From the IMG/VR virus record IMGVR_UViG_3300034148_000087: a stretch of DNA of 41,764 nucleotides; one strand, given 5' to 3'. This stretch comes from a virus. This document shows positions 1 to 41,764 of the stretch, one piece after another. Under the pieces are notes generated by a model. The model did no database searches, was not told the origin of the DNA, and saw only the letters and a list, made by a program, of their open reading frames with translations. Position numbers and translations under genes: made by a program. Numbering within the stretch: the first letter of the stretch is position 1; the number at the start of each line of letters is the position of its first letter.

Positions 1-127
1 GCTGGTACTGGTGAATGAGGCCGGCAAATGGGATGCACCGACCAGCTTTCCGAAGCTGGCCAAGGCTTTCCAGGTCGATACGAAGAAGGTGCTGGCGTCG
101 CTGGACAAGGAAACACCGGCGAAGAAG
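1..127. repeat. Terminal direct repeat, left copy (identical to 41638-41764)
   Basis: Bases 1-127 (gctggtactggtgaatgagg...ccggcgaagaag) recur exactly as the last 127 bases of the window. Compared directly in the sequence. Confidence 0.95.
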
Positions 128-133
128 GCCTAA
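2..133 (+). CDS. parB: 3' end of the ParB gene that starts at 40346 (continues across the circular junction)
   Basis: The 40346 ORF runs off the window end in frame (1419 nt, no stop). Because 1-127 duplicates the end, the same frame continues from base 2 and stops at TAA 131-133 (...LDKETPAKKA*). Confidence 0.8.
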   Translation: MVLVNEAGKWDAPTSFPKLAKAFQVDTKKVLASLDKETPAKKA

Positions 134-173
134 GGGAATATTCACCCACGCTCTATTTTTAAAGGGAGGATCC

Positions 174-413
174 GTGTTGCTGCCCACCGATTCACTGGAA
201 ACCACGTTCGACATCGTAGCCATCATGAGGGAGCCAGCTGAGGACGACGCGCCTGCTCTTTACGAGCTGCGACTTTTTATGCATGTCTGCAGGGAGCTGA
301 AGACGCGATTCGAGATCGGCAAGACCTGGAAGCGCTGCCCCTGGTGTTCGTCTAAGGTGCCGGAGAAGCTGCACCGGATCTTCATTCAGCCCGACGCCGC
401 GAAGGAGGTCTGA
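174..413 (+). CDS. Hypothetical small protein (79 aa, CPWC motif)
   Basis: GTG at 174 follows AAAGGGAGGA (161-170). The upstream part of track ORF 15..413 overlaps the ParB tail and is R/W-rich junk. No family recognised. Confidence 0.6.
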   Translation: MLLPTDSLETTFDIVAIMREPAEDDAPALYELRLFMHVCRELKTRFEIGKTWKRCPWCSSKVPEKLHRIFIQPDAAKEV

Positions 414-595
414 TGGCGGGCGCGGGCCGCATCGAACGAAAGCAACGGGCGGCGCTCCCACCGGCGGAACGCCGTTGCACGATTTGCAAGGACAAGGAGA
501 GCTGGAAGGAGGACGTCTGTTATCGCTGCTCTCAGTTCAAGAGGCTGGGCGTGCCCGTGGTCGTGAAGGAGGAGGAATCCGGTGTCGATGCTTGA
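413..595 (+). CDS. Small zinc-ribbon-like protein (60 aa)
   Basis: The ATG overlaps the preceding stop (TGATG). Two CxxC pairs (CTIC ... CYRC). Confidence 0.6.
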   Translation: MAGAGRIERKQRAALPPAERRCTICKDKESWKEDVCYRCSQFKRLGVPVVVKEEESGVDA

Positions 596-872
596 GTACG
601 CCACCGACCGGAAGCTCAAGCCCATGCGCGAGGATCTGATCGAAGCCTATCGCGCTGCCCTGGGTTCCTATCCGGATATCGAAGCGGACTGGATCCGGGA
701 CTTTGATGCATACGTGAAGTCCGTCCGGCTGGAAGCCGCACTGAGCGTGCTCCGTGCCTGGGCGCATTGGCACTCTGGAACGCAGTACGTGGGAAGTTGC
801 GGCACGACGCTCGTAGTGGCGGAGGCCGCCCTGAAGGAACTCATCGAGAAGGAGAAGCCATGGAGCAGCTGA
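582..872 (+). CDS. Hypothetical protein (96 aa)
   Basis: GTG start lies 5 nt after GGAGGA. Composition looks coding. No family recognised. Confidence 0.6.
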   Translation: MSMLEYATDRKLKPMREDLIEAYRAALGSYPDIEADWIRDFDAYVKSVRLEAALSVLRAWAHWHSGTQYVGSCGTTLVVAEAALKELIEKEKPWSS

Positions 873-1129
873 AGGGACTGGATTTGCTCGGGTTGAAGGT
901 TAAGGATAAGGTGACGGGCCAGATCGGAATTGTGACCTCAATCTCTTTCGACCTGTACGGCTGCGTGCAAGCGCTCGTCCATCCTGGCTTGGACAAAGAT
1001 CAGAAGCTCCGAGAACTGAGCTGGTTCGACGTGCAGCGCCTGCAGAAACTCACCACGAAAGCGCTCTTGCCAATCCCGAGCTTCGCCGCCGCTACCGGCC
1101 CGGAGCGCAAGCCAGTTCCGCGCGTATGA
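860..1129 (+). CDS. Hypothetical protein (89 aa)
   Basis: Internal ATG (residue 32) of track ORF 767..1129, preceded by GAAGGAGAAG. The upstream part is R/G-rich and overlaps the previous gene. Confidence 0.6.
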   Translation: MEQLKGLDLLGLKVKDKVTGQIGIVTSISFDLYGCVQALVHPGLDKDQKLRELSWFDVQRLQKLTTKALLPIPSFAAATGPERKPVPRV

Positions 1130-1389
1130 TGGTGTCAAACACCCGGCGCCCGAAGGCCGCGGTTCGTTGTGGGAGCTGCGGGTGGAAGGGGGTGCGGGCG
1201 CGAGATGGTCGCCCGTGCCCCCGCTGTAAATATTACTTTCCCCGCCGCGTTGTCTTTGGTCCAGCCCCCGCCGAAGCGCTTCAAGCGGACAGGTTTATCG
1301 ATGAGCAGATCGACGCCCTTACCTGTGATCACAAGTTCGTGGACAGTAATCGCTGCCTCAAGTGCGGATGGATTCCGCGGAAGGTATAG
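1126..1389 (+). CDS. Small zinc-ribbon-like protein (87 aa)
   Basis: ATGA start/stop overlap. Motifs CGSCG...CPRC and C...CLKCG. Confidence 0.6.
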   Translation: MMVSNTRRPKAAVRCGSCGWKGVRARDGRPCPRCKYYFPRRVVFGPAPAEALQADRFIDEQIDALTCDHKFVDSNRCLKCGWIPRKV

Positions 1390-1394
1390 AGAGC

Positions 1395-1790
1395 GTGCCT
1401 ACCGAGACACCTAAAATTCCGGTGACGGGGAGCTGGACGAGGACACCCACGCCGCAGGCCTTCCGAGCCATCCCACTCGGAGCCGGCCTGGCCCGCTTCG
1501 TCAGCGACGATGGCGTGGTGGTGCTCTCTGCCGTGGAATGGGTCGAAGGTCACACCGGGCTGATCGTTCCCCATTACCACGTTTCGGTGTCGCACCGGAA
1601 CCAGGTCGCGAGTACCGACGTCATGATGGCCGTGCGCCATGATTTTCAAATGGAAGATGCCGAGGAGGATAACCACGGTCACGGGATCGTGCGCCACCTG
1701 TGGCGGGAAGTCCACGGCGACCCAAAGGAGTGTCACTGCAAAAACGAAGCCCCGCCGACCGTTGACGGCGAACGAGAATGGAGGCCCTGA
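1395..1790 (+). CDS. Hypothetical His-rich protein (131 aa)
   Basis: GTG (residue 12 of track ORF 1362..1790) lies just after the previous stop. Motifs HYHVSVSH, NHGHGIVRHLW and CHC. It resembles a conserved phage family with HxSxS...HLW motifs, but this is from memory only. Confidence 0.55.
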   Translation: MPTETPKIPVTGSWTRTPTPQAFRAIPLGAGLARFVSDDGVVVLSAVEWVEGHTGLIVPHYHVSVSHRNQVASTDVMMAVRHDFQMEDAEEDNHGHGIVRHLWREVHGDPKECHCKNEAPPTVDGEREWRP

Positions 1791-1793
1791 CGC

Positions 1794-2006
1794 ATGAGCA
1801 TTAGAACGCTGGAGAGAAAACTCGCGAAGGAGGCGAGGATGGTCCTCGCCAACCCCGCCTTTCGGCTGAAGGACCTGATGGAATGGCAGACGGGCGCAGC
1901 GGGTAAATGCCCGTTCGAGGCGCACGAAGGCGAGGGCTTGGCCTTCCTGCCCGAGCTGTCTGTCTGGATTGCGTTCCCCCTGGCCCTCGACAAGAGGGGG
2001 AAGTGA
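1794..2006 (+). CDS. Hypothetical protein (70 aa)
   Basis: ATG lies 3 nt after the previous stop. Tightly packed with its neighbours. Confidence 0.55.
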   Translation: MSIRTLERKLAKEARMVLANPAFRLKDLMEWQTGAAGKCPFEAHEGEGLAFLPELSVWIAFPLALDKRGK

Positions 2007-2212
2007 TGCACTGCATCGGCTGCAAAAAGACCCCGAACGAGCTGGAGGAGTATGTCGAGGCCGCGGCGCCTCTTGGGATCACCCCCGAGGAGTACGTGCG
2101 CCAGGAGGAGGGAACCTACAACCGGGAGAATGGCCACTTCGCCTGCACCAAGTGCTATATCGAAATGGGCCAGCCATCGAAGCAATGGCCCGAGTGTTGG
2201 ACGGCCCCGTGA
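2006..2212 (+). CDS. Small zinc-ribbon-like protein (68 aa)
   Basis: ATG (residue 34 of track ORF 1907..2212) overlaps the previous TGA. Motifs CIGC ... CTKC. Confidence 0.6.
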   Translation: MHCIGCKKTPNELEEYVEAAAPLGITPEEYVRQEEGTYNRENGHFACTKCYIEMGQPSKQWPECWTAP

Positions 2213-2406
2213 GTTCCATGCTGCGCGAGCTCACCGAGAAGTTTCAACGTGACGCCCTCACCCAGCTCCTCCAGCAATGCACCTCGGATCAGCAAGAGTT
2301 CTTTGCCAGAATCTATCCCAAGGGCGTGCCGCCCGACAAGATTGAAGCTGCCTATGGCCTGGTGGAGCGCACGATCAGGAAGAACCATGCGGGAAGGGTC
2401 TCATGA
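2185..2406 (+). CDS. Hypothetical protein (73 aa)
   Basis: Internal ATG (residue 73) of track ORF 1969..2406. The sequence downstream looks like a real protein (MARVLDG...LTEKFQRDALTQLLQQC...) while the upstream part is R/G/P-rich. The start is uncertain. Confidence 0.5.
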   Translation: MARVLDGPVSSMLRELTEKFQRDALTQLLQQCTSDQQEFFARIYPKGVPPDKIEAAYGLVERTIRKNHAGRVS

Positions 2407-2885
2407 AAGGACTGGGCCCGATTCACCGCCCTGTCCTTACCCTGGACTTCGGCTCTACCACGGGCTGGGCCCTCTGTGCGTTCGAAGGCCGTATCATCTC
2501 CGGTGCCTGGCACTACCGTCCCGTCCCCTCCGGTCACCCCGGAGGGGTGTTCGCCGCCTTTCATCCCTGGCTCACCGGCTTGGTCCGAGATACCCAGGCC
2601 GCCCATATCGTCTACGAGATCCCCTTTCACCGTGCACCTGGCCGCCGAGCCGCTGTCGTGCTCATCGGCATGGAAGCTATTACCCTCATGGTCGCGCAAG
2701 TCCATTCGCTGCCGATAGATGGCCTCAATGCTTCCAACATCAAGAAGGCAGTGACGGGAAAGGGGAACGCCAAGAAACCAGAGGTCGCGGCCGCCTTGCG
2801 TGCCCGTCGTCTCATGCCGGCGGGGGCGGGGGAGGACGAGGTGGATGCCCTTGCGCTGCTGTTGGTGGTGATGGAATCGCATTGA
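2403..2885 (+). CDS. RuvC-like Holliday-junction resolvase
   Basis: Motifs: LTLDFGSTTGWAL (first catalytic Asp), VYEIPF (Glu), NIKKAVTGKGNAKKPEV and EDEVDALALL (C-terminal Asp pair). These are typical of RuvC-family endonucleases. Confidence 0.75.
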   Translation: MKGLGPIHRPVLTLDFGSTTGWALCAFEGRIISGAWHYRPVPSGHPGGVFAAFHPWLTGLVRDTQAAHIVYEIPFHRAPGRRAAVVLIGMEAITLMVAQVHSLPIDGLNASNIKKAVTGKGNAKKPEVAAALRARRLMPAGAGEDEVDALALLLVVMESH

Positions 2886-2927
2886 CAGAACCCCACCGCC
2901 GAGCGTAGCCTTCGCGCCGGGGATCCG

Positions 2928-3590
2928 ATGAAAAACAATCAAAGAAAATCCGGACGCCGTTCAACTCCAGCCACGGTCCATGTCGCCGTCCCCATGCTCA
3001 TCTCCCAGCTGAAGCCGCATGCCAAGAATTACCGGAAGCACCCCCCGGATGAGCTCCGTCATCTGGTCGCAAGCATCGAGCGCCACGGCCTTTACCGTAA
3101 CGTGGTCGCGGCAAGGGATGGTACCGTTCTTGCCGGGCATGGCGTCGTGGAGGCGGCGAAGGCTGCGGGCCACGATAGGGTTCCCGTGGTGACCCTGGAC
3201 CTGGACCCGAACGAGGACCGAGCGGTTAAGGTGCTGGTGGGTGACAATGAAATCGGCAGGATGGCCGATTCGGATGACCGCCAGTTGACGGATCTGCTGC
3301 GGGAGGTTTCCCTCGGGGACCCGGCGAACCTTCTGGGTACTGGGTTCGATGCCGTGACCCTTGCCAACCTGGCACTGACAACGCGCCCATCGGCCGAGCT
3401 TGCGACCGAAGCCGATGCCCGTAAGTGGGCCGGCGACAAGGATGCGACTCCCGAGGAGAAGGGTTATCCGCTCATCATCAGCTTCCGCAACGATGAGGAT
3501 ATCCGGGCCTTTGCCGCCAAGACGGGACTGGATCCCGTGGGTGGCGCCCGTATCGTCCGCTGGAATCCCCCCTCGGGCGGTCACGGATGA
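2928..3590 (+). CDS. ParB/Srx-fold (ParB N-terminal domain) protein, paralog A
   Basis: LKPHAKNYRKHPPDELRHLVASIERHGLYRNVVAARDGTVLAGHGVVEAAKAAGHDRVPVVTL...VGDNEIG matches the ParB-like nuclease/NTPase domain pattern. A TGFDA linker and a small C-terminal domain (ISFRNDEDIRAFAAKTGL) follow. Confidence 0.7.
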   Translation: MKNNQRKSGRRSTPATVHVAVPMLISQLKPHAKNYRKHPPDELRHLVASIERHGLYRNVVAARDGTVLAGHGVVEAAKAAGHDRVPVVTLDLDPNEDRAVKVLVGDNEIGRMADSDDRQLTDLLREVSLGDPANLLGTGFDAVTLANLALTTRPSAELATEADARKWAGDKDATPEEKGYPLIISFRNDEDIRAFAAKTGLDPVGGARIVRWNPPSGGHG

Positions 3591-4297
3591 GCCGCCAGGG
3601 CGGGGCTGGAGGCAGGGGCAGTGGAGCACGTCGGGCGGTGCCCATGCCGTCTCCAGTGCTCTTGCCCCTGGCCTCCCTGAAATCCCACCCGCGCAATTAC
3701 CGCATTCACCCTCCTGACCAGCTCGCCCACCTGGAGGAGAGCATCCGCACCCATGGGTTCTATCGCAACGTGGTGGCCTCACGCGACGGCACGATTCTGG
3801 TGGGTCATGGCGTGGTGATGGCCGCGGCTCGTCTCGGTATGGACGAAGTCCCGGTGATCACCCTCGACATGGATTCCACGGACCCCCGTGCGCTGCTCCT
3901 CATGGCCGCAGATAACGAGATCGGCCGCCTGGCCCAGACCGACAACGCAGCACTCTCGAAGCTGCTGGAATCGCTGGCGAAGCCCGGGCCCGAGTCGCTG
4001 ATGGGGACCGGGTACGATGCCATGAAGCTGTCGAATCTGGTGGCGGTGGCGCAGGCCCCCATGAGCGATCGCATGGTGACCGAGGCGCAGGAATGGTTCG
4101 GGATGCCGGAGTATCACGTCGTGCCCAAGCCGGTGTTCGTGGCGATCACCTTTCACAGCATCGAGGACCGCCGACGCTTTGCGGAGGAACTTGGGCTGAG
4201 GGTCACCGACCGCACGCGAGGGACGTTCTGGCCCCAGGAGCAGAACATGGACTTGCGCAGCGTGAAGTTTAAGAGCACGAAACATGCCTCCAAATGA
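3587..4297 (+). CDS. ParB/Srx-fold (ParB N-terminal domain) protein, paralog B
   Basis: ATGA overlap with paralog A. LKSHPRNYRIHPPDQLAHLEESIRTHGFYRNVVASRDGTILVGHGVVMAAARLGMDEVPVITL...AADNEIG is colinear with paralog A, as are TGYDA and ITFHSIEDRRRFAEELGL. Confidence 0.7.
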   Translation: MSRQGGAGGRGSGARRAVPMPSPVLLPLASLKSHPRNYRIHPPDQLAHLEESIRTHGFYRNVVASRDGTILVGHGVVMAAARLGMDEVPVITLDMDSTDPRALLLMAADNEIGRLAQTDNAALSKLLESLAKPGPESLMGTGYDAMKLSNLVAVAQAPMSDRMVTEAQEWFGMPEYHVVPKPVFVAITFHSIEDRRRFAEELGLRVTDRTRGTFWPQEQNMDLRSVKFKSTKHASK

Positions 4298-5225
4298 ATC
4301 CCCCTCCGGGACCGGAAATAACCCTTACGGAATGATCCTGCCCAGGTATCCCGTCTACATCGTGAGCAAAGGCCGCTGGCGCCGACCCTATACCGCGCGC
4401 GCCCTGGCCCGAGACGGTGTGCCCTTCCGCCTGGTCGTGGAAGCCCAGGAAGCCGACGCTTATGCCCGGGTCGTTGGGAAGGAGCGGGTATTGGTGTTGC
4501 CCTTTGCCAATCTGGGGCTGGGTTCGATGCCGGCACGCAACTGGATTTGGGAGCACGCTCTATCGGAGGGGCACGAGCGGCACTGGGTACTGGACGACAA
4601 CATGCGCGGGTTCTACCGCCGATGGCATGGCGACCGCCTTCCTTGTGAAGGGGGCCCGGCGCTGCGGGCGTGCGAGGATTTCGTTGACCGATACGAGAAC
4701 GTGGCCCTCGCGGGCCTGAACTATTCCACCTTCGCCCATCGCAATTCGGGGCGCAAGGGAGGGATGCCGCCCTTTTACCTCAACGTCCATGTGTATTCCT
4801 GCATCCTCATCCTCTCCCGGATCCCCTATCGCTGGCGCGGTCGCTACAATGAGGACACGGATCTATGCCTGCAGGTGCTCTCCGGTGGATGGTGCACCGT
4901 CTTGCTGAATGCCTTCCTGGTGCAAAAGATGGTCACGATGGCCATGCGTGGGGGGAACACTGACGTGCTGTATGCTGGCGATGGGCGCTTGAGAATGGCC
5001 CGAAGTCTTGAACGCGCCTGGCCGGGTGTGGTACAGGTGATCCGCCGTTTCCGCCGCCCTCAGCACTGGGTGGACTGGACGAGGTTTCGGAATCGGCTGA
5101 AGCCGAAGCAGTCCCGCGGGGCGACTGAGGCCTCCGGTCTGGACTGGGCGGTGCAGCTGGAGCAGTTGGCCCCTTCTGTGAGACACCCGCGCCTTCGCCG
5201 ATACGTGTCGGAGGCAATGAAGTGA
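4284..5225 (+). CDS. GT-A-fold-like glycosyl/nucleotidyl-transferase candidate
   Basis: Overlaps the previous gene by 14 nt. Motifs: N-terminal strand YPVYIVSKGRW, DxD-like WVLDDNMRG and later RYNEDTDLCLQVL (GT2-like EDxDL). Assigned from motifs only. Confidence 0.4.
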   Translation: MPPNESPSGTGNNPYGMILPRYPVYIVSKGRWRRPYTARALARDGVPFRLVVEAQEADAYARVVGKERVLVLPFANLGLGSMPARNWIWEHALSEGHERHWVLDDNMRGFYRRWHGDRLPCEGGPALRACEDFVDRYENVALAGLNYSTFAHRNSGRKGGMPPFYLNVHVYSCILILSRIPYRWRGRYNEDTDLCLQVLSGGWCTVLLNAFLVQKMVTMAMRGGNTDVLYAGDGRLRMARSLERAWPGVVQVIRRFRRPQHWVDWTRFRNRLKPKQSRGATEASGLDWAVQLEQLAPSVRHPRLRRYVSEAMK

Positions 5226-5605
5226 AAAAGCTCGGGAAGAAGGACAGCGGTGGCGCGCGAGTGGGAGCGGGCCGCCCCCCTGGCCGATTGAACGATAAGA
5301 CCCTCCTGTTCCGTGAAGCGCTGAAGGAGGGTATCAAGGTCGTGCTGGCGAAGAATGCTGATGCGCCTCAGGACCCGGTGATCGCGTTGGGCTGGGCGTT
5401 GTACACCAAGGGCATTGCCGGTCACCCGGAGTGCCTCGTGCGCCTCGCGGAGTGGATCGGTGGGAAGCCGAAGGAAGTCATCGAGTTCGATCCCCCCATC
5501 GGAGGCGGACCCTCAGTCATCGAGTACCGATGTTTCACGGCCGAGGGCCGATCTGTATCTCCCCCCTCTGTTTCCGTACCAGGAAAGGTTCCTAAACAGA
5601 CCTGA
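5222..5605 (+). CDS. terS: Terminase small subunit candidate
   Basis: GTG start overlaps the previous stop. N-terminal GGARVGAGRPPGR DNA-binding motif and C-terminal LAEWIGGKPKEVIEF motif, both common in phage TerS-type proteins. Lies immediately upstream of terL. Confidence 0.55.
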   Translation: MKKLGKKDSGGARVGAGRPPGRLNDKTLLFREALKEGIKVVLAKNADAPQDPVIALGWALYTKGIAGHPECLVRLAEWIGGKPKEVIEFDPPIGGGPSVIEYRCFTAEGRSVSPPSVSVPGKVPKQT

Positions 5606-6887
5606 GCTTGAGCTCGTTGTCCTCTCGGCCACGCAGATCGGCAAGACCTTCGCGTGCGCCTGCTGGCTCCTCTCTTGGCTCTGGATTCATCCCCGCAAAC
5701 TCGGATGGTGGGTCGCCCCCACTCTTGAGCAAGCCCGCGAGGGTTACAACGCCCTGGTGGAGCTCAACGAGAAGGCGATGGCCGCTGGTGGGCCCGGGTT
5801 CATCGCGCGTGCCGTTGAAAGCAAGATGCGCATTTATCTGCGCAACGGATCGCGGGTGGAGTGTCGGAGCTGGGAGAAGCGGGAGAACCTTCGCGGCCGC
5901 ACCGTCGATGCGATGGTCGTGGATGAAGCCGGGCTTCTCGATTCCGCTTCGCGTGCCATTCTCTCCACCCGGCGCAGCGCCACGCTGGGACCGATCCGCT
6001 ACATCGGGAACCCCGGCCCCGTGCTGGGAGAGTTTTGGAACCTCTGTCAGCAGGCACAGGACGAAGCGAACGCCGGCCGCATCGGCTTCATCCGATGGAC
6101 GTGGCGCGACCGTTATCTTGGCCTAAAGGGAGAGCACCCGGACGGACCCACGCCTCCCGAGCTGCTCAATCCCGACGGCGCCGAGCTGTACCTAGCCTTT
6201 ATCGAGAGCGAGCGCAAGGATCTTTCGGGCTTCGAATTCGCCCAGCAGTACGAGGGAGAATTCCCAACGCCTCCCGGGGCGCTATTCGCGGAGTGGGTCG
6301 ATAAGGCGATGGTATTGGACGTGGACCAGGAGCCGCACAAGGATCACCCCTACATCATGGCGTGGGATATTGGACAGCAGAGCGGATGGACGCGGGGCGT
6401 GCCGCTGTGCCTGAAGTGCTGGGCGGTGCACTGGGTCGCGGGGATCCGCGGAGAACCTTATCCGAAGATCGAAGCCTTCATCGCTGCCGAGTCGCTGCGC
6501 TTCAATCACGCGCCTGCCATCATCGAGACGAATGGACCCGGCGGCCCGGTCTTTGATCACGTGCAGGCCCTGTACGACAAAGTGCAGAAGTGGTGGACGG
6601 ATAATCGAAATAAGCGCACCGCGGCGCTCACCGTGAATCGGGACGGAGGAGGCGGGAAGTTGAAGCTGTGCCGAGATCCGGGCCTGCGCAGCGAGATGAT
6701 GGTCTTCAAGAGCCACCAGGTCCCCAGCACCGGCACCTGGACGTTCGTCTCGCCGTCGAAGAAGGATGGCCACGGGGATCGGGTGTCCGCTTTGCTCATC
6801 GCTGTGGGGTCCGCGAGCAGTGGTGCGGAAGCCTTCCTGCGCCTACTGCAAGAGGAAATCGACAGGAACAACCCTCAGCCATCTTGA
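5415..6887 (+). CDS. terL: Terminase large subunit
   Basis: Walker A VVLSATQIGKTF, Walker B DAMVVDEAGLL, and C-terminal nuclease-like motifs (IIETNGPGG, HGDRVSALLIA). ATG 5415 is the only ATG/GTG/TTG start in frame, but the first ~45 codons look non-coding. The true start may be CTG 5553 (see findings). Confidence 0.85.
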   Translation: MPVTRSASCASRSGSVGSRRKSSSSIPPSEADPQSSSTDVSRPRADLYLPPLFPYQERFLNRPELELVVLSATQIGKTFACACWLLSWLWIHPRKLGWWVAPTLEQAREGYNALVELNEKAMAAGGPGFIARAVESKMRIYLRNGSRVECRSWEKRENLRGRTVDAMVVDEAGLLDSASRAILSTRRSATLGPIRYIGNPGPVLGEFWNLCQQAQDEANAGRIGFIRWTWRDRYLGLKGEHPDGPTPPELLNPDGAELYLAFIESERKDLSGFEFAQQYEGEFPTPPGALFAEWVDKAMVLDVDQEPHKDHPYIMAWDIGQQSGWTRGVPLCLKCWAVHWVAGIRGEPYPKIEAFIAAESLRFNHAPAIIETNGPGGPVFDHVQALYDKVQKWWTDNRNKRTAALTVNRDGGGGKLKLCRDPGLRSEMMVFKSHQVPSTGTWTFVSPSKKDGHGDRVSALLIAVGSASSGAEAFLRLLQEEIDRNNPQPS

Positions 6888-6940
6888 CATGGATCCCCAA
6901 GGGGTCGTACAGTCCCAAAACTGTAGGTCCTTTCCCTTGG

Positions 6941-7012
6941 GGCAGGGAAGTGAATGGGATCACGCAGGCCTCATAAGCCTGAAATCCGGTTCGAATCCGG
7001 CGACTGCCCCCA
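6941..7012 (+). tRNA. tRNA-like gene, anticodon CAT (Met, or Ile2 if modified), with encoded CCA
   Basis: Hand fold: acceptor ggcaggg / gactgcc (5 of 7 pairs). D arm gtga-atggga-tcac. Anticodon arm caggc-ctCATaa-gcctg (perfect, U33 and A37 present). 3-nt variable region. T arm tccgg-TTCGAAT-ccggc (4 of 5 pairs). Discriminator c, then cca. The molecule is short and has 3 mismatches at the acceptor/T junction. Confidence 0.5.
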
Positions 7013-7036
7013 ACACTTGCGCCGTGAGGGCATGAC

Positions 7037-9586
7037 GTGGAGCGCGATCCCGATACGGCATACGCCCGGACCCCCATCGATCAATCCCAAGCTCTCGCTG
7101 TCGTTGACAAACGCCGCGTGCTTCTCGACGCTCAGGGAAGGGTGACGGCGACGCGGGACATGGAAGTGTTCGAGGGCCGACCCATCAACCCGGGCGTGCC
7201 CTTGTATCCGTGGCTTCCCCGCGGTGAGGATCCGCGGCAGTTCTATATTCAGTCCGGGTACAACCTCAATTATGTTCCCCGATCCGAGTACCGGCAGCTG
7301 ACGCCGTTCGCGCTGCTCAGGAATCTTGCGGCCACGTCCGACCTGGTTCAGATTGCCCGTCAGGAAGTCATCGATGCCATTCTCAGCCTGGAATGGGACG
7401 TCGTTCCCGAGGATCCGAAGGAGCAACGCGCGAAGGGAATGAAGGAGGAGTGTGACTTCGCCAAAAACTTCCTCGCGTATCCGGATCGTGTCCACAGTTT
7501 CGAGGGCTGGCTGCACACGCTTTTGCTGGACGCCCTGGATATCGATGCGCTGTGTTTTTATCGCCGGCGAACGGTGACCGGTGAACCGCATTCCCTGATG
7601 GCCATCGATGGCGCCACCATTAAGCCCATACTGGACTGGCACGGGATCCCCCCGGAGCCGCCCGAGGTCGCCTACCAGCAGATCATCGCGGGGGTTCCCG
7701 AGACGGAATTCAGCCGCCCTTACCTGCCCGTCATGGAAGGTGAGGAGACGGATCCTACCGAGCTGGTGTACTCGCCCTTTTCGCCCCGCACATATAACGG
7801 TTACGGTCAGTCGCCGTTGGAGCGCGTGCTGATCACCGTGAACCTCACCCTTCGCCGGCAGCTGCACCATCTGGCCTATTTCACCGATGGCAATATCCCC
7901 GATGCCTTTTGGAAGTGCCCCGACGCGTGGACCGCGGCCCAGATTTTTGACTTTCAGGAGAAGCTGGAGAAGCTGCTCTCAGGAGAGAGCGGTCAGCGCC
8001 GGAAGTTGCGCATGATGCCCGGAGGAGAAGGTACCGGCCTTGAGCTCCCCCATGGAACGGAGCAAGAGCCGAACGGCCTGAATGAATTCCTTGCCCGCAC
8101 GATTGCGATGGCTTACCACACCAGCCCTCAACCCCTGGTGTCGATGATGAACCGCGCGACCGCTGAGCAGGCCGACACGTCTTCGTCGCAGAGTGGGCAC
8201 CATTACTGGATGCACAAGGTGCGCAAAATGCTCTCTCGCGAGCTGCGGGAGTACCTGCGCATCGACGGCGTCAAGTTCATTTACGTGGAAGACAAGCACC
8301 GAGACGAGACGGCCTGGACGGCGAAGGCCATCGCGTTTATTGGGCATGGGGTTTACACCAGGAACCACGTGCTGAACGAGGAGGGGCTTGAACCCATCGA
8401 GGGGGGCGACGTGCCCACCGTAGACACTCCGTCCGGTCCTGTGCCTCTGGCTGACTTCATCGCTGGTGGAGGAGGAGCGCCGACGGAAGGCGGGGCGGCC
8501 GTGGCCCGGCGTGTACTGTCCGCAGTCCCCCCGATCCCGGCGGCGGGACCGTCCGTCGATAGTGCAGCGGCAGCGGCCGCCCTGAAAGATGTGCCCCAGA
8601 TCCCCGCGGCGACGGAAAAGGGCATGATGGATGACCTGCGTCGATGGCGGAAAGTGGCTCATAAGGCAGCTACGGGCGAGCCAGACTGGAGAAAGCGGAC
8701 GCCCGAGCGCCTGCAGAAGGTGCTGGCGTTTAAGAGCGATGCCATTCCCCCGGCACTTCACTACGCGGTGACGTTGGCCCTCGAGGACGCCCTGGCCCAT
8801 CCGGGAGTGAAGCCCCGACTGGACTGGATCTTTGGTGCGATGGTGAAGGCGCGTCGCCCCCTGGTCGCCATTCGCCGCCGCCTGCGCCACGAGAAGGTTT
8901 TGAGGGCCGTGGTGAAGGAGCACTTCAAGAAGATCACTCCCGCCGTGGTCGAAGTCGCCGTGAAGATGTTCACTGACTTACAGAAGGCTGACGACCTGGA
9001 CGACGCGATGCAGATCGATTTGCTGATGGAATCACTGAGGGAGCCGCTGGCCGAGACGTACCTGGATGGGGAAGTTCTGGCGGCGGACCAATCGGGTATC
9101 GAGATTGCCTTCGGCCTGACGGAGGAGAACGCTACGGATTATGCCGAGCGCCGTGCGGCCGAGCTGGTGGGAAAGCGCAAGCTGTCCGATGGAACCTTTA
9201 TCGATTCCCCGAACCCCGACGTTGCCATCACTGAAACACTTCGCCGGGATTTGAAGGATGCGATTACCCGGGCGCTGGAGGAGGGCGTCACCGAGAGCGA
9301 GCTGCGCGATGCCATTCAGGAGGAGACGGGCTGGGGTTACCGGGCCGAGCGCATCGCCAGGACCGAGGTCGCCGTCGCACTGAATCAGGGGGCCGCGGAA
9401 ACCTATTCCGGCGCGGGGATCAATACGGTGACCATCCTTGACGGACCCGGGTGTCTGGAGTCGGGCCACGATGACGAGGAGGAAGGGGTTAACGGGGAAG
9501 TGTGGTCGATTGCCAAGTGGCAGGACTTCCCGGTCGGCCATCCCTTTTGCGTGCGGGATGGAATCCCCAATGTGAGGGAAGCATGA
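7037..9586 (+). CDS. Portal protein fused to a Mu-F / SPP1 gp7-like head-morphogenesis domain
   Basis: 849 aa, directly after terL. The N-terminal ~600 aa has portal-like size and position. The C-terminus (from about nt 9120) carries DYAERRAAELVGK...YRAERIARTEVAVALNQGAAETY...GHPFCVRDG, typical of Phage_Mu_F domains. Confidence 0.7.
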   Translation: MERDPDTAYARTPIDQSQALAVVDKRRVLLDAQGRVTATRDMEVFEGRPINPGVPLYPWLPRGEDPRQFYIQSGYNLNYVPRSEYRQLTPFALLRNLAATSDLVQIARQEVIDAILSLEWDVVPEDPKEQRAKGMKEECDFAKNFLAYPDRVHSFEGWLHTLLLDALDIDALCFYRRRTVTGEPHSLMAIDGATIKPILDWHGIPPEPPEVAYQQIIAGVPETEFSRPYLPVMEGEETDPTELVYSPFSPRTYNGYGQSPLERVLITVNLTLRRQLHHLAYFTDGNIPDAFWKCPDAWTAAQIFDFQEKLEKLLSGESGQRRKLRMMPGGEGTGLELPHGTEQEPNGLNEFLARTIAMAYHTSPQPLVSMMNRATAEQADTSSSQSGHHYWMHKVRKMLSRELREYLRIDGVKFIYVEDKHRDETAWTAKAIAFIGHGVYTRNHVLNEEGLEPIEGGDVPTVDTPSGPVPLADFIAGGGGAPTEGGAAVARRVLSAVPPIPAAGPSVDSAAAAAALKDVPQIPAATEKGMMDDLRRWRKVAHKAATGEPDWRKRTPERLQKVLAFKSDAIPPALHYAVTLALEDALAHPGVKPRLDWIFGAMVKARRPLVAIRRRLRHEKVLRAVVKEHFKKITPAVVEVAVKMFTDLQKADDLDDAMQIDLLMESLREPLAETYLDGEVLAADQSGIEIAFGLTEENATDYAERRAAELVGKRKLSDGTFIDSPNPDVAITETLRRDLKDAITRALEEGVTESELRDAIQEETGWGYRAERIARTEVAVALNQGAAETYSGAGINTVTILDGPGCLESGHDDEEEGVNGEVWSIAKWQDFPVGHPFCVRDGIPNVREA

Positions 9587-9855
9587 GCGAGGTGACGCTG
9601 GCGACGCTGCAAACCCTCGCGGCCCAGTTTAAGGCCTTTCAGGGAATCGAACCCAACATGATCATCATGGGCGTGCGCGTATACGAACAGCTGGTGGCCA
9701 CGCCCGAAGTCCGCAAGCTCGGAGTGTTTCCGGGGATGAGAAGGTTTCAGATCGGCCCATGCCTCGTCCAGAGCTCTCCATTGGTGGGTCCCTATTCCGT
9801 CTATGAGGTCCGCTTTGACCGCGAGAAAGGACCGGACGTGATCGCGTGGGCGTAG
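9583..9855 (+). CDS. Hypothetical protein (90 aa)
   Basis: ATGA overlap with the portal stop (residue 28 of track ORF 9502..9855). Confidence 0.6.
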   Translation: MSEVTLATLQTLAAQFKAFQGIEPNMIIMGVRVYEQLVATPEVRKLGVFPGMRRFQIGPCLVQSSPLVGPYSVYEVRFDREKGPDVIAWA

Positions 9856-10085
9856 ACCTGTTTGCTCGCATGTCACTGGAGCCGGAGTTGACCGCCGAGC
9901 AGAAAGCCGAGCTCGATGCGTTGGCGTCTGAGGCAATCATAGCGACGACTCTTGCCAGGATTGTTGACGAGGTGTGTCCGATGACCCCCATCGGGCGGCG
10001 CCGGTTCGACCGTGTGCAGATGAGCGATCGCTCGTATATGGTCTGGAAAGACGGTAGCCTCCGCAGGCTGCCGAAACAACCCTGA
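9846..10085 (+). CDS. Hypothetical protein (79 aa; start uncertain, alternative ATG at 9870)
   Basis: GTG overlaps the previous gene end. Acidic helical N-terminus (EPELTAEQKAELDALASE). Confidence 0.5.
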   Translation: MGVDLFARMSLEPELTAEQKAELDALASEAIIATTLARIVDEVCPMTPIGRRRFDRVQMSDRSYMVWKDGSLRRLPKQP

Positions 10086-10100
10086 GAAGGCGGGATCACG

Positions 10101-10508
10101 ATGCAGAGCACTCCGATTATCCTCCTGGCTCCCGGCGCGCAGACGGGATCCGCCAACGGCGCGACGATGGACGTGTCGGGCGCTGAGGAGCTGCTAGTAT
10201 TTCTCCATCGCACCACGGCCAGCGGCACCATCACAGCCTTTTCTGTTTTCGTGGAAACCAGCGATGACGGTGGCTCTACCTGGTCGGAGTTGTGTGCCGA
10301 TTCTCTGGTAACGACTACGGGTGCCGCGGCGGACGTGACTGCCACCAAGGACAAGCGCAACCTGGTAACGGAGACGACCCTGACCTCGACGGATCTCAAG
10401 GCCCTTGCGCGATATTCGAATTTCGGCAGTAAGGTGCGAGTGCGCTGGCTTCTGACCGGAACCACCCCGTCTGAAACGTTTGGCGTCAACGCGATCATTA
10501 AATCGTAG
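10101..10508 (+). CDS. Hypothetical beta-rich head-module protein (135 aa)
   Basis: Lies between the portal and the protease. Ser/Thr/Gly-rich beta-strand pattern. Function unknown; decoration or accessory capsid protein is only a guess. Confidence 0.6.
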   Translation: MQSTPIILLAPGAQTGSANGATMDVSGAEELLVFLHRTTASGTITAFSVFVETSDDGGSTWSELCADSLVTTTGAAADVTATKDKRNLVTETTLTSTDLKALARYSNFGSKVRVRWLLTGTTPSETFGVNAIIKS

Positions 10509-10515
10509 GGAGTTC

Positions 10516-12276
10516 ATGTCGATGAAGCATTTCAAAAAGTTCGTTCCGTTCGAGAAGGTCGCGGAGGAGCCGGAAGGTGTCCGGGTGTGGGCCATCGCGA
10601 CCAAGGAGGAGCTGGACCGTCATGGCGAGGTCGTGTCGTACGAGGCCAGCAAGGTCGCATTTAAAGACTTCGCGGAGTGGTTTGAGAAAACCACCACGAA
10701 CGCCGGACAGGACCCGAGCAAGGGCACGTTGCGGGTGATGCATCAACCCCTGGTCGCCGGCAAGATGCTGGATTACAGCTGCGACGACGTGAACAAGTGC
10801 ATCCCGGTGTCGCTTCTGGTGACCGATAAGGAGCAGGGCCGGAAGGTGAAGAACGGCGAGTACACCGGCATCAGTATTGGTGGAGGCGAGGTCGAGTGGA
10901 AGTCCCAGGACTGGGAAGGGAAGCAGGTTCCCTGGGCGATGAAGTACAAGCTGGACGAGCTGTCCCTGGTAGACACTCCCGCTTGCAACAGTGCCGTCTA
11001 TACCCTGGTCAAGCGTGCTGGTGTGGCTGAGGCAAGTACGGCTCCCGACGGAGCTCCACTCCAAAAGACCGAGGAGCCGTCGCCGAAGCCCCCGAAGGTG
11101 GTCATGACCGGGCTGGATCCCTTTGCCGATCCGAAAGACCGGAAGTCACCCGCGGAGATCGCCCGAGAGCAAGGCGAGGAGCTCGCCAAGAACAAGGCAG
11201 CCATAAACCCAACAACAGCGGGTAGAGGGGAACCGGCGCCTGCGGCTTCGGAAACTCCCCAGACACCAGGTGAGGGGGCCGCGTCCGCAGCGCGGTCCCT
11301 CACCCCGGAGCTCGCGAAACGCTTCGGCCCCATCGTGCACGCGCTCACACCGTCTCTCAAGAAGTATTCCGAGTCGGGTAGTCTGTACCCGCTTCTCTGT
11401 GCCCTGCGCGACATGCAGAGCTTCATGGACGCGGAGGATTTTGAGGCGGTGGTGATGGGTGCCGATCCGGCCCAGCAGACCACGGACATCCAGGCCGCCG
11501 GCGCCATCGTGACCGCACTGATCGCGCTCATCGAGACGGAGTTCGAGCAGCAGGTGCGGTCGTACAAGGCGCCCGAGCCAGCCATCGCCGCCGTGAAGTT
11601 GTGCGACGACCTGGCCGGACTGGCCAAGTACCTCTCGCCGACCGCGATCCAGAAACTCGCCTCAGAGCCGGAAGTGAAGGACAACATGACCGCGATCCAC
11701 CAGATGGGTCACGCGCTCGTGAAGGCCTCATCCGCTCTGGGGGCGGAGTGCCCTGATGGGCAGTGTCCCGCCGACGACGGAGGCGATGAGCCGAAGCCGA
11801 AGGAGGACGTGGGAGAGGGCGGCGAGAGTAAAGATACTGGGGACGAGCCGAAGCCGAAGGAGGAGGAAGATGCCAGCAAAGGCATCGTTGCTCAGCCGAT
11901 TACGGCTGCGATCCCCAATGGAAATGCCGAGCAGCTTCAGAAGGTGCTCGACGCCGTGACCAAGATCGGGGACCAGGTGAAGGTCCAGGGCAGTGAGCTT
12001 GCCACCGTGAAGGATGGCATTGCGAAGCTGCCGGGCCAGATCAAGTCCATCGGTGAGCGGTTGTTGAAAATCGAGAAACTGCCCGCGCCGGTCGGACGTC
12101 CTGCAGCGCGTCCGGTCGATAAGTCCCTCGGTCCTGGCGGAGAAGTGATCGCCAATATCGATGAGGCAGAGGCGCTGCAAAAATTGGCTGCCGGCGAGAA
12201 AGATCCAGCGCGGAAGCAGATGCTGGTCATGATGGCAGCCGAACGAACCGTGCCCCCGTACGCTCCGACTCGATAG
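10516..12276 (+). CDS. Prohead protease fused to a scaffold-like domain
   Basis: ATG (residue 13 of track ORF) after TAGGGAG. The N-terminal ~165 aa has HK97-type protease motifs (ATKEELDRHGEVV, MHQPLVAGK, GEYTGISIGG, ELSLVDTPACNSA). The remaining ~420 aa is acidic, Ala/Glu/Pro-rich and helical. Lies directly upstream of the capsid gene. Confidence 0.7.
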   Translation: MSMKHFKKFVPFEKVAEEPEGVRVWAIATKEELDRHGEVVSYEASKVAFKDFAEWFEKTTTNAGQDPSKGTLRVMHQPLVAGKMLDYSCDDVNKCIPVSLLVTDKEQGRKVKNGEYTGISIGGGEVEWKSQDWEGKQVPWAMKYKLDELSLVDTPACNSAVYTLVKRAGVAEASTAPDGAPLQKTEEPSPKPPKVVMTGLDPFADPKDRKSPAEIAREQGEELAKNKAAINPTTAGRGEPAPAASETPQTPGEGAASAARSLTPELAKRFGPIVHALTPSLKKYSESGSLYPLLCALRDMQSFMDAEDFEAVVMGADPAQQTTDIQAAGAIVTALIALIETEFEQQVRSYKAPEPAIAAVKLCDDLAGLAKYLSPTAIQKLASEPEVKDNMTAIHQMGHALVKASSALGAECPDGQCPADDGGDEPKPKEDVGEGGESKDTGDEPKPKEEEDASKGIVAQPITAAIPNGNAEQLQKVLDAVTKIGDQVKVQGSELATVKDGIAKLPGQIKSIGERLLKIEKLPAPVGRPAARPVDKSLGPGGEVIANIDEAEALQKLAAGEKDPARKQMLVMMAAERTVPPYAPTR

Positions 12277-12308
12277 CGGAGATCCGGGGAACAGGAGAAT
12301 CGAAAGCA

Positions 12309-13898
12309 ATGACTCGCGAAGAATTCATGCAGGCACTCACCTCCGACACCATCAACAAGGTGTCCGGTGATCTCCTGGCGTTGGCGCAGGCCGGGAAATT
12401 GCAGAAAGCCCTCGACGTCACGACAGGGCTGTACGGATATTCGCTCGCGGAACCTGCGAAGCAGCTCGTTGCACTGGCCGCGGCCAGCTATGGGCTGATC
12501 CCACGCAAGGTGATCAACGATGCGAACAGTCACAACTGGAAGGACATCCTGGCGATTTCCAGCCCGGATCCGTTCAACCTGACCAACGCCGGCGCCATCA
12601 TCACGGCCGGACAGCCCGGGTCCGGTGCGCAGTTCAGCACCACCGGAAACCTGGTGACTCCCCGTACGGTGAACTTCAAGCCCTTCGCCATCGGCGGACA
12701 GGTGGATCTCGAATCCATCAAGGCGTCTCAGGGTTTCGATCCCGCGCTGTCGAAGGAAACCACGAACACGTTGCTGCTCGCCATCAAGCTGATGTGGCAG
12801 GCGTACCTGTTCGGGAACGTCACGGATATCGGCGCGCAGAGCGTGACCGGCGCCACCGTGGCGATCGTGGCCTCTCCGGTCGGCTCGTTGCAGCCATCCA
12901 CGACGACTTATTTCGTGCGCATCGTTCCGCTGACGGGGATGGCCGCGAACCGGATCTTCGTGGATGTTCCAGGCTTCACCGACGCCAACGGTGCCTCGGC
13001 CCTCGCGGGTCGCGCGGTGCCCGCCGGCGGAGTGAATGCGAACCTCCAGGTCGTGGCCGGATCAGGTCAGGGGGTCGGGGTTATTTCGGCCGAGTTCAAT
13101 AGCGGTGCGGTTACCGGGGCCAACCAGTCCCTCAAGATCACCTGGCCCGCCACTCCAGGCGCGGTCGCCTATGCCGTGTTCGTCGGAACCACGACCGGAT
13201 CGGCGAACCTGAAGTGCGAGTGCGTGGTCGGACAGACCCAGGTCACCTTGACCTCTCTCGCCGGCACCGGCATCGTCGGGACCGCGGCCGAACTTCCCGG
13301 GGCCGATGAGACGGGGAACGCCCGTCACTTCGACGGCCTGCTTGCGCAGCTGTTGGTTTCCTCGGGAGCACAGGGCGCGTATGTGAAGAACGTCAACGCG
13401 GCCCTGGGCGGAAGTGCGACTGTGCCCGAGGTCACTCAGTTCCAGGACGCCTTCGCAGCGATCTTCCAGAAGACGAAGCTCAAGAAGTTCCGCCTTCTGA
13501 TCGGTGGAGCGGTGCAGCGCAGCCTCACGGCCAAGGGCATCCTCTCCAACTCGATGCAAATTTTCGCCAGCCCAGATGCCAACGGGCGGGTGAATATGAG
13601 CGTGGGCGCGAGCGTGGGTGAGATCATCAACGCCATCGGCGGTTTCCGCTGCCCGGTGGAGGTCGACGACTGGATTCCCCCCGGCACCGCGTTCATTCTG
13701 CCGATGGAGATCCCGTACCCGATGGCGAATACCACGCCGATGGGGCTGGAGTGGGTCGGCAACTACGACTTTCTCCGCTTCGACTACTACCCGACCCGAG
13801 CGGACGGCCCAATCACCCCGTTCGACGAGCGGTGCAATGGAGCGCTGGCCGTGTATTTTAGCGGCGGCATGGGAGTGCTCTACAACATCTGGTCCTAG
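12309..13898 (+). CDS. Major capsid protein (HK97-fold type) with an internal FN3/Ig-like insertion
   Basis: 529 aa after AGGAGA, downstream of the protease-scaffold gene and followed by a strong hairpin. The composition and termini look like HK97-type MCPs. Residues ~178-320 look like an inserted beta domain (KITWPATPGAVAYAVFVGTTTG...QVTLTSL). Confidence 0.7.
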   Translation: MTREEFMQALTSDTINKVSGDLLALAQAGKLQKALDVTTGLYGYSLAEPAKQLVALAAASYGLIPRKVINDANSHNWKDILAISSPDPFNLTNAGAIITAGQPGSGAQFSTTGNLVTPRTVNFKPFAIGGQVDLESIKASQGFDPALSKETTNTLLLAIKLMWQAYLFGNVTDIGAQSVTGATVAIVASPVGSLQPSTTTYFVRIVPLTGMAANRIFVDVPGFTDANGASALAGRAVPAGGVNANLQVVAGSGQGVGVISAEFNSGAVTGANQSLKITWPATPGAVAYAVFVGTTTGSANLKCECVVGQTQVTLTSLAGTGIVGTAAELPGADETGNARHFDGLLAQLLVSSGAQGAYVKNVNAALGGSATVPEVTQFQDAFAAIFQKTKLKKFRLLIGGAVQRSLTAKGILSNSMQIFASPDANGRVNMSVGASVGEIINAIGGFRCPVEVDDWIPPGTAFILPMEIPYPMANTTPMGLEWVGNYDFLRFDYYPTRADGPITPFDERCNGALAVYFSGGMGVLYNIWS

Positions 13899-13927
13899 GA
13901 GCTGACGACGGGAGGACCAGATTTTCC

Positions 13928-13955
13928 GGGGGGCGGCTCGCAAGGGCCGCTCCCC
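13928..13955 (+). terminator. Stable hairpin after the capsid gene (terminator/attenuator-like)
   Basis: ggggggcggctc-GCAA-ggccgctcccc gives ~12 bp (two G.U pairs) with a GNRA tetraloop. Only ATTT follows, so the U-tract is weak. Confidence 0.4.
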
Positions 13956-13973
13956 ATTTCAGGGGGAGTGAGT

Positions 13974-14258
13974 ATGCCCAAAGTCGATAAGGACGTCGGG
14001 AAGGATAAGGATCTGGCAGCAGCGCCGACACCGCATGCAGGCGCGAGGCTGGACATGGACGATGACGAGGACGAGGCGAGTGCCGAAGACGAGCCAGTGC
14101 GCTGTAAGTGTGCCGCGGGGGCACCCACGGGTACGGTTCACGTGACGGTTGCCGGAAAGATCCGCCCGGTGCATGTGAAAGACGGAGTCACGGAGCTGGT
14201 GCCCCGAAGTGTGGCGAAGGCCCTTGGCGCACTCGGGTATCTTCCCTGCGGAGGCTAG
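13974..14258 (+). CDS. Hypothetical protein (94 aa)
   Basis: ATG lies 5 nt after AGGGGGAG (the track ORF starts at GTG 13968). Acidic stretch DMDDDEDEASAEDE. Confidence 0.55.
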   Translation: MPKVDKDVGKDKDLAAAPTPHAGARLDMDDDEDEASAEDEPVRCKCAAGAPTGTVHVTVAGKIRPVHVKDGVTELVPRSVAKALGALGYLPCGG

Positions 14259-14262
14259 CTAG

Positions 14263-14871
14263 GTGGCTGACGGGCTGATCGTACAGCTCGAGGAGTTCAA
14301 AGACTACCTCGGGAACGACGTCAAGAAGTCGGGCGGCGAGAAGGACAGTCTCTTGACCGATGCCATCCTGTCGGCGGAGGACATGGTCCGCGGCCAGTGC
14401 TCCGACAACTTCGATCAGCGAGCGTACACGGACGAGTATCATTCCGGGACCGACCGGCCGCATCTCTGGGCCCGACATCTTCCCGTTGCGATCTCGCCGC
14501 TGCCAGTGGTGACCGAGAATGGAGCGGCGCTGGTGGTGGCGGCGGGATACTCCTCCTCAGCGAATGTAGTTTTTGAGCCGACGCGGGGAGTGTTCTCTCG
14601 TATGGCCGGTGGAGCCAAAACCACCTGGCTGATTGGCGAGAACAATGTGAATTTCTCCTACACCGGCGGCTATTTGCTCGGGTTAGCACCGAGGGATCTG
14701 CGCCTTCTGGTGAAGTTCGTCGCCGCCCTGGTGTGGCAGGAGAGCGACCGCAATCAGTACGCGGTGAAGCGCCGGTCAGGGCAGCAAGGCAGTACGGAGT
14801 TCTGGGACGACATTCCTCCGCTGTATAAGGCCATCGTGCAGCGCTACGCGGTGCCCATTCATGGCGAATAG
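14263..14871 (+). CDS. Head-tail connector / adaptor (gp6-like)
   Basis: The N-terminal pattern VQLEEFKDYLGNDV...DSLLTDAILSAEDMVRGQC matches phage gp6-like head-tail connector proteins. Position after the capsid gene fits. Confidence 0.55.
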   Translation: MADGLIVQLEEFKDYLGNDVKKSGGEKDSLLTDAILSAEDMVRGQCSDNFDQRAYTDEYHSGTDRPHLWARHLPVAISPLPVVTENGAALVVAAGYSSSANVVFEPTRGVFSRMAGGAKTTWLIGENNVNFSYTGGYLLGLAPRDLRLLVKFVAALVWQESDRNQYAVKRRSGQQGSTEFWDDIPPLYKAIVQRYAVPIHGE

Positions 14872-15448
14872 CCTTCTTGCCATCCGGATGACCCTCCAGG
14901 GAAAGGGGGAGCTGCTGGACCAGGTGGAGAAACGCCGCAGTGCCATCATGCGCGAGCTCATCCAGGCGGCCACGGAAATCGGGTTCAAGGTTGCCGGGGA
15001 TGCCAAACGGAATCTCGATGCCCGGCCCATTGCCCCGAGCACGGATACCCGGATGCCCCCGAGGATTCGCACGCATCGGCTGTCTCGGGCCATTACCTCT
15101 TTCGTGGAATCAGCTCCGGCCGCGGTGCGTTCGATTGTCGGCGTGCTGGGTGTGGTCGCCTACGGGAGGATTCAGGAGCGTGGAGGGATGACGCCGGCCC
15201 ATGAGATCCGGCCCCGCTACAAGAAAATGCTGCGCTGGGCGAGCCGGTCGATGCAGGGACCCTTGCTCCTTCAGAAATCGGGAAAGGTATCGAATCGCAA
15301 TAAGGGGATGTTCGTCTTCGCCAAGCTGGTGAAGCATCCCGGCAGCCGGATCCACGGACGCCCCTACTTGGGCCCGGCGGTGGAGTCGAACGTGGGGTTC
15401 ATCGAAGCGCGCTGGCGGGCTGCTATTGAGCGGGGGCTGAACGGGTAA
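14861..15448 (+). CDS. HK97 gp10-like head-closure / tail-attachment protein
   Basis: Motifs THRLSRAITSF, VAYGRIQERGG and GRPYLGPAVE match the gp10-family pattern (tG.L..SI / Y....E.G / rPfl.pA). Confidence 0.55.
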   Translation: MANSLLAIRMTLQGKGELLDQVEKRRSAIMRELIQAATEIGFKVAGDAKRNLDARPIAPSTDTRMPPRIRTHRLSRAITSFVESAPAAVRSIVGVLGVVAYGRIQERGGMTPAHEIRPRYKKMLRWASRSMQGPLLLQKSGKVSNRNKGMFVFAKLVKHPGSRIHGRPYLGPAVESNVGFIEARWRAAIERGLNG

Positions 15449-15945
15449 TGGCCAACGAGGGGGCGCTGGAACTCTCTTTACGGGCCATCCAGAACGTGCT
15501 GGAGGGCATCACTATCGAGAACGGCTACCGCCACGACGTCAAGAAGGTGTACCGGACGTTCGAGCCGATGCTGATGGAAAGCCTGTCGTCTCTGGCAACG
15601 CCTTCCCTGGCCCTGGGTCGCACGCCAGGAGCCGACGCGCAGTATGTCTGGCTGGACGATACGGGGTACGAAGTCACGGTGCCGGCGACCATCATCGGCT
15701 ACATTCGCCGGGGGTCCGAGAATGCCGAGGATGATCTGGCTTCCACCCGAGGGGAGGCGTTTATTGCGGACGTCACGAAGGCCCTGATGGTGGATCCGTG
15801 CTTCCAGACCCTGCGGGGCCAGTCGGGCCATATCACTGAGTCGAAAATTCTCTCGTCGGACCATGGAGCCGCCTGGGATAGCAGCGGGATCTTCATCGAG
15901 GTCCGATTCGAGTACGCTGTCGTCATCGACGGACTGAACCCATGA
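15448..15945 (+). CDS. Neck / tail-terminator-like protein
   Basis: ATG overlaps the previous TAA. Assigned by size and position between the gp10-like and tail tube genes. No strong motif. Confidence 0.4.
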   Translation: MANEGALELSLRAIQNVLEGITIENGYRHDVKKVYRTFEPMLMESLSSLATPSLALGRTPGADAQYVWLDDTGYEVTVPATIIGYIRRGSENAEDDLASTRGEAFIADVTKALMVDPCFQTLRGQSGHITESKILSSDHGAAWDSSGIFIEVRFEYAVVIDGLNP

Positions 15946-16196
15946 AGGAGGACCGCATGGACCGTTACAAGCTGATGGGCACCGACAAGATTCCCGTGGG
16001 TGCCCATGTGAACCTTGGCGTGACGGAAGTGGTTGTCGGTGGGATAAAGGTCACACGGATTATCCGAGGAGAGGTGCTGATCGCGGAGAGCATCGAGCAC
16101 CCGGAGCGCATTCAGTCAGCTGCGGATGCTGGACTGATCACGATGGAAAAAGTCGGGGCCGCCCCGAAGGCGGCGAAACAGCCCACGGGGGACTGA
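15942..16196 (+). CDS. Hypothetical protein (84 aa; alternative start ATG 15957 after AAGGAGGA)
   Basis: ATGA overlap with the previous gene. A strong Shine-Dalgarno also precedes the second ATG. Confidence 0.55.
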   Translation: MKEDRMDRYKLMGTDKIPVGAHVNLGVTEVVVGGIKVTRIIRGEVLIAESIEHPERIQSAADAGLITMEKVGAAPKAAKQPTGD

Positions 16197-16246
16197 TACC
16201 CCTTTCATTACCCGGCCATGAGGTCCGGTGAATAGGAGTCAAGCCA

Positions 16247-16804
16247 ATGGCGACGGCGCGAACGGTAACAAATGCGAAGGTGGTCCGCGGCCCGGCAGCA
16301 GTGTTCGTCGGCCCATGGGTCACGGCGAAGGGGGCGGGCACCCTGGTCGACATGGGCTACATTGCCGGACCGGTCACCATCCAGCCCAAGGTCGAGTTTC
16401 ACCGCATGGACGTGCAGGAACATCTGGCGCCCATCAAGGCCTGGCCGACGGCGCGCGGGGTCGAGATCAAGATCCCGATGGCCGAGGCCGATGCGGACAA
16501 GATGCGCCTGTCCACCATGAACCCGGCCGCGAACTTCACGGGCACTCCGCCGGCGAGCGTGGGGCTGATCGATGCCGATGCCGACGAGATGTACCTCCAG
16601 ATCAAGCTGGAGTCGGTCAAGGGCACGACCGGGACCCCGAGCACGGGATTCCGGGCGTGGACGTTCTGGCGCTCTATCATCACCGGCATCGAAGCCATCC
16701 CGCTCAAGAAGGATGGTGCCCAGGTGTACATCGTGACGGTCGAAGCCCTCTATGAGGATTCCGGGTCCGGCGCGGACACTCTTTTCAAGCAGGTCGATAC
16801 CTAG
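16247..16804 (+). CDS. Major tail tube protein (siphovirus-type)
   Basis: 185 aa after TAGGAG, immediately upstream of the chaperone and tape-measure genes. Beta-rich. Assigned by position. Confidence 0.55.
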   Translation: MATARTVTNAKVVRGPAAVFVGPWVTAKGAGTLVDMGYIAGPVTIQPKVEFHRMDVQEHLAPIKAWPTARGVEIKIPMAEADADKMRLSTMNPAANFTGTPPASVGLIDADADEMYLQIKLESVKGTTGTPSTGFRAWTFWRSIITGIEAIPLKKDGAQVYIVTVEALYEDSGSGADTLFKQVDT

Positions 16805-16819
16805 ACCCTCGGAGATCGC

Positions 16820-17467
16820 GTGCGGGTTCTTGATCTTGTTGACCGCGAGCTGCCGCTCACCATCGGGGGCCGCTCGTTCGTGCTGCGGCGCATTCGGCTG
16901 CGCACGGTGTTGCAGATCCTTGTCCGCTTCTCGGAGCAGCTCGATTCCTTTGCTCGCTCCGAGAAGCGAGACGTGGAAGACCTAATGCGGTCGCTGGAGA
17001 ATGACGAGCTCGCGGATTTTCTTGCCCTCCTGCTGGTGCCCTATGATGCGGACTTTCTTCGTAAGCAGTTGACTCTCGAGCTTGCCCAGCGCATCACCGG
17101 CCAGGTGGCGCTCATGAATAACGTGGAGCGCATCTGGGCCTCCCTGGCATTTTCGAAGGCGGGCGATTCGATTCAGGCTGACCTGGCCGAGTCGATGGAG
17201 GAGGCGGCGCCCGGCGTTCCCGAAATCCCAGCGCTGCTATCGGTCATTGACCTGGTGTGCGAACGCTACAAGCTGGATCCGATGAAGGTGATGGAATGGC
17301 CCTACGAGGCCTTTCTCACGATGACCGAGGTCATGGAATCGCGCGTGAAGGGTGCAGAGCGCCAGCACTTGCGCGAGCTGCTGCTGTCCCTGGGGCTGAC
17401 GCCGGAACTTGCCGACCAGCCCGGGGTGGAATTTGCCCCGATTCCGAAGCAGGGAGTGGAGCACTAG
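16820..17467 (+). CDS. Tail assembly chaperone candidate
   Basis: GTG after GGAGA. Acidic helical 215-aa protein in the canonical slot between tube and tape measure. Confidence 0.5.
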   Translation: MRVLDLVDRELPLTIGGRSFVLRRIRLRTVLQILVRFSEQLDSFARSEKRDVEDLMRSLENDELADFLALLLVPYDADFLRKQLTLELAQRITGQVALMNNVERIWASLAFSKAGDSIQADLAESMEEAAPGVPEIPALLSVIDLVCERYKLDPMKVMEWPYEAFLTMTEVMESRVKGAERQHLRELLLSLGLTPELADQPGVEFAPIPKQGVEH

Positions 17468-17468
17468 G

Positions 17469-19235
17469 ATGCCCGACCTGAATCTCAAGACGGTTATCGA
17501 GACGCAGCTGGACGGTAAGGGGTTCGATGACCTCAAGGACCGGGCCGAGAATGCGGCCAACTCTGTCGACCGGGCCGGAAAGAAAGCGACGGGGTCCAGT
17601 GAGCACTTCGAGAAGCTGGGAAAGAAACTTCCCAACACGGCCTTTGATCTCCTGTCGCGTGAGATGCTGCGCAACGCGGGGGTGCAGGAAGGCCTCGGCC
17701 CGCTGACGCGAGTGTCAACCACGGCTCTTGAATCCCTCGCAGCCGCGGGTAAGCTGACCGGCAGCGCCCTGGCCGGCGCGACACTCGGACTGTCGCTGTT
17801 GATCCCGCTGCTCGCGGCCCTTGCCTCACAGAGCGACGACGCATCCGATTCAACCACGGACGTGAAAGAGAGCACGGATACGCTGGTCGAGAGCTACCAG
17901 AAGCTCATCGACAAGGGTGTACCCCTTACGAAGTCACAGCGCGAATACCTGGGCGTGCTGAAAGAGGTCCAGGTCGAGGAGCGGAAGCGTGCCGAGGATT
18001 CCATCCAGAAACAGATTGATGCCCAGGAAAAGCTGATCAAGAGTACGGATTCCCTCTGGGGCGCCACGAAGCTTCTGGCCAAGGGAATGATCGATTTCTA
18101 CATCAGGGGCAAGGAGTACGTCTCGGTCGAAGACCTGATGTTTCAAAAGACCGAGAAGGCACGCCAGGAGCAGCAGCGTCTCGGTGGTCAGCTGGAGCAG
18201 TTGAAGAAAGCCCACGATGCTGGGTTTTCGAGCATCGCTGCGTATAACGCCAAGCTGGAAGAGGAGGCCAAGAAGTCGAAGGACGCTGCCGATAAGACCG
18301 CGGAGCATGCGAAAAAGGTTGCCGAATTCCGGGCCGCCCTGGAAGGCCGCATCGCTCAGGAGAGCGCCAGCCTTGCGGTGGAGTCAGCTGAGACGGTGGC
18401 TGCGAAAGAGGAGGCCATCGCGAAACAGGAAGCCGTTGTGCTGGCCGAGCAGATCAAGGCGGCACAGAAGGCCGAAGCCACCCTTCACCAGCTGGACGAG
18501 CTTCGCGCACTCAGCCACGCACGAGTACTACAGAGGATCCGCGTTGAGGAAAAGCGATGGGCGACCGACCAGGAGAAGATGATTTCGGACGGGCTGAAGA
18601 AAAACAAGGAGGAGGCCCGCGAGGTCATCGCTAACCTGGAAATGGAACGGCAGGCCAAGAAAGAAGCGCAGGCCGAGAAGGAAGCCCTCGCCGCGCAGGA
18701 TATTCAAATTGCCCAGGCTGGTATCGCCACGGTCGGAACCATCTTTGGAAAAAACAAAGCGGTGGCGGTGGCGCAGGCCCTGGTGGATACCTATGCAGCG
18801 GCGAATGCCGCGCTCAAGAATCCCCCGGGCCCCCCTGTTTCTCTGGCGTATGTCGCCCTGGCCGTGGCCACTGGGTTGAAGAACATCCAGTCCATCGAGA
18901 ATGCGCAGCCCGCCGGCTTCGATGATCCTCAAAACGACGCGATCCTGGCCGGGGCGTTCCGTAACTTTGGCCGCAAGTGGGCTGCGGACGCGGCCAACAT
19001 CGCCACGAATTCTGCAGCGCGTGGATTCGGAGAAGGAGCGGGTCAGTTCGGTCAGAGCCAGGCACCCGGATCGGTCATCCACCAGAACACCAAAATCGAC
19101 CGAGGGACCCACATCGGTTCGATGACTTTCAATGGTTCGTATTTCACTCCGCGCCAGGCGATGCTGGAAATGGAACGCCGGCGCATTAAGATTGAGCGCG
19201 TCGAGAACCGGACCCGCAGGAGAAATACTACGTGA
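17469..19235 (+). CDS. Tape measure protein
   Basis: 588 aa (ATG is residue 21 of the track ORF). A hydrophobic segment (LAGATLGLSLLIPLLAALAS) is followed by long Ala/Glu/Lys coiled-coil-like sequence. Canonical position. Confidence 0.75.
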   Translation: MPDLNLKTVIETQLDGKGFDDLKDRAENAANSVDRAGKKATGSSEHFEKLGKKLPNTAFDLLSREMLRNAGVQEGLGPLTRVSTTALESLAAAGKLTGSALAGATLGLSLLIPLLAALASQSDDASDSTTDVKESTDTLVESYQKLIDKGVPLTKSQREYLGVLKEVQVEERKRAEDSIQKQIDAQEKLIKSTDSLWGATKLLAKGMIDFYIRGKEYVSVEDLMFQKTEKARQEQQRLGGQLEQLKKAHDAGFSSIAAYNAKLEEEAKKSKDAADKTAEHAKKVAEFRAALEGRIAQESASLAVESAETVAAKEEAIAKQEAVVLAEQIKAAQKAEATLHQLDELRALSHARVLQRIRVEEKRWATDQEKMISDGLKKNKEEAREVIANLEMERQAKKEAQAEKEALAAQDIQIAQAGIATVGTIFGKNKAVAVAQALVDTYAAANAALKNPPGPPVSLAYVALAVATGLKNIQSIENAQPAGFDDPQNDAILAGAFRNFGRKWAADAANIATNSAARGFGEGAGQFGQSQAPGSVIHQNTKIDRGTHIGSMTFNGSYFTPRQAMLEMERRRIKIERVENRTRRRNTT

Positions 19236-19591
19236 GCGATCAGTTTTTAGACGTTCAGGAACCAGGAAGCCCGACGGCCAAAATTGACGGGGAAGAGCTC
19301 ACGGTCGGAGGGAATACCGTCTTCCGGGAACGGACGGAGATTGCCGGCGCGAACCCTCTGGAAGTGTCCCGGGTTGTCAATTCGGCGCCAGTCGGGACCG
19401 AGTACGGGCTGGTCACGCGACCTATTGTCGCCAACCCGCTTCCCGTCACGCTCGCTTCCTCTGATCCGATTCCAGTTACAGTCGCCTCGGCCGATGGTTC
19501 GGAATCGACGGCGATGCGCAGGCTGCTCGAAGAAATACTCATCGAGCTGAAGACCATGAACGAACGATGGGAAGGAGGGAGCGAACAATGA
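19232..19591 (+). CDS. Hypothetical tail-module protein (119 aa)
   Basis: GTGA overlap with the tape-measure stop. Confidence 0.55.
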   Translation: MSDQFLDVQEPGSPTAKIDGEELTVGGNTVFRERTEIAGANPLEVSRVVNSAPVGTEYGLVTRPIVANPLPVTLASSDPIPVTVASADGSESTAMRRLLEEILIELKTMNERWEGGSEQ

Positions 19592-20232
19592 TCTCAGAGG
19601 GAAGGGTCGGTGTGGTCGTAGGGGCCGACGGGGTTCAGGAACCGGTACGGCTCGATCGAACGCTCGCGCAGGTCATCACGCAGGCCCACGGGCGGTACGG
19701 GGAGATCGTTCGGCGGGGGAACGTTTACTCGTTCGCGACCGCGCTCGCCGGGGTGACCGCCGCGGCCGGGATGGTCAGCCCGCTGGCCGCTGGTGCGACA
19801 CCTTTGCTGGCCGTCTATAACCCGAGCGGGAGCGGGAAGAACCTGGAGCTTCTTTTTGCCTATGCCTTCAACGTCAGTGGCACTCCTGCGGCCGGACCGA
19901 TGGCGTACAGCCTTGGACCGACGGCGCTGGTCACTGCCGTGGGTGCGCAGCCTACGAGCAATCTTTCCGGCATTGCGCAGGGTTCAGTGGCCCGAGGGTT
20001 TTCGAACTCGGCCCTGACTGGAAGTTCTGCGCTTCTGACAGTCCGTCCCGCATTTTTCTCGCAGGTCGGTACGCCTGGAGCCATCGCAGCCGCGCAGCCG
20101 GCGATTTACCAGGACGAGCTGAGCGGGAGCATCATCGTCCAGCCCGGATCGCTTGTCGCGATTTGCCCAGCGGGTGCCGGGACGACCTACGTCCTGGGGT
20201 GTGCGCTGACCTGGGAAGAAGTTCCGGTCTAA
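19588..20232 (+). CDS. Hypothetical beta-rich tail-module protein (214 aa)
   Basis: ATGA overlap (residue 8 of track ORF 19567..20232). Ala/Gly/Ser-rich beta pattern. Function unknown. Confidence 0.6.
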   Translation: MISEGRVGVVVGADGVQEPVRLDRTLAQVITQAHGRYGEIVRRGNVYSFATALAGVTAAAGMVSPLAAGATPLLAVYNPSGSGKNLELLFAYAFNVSGTPAAGPMAYSLGPTALVTAVGAQPTSNLSGIAQGSVARGFSNSALTGSSALLTVRPAFFSQVGTPGAIAAAQPAIYQDELSGSIIVQPGSLVAICPAGAGTTYVLGCALTWEEVPV

Positions 20233-20238
20233 CTCACT

Positions 20239-23196
20239 ATGGGCGTCGGGAAGCTGTCGTCGCTGCTTTGGCCGGCGGCTCCCCCGCCGCCTCCTCCTCC
20301 GCCAGGACCTGCTATGCCCCAGCGCTTTTACTACGACGACAACAACTATTGGAATGGCGGCACGTCGAACCCAGCCACGCCCGCCTATCATTCCGGGTGG
20401 CATGATCTCAACGGGGCGCTTCGTGTCTCACTGAAGCAGGGGCATCCCGGCAACGCCTTCTCCAACATGACCATACAGAAAAGCACTGCTGGGTCGCCGA
20501 AGTATGGGCTGCATCGGGTGTACGTGAGCGATCCTTTGCCACAGGCCTTTACGCTGTCCGGGACGGTGCGCGGGCAGATGATGTGTGTGGAGCAGAACGC
20601 GGCGAACGACGAGATGCGGGCGGTGGTGATCCGCATCTGGAACTCCACTACGAACAGCTTCCGTGCCCCTGCAGTGCTGGTCCATCTTCCTTCGGCGCTG
20701 GAGAGCGAGTACTCCGCGGTCGGGACCATTAATCACTTCTTCCCACCCGAAACGTCCATCACGCCAGTCAACGTGCTGAAGGGTGATCGGATCGTGGTCG
20801 AGGTCGGTACGGCCTTTTTTGCAGCCGGCACCGGGGCCGGGATCACTTCACAGCTTGAGACGGGGAATCCCAGCATCGCGGCCGACCTGCCCATCGATGA
20901 GAGTTATACCGTGCCGCAGCGCGTGTCGTGGATTGAATTCAGCATGGCCTTCCCGGGTGCCGCTCAATCGTCCCCTGGAGTTATCCGGCCACCGGGCACA
21001 GGAGAAGCAACCGGTGGTGGTGCCGCTAAGTTCCTGTTCGAGCTGACGGCTCCGACTGGCCAACGCTACGACGTTACAGACCGCGTGCCCCTGGATGGAC
21101 TGGCCACCATCTCTCTACTCATCGAACGCAACCTCCACCAGTTCCGTGCGGGCGATATCGACCTCACGCTGGACGATGGAGATGGGTTTTTCTCGGATCT
21201 GTTCGAGGGAATCAAAGCCAGCGACCGGTGGCATCTGACGGTGGACCGGGATGGGGCGCGGCACTTCGCGGGCCTGGTTCCCGGTATCGATTCCATTCGG
21301 TTTAAGAAAAAGGATCGCCTTTGTGAAGTGCACGCCCTGGATCTTTCGAAGGGCCTGGAGGACGTCCCCTCTGACGGTGTTTCTCGGCCCGACAATATTT
21401 ATGCCCTCGGGGCCAACATCTCGATTTCAAATACCACGATCACCCTTAACAGCACGGCGGGATTGTTCAACACAGATCGGTTTTCGGTGACTGAAGACGG
21501 CGTCTCGGAGGAGTTCACCATCGCGTTGATCCTGAGCTCCACCCAAGTCCAGGTGACCTCTGGCGCGGCGAATGCTTTCACGGCCGCAGGTGCGACGGTC
21601 CAGCTGGTGACGAAATTCTATCGATTCGCCACTCCGGACTTTCTGGTCAATGCGCTACTGGACGAGGCCGGAAACTTGATCAATGGCAGATCGGTGGATG
21701 CGTCTGCGCCCTTTGCCGGCAGCCCCATCTTTTCCGAGGCGAGCACTCAGGGGCTTCCATCGACGGCCGTTCCGAACGCGTTCCTTCAGAAGGCGGCGAA
21801 GCACTTCGTCCGCGTGGGAAGCGCGGTCTTCGACCAGCTGACGCCCGACGCGAACTGGGCCTCGGCGGGGACCGACCGCCAGTGGATCGACTGGTCCCCA
21901 TACCGCACGCAGGCCGAGGGGGAGCCGGCGACGTTCGCCACGACGACGGGGGCGCTCGACCCGGAGGTACTTGGCGTGGACTTAACCCCGGGTGCCCTGG
22001 TCTTGTATCGCGTCGCCATCAACCCGGGTGACTCGCGTCAGGTCATCCTGAACAAGTACACCTCGGCGGACGGGATCACCTGGGCCGGGCCGTCGCTCGT
22101 TTCGACACTGGGGGACAACCTCGTCCTCGGGTTTGACATGCACTTCGCGAGCGGTGACTACGATTCCGTCAGGAATCGCGTCTACTACGCCTGGGACGGG
22201 GACCTCGGAAGTCAGTTCGGCTACTGGGACGTCGCGGGCGCCGCGAGGGTCATTCTGGATACGAGCGACGCCCGCGCCATTGCGGCGAATGGAAACGTCC
22301 GCTACTCGAAGGAATTCGATGGCCTCGTGGTCTACAACTCGACGCAGAAGGTGATTGAGATCTGGAGGGGTACGAGCATCGTGCTGGCCTATTCGGGTGG
22401 CCTGGCTTCCAACTGGTCACCGAAGCAGACGCGCTATTTTAATGGGGTCTGGTACACCGTCGGCTACCCACAGGGGATTCCCAGCGTGCTGTTCAGCAAT
22501 GATAATTTCGCCAATGTGCAGCAGATCCTTCTTGCCGGGAAGCCCGCGGGCGGTGTCACCACTCGCCACCTGACCATCGTGAACGGAACCGTGCGCGTTG
22601 TGGTTAATGCCGCTCCGAATATTGGAACGACAGCCATCGCCCGCTACTACGTGGCCTCCTCGACGGACCAGTGGACGATTGCCTACGCTGACTTCTCCGG
22701 GCAGTCCCTCATTAATTCCCTGGACGATATTGCCATCGTCTTGAATGCTGTGTTTTTCATCGACGCTCAGGGCGTGGCTCACTTCCACCCACGCCGCGGC
22801 GATTCTGGCACCGAGATCAAAGTGCTGGATGATCTCATTCTTGAGCAGGAGGAGGACCCTGTCTGGCTGGAACTCTACGATTACGTGGAGTTCACTCTGC
22901 CGGCTGGAGGAATCGCCTCGGCCGGGCAAAAGACCTCGGTGTCGCGGAACCTTACCGTTCAGGTGCAGTTCGTCTCGACCGACGTTGTGGCGGCTTCGAT
23001 CGCCACTACGATTCATTCTTTTTTCAGCAAGGAGCGTAGACACCTGAGCTTGGAGCTGTTCGATGATGGTACTGTCTACAATCTCTTGGACCCAGTCCGA
23101 ATTTTCGGAAGCGACTGGCTGGTGTACTCGGTGGATCGGGATCTTCTTGGGTTCGAGCTGCGCATGGAAGTCATTGAGAAATTGGAGGACGACTGA
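20239..23196 (+). CDS. Large tail-tip / baseplate protein (distal-tail-protein-like core with an N-terminal beta-sandwich domain)
   Basis: 985 aa downstream of the tape measure. Residues ~270-390 (FLFELTAPTGQRYDVTDRV...IDLTLDDGDGFFSDLF...HLTVDRDGARHFAGLV) resemble siphovirus tail component/Dit-type modules. There is an N-terminal poly-Pro tract. Confidence 0.5.
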   Translation: MGVGKLSSLLWPAAPPPPPPPPGPAMPQRFYYDDNNYWNGGTSNPATPAYHSGWHDLNGALRVSLKQGHPGNAFSNMTIQKSTAGSPKYGLHRVYVSDPLPQAFTLSGTVRGQMMCVEQNAANDEMRAVVIRIWNSTTNSFRAPAVLVHLPSALESEYSAVGTINHFFPPETSITPVNVLKGDRIVVEVGTAFFAAGTGAGITSQLETGNPSIAADLPIDESYTVPQRVSWIEFSMAFPGAAQSSPGVIRPPGTGEATGGGAAKFLFELTAPTGQRYDVTDRVPLDGLATISLLIERNLHQFRAGDIDLTLDDGDGFFSDLFEGIKASDRWHLTVDRDGARHFAGLVPGIDSIRFKKKDRLCEVHALDLSKGLEDVPSDGVSRPDNIYALGANISISNTTITLNSTAGLFNTDRFSVTEDGVSEEFTIALILSSTQVQVTSGAANAFTAAGATVQLVTKFYRFATPDFLVNALLDEAGNLINGRSVDASAPFAGSPIFSEASTQGLPSTAVPNAFLQKAAKHFVRVGSAVFDQLTPDANWASAGTDRQWIDWSPYRTQAEGEPATFATTTGALDPEVLGVDLTPGALVLYRVAINPGDSRQVILNKYTSADGITWAGPSLVSTLGDNLVLGFDMHFASGDYDSVRNRVYYAWDGDLGSQFGYWDVAGAARVILDTSDARAIAANGNVRYSKEFDGLVVYNSTQKVIEIWRGTSIVLAYSGGLASNWSPKQTRYFNGVWYTVGYPQGIPSVLFSNDNFANVQQILLAGKPAGGVTTRHLTIVNGTVRVVVNAAPNIGTTAIARYYVASSTDQWTIAYADFSGQSLINSLDDIAIVLNAVFFIDAQGVAHFHPRRGDSGTEIKVLDDLILEQEEDPVWLELYDYVEFTLPAGGIASAGQKTSVSRNLTVQVQFVSTDVVAASIATTIHSFFSKERRHLSLELFDDGTVYNLLDPVRIFGSDWLVYSVDRDLLGFELRMEVIEKLEDD

Positions 23197-24128
23197 TGAT
23201 CCGCTGGTACCCGATGGTGCGGGCGAAGTCCCAAGTGGGGGGGCATCCCATCGAGTACGACATGAAGGAGCTCCAGTCCCTCACCCGCTGCCTGGTTACT
23301 TACCCTGCCCTGGTGCGTGATCTGGAAACCGTGCGCCGTCAACTGCGGCGGAAGCGTTTCGGCACCCGGCCCGTGGTGGAGCTCCAGTTCGAAGCGAAGC
23401 ACACGGCTGATCTGAACACCACGGCCCGGTACCAGGTTGTCGGGACAAACCAACTTCCCGCGGCCAACGACTTCAGCTCGCCGGCGTGGACCGCTCAGGA
23501 TGCCACGCTTACTCCGAATGTGGGGCGGGGTCCACTGGGAGCCACCGACGCTGACCTGATCGCTGATGCGTCTGTGCCCAACACGGGGCTGCTGTTCGCG
23601 CGCGTCATGTCCACTGGAAGTCTCTTTGCTCACCAGAGCAAGACGGCGCTGTTTTCGGTCTTTGTCCGCGCGGATGTCCCCCATCCCGCGCGCATCGATA
23701 TCCGAGCGAATGCCAGTCCCGACCTACAGGTCACGAAGGATTTCCAGGCGGAGAAGGTCTGGCGCCGGCAGGTGGTTCGCAATACCTTCAACACCTCGCT
23801 GACTACCGATCGGTCGTCGTGGGCGTTCATCACTCCGGCGCCCAACGGCACCGGCGAGATGCATGTGGCCTATCCGGACATGAGGGAAATCTTTGCGATG
23901 CCCGGGACCGACGAGGAGATCCTGTCGGATCTTTACGGGAAGGTTCTCTCTGACGACTGGCTGATCGAGCTGTCACTCGATGGGGGTCTGACCTGGAGGG
24001 AAGTGCTCGCACAAGAGCATGAAATCTCTCTCGTCGAGGACAAGGCAATCGGCTTGGGCATCCGGTTCCTGTTCGAGTGCGCCACGCCCATCTTTACTCA
24101 GCCGCCCATACTGGACGGTACCTGGTAG
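23196..24128 (+). CDS. Tail fibre / receptor-binding candidate with a CBM-like domain
   Basis: ATG overlaps the previous TGA. NQLPAANDFSSPAWTAQDATLTPNVGRGPLGATDADLI matches the motif common in phage fibre carbohydrate-binding beta-sandwich domains (N.l..s.dfs...W.......t.......P.G...A..l). Confidence 0.5.
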   Translation: MIRWYPMVRAKSQVGGHPIEYDMKELQSLTRCLVTYPALVRDLETVRRQLRRKRFGTRPVVELQFEAKHTADLNTTARYQVVGTNQLPAANDFSSPAWTAQDATLTPNVGRGPLGATDADLIADASVPNTGLLFARVMSTGSLFAHQSKTALFSVFVRADVPHPARIDIRANASPDLQVTKDFQAEKVWRRQVVRNTFNTSLTTDRSSWAFITPAPNGTGEMHVAYPDMREIFAMPGTDEEILSDLYGKVLSDDWLIELSLDGGLTWREVLAQEHEISLVEDKAIGLGIRFLFECATPIFTQPPILDGTW

Positions 24129-24140
24129 AAAGGAGAACCC

Positions 24141-24338
24141 ATGCCGACCGTTCCTCCTACTTACGATGTGATGGTGAAGCGCACCCACAAGTTCTATGGG
24201 CAGGTGCAGTCTGACGATCCCCTCAAAGTCGCCAACCTCGCCAAGAGCATGCTTCAGGCCGGGGATCCGAAGCTGGTGGAGTACGATGTCACTTACTCCG
24301 TGAAGTCTGAACCCTTCGACCCGGACCTCATCCCATAG
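24141..24338 (+). CDS. Hypothetical protein (65 aa)
   Basis: ATG after AAAGGAGAA. Confidence 0.55.
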   Translation: MPTVPPTYDVMVKRTHKFYGQVQSDDPLKVANLAKSMLQAGDPKLVEYDVTYSVKSEPFDPDLIP

Positions 24339-24350
24339 ACCGGAGACGGG

Positions 24351-25184
24351 GTGTTTCAGAACGTCCTCAGTGATCCGGGCTTCGAAACCTCTGACGGGCT
24401 TTCCTTTCCCGGCTGGCAGTTCATTTTCGATCTCTGTGACGTCCAGGGAGCCAGCTTCAATGCGGTGCTTGGGAATGTCCGTTCGGGCCTGAAATCGCTG
24501 CGCCTCAACGCACGCTTTCTGGCGATTGGTCCCACGACGACGTGCGGGGGCGTCCTTCAAAACCTCTCTGGCTTGACGCCATTCGTCCCCTATGTCGGTG
24601 GCGTCTGGTGGAAATCCTCGGGGGTATTCCCGGCCGTTCAGGCTTTTTTCCAAGTTGAAAACTCGATTCTTGCAACCATCGCAGGCAACACCGGTTCGGT
24701 CTGGAGGTTCCAGGGAGGGCTTTTCTATCCGCAATCCTCTTCCGCGGTCTGTTATATAGTCCAGACCCCGGGGACAACGAACATTGCCCAGGCCCGCTAT
24801 TTCGACGATGCCATTTTCGTGCGCGTAGAGGACCTCGGGAACGCCGAAATGATCGCGCAGGCGCTCAGTGCCGACCTTTTTGATCCGGCAGCGCTTGGTG
24901 TTACGCAGTCAGGATTGATGCTTCGGTCGGCGATTACAGCGCCCTTTGTCGTTGGAGCTGAGCCATCCGTGCAGGGAGCGCCCCGGTCGAGGGTGGCTCC
25001 GCTATCGCTCTCGGGTGGCGTGGATCCGTCGCCGTCGAAGCGAGCCACACTTGCGGCGCTACTTACGCTGGCCGGCGACCTTGATCCTGACCCAGCAAAA
25101 CGCCTGAAGGTGACAGTCGAGTCGAAGTCACTGGAAACCGCGATTGCCTCTCTCGCCGCGAGGGGCATTATTTCGAAGCCGTAG
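24351..25184 (+). CDS. Tail fibre candidate with a CBM4_9-like N-terminal domain
   Basis: The N-terminus NVLSDPGFETSDGLSFPGWQF...RSGLKSLRL matches the N..FE......W pattern of CBM4_9-type beta-sandwiches. Ala/Pro-rich C-terminus. Confidence 0.45.
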   Translation: MFQNVLSDPGFETSDGLSFPGWQFIFDLCDVQGASFNAVLGNVRSGLKSLRLNARFLAIGPTTTCGGVLQNLSGLTPFVPYVGGVWWKSSGVFPAVQAFFQVENSILATIAGNTGSVWRFQGGLFYPQSSSAVCYIVQTPGTTNIAQARYFDDAIFVRVEDLGNAEMIAQALSADLFDPAALGVTQSGLMLRSAITAPFVVGAEPSVQGAPRSRVAPLSLSGGVDPSPSKRATLAALLTLAGDLDPDPAKRLKVTVESKSLETAIASLAARGIISKP

Positions 25185-25194
25185 GAGGCGCACC

Positions 25195-25569
25195 GTGCTA
25201 GAGGTAGACCAACAGACGTACAACTTTGCAGTCGACGCGGGGGACCAGGAGAAAATCAAGTTCACCCTGTTCAACGCTGACGGTACGCCTTTCGTTGGGG
25301 GAAGTGGCACCATTGCATTCATTGCCAAGCGCTCCCTCGACGACACCCTGGGCGAGGCGGTGATCAGTATCACGTCGAACATCCAGACGAACCAATGGGA
25401 TCTGACCAACTGGAATACCGGCATCGCCATCCTGGAGCTCCTGCCAGCCAATACGAATGCTCTTGCCGGAGAAAGACTTCAGTACGTTGCCAGGGTGCTG
25501 GACAGTTCCTCGAAGCCGCACACTCCCCGCAGAGGGCTGATGACCATTCGAAAGAATCCCGGGATCTGA
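25195..25569 (+). CDS. Ig-like / BppU_N-like tail accessory protein candidate (124 aa)
   Basis: GTG lies 6 nt after GTAGGAGG (residue 18 of track ORF 25144..25569). The pattern YNFAVDAGDQEKIKFTLFNADGTPF...LELLPANTNALAGERLQYVARV resembles Ig-like baseplate domains. Weak call. Confidence 0.35.
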   Translation: MLEVDQQTYNFAVDAGDQEKIKFTLFNADGTPFVGGSGTIAFIAKRSLDDTLGEAVISITSNIQTNQWDLTNWNTGIAILELLPANTNALAGERLQYVARVLDSSSKPHTPRRGLMTIRKNPGI

Positions 25570-25570
25570 C

Positions 25571-25957
25571 ATGCTGCTTTCTCTGCTCGCGCTTTTATGG
25601 ATGTGGGATCGGGTACTCACCGATTGCAGTGGCGCCCCCGAGGCCACGAGCTACTACTATCTCCAGGCGACGGTTCGCCTGAACGTCACGTCCACCTGTC
25701 TGGACGACCAGGGCCAGCCCTACAGCTGCATCATGACTCTGCCAGGAACTCCGATCCGGTTCACCACCGATATACCTGATCCGGGAACCGGAACCACCGT
25801 TTCGACCACTTTCGATCCGGTGGCGAATCCCGGGCCGCTGCTCCCCACACCTCCGATTGGTGGCCTCACTGCCTGGCCCTGGCCGTCGACTGATAATCCG
25901 TCCCCCGTTGTTTCGGTAGATAATGCCGGGAACAGGAGCTCACAGCCATGCCCATGA
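25571..25957 (+). CDS. Secreted or membrane-anchored protein (128 aa)
   Basis: Hydrophobic N-terminus MLLSLLALLWMW...VLTDC (the lipobox-like Cys is not canonical). Pro/Thr-rich C-terminal half. Confidence 0.55.
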   Translation: MLLSLLALLWMWDRVLTDCSGAPEATSYYYLQATVRLNVTSTCLDDQGQPYSCIMTLPGTPIRFTTDIPDPGTGTTVSTTFDPVANPGPLLPTPPIGGLTAWPWPSTDNPSPVVSVDNAGNRSSQPCP

Positions 25958-26286
25958 CTCTCGTGATCCTGACGACCCTTCTGTGTCTTGGTTCCGCCGG
26001 CGCGGTGCCCGTTCAAGTGACGGCCGTGAAGCACTTCGAGGACGGGATCTCATCTACGGACGCCCGCTGTAACCTCGCTCCATGCTGGACGGTGTTCCCC
26101 GGAGAACGCGGCTGTGCGCTCGCCGGAGGCTGCGGATCCCCGAACGGCTACGTCAACATCGAGCGCTTCCCGGATTCGGTTCAGTGGGGCACGTTCAAGC
26201 AGAGCGATGCGGAGGGATGCGTGGACATGGACCTCCTGCCGGTGCCGAAGGAGGACTGGGTTTACTGGATTCGGTTGGCGCCATAA
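25948..26286 (+). CDS. Secreted Cys-rich protein (112 aa)
   Basis: Signal-peptide-like MPMTLVILTTLLCLGSAGA, then 6 further Cys. Overlaps the previous gene by 10 nt. Confidence 0.55.
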   Translation: MPMTLVILTTLLCLGSAGAVPVQVTAVKHFEDGISSTDARCNLAPCWTVFPGERGCALAGGCGSPNGYVNIERFPDSVQWGTFKQSDAEGCVDMDLLPVPKEDWVYWIRLAP

Positions 26287-26313
26287 ACCAACAGCTCACC
26301 GTGGGGTTCGGCT

Positions 26314-26652
26314 ATGACGGACGATGCTCCTGAATTCACGTGTCCCAAAAAGACCATGATCGACGGCAGCCCGGTTACCCCGGATCACCGTGAAATTGAT
26401 CCGGTGACTGGCATGCAGAAGGGCTACGTTGTCCTCAGCGAGGAGGAGCGGGCGAAGGGTTTTGTGCGCCCCGTTCGGACCAACTACGTTCACCTGCCTT
26501 GCGGCAAGGAAACCTTCATGGGGCGGGCGCTGGCCGAGACGTACGCGCGCGACCCGAAGTTCTATTCCGGCACCTTCTGCGTTCATTGCAAGGCCCACTT
26601 CGATCTCGCCGAGTTCGTGTGGTCGGGCACCGAGGAGACGCTCGGGTCGTGA
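26314..26652 (+). CDS. Hypothetical Cys-motif protein upstream of the endolysin (112 aa)
   Basis: Cys at FTCPKK, LPCGKE and FCVHCK suggest zinc binding. Translationally coupled to the endolysin (GTGA). Confidence 0.6.
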   Translation: MTDDAPEFTCPKKTMIDGSPVTPDHREIDPVTGMQKGYVVLSEEERAKGFVRPVRTNYVHLPCGKETFMGRALAETYARDPKFYSGTFCVHCKAHFDLAEFVWSGTEETLGS

Positions 26653-27221
26653 TCCACATCCCACGGGTCGCGGAAATCGAACGCGCTGTCTCCCGCCACA
26701 TCGATGTGCCCCGGGTGCTGAGCTTGCACCCGTCTGTCCGCGCTCGCTGCGTTGAGCATCTGGAGGAGGCGCGCGCCGCGAAGGTCCCATTCATCATCGC
26801 CTGCGCTTATAGGTCACCAGAGGAACAGGTGCTGGAGTATGCCAAGGGCAGGAAGGCCCTCGGGGTTGATCCTTCGACCTGGGTGCCCATGCGCCCGGAC
26901 GGACGGGGGATCGTGACGCATGCGCTACCTTGGAGATCCTGGCACCAGTATCGACTCGCCTACGATGTGGCCCTCCTCATGCCCACCGGGAAGATGGTTC
27001 ACTGGAGCGAGGTCGCGGACTTGGACGAGGACGGCCGCGCGGACTGGCTGGAGGTCGTGGAGATTGGAGAATCCCTGGAGATGGAAGCTGGCTATCGGTG
27101 GCCGAGCCGGAAGCATGATGGTCCGCACTTCGAGTTCCATCCTGGCCTGACTCTGGATGTCGCCCAGCAGCGTTTCATGTGGAACACCCTTCCCGATGAC
27201 CGCTTCGAGAGGATTGCCTGA
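26649..27221 (+). CDS. Endolysin, peptidase M15 (VanY / L-alanyl-D-glutamate peptidase-like)
   Basis: GTG (residue 51 of track ORF 26499..27221) overlaps the previous TGA. Motifs ACAYRSPEEQVLEYAKGR, SWHQYRLAYDV (SxHxxGxAxD-type) and DGPHFEF (DxxHxE). Confidence 0.8.
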   Translation: MIHIPRVAEIERAVSRHIDVPRVLSLHPSVRARCVEHLEEARAAKVPFIIACAYRSPEEQVLEYAKGRKALGVDPSTWVPMRPDGRGIVTHALPWRSWHQYRLAYDVALLMPTGKMVHWSEVADLDEDGRADWLEVVEIGESLEMEAGYRWPSRKHDGPHFEFHPGLTLDVAQQRFMWNTLPDDRFERIA

Positions 27222-27326
27222 ATGGGTTCGATCTTGCAATCTTTTCGGGTTTTATGGATACTCCACAGGGTCGTCCGAAAATTCAACCGGAGCCGGAAAT
27301 CCCCGGTTCCATCCTCGGGAGTATCC

Positions 27327-27566
27327 ATGCTGAAGAACTGGCTCACGACCGTCCTTGGGTTTCTGACCGGAGTGTCCGGCGCCACGATGGCCAAATGGTT
27401 CAACGTGGACGGTTCGATCCACTGGGCCGCGGTGGCGTTCGCCGTTCTGGCGTCGTTCTTTGGAGCGGTCGCGAAGGTCTTCAACGTGACGGGTGGAACG
27501 GTCCCGCTCACCAGAGAAGCCGTGGCGCGCACCGAGGGCATCAACGCTTTGCCGCCTGTCAAGTAA
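27327..27566 (+). CDS. Holin-like small membrane protein (79 aa)
   Basis: ATG (residue 36 of track ORF 27222..27566) after GGGAG. MLKNWLTTVLGFLTGVSGA... and a second hydrophobic segment AAVAFAVLASFFGAVA. Follows the endolysin. Confidence 0.5.
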   Translation: MLKNWLTTVLGFLTGVSGATMAKWFNVDGSIHWAAVAFAVLASFFGAVAKVFNVTGGTVPLTREAVARTEGINALPPVK

Positions 27567-27578
27567 GGCGGCCGCTGC

Positions 27579-27779
27579 ATGTCCCTTCTCGCTTTGGTTA
27601 TTACCCTGATCGTCATCGGCGTCCTGCTCTGGATGGTGAACACCTATATTCCCATGGACGCGAAGATCAAAAACCTCATGAACATCGCGGTCGTCGTCGC
27701 CGTGATCTTCTGGCTGCTCTACGCGTTCGGGGTCATCAGTAGCGTCAGCAACGTCAGGGTGCCACGCCTCGACGGGTAG
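27579..27779 (+). CDS. Small two-TM membrane protein (resembles the Thivi_2564 family)
   Basis: MSLLALVITLIVIGVLLWMVNTYIPMDAKIKNLMNIAVVVAVIFWLLYAFGV. The pattern (WxxNTYIPMD.KIK) is as I recall for that family, from memory only. Confidence 0.55.
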   Translation: MSLLALVITLIVIGVLLWMVNTYIPMDAKIKNLMNIAVVVAVIFWLLYAFGVISSVSNVRVPRLDG

Positions 27780-27788
27780 GATCTTTCA

Positions 27789-28247
27789 ATGAATGCCACC
27801 TCCCGGTCCTTCGAGGCCAGGCTGGCTGTACTCGAGGATGCCCTCCCGAGGGAAATCCAGCACAACCGGAACCGCACCGACCTGATCTTCCGGGAGAGGC
27901 AGCGAGAGCTGGTCCGTCAGGCCCGGGAAACCATGCGGCGCCTGAAGGAGCTGAACGGTCACAACGAGGAGACGCGGAAGAACCTCGAACTCACCGTCAG
28001 CCGGGACAAGTACGACGGCCTCGTCAACGGGAGCGTCGCCCAGCTCATCCAGTTCATGGAGAGGACCACTACCTCCAACGCAGACCGCGACAAGGTCCAG
28101 GGGCAGCTCCTCGGGGACGTTAAGACGCTCAACGCCCTGAAGGACAACATCGTCGGGCGGATCGCGATGATCAGTGCTATTGCGAGCTTGCTCGGGGCTG
28201 GAGGGGTTACGGCGCTATTCAACTTCTGGCTCAACAAGATGAAGTGA
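27789..28247 (+). CDS. Coiled-coil protein with a C-terminal TM anchor (lysis accessory candidate)
   Basis: 152 aa with charged helical sequence, then IAMISAIASLLGAGGVTALFNFWL at the C-terminus. Not a canonical i-spanin topology. Confidence 0.45.
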   Translation: MNATSRSFEARLAVLEDALPREIQHNRNRTDLIFRERQRELVRQARETMRRLKELNGHNEETRKNLELTVSRDKYDGLVNGSVAQLIQFMERTTTSNADRDKVQGQLLGDVKTLNALKDNIVGRIAMISAIASLLGAGGVTALFNFWLNKMK

Positions 28248-28297
28248 CGATCTCTGGGGTGAAGGCCCCATAGCGCCCCACCCGTGCAGGTGAGATC

Positions 28298-29086
28298 ATG
28301 AGCTCTCGAAATATCAAGCCGAGGTACTGCGGACCTTCACGTTTAAAGGGTCACGGGAGAGGCCATGCCATGAGCAACAAGACCAAGGACGGCCCGATGA
28401 GATCGGGGGATATGCACCGCGAGCTCAACGACGTCAAGGAACTGCTGGGGGCAACGATATTTCCCAGCGAACCCAACCGAAAACCCACGCGCTGCAAGAG
28501 CCAGCTCGACCGAGTCGAAAAGCAACTGATCCGGATAGAAGCACTGCTCAAAGCCATCTTTGGGCTTTTGAATAGCCAAGAGGCCGTGAAGGTCGAAGCG
28601 TCGGTCGGTCCCTCTGTGCCGCTTGGCGATCCCGATCCCGAAGGCGTTCCAGTTCCACCCACCGTGTCGCGACTCCCGAAAGGAGCAACAGGTATGAAGA
28701 TCCAGGACAAAGGAAAAGTCGGAACCAAGAGCCGTGTGCGACTCTTTCCGAAGGGCAGCACCGGCGAGGACCGTACCATCGACCAGCAGGACCATCCCAC
28801 GACCGTCGAAACCACCGATGCCCTGAAAGCCCAGGGCGTGCGCGTGGCGGAAGATGGCCTCTCGTACATCTACGAGCGCCTCGCGATCACGGACAGGGCC
28901 CCGGACGGAAGCAACGTCCCGGTGTTCCTGAACGCGAAGGTCGACGCCGACCTGACCAAGGGCGAGACGCGTGATCTCGTGGCCGAGATCGAGTGCGAAA
29001 TCGTGGCCGAGGAAGTGCCGGAGGCGAACGACGTGGACAGCATCATCGGCCCGTCCGTGCCTCTGACCGATCCGGATCCCGACTAG
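28298..29086 (+). CDS. Hypothetical protein with a duplicated GPSVPL(G/T)DPDP(E/D) motif (start uncertain, alternative ATG 28370)
   Basis: Last gene before the late/early junction. The two near-identical peptide motifs are encoded at 28607-28642 and 29048-29083. Confidence 0.55.
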   Translation: MSSRNIKPRYCGPSRLKGHGRGHAMSNKTKDGPMRSGDMHRELNDVKELLGATIFPSEPNRKPTRCKSQLDRVEKQLIRIEALLKAIFGLLNSQEAVKVEASVGPSVPLGDPDPEGVPVPPTVSRLPKGATGMKIQDKGKVGTKSRVRLFPKGSTGEDRTIDQQDHPTTVETTDALKAQGVRVAEDGLSYIYERLAITDRAPDGSNVPVFLNAKVDADLTKGETRDLVAEIECEIVAEEVPEANDVDSIIGPSVPLTDPDPD

Positions 29087-29102
29087 TTCCCCCGTGCCAG
29101 GG

Positions 29103-29150
29103 GGCGGGGAGGGGTGGCGATTCTTTGACGGGTCGCTGCCTCCTCCCGCC
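29103..29150 (+). terminator. Long imperfect hairpin after the last late gene (terminator-like, no U-tract)
   Basis: ggcggggaggggtggcga (29103-29120) pairs with gtcgctgcctcctcccgcc (29132-29150). About 17 of 18 positions pair if G.U is allowed. The loop is ttctttgacgg. Confidence 0.3.
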
Positions 29151-29217
29151 TCCACCGTCCTGCCAGCCCTCTAGGGTCCGCCTTGGCGGATACCCACACC
29201 AGAGGCGAATCCCCCCA

Positions 29218-29335
29218 CAAAACTATTTTTGAAATCGATGCTAAGTCGTGTGTCTAGTAGGGGCTACTTGCCACGATTTCCCTGGACATAAACTATCTAG
29301 AATGTAAAATATATGTAGTTACACACTATTAAGGA
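29218..29335. promoter_or_regulatory. AT-rich island at the late/early junction (candidate early promoter region)
   Basis: The only conspicuously AT-rich stretch in a GC-rich genome (aactatttttgaaatcgatgctaag...tagaatgtaaaatatatgtagttacacactatt). Contains TTGAAA, TTGCCA, TAGAAT and TAAACT hexamers, but no clean -35/17/-10 pair by eye. Confidence 0.4.
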
Positions 29336-29563
29336 GGGAAAGGCAATAAGGCCCCGGAGGAAGTAAGGGGAGTAGGGACGCGGTGGAGTGGAAGGGCAAA
29401 CGATGACTCCGCTGGTCAAAGAAAATCCACCAAGACCCGACGGCGGTGGGATGAGCGCGAGATAGCAATCGCGCTGCTTGTAAGGATGATGGCGGCGGGC
29501 TTGAAGCCCGCCGGAAATCCCGAGGCCGGTTCCAAACGCCGGCCACCCACCAAGGAGGACCCC

Positions 29564-29752
29564 ATGCAGAACCCCAGCTTGACCTATGAGCAGTGGAAAG
29601 CCACCCAGAAAGTGGATCGCCGCGTTGCCCAGATCCCGACCGAGCACCACCGCCGCGAGACGGATTGCGTGCGCGCGTCCGATGCCCCTTGCTGCGCGAA
29701 GTGCGGCCGCCCGATGACCGACCTCGAAGCCCTGGTGTACCACGCTCTTTAA
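29564..29752 (+). CDS. Small Cys-motif protein (62 aa)
   Basis: ATG (residue 27 of track ORF 29486..29752) in the motif AAGGAGGACCCCATGC. C-terminal CC.KCG motif. Confidence 0.6.
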   Translation: MQNPSLTYEQWKATQKVDRRVAQIPTEHHRRETDCVRASDAPCCAKCGRPMTDLEALVYHAL

Positions 29753-29768
29753 TCCGAAGGAGGACCCC

Positions 29769-30149
29769 ATGCCAACGCTTACGAAGCCCCTCGTCGTCGC
29801 ATTCATGGCAGAAGCCCGGAGTGCGGTGGAGGAAGTCGCCAGCCGCCATGGGCTGACGGTGGAAAAGATTCGATCGAGCTACAACCAATCAGAGATCGGC
29901 CTTCGCATTGCGCTGACTGTTACCGGCAGTCAGGGGGACAGGGAGCGCAGCAATTTTGATTCGCTGTGTTCCCTGTGCGGGCTGAAGCCCGAGCACTTCC
30001 GGGCGAACGTAGAGGCACAGAGAGAGGCCTACGTGCTGGTGGGATTCCGACCCAACGCCAGGAAACGGCCCGTGCTCCTTCAGCGCGTGCGGGATGGACA
30101 GCAGTTCGTTTTTCCCAAGGTGGTGCTGGAGCAGCTTTACCCCCGTTAG
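29769..30149 (+). CDS. Hypothetical protein (126 aa)
   Basis: ATG in an identical AAGGAGGACCCCATGC context. No family recognised. Confidence 0.65.
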   Translation: MPTLTKPLVVAFMAEARSAVEEVASRHGLTVEKIRSSYNQSEIGLRIALTVTGSQGDRERSNFDSLCSLCGLKPEHFRANVEAQREAYVLVGFRPNARKRPVLLQRVRDGQQFVFPKVVLEQLYPR

Positions 30150-30173
30150 GCTGCCCCAGGCTTGAAGGCCGAA

Positions 30174-30196
30174 AGAGGGGTCAATGTGACCCCTCT
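30174..30196 (+). other. Perfect 9-10 bp hairpin between two early genes
   Basis: agaggggtca-atg-tgacccctct. No U-tract follows, but a second small inverted repeat does (cgcatc gt gatgcg). Confidence 0.5.
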
Positions 30197-30267
30197 CGCA
30201 TCGTGATGCGGTGCCTGACGATGGCCAGGTGGTCACGCAGAACCCTTTTCAAGGAGGACCCTACCCC

Positions 30268-31383
30268 ATGGACGTTCATCAGGTCGATTGGAGGAGTCAG
30301 CAGGGAGCCGATATTGCCCGCCAGAAACTGGGGGAGTACATCAGCAAGCAGGAAGCCAAGGCCCGCGACGCCGTGGCCCGGGTGTTCAATGAAGTGCCCG
30401 ACGACATGATCCTGCCTGCGCATGCGGTGCAGTACGTTGCCGGGACCCAGACGTACGAGGGACAGGTCGTGATGGACCTACCGGCCGAGACGCGGAGGCC
30501 GTTTCTGACCCTTCACAGCAACGCGATGCGGCAGATCGCAGGCAAGCTCGAAATGCCCGCGGCTTTTGCCCAAGAGCTCATCGACGCCGGTCCGTGGGGC
30601 GCAGAGCTGGTGGCCGATAACTTCAACCGGATTACCCGTAACCGGCTGGAGCCAGGAACCCGGGTATTGGTTCGCTCCGTGGGTGATCAGGCGCGCGCGG
30701 TGTTGAGTGATCGATACCGGCGCCTCGACTCACGGCCGGTGCTGGATGCCCTGATGGGTGCGGCCAAGGACAATGGCGCGCTCTTGGTCGATGGCTACTC
30801 CGGTGACGTGAAGGTGTGCGCCAAGTTCATCGTGCCCAGGATTCTGGAGCCGGTGCCCGGTGAGTTTATGGTGTTCGGTGTGTCGTGGTCGAACAGCGAT
30901 TACGGCTGCGGAGCCAACGAGCTGGACAGTTTCTTTGTCCGGCTGATGTGCCTCAACGGCGCCATTGCCGCGGTCGAGATGCGCAAGATCCACCTTGGCG
31001 CCAGGCTGCAGGATGGCATCCAGTATTCGGACGAGACGTATCGCCTGGACACCGAAGCCCTGGCGAGTGCGGTGAAGGACAGCGCCCGATTCCTGCTGAG
31101 CGAGGGCCGGGTGGATTCCCTCAGCGAGGCCATCCGGAAGGCGAATGCGGAGCCGGCGGACGGCAAGGCGCTGGTCGAGCGATTCAAAAGAGCATTCACC
31201 AAGAAAGAGTCGGAGCGCTTGGCCGAAATTTACACCAGCGCCGACGTGGTGAACCTGCCCGCCGGCAATTCGAACTGGCGTTTCAGCAACGCCGTTTCTT
31301 ACCTGGCGCATGAAGTTGGGGATGTGGACGGTCAGCGCGCCCTGGACATGCAGAAGTGGGCCGGGGATCTAGTCGCTGCCTAA
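30268..31383 (+). CDS. DUF932-family protein
   Basis: ATG (residue 20 of the track ORF) after AAGGAGGACCCTACCCC. ARAVLSDRYRRLDSRPVLDAL, the size (371 aa) and the C-terminal NWRFSNAVSYLAHE fit the phage/plasmid DUF932 family. Confidence 0.6.
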   Translation: MDVHQVDWRSQQGADIARQKLGEYISKQEAKARDAVARVFNEVPDDMILPAHAVQYVAGTQTYEGQVVMDLPAETRRPFLTLHSNAMRQIAGKLEMPAAFAQELIDAGPWGAELVADNFNRITRNRLEPGTRVLVRSVGDQARAVLSDRYRRLDSRPVLDALMGAAKDNGALLVDGYSGDVKVCAKFIVPRILEPVPGEFMVFGVSWSNSDYGCGANELDSFFVRLMCLNGAIAAVEMRKIHLGARLQDGIQYSDETYRLDTEALASAVKDSARFLLSEGRVDSLSEAIRKANAEPADGKALVERFKRAFTKKESERLAEIYTSADVVNLPAGNSNWRFSNAVSYLAHEVGDVDGQRALDMQKWAGDLVAA

Positions 31384-31464
31384 TGGTGAGGCCGGGGGCA
31401 CATGCCCCCGTAAACCCCAGCGCGGGTGCCAAGGCCCGCGCCTTTCCAAAGGAGGATCCGACCC

Positions 31465-31653
31465 GTGGAAACGACACGCACCTTGTTGAACACACTGACG
31501 AAGAGGCTGAAGCAGGAGTACACAGACGAGCTGAGCAAGCTCTCCTTTAAGCCCAAGGTTCGCGAGACGCTGATCGATGGGTTTTCGGATGGCGTGCGCA
31601 ATGGAATTCAGCACACCGTCAGGATGCTGGGAGTCACGATCCTCGAAAAATAG
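31465..31653 (+). CDS. Hypothetical protein (62 aa)
   Basis: GTG (residue 14 of track ORF 31426..31653) after AAAGGAGGATCCGACCC. Confidence 0.55.
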   Translation: METTRTLLNTLTKRLKQEYTDELSKLSFKPKVRETLIDGFSDGVRNGIQHTVRMLGVTILEK

Positions 31654-31676
31654 TTACCCCGCAAAGGAGGGCCCGC

Positions 31677-31898
31677 ATGTTCACCTGGAACAGGAGCGAC
31701 GACCTGCCGGAGGAACGGTACAGGGTGTCGTACGGCCGGCGATGGAAGCAGCGCACCAAGCAAGAGCTCCTCTACGCCTGCCGGACTTACAATCGCGACG
31801 AGAACAAAGTACTGGAGAGGCTGACCGCTGGTGAGACGGTGCGAATCGGCCTCGGTTACTGGCGCATGGCTCAACCGGAGGACCCTCATGGACGATAA
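31677..31898 (+). CDS. Hypothetical protein (73 aa)
   Basis: ATG after AAAGGAGGGCCCGC. Confidence 0.6.
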   Translation: MFTWNRSDDLPEERYRVSYGRRWKQRTKQELLYACRTYNRDENKVLERLTAGETVRIGLGYWRMAQPEDPHGR

Positions 31899-32250
31899 GA
31901 TTGTGTACGTTGGACAAAGGAAGGATGGCAACGCTGCGGTCGGCTTCCAGGATGTCTTTGTCGAAGTGACGGTGGACGGGATCACGGAGCGTTCCGCGCT
32001 GAATCCCTTACCGAGCCGCCAGCTGTGGAATCACTCTGCCGGCTTCGAATGGGGTTACGTTGGCAGTGGACCCGCGCAGCTGGCCCTGGCCATCCTGTTG
32101 GATGCAATGCGCCGCTGTGGGGTACCCACGAAGCGCGCGAAACAGCTGGCGATCGAGCGTCACCAGCTTTTTAAGCGGCTTCACGTTGAGCGGTTCGAGC
32201 ATGAGGGCTGGAGGTTGAAACTTGCGGACTTTATTACCTTCGTCCACTGA
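31888..32250 (+). CDS. Hypothetical protein (120 aa), possibly DUF6166-like
   Basis: ATG (residue 20 of track ORF 31831..32250) after GGAGGACCCTC. NHSAGFEWGYVGSGPAQLALAILLDA resembles the motif I recall for DUF6166. Confidence 0.55.
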   Translation: MDDKIVYVGQRKDGNAAVGFQDVFVEVTVDGITERSALNPLPSRQLWNHSAGFEWGYVGSGPAQLALAILLDAMRRCGVPTKRAKQLAIERHQLFKRLHVERFEHEGWRLKLADFITFVH

Positions 32251-32302
32251 GATGGGTGCCAACATCGTTGTGCACTATCACCGGATCGACGGGAGGACTT
32301 CG

Positions 32303-32533
32303 ATGGCCTGGATTAAGATCGGCGCCCCCGGTACGAAGTGGGGACCGTGTGCGAACCCGAAATGCCCGCACCTGGACTGCAAGTCCCTGCGCGATCTGGC
32401 CGACAAGGTCTGTACCGAGTGCGAGGTCCGCATCGGCTACGAAACGCCGATGGTCACGGCGCAGGAGGAGAAAGGTCAGGGGCAGTACGATCATCTGGAT
32501 TGCGCGCTGGTCGTGGCTGAAGGTCAGCGTTGA
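32303..32533 (+). CDS. Small zinc-binding-like protein (76 aa; start uncertain, alternative 32252)
   Basis: ATG after GGGAGGACTTCG. Motifs CANPKCPHLDC and CTEC. Confidence 0.55.
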   Translation: MAWIKIGAPGTKWGPCANPKCPHLDCKSLRDLADKVCTECEVRIGYETPMVTAQEEKGQGQYDHLDCALVVAEGQR

Positions 32534-32543
32534 CAGGAGAAGG

Positions 32544-32568
32544 GCGGGTTCGATTCCCGCTCGCTCAC
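32544..32568 (+). other. tRNA 3'-half-like element (T arm plus acceptor 3' strand)
   Basis: gcggg-TTCGATT-cccgc followed by tcgctca-c. No matching 5' acceptor strand, D arm or anticodon arm lies upstream, where the preceding gene's coding sequence ends at 32533. Confidence 0.55.
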
Positions 32569-32726
32569 CGAGGACTGGCGTGACGGGAGGCGGTGCAACT
32601 CCGCGAACGGTCTCGATGGCAGACAAATGGTGCGGCTGGTCCGGCCGTTAGAGTAGCGGAGGAATCTGCTACGGGGACCTTGGTAGGGAGCGGTGCCGAA
32701 GGATGGGGTCCTCGCGGCGCCGTGAT

Positions 32727-32766
32727 GGGGCAGCCCTCGTGGCAGGGGCTGCCCCGTTTTTCTTTT
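32727..32766 (+). terminator. Rho-independent terminator
   Basis: ggggcagccc...ggggctgcccc forms a 10-bp G/C stem (32727-32755), followed by gtttttctttt. Confidence 0.8.
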
Positions 32767-32784
32767 CGCCCAACGGAGGGACCA

Positions 32785-32991
32785 ATGTCCGAGTTCAAGG
32801 CGTATCTGGTGCGGGACGATAACGGGGAGGACCGCGTCGTTCAGGCAAAAAGTTTTTGCATGGCGGTGACCAACTGGAAGCTGTACATGGCCGAACAGGC
32901 AAAGGCGGAACCTGACTATAAGCCAGGAGACGAGTATGGGTGGGAGCCGACGCAGGTGGTGCTGGTGTCGGATTATCCGGTGATCGTCTGA
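32785..32991 (+). CDS. Hypothetical protein (68 aa)
   Basis: ATG (residue 65 of track ORF 32593..32991) after ACGGAGGGACCA. The upstream part of the track ORF spans the terminator. Confidence 0.6.
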   Translation: MSEFKAYLVRDDNGEDRVVQAKSFCMAVTNWKLYMAEQAKAEPDYKPGDEYGWEPTQVVLVSDYPVIV

Positions 32992-33173
32992 TGGAACCTG
33001 ATTTCATTCTGGTGCGCTGCGCCTGCGGTGGCCGGCTGCTGGTGCCCAATACTAGAACGTGGCGCTTTGCGCGGTGGGTGGGGGATCGCCCGGACGTGGT
33101 CTGGTTCGTTCCCGCCCTGGTCATTATCTGGTTTTTGATCGGCAGCGGGATGGTTTGCCATGCGCGTCAGTAG
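32991..33173 (+). CDS. Small membrane-anchored Cys-motif protein (60 aa)
   Basis: ATGA overlap. CACGG motif and a C-terminal hydrophobic segment VVWFVPALVIIWFLIGSGMV. Confidence 0.55.
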   Translation: MEPDFILVRCACGGRLLVPNTRTWRFARWVGDRPDVVWFVPALVIIWFLIGSGMVCHARQ

Positions 33174-33202
33174 GGTCGAGAACACGCCGAAGGAGGACAA
33201 CG

Positions 33203-34048
33203 ATGCGCCCAACTGAGGGACCCAGGCCCTTTTCCATTTCACAGTGGAGAACCTATCAGCGCTGCGCGGCCCAGTACCGCTTCGGTTACATCGAGGGAGG
33301 CGCCAGCGCAGCCAATACTCTGATGATCCGCGGGCGGGGGGTGGATTCTGCCGCGAGCCACAATTATCGCCAGAAGGCCATGAGCCATCATGACCTTCCG
33401 GTCCGAGACGTGATGGACGTGGCGGCGACTGCCGTCGATGAAGCGTTTCATGGTCGCGTGATCTTGACCCGGGACGAGCGCGGCATCGGACACCGTAACG
33501 TGCAGGGCGCCGTGCTGGACGAAGCGGTGCGCATGGCCAGGGTCTATCACATGCACCTGGCTCCTTCGGTTCAGCCGGCTCTGGACAAAGAAGGAAAGCC
33601 TGCCGTCCAGGAGCGCTTGCTCGTGACGCCGGCGGCGAACATCCTGTCGCGGCCACTCGTTGGCATCGTGGACGTGAGGACTGCCGACGGCGGGATCTTG
33701 GACGTGAAGGCGAAGAAGGCCGCGCTTCGGGAGGGCGATGAGCACAGCGATCTTCAGCTGACCGCATACGCGGCCCTGGCCCACGCGGTGCACGGCAAGA
33801 TGCCCGCCTATGTAGGCTTCGACATCGTGCACGGGGGTCGCGGGAAGCGCATCGGATCGGAGCGCCGGACCTCGACCCGCACCCGGGAGGATTTTATCGC
33901 CCTGGCCGACAACTTCCGCGCGACGGTGGGAGCGATTGAGGCCGGGTCCTTTCCGCCCACGGGTATGAATACGTGGGCCTGTTCGGAGGAAAACTGTACG
34001 TTCTGGGAGGAATGCCCATTCGTCCGTGGCGTGCGTTCACGCCGCTAA
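33203..34048 (+). CDS. PD-(D/E)XK exonuclease, Cas4/RecB-like with a Cys cluster
   Basis: ATG (residue 49 of the track ORF) after GAAGGAGGACAACG. Motifs IVDVRT...ILDVKAKK (D...D/ExK) and DLQLTAYA (QxxxY). One N-terminal Cys (YQRCAAQY) plus C-terminal CSEENCTFWEEC, as in Cas4/AddB-type Fe-S nucleases. Confidence 0.7.
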   Translation: MRPTEGPRPFSISQWRTYQRCAAQYRFGYIEGGASAANTLMIRGRGVDSAASHNYRQKAMSHHDLPVRDVMDVAATAVDEAFHGRVILTRDERGIGHRNVQGAVLDEAVRMARVYHMHLAPSVQPALDKEGKPAVQERLLVTPAANILSRPLVGIVDVRTADGGILDVKAKKAALREGDEHSDLQLTAYAALAHAVHGKMPAYVGFDIVHGGRGKRIGSERRTSTRTREDFIALADNFRATVGAIEAGSFPPTGMNTWACSEENCTFWEECPFVRGVRSRR

Positions 34049-34076
34049 TCACTTCACCGCTGGAGGATTTACTGCA

Positions 34077-35015
34077 ATGGCAACGACACCGAAACGATCC
34101 GAATCCCCGACACCCAATCCTCCGCCACAGCTGGAGCCGGAGGTCGATTACCTGCATGAGGTCGGGCCCGCTGGAGCCATCATCCGCGGCGGCGCGGCGC
34201 TGACCCGAATCGAAAACGACACCATCGCGCAGATGGCAATCACGAGGCCACGGAACCCAGCGAAGGTTCTCCAGGCGTGTCTGAAAGAGCTGGAGCTGAT
34301 GGATCCGAAGCGGGCGGAAAAGCTCTGGTACAAGATCCCCTACAAGGACGATGGCGCCGAAGGCGGGCAGTCGATGGTGCAGGGGATCAATATCCGTGCG
34401 GCCAACATCATGGTCCGGCAGTGGGGCAACTGCTCCGCGTCCTGCCGGGAGGTTGAGCGCAATGAGGACGGGACCACGCTGGAGGGGGTGTTCATCGATT
34501 TCGAGACGATGACCCGCATCCAGGGAATCCGGGTTGCCTCGTGGTATCGCAAGCTGAAGGGCAAGAACCAGGTCGTGCGGCTGCGGGCGGATGAGTTCGC
34601 CAACGCCGTGATCATCGCGGGGCAGAAGGCAAAGCGCAACGCGATCCTGGACGGCCTGCCCGACTATCTCAAGGAGGCGTTCTGGAATAAGGCCCGGGCC
34701 ATTGCTGCCGGGAATGTCGCACGCCCCGAGGGTAAGAAGATTTCCCCGGCCGAGGTCGCCAAGCGGATCGTGGATGCCTTTCTGCCGTACCAGGTATCGC
34801 GTGCCGACCTGGAGAAAAAACTCGGGCACGAGCTTGAAAAGTGCAAGCCGGAGGAGTGGGCCGACCTGAAGGGCATGCTGAACGCCCTGGAGCAGCGCGA
34901 GGTCAGCGCCAACGATTTGTTCCCGCCCGAGGAAGAGCCGGGCGTGACTACCCCCGAGCGCGAACCAGGCGAGGAGGCAGAGGGCGAGGAGGAAAGTCCT
35001 CTGTTCGGCAAGTGA
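34077..35015 (+). CDS. Putative single-strand annealing protein (RecT/Bet-like)
   Basis: Immediately downstream of the exonuclease. LWYKIPY, SMVQGINIRAANIMVRQWGN and AGQKAKRNAILDGLP resemble recombinase motifs. Acidic C-terminal tail. The family assignment is tentative. Confidence 0.45.
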   Translation: MATTPKRSESPTPNPPPQLEPEVDYLHEVGPAGAIIRGGAALTRIENDTIAQMAITRPRNPAKVLQACLKELELMDPKRAEKLWYKIPYKDDGAEGGQSMVQGINIRAANIMVRQWGNCSASCREVERNEDGTTLEGVFIDFETMTRIQGIRVASWYRKLKGKNQVVRLRADEFANAVIIAGQKAKRNAILDGLPDYLKEAFWNKARAIAAGNVARPEGKKISPAEVAKRIVDAFLPYQVSRADLEKKLGHELEKCKPEEWADLKGMLNALEQREVSANDLFPPEEEPGVTTPEREPGEEAEGEEESPLFGK

Positions 35016-35281
35016 GCGGTGCGCCACGCCTGGCCATCCGCGACGAGAAGCCATGGGTCGTTGCCTACATCGCCTCGGAGGGAACGATGGACGACGCCAT
35101 CGAGATCGCCAGGATCTTGCGCCGGATTGTCAACGAGGATGGTGGTCTCGACGGGCAAGTGTGGCAGGACTGGAAAGCAGCTCTGTCCGAGTATTTGCGA
35201 CGCTTCGTCGAACGCCTTACCGGGAAACCAGCCCCCGAGCTGGTGGAGCGTGAAGTCCCGCCGCACGAAAAGCTCCAATGA
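35012..35281 (+). CDS. Hypothetical protein (89 aa)
   Basis: GTG (residue 58 of track ORF 34841..35281) overlaps the previous TGA. Confidence 0.55.
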   Translation: MSGAPRLAIRDEKPWVVAYIASEGTMDDAIEIARILRRIVNEDGGLDGQVWQDWKAALSEYLRRFVERLTGKPAPELVEREVPPHEKLQ

Positions 35282-35514
35282 TCGGCCGGTGCTCCCGGTG
35301 TCGCCGGCCGATGAAGGGCAGCACTGCCTATGATGGGGCCTGTGCCTGCGGAGGGTTGATCGAAGTCGGGGGCGCGGGGGTTCAGCCGGATCCCCGCGCT
35401 CGCGAGCTGATGGAAGCAGCGATAGAGATTCAGGAGAAACTTTCACCCGAGGAGCTGGACGAACTTGAACGCCAAACCATGAGGAGGACCCGTGCCCACG
35501 AAAAAGACCAGTAA
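35278..35514 (+). CDS. Small zinc-ribbon-like protein (78 aa)
   Basis: ATGA overlap. Motifs CSRC ... CACGG. Confidence 0.55.
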   Translation: MIGRCSRCRRPMKGSTAYDGACACGGLIEVGGAGVQPDPRARELMEAAIEIQEKLSPEELDELERQTMRRTRAHEKDQ

Positions 35515-36220
35515 CCCCCCCCCGTCACTCCCGGTCCCGCAACCCCCCGGTCGCAATCTCGGCGTGCTGGATGCGATGGTCCAGACCGCCGTGCAGAATG
35601 CATCGAAGACCATGGTTCGTTACCGCGGCGCCCTGGAAACCGCCGACCGCGTGCAGATCACGAACGAGCATGAACGGGAATCATGGTCTGCGTTCCATGC
35701 GGATCTTACCGAGGCCTTTAAGCTGGTAGATCAAGAGCGGAAGGATGCAGCCGCCCCGTGGGACCGGGTGACCAAATCCATCAATGCCGCGTACCGCACC
35801 ACCCTCGACGCCCTTGACTCTGCGAAGCGGCTGGTGGGCAACCGCCTGGCCGTGTTCATTGCCGAGGAGAGGAGCCGTCAGGAGAAGGAACTGGAGGATC
35901 AGCGCGAGCGGGAGCGCCTGGCCGCGAAGCACGCCCAGGAGTCAGGGCAGCAGATCGTGGTGCGCCCGAAGGCGGCGGAGGTACCCGTGCAGTCAGCGGT
36001 CAGGACGTCTGCCGGTACTACCTCAACGCGCGAGAACTGGGACTGTGAGGTCACGAACCTGGAAATCATCCCCCGGGAATTTCTGGTCTTCGACAAACAG
36101 CTGGTCGTTGCCAAGTGCCGTTCGATGGAGAAGTCGGTCGGCGCTCCGCGCGAGGACGCCTTTGCTGGGTTGCGGGTGTTCAAGGCAGTCAGCGTCGCCT
36201 CCTCGAAGCGGGTGCTGTGA
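35492..36220 (+). CDS. Gp157-like protein (coiled coil plus C-terminal beta domain)
   Basis: GTG after GAGGAGGACCC. Central charged coiled coil and C-terminal NWDCEVTNLEIIPREFLVFDKQLV...GLRVF resemble the siphovirus Gp157 family pattern. Tentative. Confidence 0.4.
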   Translation: MPTKKTSNPPPSLPVPQPPGRNLGVLDAMVQTAVQNASKTMVRYRGALETADRVQITNEHERESWSAFHADLTEAFKLVDQERKDAAAPWDRVTKSINAAYRTTLDALDSAKRLVGNRLAVFIAEERSRQEKELEDQRERERLAAKHAQESGQQIVVRPKAAEVPVQSAVRTSAGTTSTRENWDCEVTNLEIIPREFLVFDKQLVVAKCRSMEKSVGAPREDAFAGLRVFKAVSVASSKRVL

Positions 36221-36618
36221 TGGACGGCTCTGGTTTTTACTATCTCCATACGAATGGTGAGCTGATCTATAAACGCTTCCGACCGGACCCGTCTGACTTC
36301 GTCCGTCGCATTTGGGAAATCGAACCCTCGGATCGTGGAAATGCCTGGAGGATCCTCCTCGAGGCCGCGGCGCTTGGGATCCGCCAGGACCGGCTGGATG
36401 AGCTTTGCCGTGCGTGGGGTATCACGCCGGTGGACCTGGTGGAGTATTTCTCCCGAGTCGGCTCCAAGGATTCGACCAAGGAACGCTTTGAGGGGATGAA
36501 ACGGATCATCAGCTCGGTGTGGCGGTACAATCCCGACGAGCTCCTGGATCACATTAGCGCGACACCACCCGGGGGCCGGCCCGACATGAGCAAATATCCC
36601 TGGCCGAACCCACGATGA
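36220..36618 (+). CDS. Hypothetical protein (132 aa)
   Basis: ATGA overlap (residue 36 of track ORF 36115..36618). Confidence 0.6.
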   Translation: MDGSGFYYLHTNGELIYKRFRPDPSDFVRRIWEIEPSDRGNAWRILLEAAALGIRQDRLDELCRAWGITPVDLVEYFSRVGSKDSTKERFEGMKRIISSVWRYNPDELLDHISATPPGGRPDMSKYPWPNPR

Positions 36619-36833
36619 GCGCCCAGCTTATTTTAAAAGCCGGAACCATTGAGCTGTGGACGGAGGGCCTGGATGACCCAGGCCCTGAGTTCAAGATTTT
36701 CGCCCGATGTTCCTACTGCGGCGTAATACTCCACTCCAGGACCCTTAGCGCTACCGCGGACAAGGAACAGGCATTCGGAGCCGTTCATGACGCCATGGTC
36801 GCGAATGCTCATTCTTGCGCTGAAAAGAACTAG
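36615..36833 (+). CDS. Hypothetical protein (72 aa)
   Basis: ATGA overlap. CSYCG motif. Confidence 0.55.
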   Translation: MSAQLILKAGTIELWTEGLDDPGPEFKIFARCSYCGVILHSRTLSATADKEQAFGAVHDAMVANAHSCAEKN

Positions 36834-36888
36834 GCGACGGCCGAGGACGGGCAGAAGGCCCGGCCAGGCAGCCCCAGGCTGAGCGTCC

Positions 36889-36948
36889 GGCAGGTGGGCG
36901 AGGGGATTGCCTTCACCCCTTCCCGCCTGCCATGGGGCGGCCCATGGC
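36889..36948 (+). other. Two adjacent strong hairpins in the intergenic region
   Basis: ggcaggtgggcgagggg (36889-36905) pairs with ccccttcccgcctgcc (36916-36931) with one bulge. This is followed by gccatggg-gcgg-cccatggc (36929-36948), which shares 3 nt with the first 3' arm. Confidence 0.5.
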
Positions 36949-37095
36949 GCCCTGATGGAGAAAATGAATCGAGAGGAGGAACTGTCGATTTGCCATGCGG
37001 GGGGTCGTGGTAGGATGCGCCGGGGTCGAGGCGGGTCGGGTCGGGTCCTCCCTGCCGAAGTCGGTCGCCGCAAGCGCCCGGCCGGCCCCAAAAAA

Positions 37096-37111
37096 TGTTT
37101 CACGTGAAACA
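37096..37111. promoter_or_regulatory. parS: Perfect consensus parS site
   Basis: TGTTTCACGTGAAACA is a 16-bp perfect palindrome identical to the chromosomal ParB/Spo0J parS consensus. It is intergenic, 31 nt upstream of the ATG at 37142. Confidence 0.75.
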
Positions 37112-37141
37112 CTCCCTCATCCCCGTCGACCCGGAGGGCAG

Positions 37142-38101
37142 ATGTACCACGAAGTCGATACCGATCTTCCCAACCACAAAAAGTCGAGACGGTTGGCGGC
37201 TCTGCTCGGAGAGCGGCGCGCCTGGACCCGCATCGTGGAGCTATGGCTCTGGGCAAACCTGTACGCCCTGGATGGTGATCTCTCTGACATGACTGATGAG
37301 GATCTTGCGTACGCGATGGGGTACAGATTTGAGAGTGCCATCCCAAAAGACATCAGGAAAGCACTCATTTCTTCCGGGTTTTTAACACAGGATGGTCAAC
37401 TTCATGGGTGGTCAGAGCGAGCTAAGAACTTGAAAAAGAAGCGACTTGCGATGCGCAAGCTGCGAGCGGCCCGTGGTGAATCTGTTACCGCAATGTTACC
37501 GCTTAGTGGTGCCGCTGTGGCGCCTGATCTTGAACTTGAACTAGAGCATGATCTTGAACATGATCCCCCTATATCCCCCCTTTGTGTTCCCTGTACCTTG
37601 GTGGCGAAAGAACTGGAGGAGCTGTCCGAGGTTGCCCCCCGATGGACGGAGAGAGGCCACATCGAGAAGATCCATTCCCGCCACGCCGAGCACGGGGTCG
37701 AGAAGTGCCTGGACGTTGTCCGGGTGGTGGTGCCAAGGCTGATGCGCAGCGACGATTTCAAGCGTTTCGCCCGCGTGGATACTCTGTTCGGCCCCAAGAA
37801 TTTCCTCAAATACCTGGATGAAGTGAAGCTGGCGCGTACCCGGACACACGACCCGAGCCGGTCAGGACTGAATGGGTACCGACGCACAGGGGATGAACCA
37901 TCCGAGTCAGAGAAACCCCTTTCACCAGCGGTACTTCGCTCAGTGGTCGACTATCACATCTCAAAAATCAAGACCCGGCTCGGTGACGCCGAGGAGCTGG
38001 CCCAGTATCCCCATCTGAAGGCCCTCCTTGAGGAGCAATTAACCGCGCTGGAGGCTGAGCGCGCCGTGATCGTGGTGCCAGAAAGTGAGGCAGAGCAATG
38101 A
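37142..38101 (+). CDS. Replication-organiser-like protein (DUF4373/DnaD-like N-terminus, tentative)
   Basis: ATG (residue 50 of track ORF 36995..38101) after GGAGGGCAG. The N-terminal pattern YHEVDTDLPNHKKSRRLAALLGERRAWTRIVELWLWA...DEDLAYAMGY...IRKALISSGFL resembles Lin1244/DUF4373-type phage replication proteins. Acidic DLELELEHDLEHD linker. Confidence 0.4.
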   Translation: MYHEVDTDLPNHKKSRRLAALLGERRAWTRIVELWLWANLYALDGDLSDMTDEDLAYAMGYRFESAIPKDIRKALISSGFLTQDGQLHGWSERAKNLKKKRLAMRKLRAARGESVTAMLPLSGAAVAPDLELELEHDLEHDPPISPLCVPCTLVAKELEELSEVAPRWTERGHIEKIHSRHAEHGVEKCLDVVRVVVPRLMRSDDFKRFARVDTLFGPKNFLKYLDEVKLARTRTHDPSRSGLNGYRRTGDEPSESEKPLSPAVLRSVVDYHISKIKTRLGDAEELAQYPHLKALLEEQLTALEAERAVIVVPESEAEQ

Positions 38102-38316
38102 AACACCACCACTGTTCATGCTGGAAGAAGCATCTTCGGAAGATGTCAATCAAGGCGGGGGAGAGGCTGAGCGCCCGCCGCACCACCGGGATCTGTATCC
38201 GCTGCGGTCAGAAACCTTCGAAGGTGGGCCGAGCGATGTGTGAGAGATGCCTTGCCGAGAACGCTTTGGCGGTCAGAGCGCATCGCGAGGCCCAAACGAA
38301 ACGGAGGGTTGGATGA
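38098..38316 (+). CDS. Small zinc-ribbon-like protein (72 aa)
   Basis: ATGA overlap. Motifs HHHCSC, CIRCG and CERC. Confidence 0.55.
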   Translation: MKHHHCSCWKKHLRKMSIKAGERLSARRTTGICIRCGQKPSKVGRAMCERCLAENALAVRAHREAQTKRRVG

Positions 38317-38714
38317 AAAAACCAAAACACGAGAAGGGCAAAGAGCCGTGGGCGACCGAGAACCGGGTGCTTCCGGTAGAGCTTACCGAGGAGGAAATCC
38401 GGCAGCATCGCAAGGACCTGGCCCAGCGCATGGTTCAAATCATTCAGACAGAGGAGGAGCTTGCAGCCCATTCAGCCGACGTCAGGGGCCGGCTGAAGGA
38501 AGCCACGGCTGGGGTCCGGCGCCTGGCCAGGATCATCTCCTCCGGAACCGACCAGCGCAGCGTGGCGTGCTCAGTGTATCGCCGGCTTGAGGACCGGATG
38601 CACGTCGTGGTGCGTAACGATACGGACGAGGTCGTGTTCGAGCGCGGGCTGACAGAGGAGGAGGAGTTGGCCCTCCGTCAGCAGGCACTTCCCGGAGTTG
38701 AGGCCATTCAGTGA
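38313..38714 (+). CDS. Hypothetical protein (133 aa)
   Basis: ATGA overlap (residue 23 of track ORF 38247..38714). Confidence 0.6.
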   Translation: MKKPKHEKGKEPWATENRVLPVELTEEEIRQHRKDLAQRMVQIIQTEEELAAHSADVRGRLKEATAGVRRLARIISSGTDQRSVACSVYRRLEDRMHVVVRNDTDEVVFERGLTEEEELALRQQALPGVEAIQ

Positions 38715-39436
38715 ATCCAGAAATCCCACTCTCCGATGTGTGGGACGAGTGCGCCATCGATGCTGAGATTCTCGGCCGCAACGCAGCCGCGCGCAAGATA
38801 GCTAAACGCCTGCCACCGCTCTCTGACCAGGCGAAACAGGTTGCACTCACCGGTGATTTCGAGGCGATGTTGAGCGAGGCCGCATTTGAACGCTGGACCG
38901 GCATCCCGAGGAAGCGCCCAAAGCCGGGCGAACAACGGGACTTCGGAGATGTAGAGGGCGGGGGCAGCGTGAAGTCGGCGCCGGACTTTCGGGACGTGTT
39001 GTTCCGAAAGCAACAGAATTGGGCGGTGGCGGCCTGGCAGTTTACTCATGCGCAGTGGATCGTTTTTCTTTCTATCGAGAAGGGCCGGGACCTAGGCCCT
39101 ATCACCGAGTGGCAGTCGCGCATGGCGTCCAAGTGCCTTTTTACCCGACGGTGGATTGAGCGCGGCCGCTGGCTGGAGCCGCTTGCTGTGATCCGCGGCT
39201 GGCTTCCCAACGCGGCCCTTGAAGTCCTCCCGCCCCGCGTGAACGAGGAGGATGGCCAGCACCGGCTCAACGATTCGTGGCGTCTCGTAGGAGTGGAACT
39301 GATCCGGCCGTGGCCGGATCACCCGCGGCCCATCTCGGCCTGGCTCTTGAGGGATTTACTGGCGGTCGAGCCAAGAGAGGAGGAACGTCAAAGTTTCTTG
39401 GATGGCATGAAGCGCAGTCTGTATCCCACGGACTGA
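38711..39436 (+). CDS. Hypothetical protein (241 aa)
   Basis: GTGA overlap. Trp-rich. No family recognised. Confidence 0.6.
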   Translation: MNPEIPLSDVWDECAIDAEILGRNAAARKIAKRLPPLSDQAKQVALTGDFEAMLSEAAFERWTGIPRKRPKPGEQRDFGDVEGGGSVKSAPDFRDVLFRKQQNWAVAAWQFTHAQWIVFLSIEKGRDLGPITEWQSRMASKCLFTRRWIERGRWLEPLAVIRGWLPNAALEVLPPRVNEEDGQHRLNDSWRLVGVELIRPWPDHPRPISAWLLRDLLAVEPREEERQSFLDGMKRSLYPTD

Positions 39437-39504
39437 CCTTGCTCGGAGCCGGAAGCCCCCTGAGCATTGATCCCAACCCGCTTCCGAGTGGAAGGAGTGA
39501 CCCG

Positions 39505-39963
39505 ATGCAAGTTCCAAAAGTTCCCGTTCGGATCTTGGCAGCTCTGGTCGGGATGGTTTTTGTTCTCTCAGCCGCGTTCGCTGCCCTGGCCGTTACGTCC
39601 AGTGCTTTCATCGCGGCCGTTGCCGCCCAGCCACGTGCTGACAGGATGGAGAGTGTTTGTTTTTACCTGCCTGACGGCAAGACGATTAACCTCCCCTATG
39701 TAAACCCGCCGCACCGCGGTGACAACCTGGAGATTCGCTCCGCGCTGGTCGAGACGGCCACGCGGCACCGAGCCGACGTCGTCGCCTCAGGCAAGGCCAC
39801 CGGCTGGGAGGACCGCATGGTTCTGGCTGCGATGACGGAGCAGTGGAGCGAAGGCGGGCTATCCTGCACCTACGGGATCAGCCGCTCCGGGGGTCGGATG
39901 TACAACTGCACCTGCGATGCCGGCGGCGGGGGCTGCACCCGCGTCATCGTGAAAGAGTACTAG
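39505..39963 (+). CDS. Secreted or membrane-anchored Cys-containing protein (152 aa)
   Basis: ATG (residue 77 of track ORF 39277..39963) after GGAAGGAGTGACCCG. The N-terminal hydrophobic segment ILAALVGMVFVLSAAFAALAV is signal-anchor-like. Confidence 0.55.
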   Translation: MQVPKVPVRILAALVGMVFVLSAAFAALAVTSSAFIAAVAAQPRADRMESVCFYLPDGKTINLPYVNPPHRGDNLEIRSALVETATRHRADVVASGKATGWEDRMVLAAMTEQWSEGGLSCTYGISRSGGRMYNCTCDAGGGGCTRVIVKEY

Positions 39964-40345
39964 GAAATCACCGCGCGGTGCGGTGGTGACCCCCTGCCCG
40001 TCCTGGGTGAAAGCCCGAATCGCTGCTCTCTGAGGAGGGCGGGCGGGGGAACTTTTCAAGAAGAGGGGTGCCGGACTGAATTGTCTCCCGCCTTACCCGG
40101 CGGGCGGGTGTGCACAGCACCATTCGGCCAGCGCTGGGAGGATGCGCGCGCATTATCCCACGACTGACGAAATGGGAGCCGGGAGCTTTATGAACATCCG
40201 ATCTGCCGTCGCCTGCCAGGGCCCCATCCGATAGCGGTTTCCCCGGGCGGTTCCGAGTGGAGGTTGCTTGTTGAGACGGGAGGGAGTACAGCGGGCGACG
40301 GCGTTTTCTCATCCATCACTTTAACTTTCGGAAAGGACCCGAACC

Positions 40346-41764
40346 ATGACTGAGCGCGAGCCGGGAATAAAAAAATCCCAACTGGTCTACGTGAAGCCCG
40401 GGGACCTTCATGTGCACCCGCAGAATCCCCGCAAGACCTACGATGCCGACGAGCTGAAGGATCTCCGGGCCAGCATTGCGAAGAAGGGGATTCAGACGCC
40501 TTTGATTGCCCGTCCCCACAAAGATGGGCTGCAGGTGCTGTGCGGTTCGCGCCGGCTGAAGGCTGCGCTGGCCGAGAAGTTTACCGAGGTCCCGGTGCTG
40601 ATGCGCGAGGTCGAGGACGCGCAGGCGCTGGACGTGATGATCATCGACAATCTTCAGCGGGAAGGAATTCACCCGCTCGAGGAGGCGGCCGCGTTCCGGC
40701 AGTTGCTCAAGGGTTCCTCGGATGTGGCCGGCCTGGCGGCATCGATCGGCCGGTCTCCCCGGTTCGTTTACGACCGGCTGAATCTCTTGCAGCTGACGAA
40801 ATCTGCGGCGGATCTGTTTCGCTGCGGGAAGTTCGAGCTGGGCCAGGCCATCCTCATTGCACGGTTGAACGAGGAGGACCAAAAGAGGCTGATCGGAACG
40901 CAGCATGATCCAGGGCCGCTATTCCAGCATCTTTCGATGCTGCCGTGGGATCAAGAGCCGGACGGGAAGGACGCCCTGGTCAAGTACAAGCCCATCAGCG
41001 TGCGGGAGCTCCAGGCGTGGATTGACAAGTACGTGCGCCTGAGTATCAAAGAGGCCCCGGATGCGATGCTGTTCCCTGCCGCCGCGCAGGCCGTTCAAGC
41101 TCCCGACGGGGATGCCGTGGAGCAGGTTGTCGCCATCACCCGGCTGCACCAGCTGCCGCAGGGAACCAAGGATGACGGCCGCACCTATACCCCCGCCACC
41201 TGGCGCGAGGCGAAGAAGCCCTGCGAGAAAACCCTTACGGGCGTGGTGGTGGTAGGCCCTGGCCGCGGCGATGCCCTGCAGGTGTGTGTGGACAAGAAAC
41301 GATGCAAGGTTCACTGGGCCGCCGAGATCCGTGAAGCCCAGAAACGCACGAAGGATGTCGCCACCGGAAAGACCACCCGGGAGAAGGCTGCTGAGGAGAG
41401 ACAGCGCCGCTATGACAGAGAGCAAGAGGCGAGGGAGCAGGCCCGGGTGCTGTGGTCGAAGGGCACTCCCCTGGTATTACAGGCGATGGCGACCAATCTC
41501 ATGCGAATGCGCAGCGTCACGGGACTGGTGACCGACGTCGTGGTCAGCTCCTTGAACCATGGCGTGACCGGTCAGGCCCATCGCGGGATGGTTCCCCGCG
41601 GTAAGGCCCTGGAACAGATCTTGAAACACCTATGCTGGCTGGTACTGGTGAATGAGGCCGGCAAATGGGATGCACCGACCAGCTTTCCGAAGCTGGCCAA
41701 GGCTTTCCAGGTCGATACGAAGAAGGTGCTGGCGTCGCTGGACAAGGAAACACCGGCGAAGAAG
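40346..41764 (+). CDS. parB: ParB (canonical N-terminal CTPase-type domain plus HTH, with a long C-terminal extension); continues to base 133 across the junction
   Basis: Not in the ORF track because there is no stop before the window end. Motifs VKPGDLHVHPQNPRKTYDADELKDLRASIAKKGIQTPLI (box I), LCGSRRLKAAL (box II arginine patch) and IIDNLQREGIHPLEEAAAFRQLL (box III), followed by an HTH-like LAASIGRSPRFVYDRLNLLQL. About 475 aa including the wrapped tail. Confidence 0.8.
   Translation, partial: MTEREPGIKKSQLVYVKPGDLHVHPQNPRKTYDADELKDLRASIAKKGIQTPLIARPHKDGLQVLCGSRRLKAALAEKFTEVPVLMREVEDAQALDVMIIDNLQREGIHPLEEAAAFRQLLKGSSDVAGLAASIGRSPRFVYDRLNLLQLTKSAADLFRCGKFELGQAILIARLNEEDQKRLIGTQHDPGPLFQHLSMLPWDQEPDGKDALVKYKPISVRELQAWIDKYVRLSIKEAPDAMLFPAAAQAVQAPDGDAVEQVVAITRLHQLPQGTKDDGRTYTPATWREAKKPCEKTLTGVVVVGPGRGDALQVCVDKKRCKVHWAAEIREAQKRTKDVATGKTTREKAAEERQRRYDREQEAREQARVLWSKGTPLVLQAMATNLMRMRSVTGLVTDVVVSSLNHGVTGQAHRGMVPRGKALEQILKHLCWLVLVNEAGKWDAPTSFPKLAKAFQVDTKKVLASLDKETPAKK
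41638..41764. repeat. Terminal direct repeat, right copy (identical to 1-127)
   Basis: Same 127-mer as 1-127. The match starts at g41638 and runs to the last base. Confidence 0.95.

Follow-up and report, generated by a model that had tools for sequence, protein, structure and literature searches.

A coupled gene trio at the head of the packaging genes

The viral DNA that was analysed, 41,764 nucleotides in all and here called the window, represents one circular genome, complete at about 41.6 kb. On its plus strand, three consecutive genes encode ParB-A (2928-3590, 220 aa; phrog_620 E=4.8e-26, phrog_498 E=1.4e-23), its ParB/Srx-fold paralog ParB-B (3587-4297, 236 aa; identified from the ORF, PHROG profiles and Foldseek matches to ParB CTPases at E=6e-7) and a TAGT-family GT-A glycosyltransferase (4284-5225, 313 aa; Pfam PF20691 and phrog_842). 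For ParB-A the gene caller chose a start at 2994, which gives 198 aa. An earlier note, made from the letters alone, had claimed that the three genes are coupled by start/stop overlaps, and in our ORF check the coordinates and overlaps all held. ParB-A and ParB-B share an ATGA at 3587-3590, ParB-B and the TAGT gene overlap by 14 nt (4284-4297), and a GTG at 5222 overlaps the TAGT stop codon (TGA, 5223-5225). This GTG opens a basic 127-aa ORF (5222-5605, plus strand) that the note took for the small terminase subunit, terS; the overlap stands, and the name is putative and by position, the ORF having no significant family match in Pfam or PHROG. The large subunit gene, terL, follows on the same strand at 5757-6887 (Terminase_6N E=4.4e-9; phrog_2 E=1e-35), where 5757 is the gene caller's start in a frame open from 5415. 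No terminator-like sites were found on the plus strand between 1 and 7200. Start/stop overlaps by themselves are ordinary in phage operons, and it is the co-occurrence of ParB and TAGT genes described below, not the overlaps, that goes beyond chance.

Directly upstream of the trio lies a plus-strand gene for a RuvC-like Holliday-junction resolvase (2403-2885; phrog_159 E=8e-16, Pfam RuvC E=1e-3), which gives a context of late DNA-maturation genes; the related locus L093 has the same order. Elsewhere, a gene call at 40346-133 encodes a separate full-length ParB of 474 aa with ParB_N and HTH_ParB domains.

Comparison of the window by blastn with the related contigs L012 and L100 revealed a natural variant that is otherwise 99.7% identical and lacks the segment 4001-4693. 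The deletion takes out the linker and C-terminal domain (CTD) of ParB-B together with TAGT residues 1-137; L097 begins exactly at 4694, and P0004 is a truncated product. Since this variant is without functional ParB-B and TAGT, we conclude that the module is accessory and not essential for packaging.

ParB-A and ParB-B are ParB-fold paralogs that have lost the Box II arginines

The paralogy proposed for the first two proteins is borne out by 44% identity over 188 aa (E=3e-53), in an alignment that takes in the TG(F/Y)DA and ISFRNDEDIRAF/ITFHSIEDRRRF stretches. In ParB-A, an Arg-rich N-terminal tail precedes the N-domain (about 2988-3398) and a CTD (about 3399-3563) that is degenerate and lacks the GMPEY and WWP motifs; the CTD of its ortholog in L012 scores E=3e-12. 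In ParB-B, the N-domain (3656-4066, residues 24-160) is followed by a CTD (4076-4276, residues 164-230) whose signature in the family alignment is W-x-GMPEY ... F-x-S-x-ED-R ... WP. Pfam ParB_N (PF02195) scores 17.8 and 17.4 bits, under its gathering score of 26.3; related PHROG profiles match the two proteins at E=1e-26 to 1e-29, and the ParB family profile matches BsParB at E=3.5e-7. A Foldseek search with the AF2 model of ParB-B (pLDDT 81.8) returned 7bnk, 6sdk, 5k5d, 6t1f, 7nfu and 8qa9 at E=6e-7 to 1e-4, with MxParB, BsParB, CcParB, Noc and KorB as neighbors and then SerK and sulfiredoxin. The PHROG profiles and the fold search establish the ParB fold, in agreement with the ParB/Srx assignment made earlier. 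For the CTD, where the model is only partly confident, Foldseek matched no solved structure in the PDB.

Aligned to BsParB, Box II changes from GERRxRA to GHGVVxAA, so that the Glu becomes His and every P-motif Arg is gone; ParB-B reads GHGVV at this site and retains the Box I Arg and the Box III Asn. Other ParB-fold proteins no longer bind NTP once a Box II arginine is mutated (PMC12704722). The earlier note had cast the pair as NTP-dependent partners, a role that is weakened because all of the Box II P-motif arginines are lost. Pfam searches found no HTH_ParB or other DNA-binding domain in either protein and no ParA-type family in the genome, and ParB-A and ParB-B thus differ from canonical CTP-switch ParB proteins in their Box II arginines, HTH and ParA partner. 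The family is also acidic (median pI 4.9), and together with the missing DNA-binding domain and Box II arginines this makes a DNA-clamp or CTP-switch mechanism unlikely. A link of the two proteins to DNA would be by analogy only.

The third gene encodes a GT-A glycosyltransferase of the TAGT family

A GT-A enzyme had been proposed for the third gene from the motifs VYIVSKGRW, DDN and NEDTDL. We confirmed the motifs, and profile and structure searches both give a GT-A transferase. The Pfam TAGT (TET-associated glycosyltransferase) domain, PF20691, occupies residues 22-224 (4347-4955) and, aligned over profile positions 1-205 of 205, scores 157.3 bits (E=6.4e-46), above the cut-off of 27.5; phrog_842 matches at E=9e-38. 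The AF2 model (pLDDT 87.7, pTM 0.88) resembles GT-A enzymes in the PDB, namely LARGE1, K4CP, heparosan synthase, PcManGT, glycogenin and ABO GTs, and viral TAGT-domain proteins in BFVD at TM 0.6-0.9, one of them annotated as a beta-glucosyl-HMC-alpha-glucosyltransferase. Across 62 homologs R31, D104-D105-N106 and E190-D191 are invariant; compared with the phage GT-A motif R...DDD...ED(Y/F), the third Asp is Asn and a Thr follows ED in the clade of the window. The homologs and loci kept as this clade are 51-83% identical to the TAGT of the window, homologs in T4-like Aeromonas phages are 40-44% identical, and the TET-linked TAGT of phage P12024L (gp27) is 25% identical and without the CTD. The C-terminal tail is basic and conserved, the protein has a pI of 10.2, and the clade is uniformly basic (median pI 9.5), which would fit an enzyme that works on a polyanion. 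Characterised TAGT relatives all act on DNA (PMC13216743, PMC8256090, bioRxiv 10.1101/2023.12.21.572611).

ParB-CTD proteins and TAGT enzymes are linked across phages, in trans and in cis

A gene for a ParB protein with N-domain and CTD stands directly upstream of TAGT in 82 of 83 ParB-anchored viral loci, the sole exception stopping at a contig edge, and in all 65 informative TAGT-anchored loci. The earlier note had named failure of the genes to co-occur in related genomes as grounds for giving up the idea of a module; the partners are kept together there, so this does not refute it. The pairing occurs in unrelated phage backbones, among them Mu-like ones, ones with an SPP1-like portal and ones with T4-type or Terminase_3 terminases. 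RuvC or RusA lies upstream in the window, L093 and further loci, the first large downstream gene is terL in at least 45 of the 57 loci with room for one, and the flanks in most loci are occupied not by capsid or tail genes but by genes for DNA processing (RuvC, RusA, HNH, terminase). The note's idea of a candidate modification module linked to packaging is a fair description. Genes downstream of TAGT vary while the ParB linkage stays at about 100%, and no third gene is conserved with the pair across diverse phages, the largest non-packaging neighbor cluster reaching 14 of 82 loci. Some modules have UDP-glucose dehydrogenase and UXS-like genes beside them. Separate ParB paralogs occur in the window, L093 and L095, and 42 of the best 148 CTD proteins are tandem chains of the form ParBN-ParBN-CTD; two N-domains thus recur independently in one form or the other.

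CTD and TAGT are also joined in one chain, in the cultured Aeromonas phage Aeh1 (E=6e-11), in the metagenomic proteins P0360 and P0424 (E=1e-26) and, less strongly matched, in two Vibrio phages; the fusion gene of Vibrio phage 1.076.O sits with portal on one side and MuF on the other. ParBN-CTD is fused as well to class-I and FkbM methyltransferases, a Sulfotransfer_2 domain and a DXD glycosyltransferase, and we suggest from these architectures that it may be a portable adaptor. Fusion of the CTD in cis to TAGT and other transferases indicates a physical, not a transcriptional, partnership.

The fusions bear on a reading in which the ParB proteins are regulators, either NTP-dependent switches of the DndB or KorB kind that govern when or whether the late operon is transcribed, or factors for partition or the pac site, and stand next to TAGT through co-regulation only. 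ParB-fold regulators such as DndB and KorB do exist (PMC12704722, PMC13229309), and the ParB genes are at the start of the packaging operon. However, ParB-A and ParB-B have neither an HTH or other DNA-binding domain nor the Box II arginines, the genome has its own HTH ParB at 40346-133, and both the cis fusions and a TAGT linkage that persists while downstream genes vary speak against co-regulation. We regard this reading as very improbable.

The genome has no recognizable source of hydroxylated pyrimidines

By the current understanding, glycosylation of phage DNA adds sugars to pyrimidines that are already hydroxymethylated or hydroxylated. To our knowledge, a hydroxyl, either on a pre-modified base or on a sugar, is required by all characterised TAGT-type and JGT-type enzymes, and we know of no such hydroxyl in the grooves of canonical DNA. 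Among the 68 ORFs of the complete genome, Pfam searches gave no TET_JBP, 2OG oxygenase, ThyS or methylase at E<=0.05. TET profile and hhalign searches of the window and of about 150 related loci had no match, the 5mYOX profile built for the searches being narrow (Neff 1.5). No HxD/E...H triad occurs in the unannotated ORFs of more than 200 aa, and no alpha-GT, beta-GT, dCMP hydroxymethylase or TET/JBP with C5-MTase was recognized in the genome. No such hydroxymethyl-source gene is annotated in the genome of Vibrio phage 1.076.O, and the cultured carriers Aeh1 and 65 are without gene 42 (PMC2993671). Because the genome is complete, the absence of any recognizable hydroxymethyl-pyrimidine source, the usual companion of TAGT, can be asserted. 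The missing evident acceptor counts against glycosylation of DNA.

The acceptor could be supplied by a hidden first step, in which a divergent dioxygenase or hydroxymethylase, or the host, makes 5hmC, 5hmU or 5-hydroxycytosine, the ParB proteins activate that enzyme and TAGT glycosylates its product. ParB activators are documented for 5mYOX enzymes only, whose commonest neighbors are GTs (31%), ParBs (27%) and terminases (19%), and the authors of that work report thousands of contigs in which the 5mYOX eludes the Pfam model (PMC13229309). Phage P12024L has the classical TET-TAGT-MTase arrangement, and several ORFs of the window are without annotation. Against a hidden enzyme stand the profile and triad searches, the small share of loci (14/82) held by any conserved non-packaging neighbor and the missing gene 42 of Aeh1 and 65. 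The window ParB proteins also lack the Box II arginines, unlike 5mYOX-associated ParBs, and we consider a hidden first step quite improbable.

If no hydroxylated base is made, the substrate might not be DNA. TAGT, guided by the ParB-CTD, could glycosylate protein, be it capsid, portal, terminase or a host factor, or else some other polyanionic polymer, which would make the module a virion-glycosylation or host-modification system. Sulfotransferases, FkbM methyltransferases and GT32-like enzymes classically tailor polysaccharides and glycoproteins, and ParBN-CTD is fused to domains of all three kinds. The UDP-glucose dehydrogenase and UXS-like genes flanking some modules and the acidic ParB partners without a DNA-binding domain fit this reading, sulfiredoxin is a precedent for a ParB/Srx fold that targets protein, and the position of the 1.076.O fusion gene suits a virion-protein target. 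However, the characterised members of the TAGT family all act on DNA, the ParB N-domain belongs to the subtype that DNA N6/N4 methyltransferases carry in fusions, the TAGT clade is basic throughout, and the neighbors in most loci are DNA-processing genes. Proven DNA-hypermodification clusters also hold O-methyltransferases and sugar epimerases (PMC13229309). A non-DNA target is in our judgment unlikely, if far from negligible. DNA glycosylation, virion glycosylation and a packaging role, the three options of the earlier note, are not fully separable computationally, and the evidence favors DNA.

A proposed ParB-dependent DNA glycosylation module

We propose, with a probability of roughly one half, that the trio is a self-contained, TET-independent two-component module made of a ParB-fold adaptor/activator and a DNA glycosyltransferase. 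The TAGT-family enzyme would be the catalytic subunit, and ParB-A and ParB-B its dedicated non-catalytic partners, most likely a hetero-dimeric adaptor/activator. Coupling to TAGT through the family-specific CTD would enable action on double-stranded phage DNA, in a manner modelled by analogy on the ParB-dependent phage thymine dioxygenases. The module would head a late DNA-maturation/packaging operon (RuvC, ParB-A, ParB-B, TAGT, terS, terL), a position that suggests that concatemeric DNA is sugar-decorated just before or during packaging. Such decoration would probably shield the DNA from host nucleases.

A bolder version, which we hold tentatively and think unlikely, is that this TAGT clade, once its ParB-fold/CTD partner switches it on, puts sugars directly on DNA that has not been given hydroxymethyl or hydroxyl groups beforehand. 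The sugar could go to a canonical base, at an exocyclic amine or a carbonyl oxygen, or else to the backbone or to DNA ends during packaging. If true, it would be the first pathway to glycosylate DNA without TET, JBP or thymidylate-synthase-like priming, and it would explain many "solitary" phage GT-A genes; recent surveys left unexplained about 65% of phage GT-A contigs, which are without a hydroxylation pathway. A canonical base as acceptor would mean a new DNA-modification chemistry, relevant to restriction/CRISPR evasion and to DNA-labelling tools. The work also defines a large, highly conserved TAGT clade by its obligate ParB-fold/CTD partner, for which the CTD is a simple genomic marker in sorting solitary GTs, and phages Aeh1 and 65 of Aeromonas as well as phages 1.076.O and 1.124.O of Vibrio are cultured carriers.

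Comparison with known systems

Base J synthesis by kinetoplastid JBP1/2 and JGT likewise has a GT-A glucosyltransferase that decorates DNA after replication, and JGT is structurally related to phage GT-A DNA GTs (bioRxiv 10.1101/2023.12.21.572611). JGT needs JBP-made 5hmU, a step not encoded in the window, and it has no ParB partner. The beta-glucosyl-HMC-alpha-glucosyltransferase of T2/T6 and the metavirome TET-associated GT-As (Iyer et al. 2013; PMC8256090; PMC13216743) share with the window enzyme the full-length profile, the GT-A fold and the R...DD(D/N)...ED motif. They differ in the alpha-GT, beta-GT, dCMP hydroxymethylase and TET/JBP plus C5-MTase that the window genome lacks; members of the window clade always come either with a ParB-CTD protein as partner in trans or with the CTD fused in cis. 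"Solitary TAGTs" in 288 of 753 phages have been noted as unexplained (PMC13216743).

ParB-DNA methyltransferase fusions (PF02195 + PF01555, phrog_498; survey in PMC12704722) have the same ParB N-domain subtype. The likeness of the window ParBs to the ParB half of these fusions, pointed out before, is supported by phrog_498 matches of E=1.4e-23 and 2e-25 over profile positions 21-171 and 36-171, with shared HP-x-N-x-R-x-H...GHG...DN motifs followed by a TGF/Y-D helix. As the note also stated, Pfam finds no methyltransferase in either ParB or in the genome; a dedicated CTD stands in the place of the methyltransferase domain, and the transferase is a separate, translationally coupled GT. Both appear to follow one logic, in which a transferase that modifies DNA is paired with a ParB module. 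Box II is GHGV in the window and an Arg-containing GNHR or GHGR in the extra N-domains of tandem versions. In Gordonia phages, ParB-methyltransferase fusion genes lie within about 5 kb of the record end.

The earlier note did not recognize the combination as a described system, which now needs qualifying: ParB genes near phage GTs have been mentioned in passing (bioRxiv 10.1101/2023.12.21.572611), and a 2026 study characterised ParB-like proteins that activate DNA-modifying dioxygenases of phages (O'Toole et al., PNAS, PMC13229309). In the latter, Clade C1 5mYOX enzymes with a cognate ParB, such as 5mYOX176/ParB176, are thymine dioxygenases, and a ParB without a DNA-binding domain switches on the DNA-modifying enzyme on dsDNA. 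The window differs in that the partner is a glycosyltransferase, not a dioxygenase, with no 5mYOX found in the genome, and in that paired paralogs or tandem N-domains are common in its ParB family. The CTD has its own signature (W-x-GMPEY...WWP) and is found fused to transferases. NTP residues are "largely conserved" in 5mYOX-ParBs, where the canonical site residues appear dispensable, and are degenerate in the window ParBs, with the Box II arginines gone. Both consist of an N-domain, linker and small CTD, with no domain for binding DNA, both have MxParB and CcParB as closest solved structures, and in both the ParB is encoded beside an enzyme that modifies phage DNA after replication (in the window, by our proposal), often near terminase or GT genes. 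With the module described here, the concept that a ParB can activate an enzyme that modifies DNA would reach beyond dioxygenases, to glycosyltransferases and, via the fusions, to methyl- and sulfotransferases.

Two ParB-fold paralogs and a glycosyltransferase overlap one another upstream of the terminase genes

Three ORFs on the plus strand, ParB-A (2928-3590, 220 aa), ParB-B (3587-4297, 236 aa) and TAGT (4284-5225, 313 aa), overlap at an ATGA (3587-3590) and over 14 nt (4284-4297), and their coordinates confirm the start/stop overlaps described in the earlier note. GTG 5222 overlaps the TAGT stop codon TGA (5223-5225) and starts a 127-aa basic ORF at the terS position, which is followed by terL (Terminase_6N, phrog_2) and a portal gene. 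No terminator-like site was found on the plus strand within window 1-7200, and we propose that the module would be expressed together with the DNA-maturation/packaging genes. The 849-aa portal ORF (7037-9586) has a MuF-like C-terminus and appears to be a portal-MuF fusion, with Phage_portal and Phage_Mu_F both matched among the genome ORFs; such a fusion was confirmed in a related locus (L041:7616-9904).

The third protein had been called a GT-A enzyme from its motifs, and this call was right. It matches Pfam PF20691 ('TET-associated glycosyltransferase') over profile positions 1-205 of 205 with 157 bits (cut-off 27.5 bits; E=6e-46), and its confident AF2 model (pLDDT 87.7, pTM 0.88) retrieves GT-A enzymes from the PDB. 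Viral TAGT-domain proteins match the model at TM 0.6-0.9, one of them annotated as a T-even-type beta-glucosyl-HMC-alpha-glucosyltransferase. Residues R31, D104-D105-N106 and E190-D191 are invariant among 62 homologs, and a pI of 10.2 (clade median 9.5) makes the protein strongly basic. The best viral structural match, BFVD A0A6G6XN95, is 40% identical over 273 columns; since this protein has 890 aa, its TAGT domain sits inside a much larger multidomain protein.

ParB-A and ParB-B have lost the Box II arginines

The first two genes are clear paralogs, as previously proposed, with 44% identity over 188 aa (E=3e-53). Both products fall under the Pfam ParB_N threshold; against phage ParB profiles they score E=1e-26 to 1e-29, and against phrog_498, which covers the ParB moiety of fusions with methyltransferases, E=1e-23 to 1e-25. 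The ParB-B AF2 model (pLDDT 81.8) best matches the ParB CTPases MxParB, BsParB, pNOB8 ParB-N, CcParB, Noc and KorB, with SerK and sulfiredoxin ranking after them. In a residue-level alignment with BsParB, Q-P-R of Box I becomes N-Y-R, retaining Arg, and G-E-R-R-F-R-A-A of Box II becomes G-H-G-V-V-x-A-A, with Glu replaced by His and every Arg gone. Because Box II Arg-to-Ala changes abolish NTP binding in other ParB-fold proteins (PMC12704722), the sequences make a canonical CTP switch unlikely in ParB-A and ParB-B, and the NTP dependence suggested earlier for such partners is doubtful here.

Past the N-domain, helices with a TG(F/Y)D motif and a low-confidence linker lead to a C-terminal domain (CTD) of ~65 aa with the signature W-x-G-M-P-E-Y ... 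F-x-S-x-E-D-R-x-x-F ... S-x-W-W-P, which is degenerate though still recognisable in ParB-A. ParB-B and its homologs group tightly (220-240 aa, 40-49% identity) in a family that is acidic (median pI 4.9) and has invariant H34, N37, D67, G73, D109 and N110. We rejected the view that ParB-A and ParB-B are decayed ParB-methyltransferase remnants, since the family is conserved at these six residues and has its own conserved CTD. A partition or centromere function was likewise rejected, as there is no HTH, no ParA and nearly 100% linkage to TAGT, and a separate full-length ParB is present. This third ParB (474 aa, ParB_N plus HTH_ParB) is canonical, spans the window ends (40346-41764 on to 133) and retains the Box II arginines (GSRRLKAA); as the genome yielded no ParA-type gene, this canonical-type ParB is an orphan.

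N-domain-only homologs were also observed. One 4.66-Mb chromosome has at least 8 copies (residues ~28-152, 39-47% identity) dispersed along it (L172, L175-L181 and L183, from the Armatimonadetes MAG chromosomes OY969415 and OY970296); there the ParB subtype is used differently, in multiple copies. At L094:10001-10983, a C5 DNA_methylase fragment takes the place of TAGT after a truncated N-domain-only member (P0041, 179 aa).

TAGT and the ParB CTD are linked across diverse phages

Relatives are encoded on 371 IMG/VR stretches. TAGT directly follows a gene with both ParB domains, ParB(N+CTD), on the same strand in 82 of the 83 loci examined, and the lone exception stops at a contig edge. A TAGT-anchored search added 68 new loci, with ParB(N+CTD) upstream in 60, the CTD at a truncated contig end in 5 and no upstream room in 3. 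The phage backbones vary (Mu-like; SPP1-like portal; T4-type, Terminase_3 or TerL_ATPase terminases), and of the 57 loci that extend far enough, at least 45 have terL as the first large downstream gene. No third gene accompanies the pair, the biggest non-packaging neighbour cluster occurring in 14/82 loci. Among 185,579 species genomes scanned for prophages and hosts, the full-length family occurs only on ~8 small MAG contigs; binning of the closest relatives tentatively suggests that the host is possibly an acidobacterium (Acidobacteriota).

Of the 2,553 representative proteins matched by a CTD-only profile, 410 reach E<=1e-10. The best 148 comprise 47 ParBN-CTD proteins, 42 ParBN-ParBN-CTD proteins, 30 short CTD-only proteins and 29 others with fusions or extra unassigned regions. 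ParBN-CTD is fused to a class-I SAM methyltransferase, an FkbM methyltransferase, a Sulfotransfer_2 domain or a DXD glycosyltransferase, and the CTD is also joined to TAGT itself, once (P0424) or in tandem (CTD-CTD-TAGT, P0360). The closest cultured TAGT homologs hold the CTD in cis (Aeromonas phage Aeh1 gp093, E=6e-11; Vibrio phages 1.124.O and 1.076.O, weaker match), and it is absent from the TET-linked TAGT of phage P12024L. From these fusions and neighbours we conclude that the CTD always accompanies this TAGT clade, whether in cis or in trans, and its domain contexts suggest a portable adaptor that serves group-transfer enzymes. A role as glycan acceptor or carrier is unlikely, since each fused transferase has its own copy, which is more in keeping with docking or activation. 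The ParBs might instead be purely regulatory; with the CTD found in cis in transferases, we consider this very improbable.

The best-supported reading is that the trio forms a two-component module, in which a basic GT-A DNA glycosyltransferase (TAGT) would be the catalytic part and rely on an acidic ParB-fold adaptor/activator. The adaptor would work as a pair of N-domains, supplied in the window by ParB-A and ParB-B. Some modules carry a second N-domain, as a separate paralog (window, L093, L095) or as a tandem fusion, and some a second tandem TAGT (e.g. L093, L015).

Other genes accompany particular modules. Some of them have UXS-like NAD-dependent epimerase/dehydratase genes (E=4e-48) and a UDP-glucose dehydrogenase gene alongside (L036:2878-3810 and 13 other loci; A3 members), and these phages may use a pentose or uronic-acid donor instead of glucose. 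A Mu-like phage encodes a radical-SAM/SPASM protein and a class-I methyltransferase immediately upstream of its ParB-ParB-TAGT genes (L095:2005-3598), which hints at extra chemistry joined to the module in some phages. Downstream of another ParB-TAGT module lies a protein that combines a MuF head-morphogenesis domain with an ADP-ribosyltransferase exoenzyme domain (E=8e-18; L028:10517-12286).

A natural deletion indicates that the module is accessory

In a 99.7%-identical IMG/VR contig (L012/L100), 693 bp (window 4001-4693) are cleanly deleted, with a 3-bp GAT microhomology on either side. The loss takes out the ParB-B CTD and TAGT residues 1-137, the N-terminal half. Another contig (L097) begins exactly at window 4694. 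Variants without a functional module thus seem to circulate naturally, and because of the deletion variant we rejected an essential packaging role and regard the module as accessory, which is as expected for anti-defence modification.

The complete genome yields no recognisable base-hydroxylation gene

An exact 127-nt direct repeat (1-127 and 41638-41764) ends the window, and the same genome was assembled in several samples/metagenomes as 41.6-41.7 kb contigs with differing start points; this shows the window to be a complete phage genome of ~41,637 bp, circular or circularly permuted. Across 68 ORFs spanning it, Pfam matched only 21 families at E<=0.05, with no TET_JBP, other 2OG oxygenase, thymidylate-synthase-like enzyme or DNA methylase among them. 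A TET/JBP profile built from P12024L gp26 and 120 homologs also found nothing in the window, in an hhalign comparison with 17 unannotated ORFs or in the related loci, though this profile is narrow (Neff 1.5) and all these negatives are weaker than that of the window Pfam scan. No HxD/E...H triad occurs in any unannotated ORF >200 aa. In a Pfam scan of 150 neighbour-cluster representatives, 25 of 67 families were listed, which cannot alone exclude TET/JBP in the neighbours.

With these searches empty in a complete genome, a cryptic priming hydroxylase that supplies the acceptor is quite improbable. Direct glycosylation of unprimed DNA is a further reading, which we hold to be unlikely. A target other than DNA, considered beside a basic transferase encoded next to the packaging genes, is a minority possibility.

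Sequence-only searches of the PDB with three unannotated ORFs gave no informative match. Other ORFs were noted in the same genome: a His-rich 142-aa ORF (1362-1790; 10 His; HYHVSVSH, NHGHG, CHC) with no family match, small Cys-rich zinc-ribbon-like ORFs listed as early-region (413-595, 1126-1389 and 35278-35514), and a 985-aa tail-region protein (20239-23196) whose N-terminus is a nine-proline run (PPPPPPPPPGP).

Cultured carriers and comparison with known systems

A nucleotide search of window 2400-9600 against 50,697 phage records gave zero matches, so the phage has no close relative in culture. At the protein level, a TAGT homolog is present in both Aeh1 and phage 65, in which gene 42 (dCMP hydroxymethylase) and gene 56 are absent according to Petrov et al. 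(PMC2993671), and neither TET nor ThyS appears in the InterPro-based annotation of Vibrio phage 1.076.O. These are cultured phages in which the acceptor question is testable.

'Solitary' TAGTs of undefined function occur in 288/753 phages (PMC13216743), and a preprint on virus glycosyltransferases reports that ~65% of the contigs encoding them lack 5mYOX (phage thymine dioxygenases) or ThyS and links ParB annotations to 5mYOX or ThyS pathways (10.1101/2023.12.21.572611). As relayed in PMC8256090, Iyer et al. 2013 is the source of the TAGT name and of the idea that ParB directs modification during packaging. A survey of the ParB-CTPase fold does not mention glycosyltransferases (PMC12704722), and neither an obligate ParB-TAGT pair nor the CTD was described in the literature that we searched. 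The TAGT clade identified here is large, uncharacterised and TET-independent, and its ParB/CTD partner is obligate.

The module proposed in the earlier note stands in its outline and its GT-A enzyme, its NTP dependence is doubtful, and related systems with a ParB activator have since become known. O'Toole et al. (PNAS 2026) describe a subclass of phage thymine dioxygenases that needs a cognate ParB to act on dsDNA; this ParB has an N-domain and a CTD with no DNA-binding domain, and the commonest neighbours are glycosyltransferases, ParBs and terminases (PMC13229309). In both systems a ParB lies next to a known or putative modifying enzyme, a dioxygenase there and TAGT in the window.

Follow-up and report, generated by a model that had tools for sequence, protein, structure and literature searches.

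A consensus chromosomal-type parS site in the leader of a phage replication-initiator-like gene, and its candidate readers

Why should a phage that encodes a ParB, and in which no ParA is recognised, carry a perfect copy of the parS site of bacterial chromosomes, and which protein reads it? The question arose from a preliminary description of the window, as the whole 41,764-nucleotide stretch of viral DNA analysed here is called. The window is of 61% GC, and almost all of its genes are on the + strand. Positions 1-127 exactly repeat positions 41638-41764, and this 127-bp terminal overlap indicates a circularly closed assembly with a true length of 41,637 bp. The site itself is the following:

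37096-37111, no strand assigned: parS, the perfect chromosomal-type consensus TGTTTCACGTGAAACA, identified by exact match, identical in L204, L202 and L286 and kept as cGTTCCACGTGAAACA in L201

A sequence scan confirmed this palindrome as first described. TGTTTCACGTGAAACA matches the chromosomal parS consensus tGTTNCACGTGAAACa, a 16-bp inverted repeat, at 16 of 16 positions, and its identity is thereby established. An A6 run (37090-37095) directly precedes it, within a 308-nt gap (36834-37141) that separates a 72-aa ORF (36615-36833) from a 319-aa gene starting at 37142. When up to three mismatches were allowed over the window, the single perfect site was again found, and the sole further match (27171-27186) had three mismatches. 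The lone half-site elsewhere, originally placed at 5530-5537, lies at 5531-5538, and one copy is the number predicted by chance. Base composition predicts 2.4e-6 copies of parS per genome. The site is also the only perfect 16-bp palindrome of the genome, for which about 0.9 of any sequence would be expected. The same parS was present in L202 (Logan) and L286 (JGI), two independent assemblies of the window phage; L286, from another JGI sample, has four mismatches to the window in 2,945 bp. The independent assemblies and the negligible chance expectation indicate that the observation is real and not an artefact. Judged from its sequence, the palindrome is a genuine, selected chromosomal-type parS beside a putative phage origin.

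The gene downstream of the site had been described as replication-organiser-like, and the profile searches bear this out in the form of an initiator-like product, which matched phrog_9474 ('replication initiation protein', 1.6e-10) and, weakly, Phg_2220_C. A PD-(D/E)XK nuclease and probable recombination genes lie upstream of this gene, termed rep. The elements around parS, and a related element near parB, are as follows:

37008-37020, + strand: probable TG-extended -10 element for rep and its operon (TGGTAGGAT, then GCGC), recognised from a repeated motif
37022-37048, + strand: G-rich leader block GGGGTCGAGGCGGGTCGGGTCGGGTCC, conserved, between the promoter-like element and parS
37142-38101, + strand: rep, replication-initiator-like gene (319 aa; phrog_9474), with the ribosome-binding site GGAGGG at 37134-37139
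37473-37590, no strand assigned: putative replication origin inside rep, with iterons, a GATC cluster and TATAT
40136-40147, + strand: second promoter-like element GGGAGGATGCGC, recognised as a repeat of the motif, in the 382-nt gap upstream of parB

The motif GGNAGGATGCGC has exactly two copies in the genome, both on the + strand: one (37009) in the gap that precedes rep, the other (40136) in the gap that precedes parB. Because it is confined to these two large gaps, and because the equivalent hexamer in the related genome L201 is TATAAT, the copy upstream of rep is probably the TG-extended -10 element of the rep operon. The parS site lies about 80 nt downstream of this element and 31 nt upstream of the rep start codon. 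Inside rep, TGTTACCGC iterons are found at 37483 and 37494 with 11-bp phasing, together with three GATC sites (37526-37565) and the arrangement CCCCC-TATAT-CCCCCC (37565-37580); a local GC minimum of 0.45 adjoins them. This layout is conserved as DNA in L201, across a linker where the proteins differ, and resembles the lambda-type origin embedded in an initiator gene. The iteron/GATC/TATAT element is probably the replication origin of the phage, and parS is situated about 370 bp upstream of it.

The position of parS relative to rep is conserved among the relatives of Rep. L204, whose Rep is 67% identical to that of the window, has the exact 16-mer at the same position, with conserved flanks. 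L201 (Rep 56% identical, ParB 51%) has cGTTCCACGTGAAACA at this position, though the spacer has diverged and contains a 50-nt insertion. The versions of L201 and L204 both remain within the parS consensus, the substitutions of L201 affecting the variable position 5 (as in the B. subtilis-type TGTTCCACGTGAAACA) and the outermost position 1. The GGGGTCGAGGCGGGTCGGGTCGGGTCC block is near-identical in the window, L204 and L201, despite the divergence of the remaining spacer. The more distant L205 matches the Rep N-terminus only, and at the equivalent position no parS was found; a TTGACA-17-TATAAC promoter and a hairpin are present instead. Homologues of Rep are few: three were found among 5.8 billion proteins, IMG/VR gave none, and the JGI metagenomes gave the window phage again only. 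Among 81 loci of the ParB family presented below, Rep was found only in L201, and the Rep module has been inherited independently of the ParB gene. On these few homologues, parS appears to travel with a very rare Rep leader (window, L204 and L201). The presence of the site in related phages, a check that had been set beforehand, was thus borne out for L204 and L201, and the wider ParB family almost entirely lacked it.

Pfam was searched in six frames with all ORFs of at least 95 aa on both strands, plus + strand ORFs down to 62 aa. The matches comprised terminase, portal, Mu-F, TAGT, PDDEXK, DUF6166 and M15 peptidase, and no ParA (CbiA/AAA_31/ParA), integrase or HTH repressor was found in the window. 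PHROGs scans and motif searches of the window likewise gave no ParA, integrase or recognisable repressor. The deviant Walker A motif KGGxGK[ST] was absent in every frame, and endolysin was the sole addition that PHROGs made in the unannotated 24-33 kb region. At profile level this agrees with the inventory originally reported, in which ParA, integrase and a recognisable repressor are missing; small novel repressors are possible.

The genome encodes three ParB-fold proteins and not a single one, as had been thought. One of them is the following:

40346-41764, continuing across the circular junction to position 133, + strand: long orphan ParB (474 aa), identified by Pfam, TIGR00180 and a structure model

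The ParB_N (1.6e-17) and HTH_ParB (7.9e-8) domains were both present, and TIGR00180 was matched at 110 bits, above the NCBI cutoff. The boxes that had been called intact deviate, with GSRR for GERR in box II and NPR in place of QPR. In the AF2 model (pLDDT 86.8), residues 1-185 superpose on the Caulobacter ParB-parS complex 6t1f with a TM of 0.77 and an rmsd of 1.9 A; KorB was a weaker match, in structure and in sequence, than the chromosomal ParBs. The C-terminal extension of about 290 aa carries a C293/C314/C320/H323 cluster, invariant across the family, in a beta-rich domain (residues ~260-325) that may be a zinc-binding module. The C-terminal domain had no match among solved structures, and matched only long ParBs of uncultured phages. 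The ParA-stimulating motif of ParB, (L/F/I)G(K/R)G(L/F/I) in the criterion of PMC12704722, is absent from the 474 residues.

The residues of Caulobacter ParB that contact parS are Q162, K171, S172, R173, N178, G201 and R204 (Jalal et al., PMC7383237). In a family alignment of the long ParBs anchored on Caulobacter numbering, the window ParB reads V, R, S, P, D, G and I in the same order, a difference at four of the seven, and also T179R. The replacements are family-wide: Q162 is replaced by V, I or A, R173 by V, E, A or P (P in the window), and N178 by D, T179 by R and R204 by I or V, each of the last three in 69 of 71 proteins. G170, K/R171, S172 and G201 are retained. The contact residues replaced in the long ParB are conserved in both ParB and Noc (PMC7383237). 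Q52 and E93 of M. xanthus ParB, residues mutated in the hydrolysis-defective variants crystallised with CTP-gamma-S or CDP (PDB 7bnr, 7o0n), correspond to N27 and S68 of the window ParB. As these two are replaced while the RR of GERR is kept, the window ParB is predicted to bind CTP but to hydrolyse it poorly, turning it over slowly.

The window ParB is a full-length member of a family of about 70 long ParBs (450-590 aa), mostly found on viral contigs of ~40 kb, with which it shares 30-51% identity, the Cys/His cluster and the YVYDR helix. A genome scan with an 11-sequence ParB alignment placed the full-length relatives in genome bins mainly in Acidobacteriota MAGs. The host of the window phage is probably a Gram-negative soil bacterium, and its association with Acidobacteriota, drawn from these MAG bins, is tentative. 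The family includes temperate members, as L138 encodes an integrase (phrog_1, 1.3e-19; 5850-7280) beside a parS-like site; the window phage has no integrase.

Canonical parS, with at most one mismatch, was found in only 1 of 80 long-ParB loci (1.34 Mb). Chromosomal parB loci, used as a positive control that validated the scan, had it within 10 kb in 51 of 75 cases (97 sites in 1.25 Mb). Canonical parS was on this account ruled out as the cognate site of the family. A de novo palindrome search recovered TGCAGACGTCTGCA instead, exact in 22 of 81 long-ParB loci against 0.3 expected, and in 46 of 81 when up to two mismatches were allowed. In 25 loci the palindrome is found over the 3' end of parB, at most ~40 bp beyond it, or 19-53 bp ahead of the gene, and placement abutting parB is classic for a ParB's own site. 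The palindrome GTGCAGACGTCTGCAC is thus, on its distribution, probably the own site of the long-ParB family. Examples of (G)TGCAGACGTCTGCA(C) are at 11403 in L135, 11415 in L158, 11424 in L186 and 374 in L159 (the loci range from L121 to L201). The central ACGT is all that this palindrome has in common with parS; the retention of G201 together with an altered recognition helix would fit this. The initial view of parS as the partner of the phage ParB has accordingly lost ground to the retooled recognition helix, the other palindrome of the family and the contrast between the two sets of loci. A common gene context was sought for the parS-like sites of other long-ParB phages and was rejected, as the contexts were heterogeneous (primase; repressor-like gene and RecT; integrase).

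We infer that parS is read by the host ParB, in the manner of phi29, and that it would serve to position or partition the replicon and possibly to modulate rep; this reading is given about an even chance. Recruitment of host ParB was one of the options listed in the preliminary description, and it is the one that the evidence favours. A site that had co-evolved with a divergent ParB need not match the consensus at 16 of 16 positions, and the parS-contact residues of the phage ParB are replaced throughout its family, in which canonical parS is very rare, against its frequent occurrence in the chromosomal controls. The family has its own palindrome, and L186, L193 and L147 carry this palindrome plus a separate canonical-like parS, as would be expected if the two sites were read by two different proteins. 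The host reader is also favoured by the association of parS with the Rep leader, close to the conserved iteron/GATC/AT-rich element, by the phi29 precedent, and by the occurrence of the exact 16-mer on at least 120 IMG/VR contigs. With no ParA in the genome and no ParA-stimulating motif in the phage ParB, only the host ParB could engage the host ParA.

According to this proposal, host ParB-CTP dimers would nucleate at the phage parS and slide onto the flanking phage DNA. The origin region would become a partition complex, to be positioned or segregated by host ParA and possibly by SMC. Inheritance or positioning of unintegrated phage genomes (in a carrier state, in pseudolysogeny or in a plasmid-like state) would then need no phage ParA. 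As parS lies between the promoter-like element and the start codon, its occupancy could also dampen rep expression, and might couple replication to the assembly of the partition complex.

Several observations weigh against the host reader. The window and L201 are themselves without the family site, and their ParBs have R174 in place of K174, so that a change of specificity is possible. There is one parS in the window, against five in phi29. The relatives are binned mostly in Acidobacteriota, and a canonical ParB in the host is a presumption. The TAGT module of the window suggests a DNA hypermodification that could alter the recognition of a T-rich site, and the parS-like sites of other family members occur in varied contexts. 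The benefit of partition to the window phage is conjectural, as no lysogeny or plasmid-maintenance functions were recognised.

The change of specificity leads to a second reading, the main rival, in which the long ParB of the window and L201 was retargeted from the lost family site to canonical parS and reads parS itself. This is possible and not favoured. Such a ParB would be a KorB-like CTP clamp regulating rep or early transcription, or a ParA-independent origin organiser, and it might additionally bind host chromosomal parS sites. The presence of the family palindrome correlates with K at the position equivalent to Caulobacter 174: the site-bearing relatives have K174, the window and L201 ParBs have R174, and of the eight R174-type loci seven are without the family site. 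Neither GTGCAGACGTCTGCAC (at up to three mismatches) nor its 10-bp core was found in the window or L201, yet their ParB is intact, and the canonical or canonical-like parS is the only strong palindrome that these two genomes have in common. The kept G170, K/R171, S172 and G201, and the fit of the N-terminal part to the ParB-parS complex, are also compatible with a phage reader, and the distance of ~80 nt from the promoter-like element to parS would suit a regulation of the KorB type (PMC11790492).

Retargeting is not favoured because the other R174-type loci, five in number, have no parS-like site, and because the signature YVYDR...GHA(I/V)L (D178, R179, I204) is unchanged in the window ParB. 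The change from GTGCAGAC to TGTTTCAC alters six of the eight half-site positions, whereas only residues 173 and 174 differ consistently between the proteins. Convergence on all 16 consensus positions would be hard to explain in the absence of a canonical reader. The parS site is 3.2 kb upstream of parB, in a different transcription unit, and does not abut it as the family site does in most other members. No alternative palindrome was found that is shared by the R174 subgroup or lies near parB in the window or L201. A further extension of this reading, in which a retargeted, poorly hydrolysing phage ParB would load at the phage origin and at the host chromosomal parS sites, and would displace or compete with the host ParB so as to subvert segregation or SMC loading during infection, marking the phage replicon at the same time, is doubtful.

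It is improbable that the palindrome is unrelated to ParB and acts as an operator of Rep or of another phage regulator, or as a hairpin or terminator of the leader RNA. Inverted-repeat operators for the initiator are a feature of iteron plasmids, and the palindrome does stand downstream of a promoter-like element and ahead of the rep start codon. TGTT opens the iterons inside rep as well as the parS half-site, but the similarity is limited to 4-5 bases; with only TGTT in common, this was judged insufficient, and a Rep operator recognised through the iterons was rejected. An arbitrary operator would match parS at all eight half-site positions with a probability of ~1.5e-5. Read on the minus strand, the palindrome runs into T6, a weak terminator-like shape, but the A-run is not conserved in L201. 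The terminator scan and a generic sigma-70 promoter scan gave no call at parS, the sigma-70 scan gave none at the promoter-like element either, and no Rfam family was matched at parS. Shuffled sequence folds as well as the leader RNA (z = -0.49). The substitutions of L201 break would-be hairpin pairs (U-A to C.A), without compensation, and yet fit the parS consensus. The L201 substitutions and the weak folding of the leader correspond to a DNA site read by a protein and not to an RNA element, and an RNA hairpin or attenuator was rejected on its folding energy, the lack of compensatory change and the lack of an Rfam family.

That parS is a passenger, either a fragment captured recently from a host chromosome or a neutral relic without current function, is very improbable: phage genomes are mosaic and the Rep module is extremely rare and inherited independently of the ParB gene, but the 16-mer was kept where Rep is only 56-67% identical and the spacer has diverged or gained its insertion, its position relative to rep is fixed, and a blastn search of INPHARED with its flanks (34000-41764) matched none of the deposited phages. 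The literature was also searched for parS as a protection from Wadjet/MksBEFG, and no support was found.

The host-ParB reading is closest to the case of phi29, in which five parS sites are bound by the host Spo0J and the genome is segregated into the prespore (Meijer et al. 2005, summarised in PMC2731898). The phage phi29 resembles the window phage in having no ParA, no integrase, and a host-type parS identical or near-identical to that of the host; in both, a host-consensus parS is carried by a phage without a canonical ParAB of its own. With its five sites, phi29 has a linear genome replicated by protein priming, infects a sporulating Firmicute and encodes no ParB. The window phage has instead a circular assembly of 61% GC, a divergent ParB of its own, and a single site in the leader of an iteron-type initiator, so that several sites spread over the genome, as in phi29, were not seen. 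The element is consequently less unprecedented than had been implied, since phi29 carries the parS of the host Spo0J and the exact 16-mer is not confined to the window phage. Among the IMG/VR matches listed, 119 had no canonical parB in the flanks, one had a canonical parB, and none had a parA.

Some of the listed IMG/VR contigs hold four to five exact parS and have no flanking parAB; five-copy clusters beside a terminase-like gene are among them. L006 (6545-9574) and L020 look phi29-like, with a protein-primed polymerase and an encapsidation ATPase, and such contigs hold four exact parS. In L021 (2657-3429) and L061 (10535-11447), the exact parS form a cluster shortly before a terminase-large-like gene.

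Chromosomal parS sites cluster near oriC. The window phage resembles chromosomal ParABS in the identical 16 bp, in a site near its putative origin, and in the ParB-CTP clamp loading to be expected at such a site. It differs in having no ParA, non-canonical parS contacts in its ParB, no ParA-binding motif, and a parS that is single and not beside parB; the ParA, the ParA-stimulating motif, the parS-contact residues and the parS beside parAB that mark a canonical ParABS locus were thus not found in the window. The prophage-plasmids P1, P7 and N15 likewise maintain an extrachromosomal phage genome with a ParB-type centromere in place of integration, but they have their own ParA and ParB and element-specific parS repeats by the operon, whereas the window phage has no ParA and the host consensus. 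The parABS of mycobacteriophages are own partition loci of the same kind.

KorB of RK2, with KorA (PMC11790492), is a ParB-family protein, as is V. cholerae ParB2 at ori2 (PMC3688505), which has parS2 as its site and from there extends into rctA; bound close to promoters or replication-control regions, such a protein modulates transcription or initiation. A site near a promoter or a replication control, as in these two systems, suits a parS between promoter and rep. KorB differs in having OB sites of its own and KorA as a partner, and no KorA-like partner or ParB2-style spreading target was recognised in the window. Orphan ParB-fold proteins are widely documented on phages (PMC12704722). Exploitation of host parS is known from phi29, and in the literature found no phage initiator gene was described as having a consensus parS in its leader.

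If the host ParB loads at the site, the exploitation of host centromeres would not be peculiar to phi29 and sporulating Bacillus and would be a wider phage strategy, in which an unrelated, high-GC environmental phage has the host parS placed at the phage origin. A similar indication comes from the many viral contigs that carry exact parS but no parAB. A phage without integrase and ParA would thereby have a simple route to persist in dividing cells. Perhaps no less useful than the parS finding itself, a large family of long orphan phage ParBs is defined here, with a retooled recognition helix and a candidate cognate site, forming a natural pair in which to study the diversification of ParB specificity, and the window and L201 provide a concrete case of a cognate site lost or swapped.

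The two other ParB-fold proteins of the window are short, tandem ParB_N-only proteins without HTH (2928-3590 and 3587-4297; phrog_620, e-26 and e-29). A TET-associated glycosyltransferase (Pfam TAGT, 6.4e-46; 4284-5225) directly follows this pair, and the terminase genes begin shortly after the module. ParB proteins that lack an HTH and activate phage DNA dioxygenases have been described (PMC13229309), and the tandem ParB_N and TAGT module resembles them. No Tet/JBP-like dioxygenase was detected in the window; two ORFs near the module (2249/2403-2885 and 1362-1790) have no assigned function. The DNA of the window phage may be hypermodified. GATC occurs 286 times in the genome against ~145 expected, and the half-site TGCAGAC/GTCTGCA of the family palindrome once, against ~8-9 by a rough composition estimate.

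Two RNA features were also recorded. A tRNA-Met (CAT) is encoded on the + strand at 6941-7012, where 149 nt separate the large terminase gene from the portal gene. A type-P5 twister ribozyme was matched by Rfam at 31385-31438 on the + strand (40.7 bits, gathering score 37.6; E = 3.3e-5), beginning right after the stop of a 390-aa gene (30211-31383) and extending into the start of the next ORF (31426-31653).
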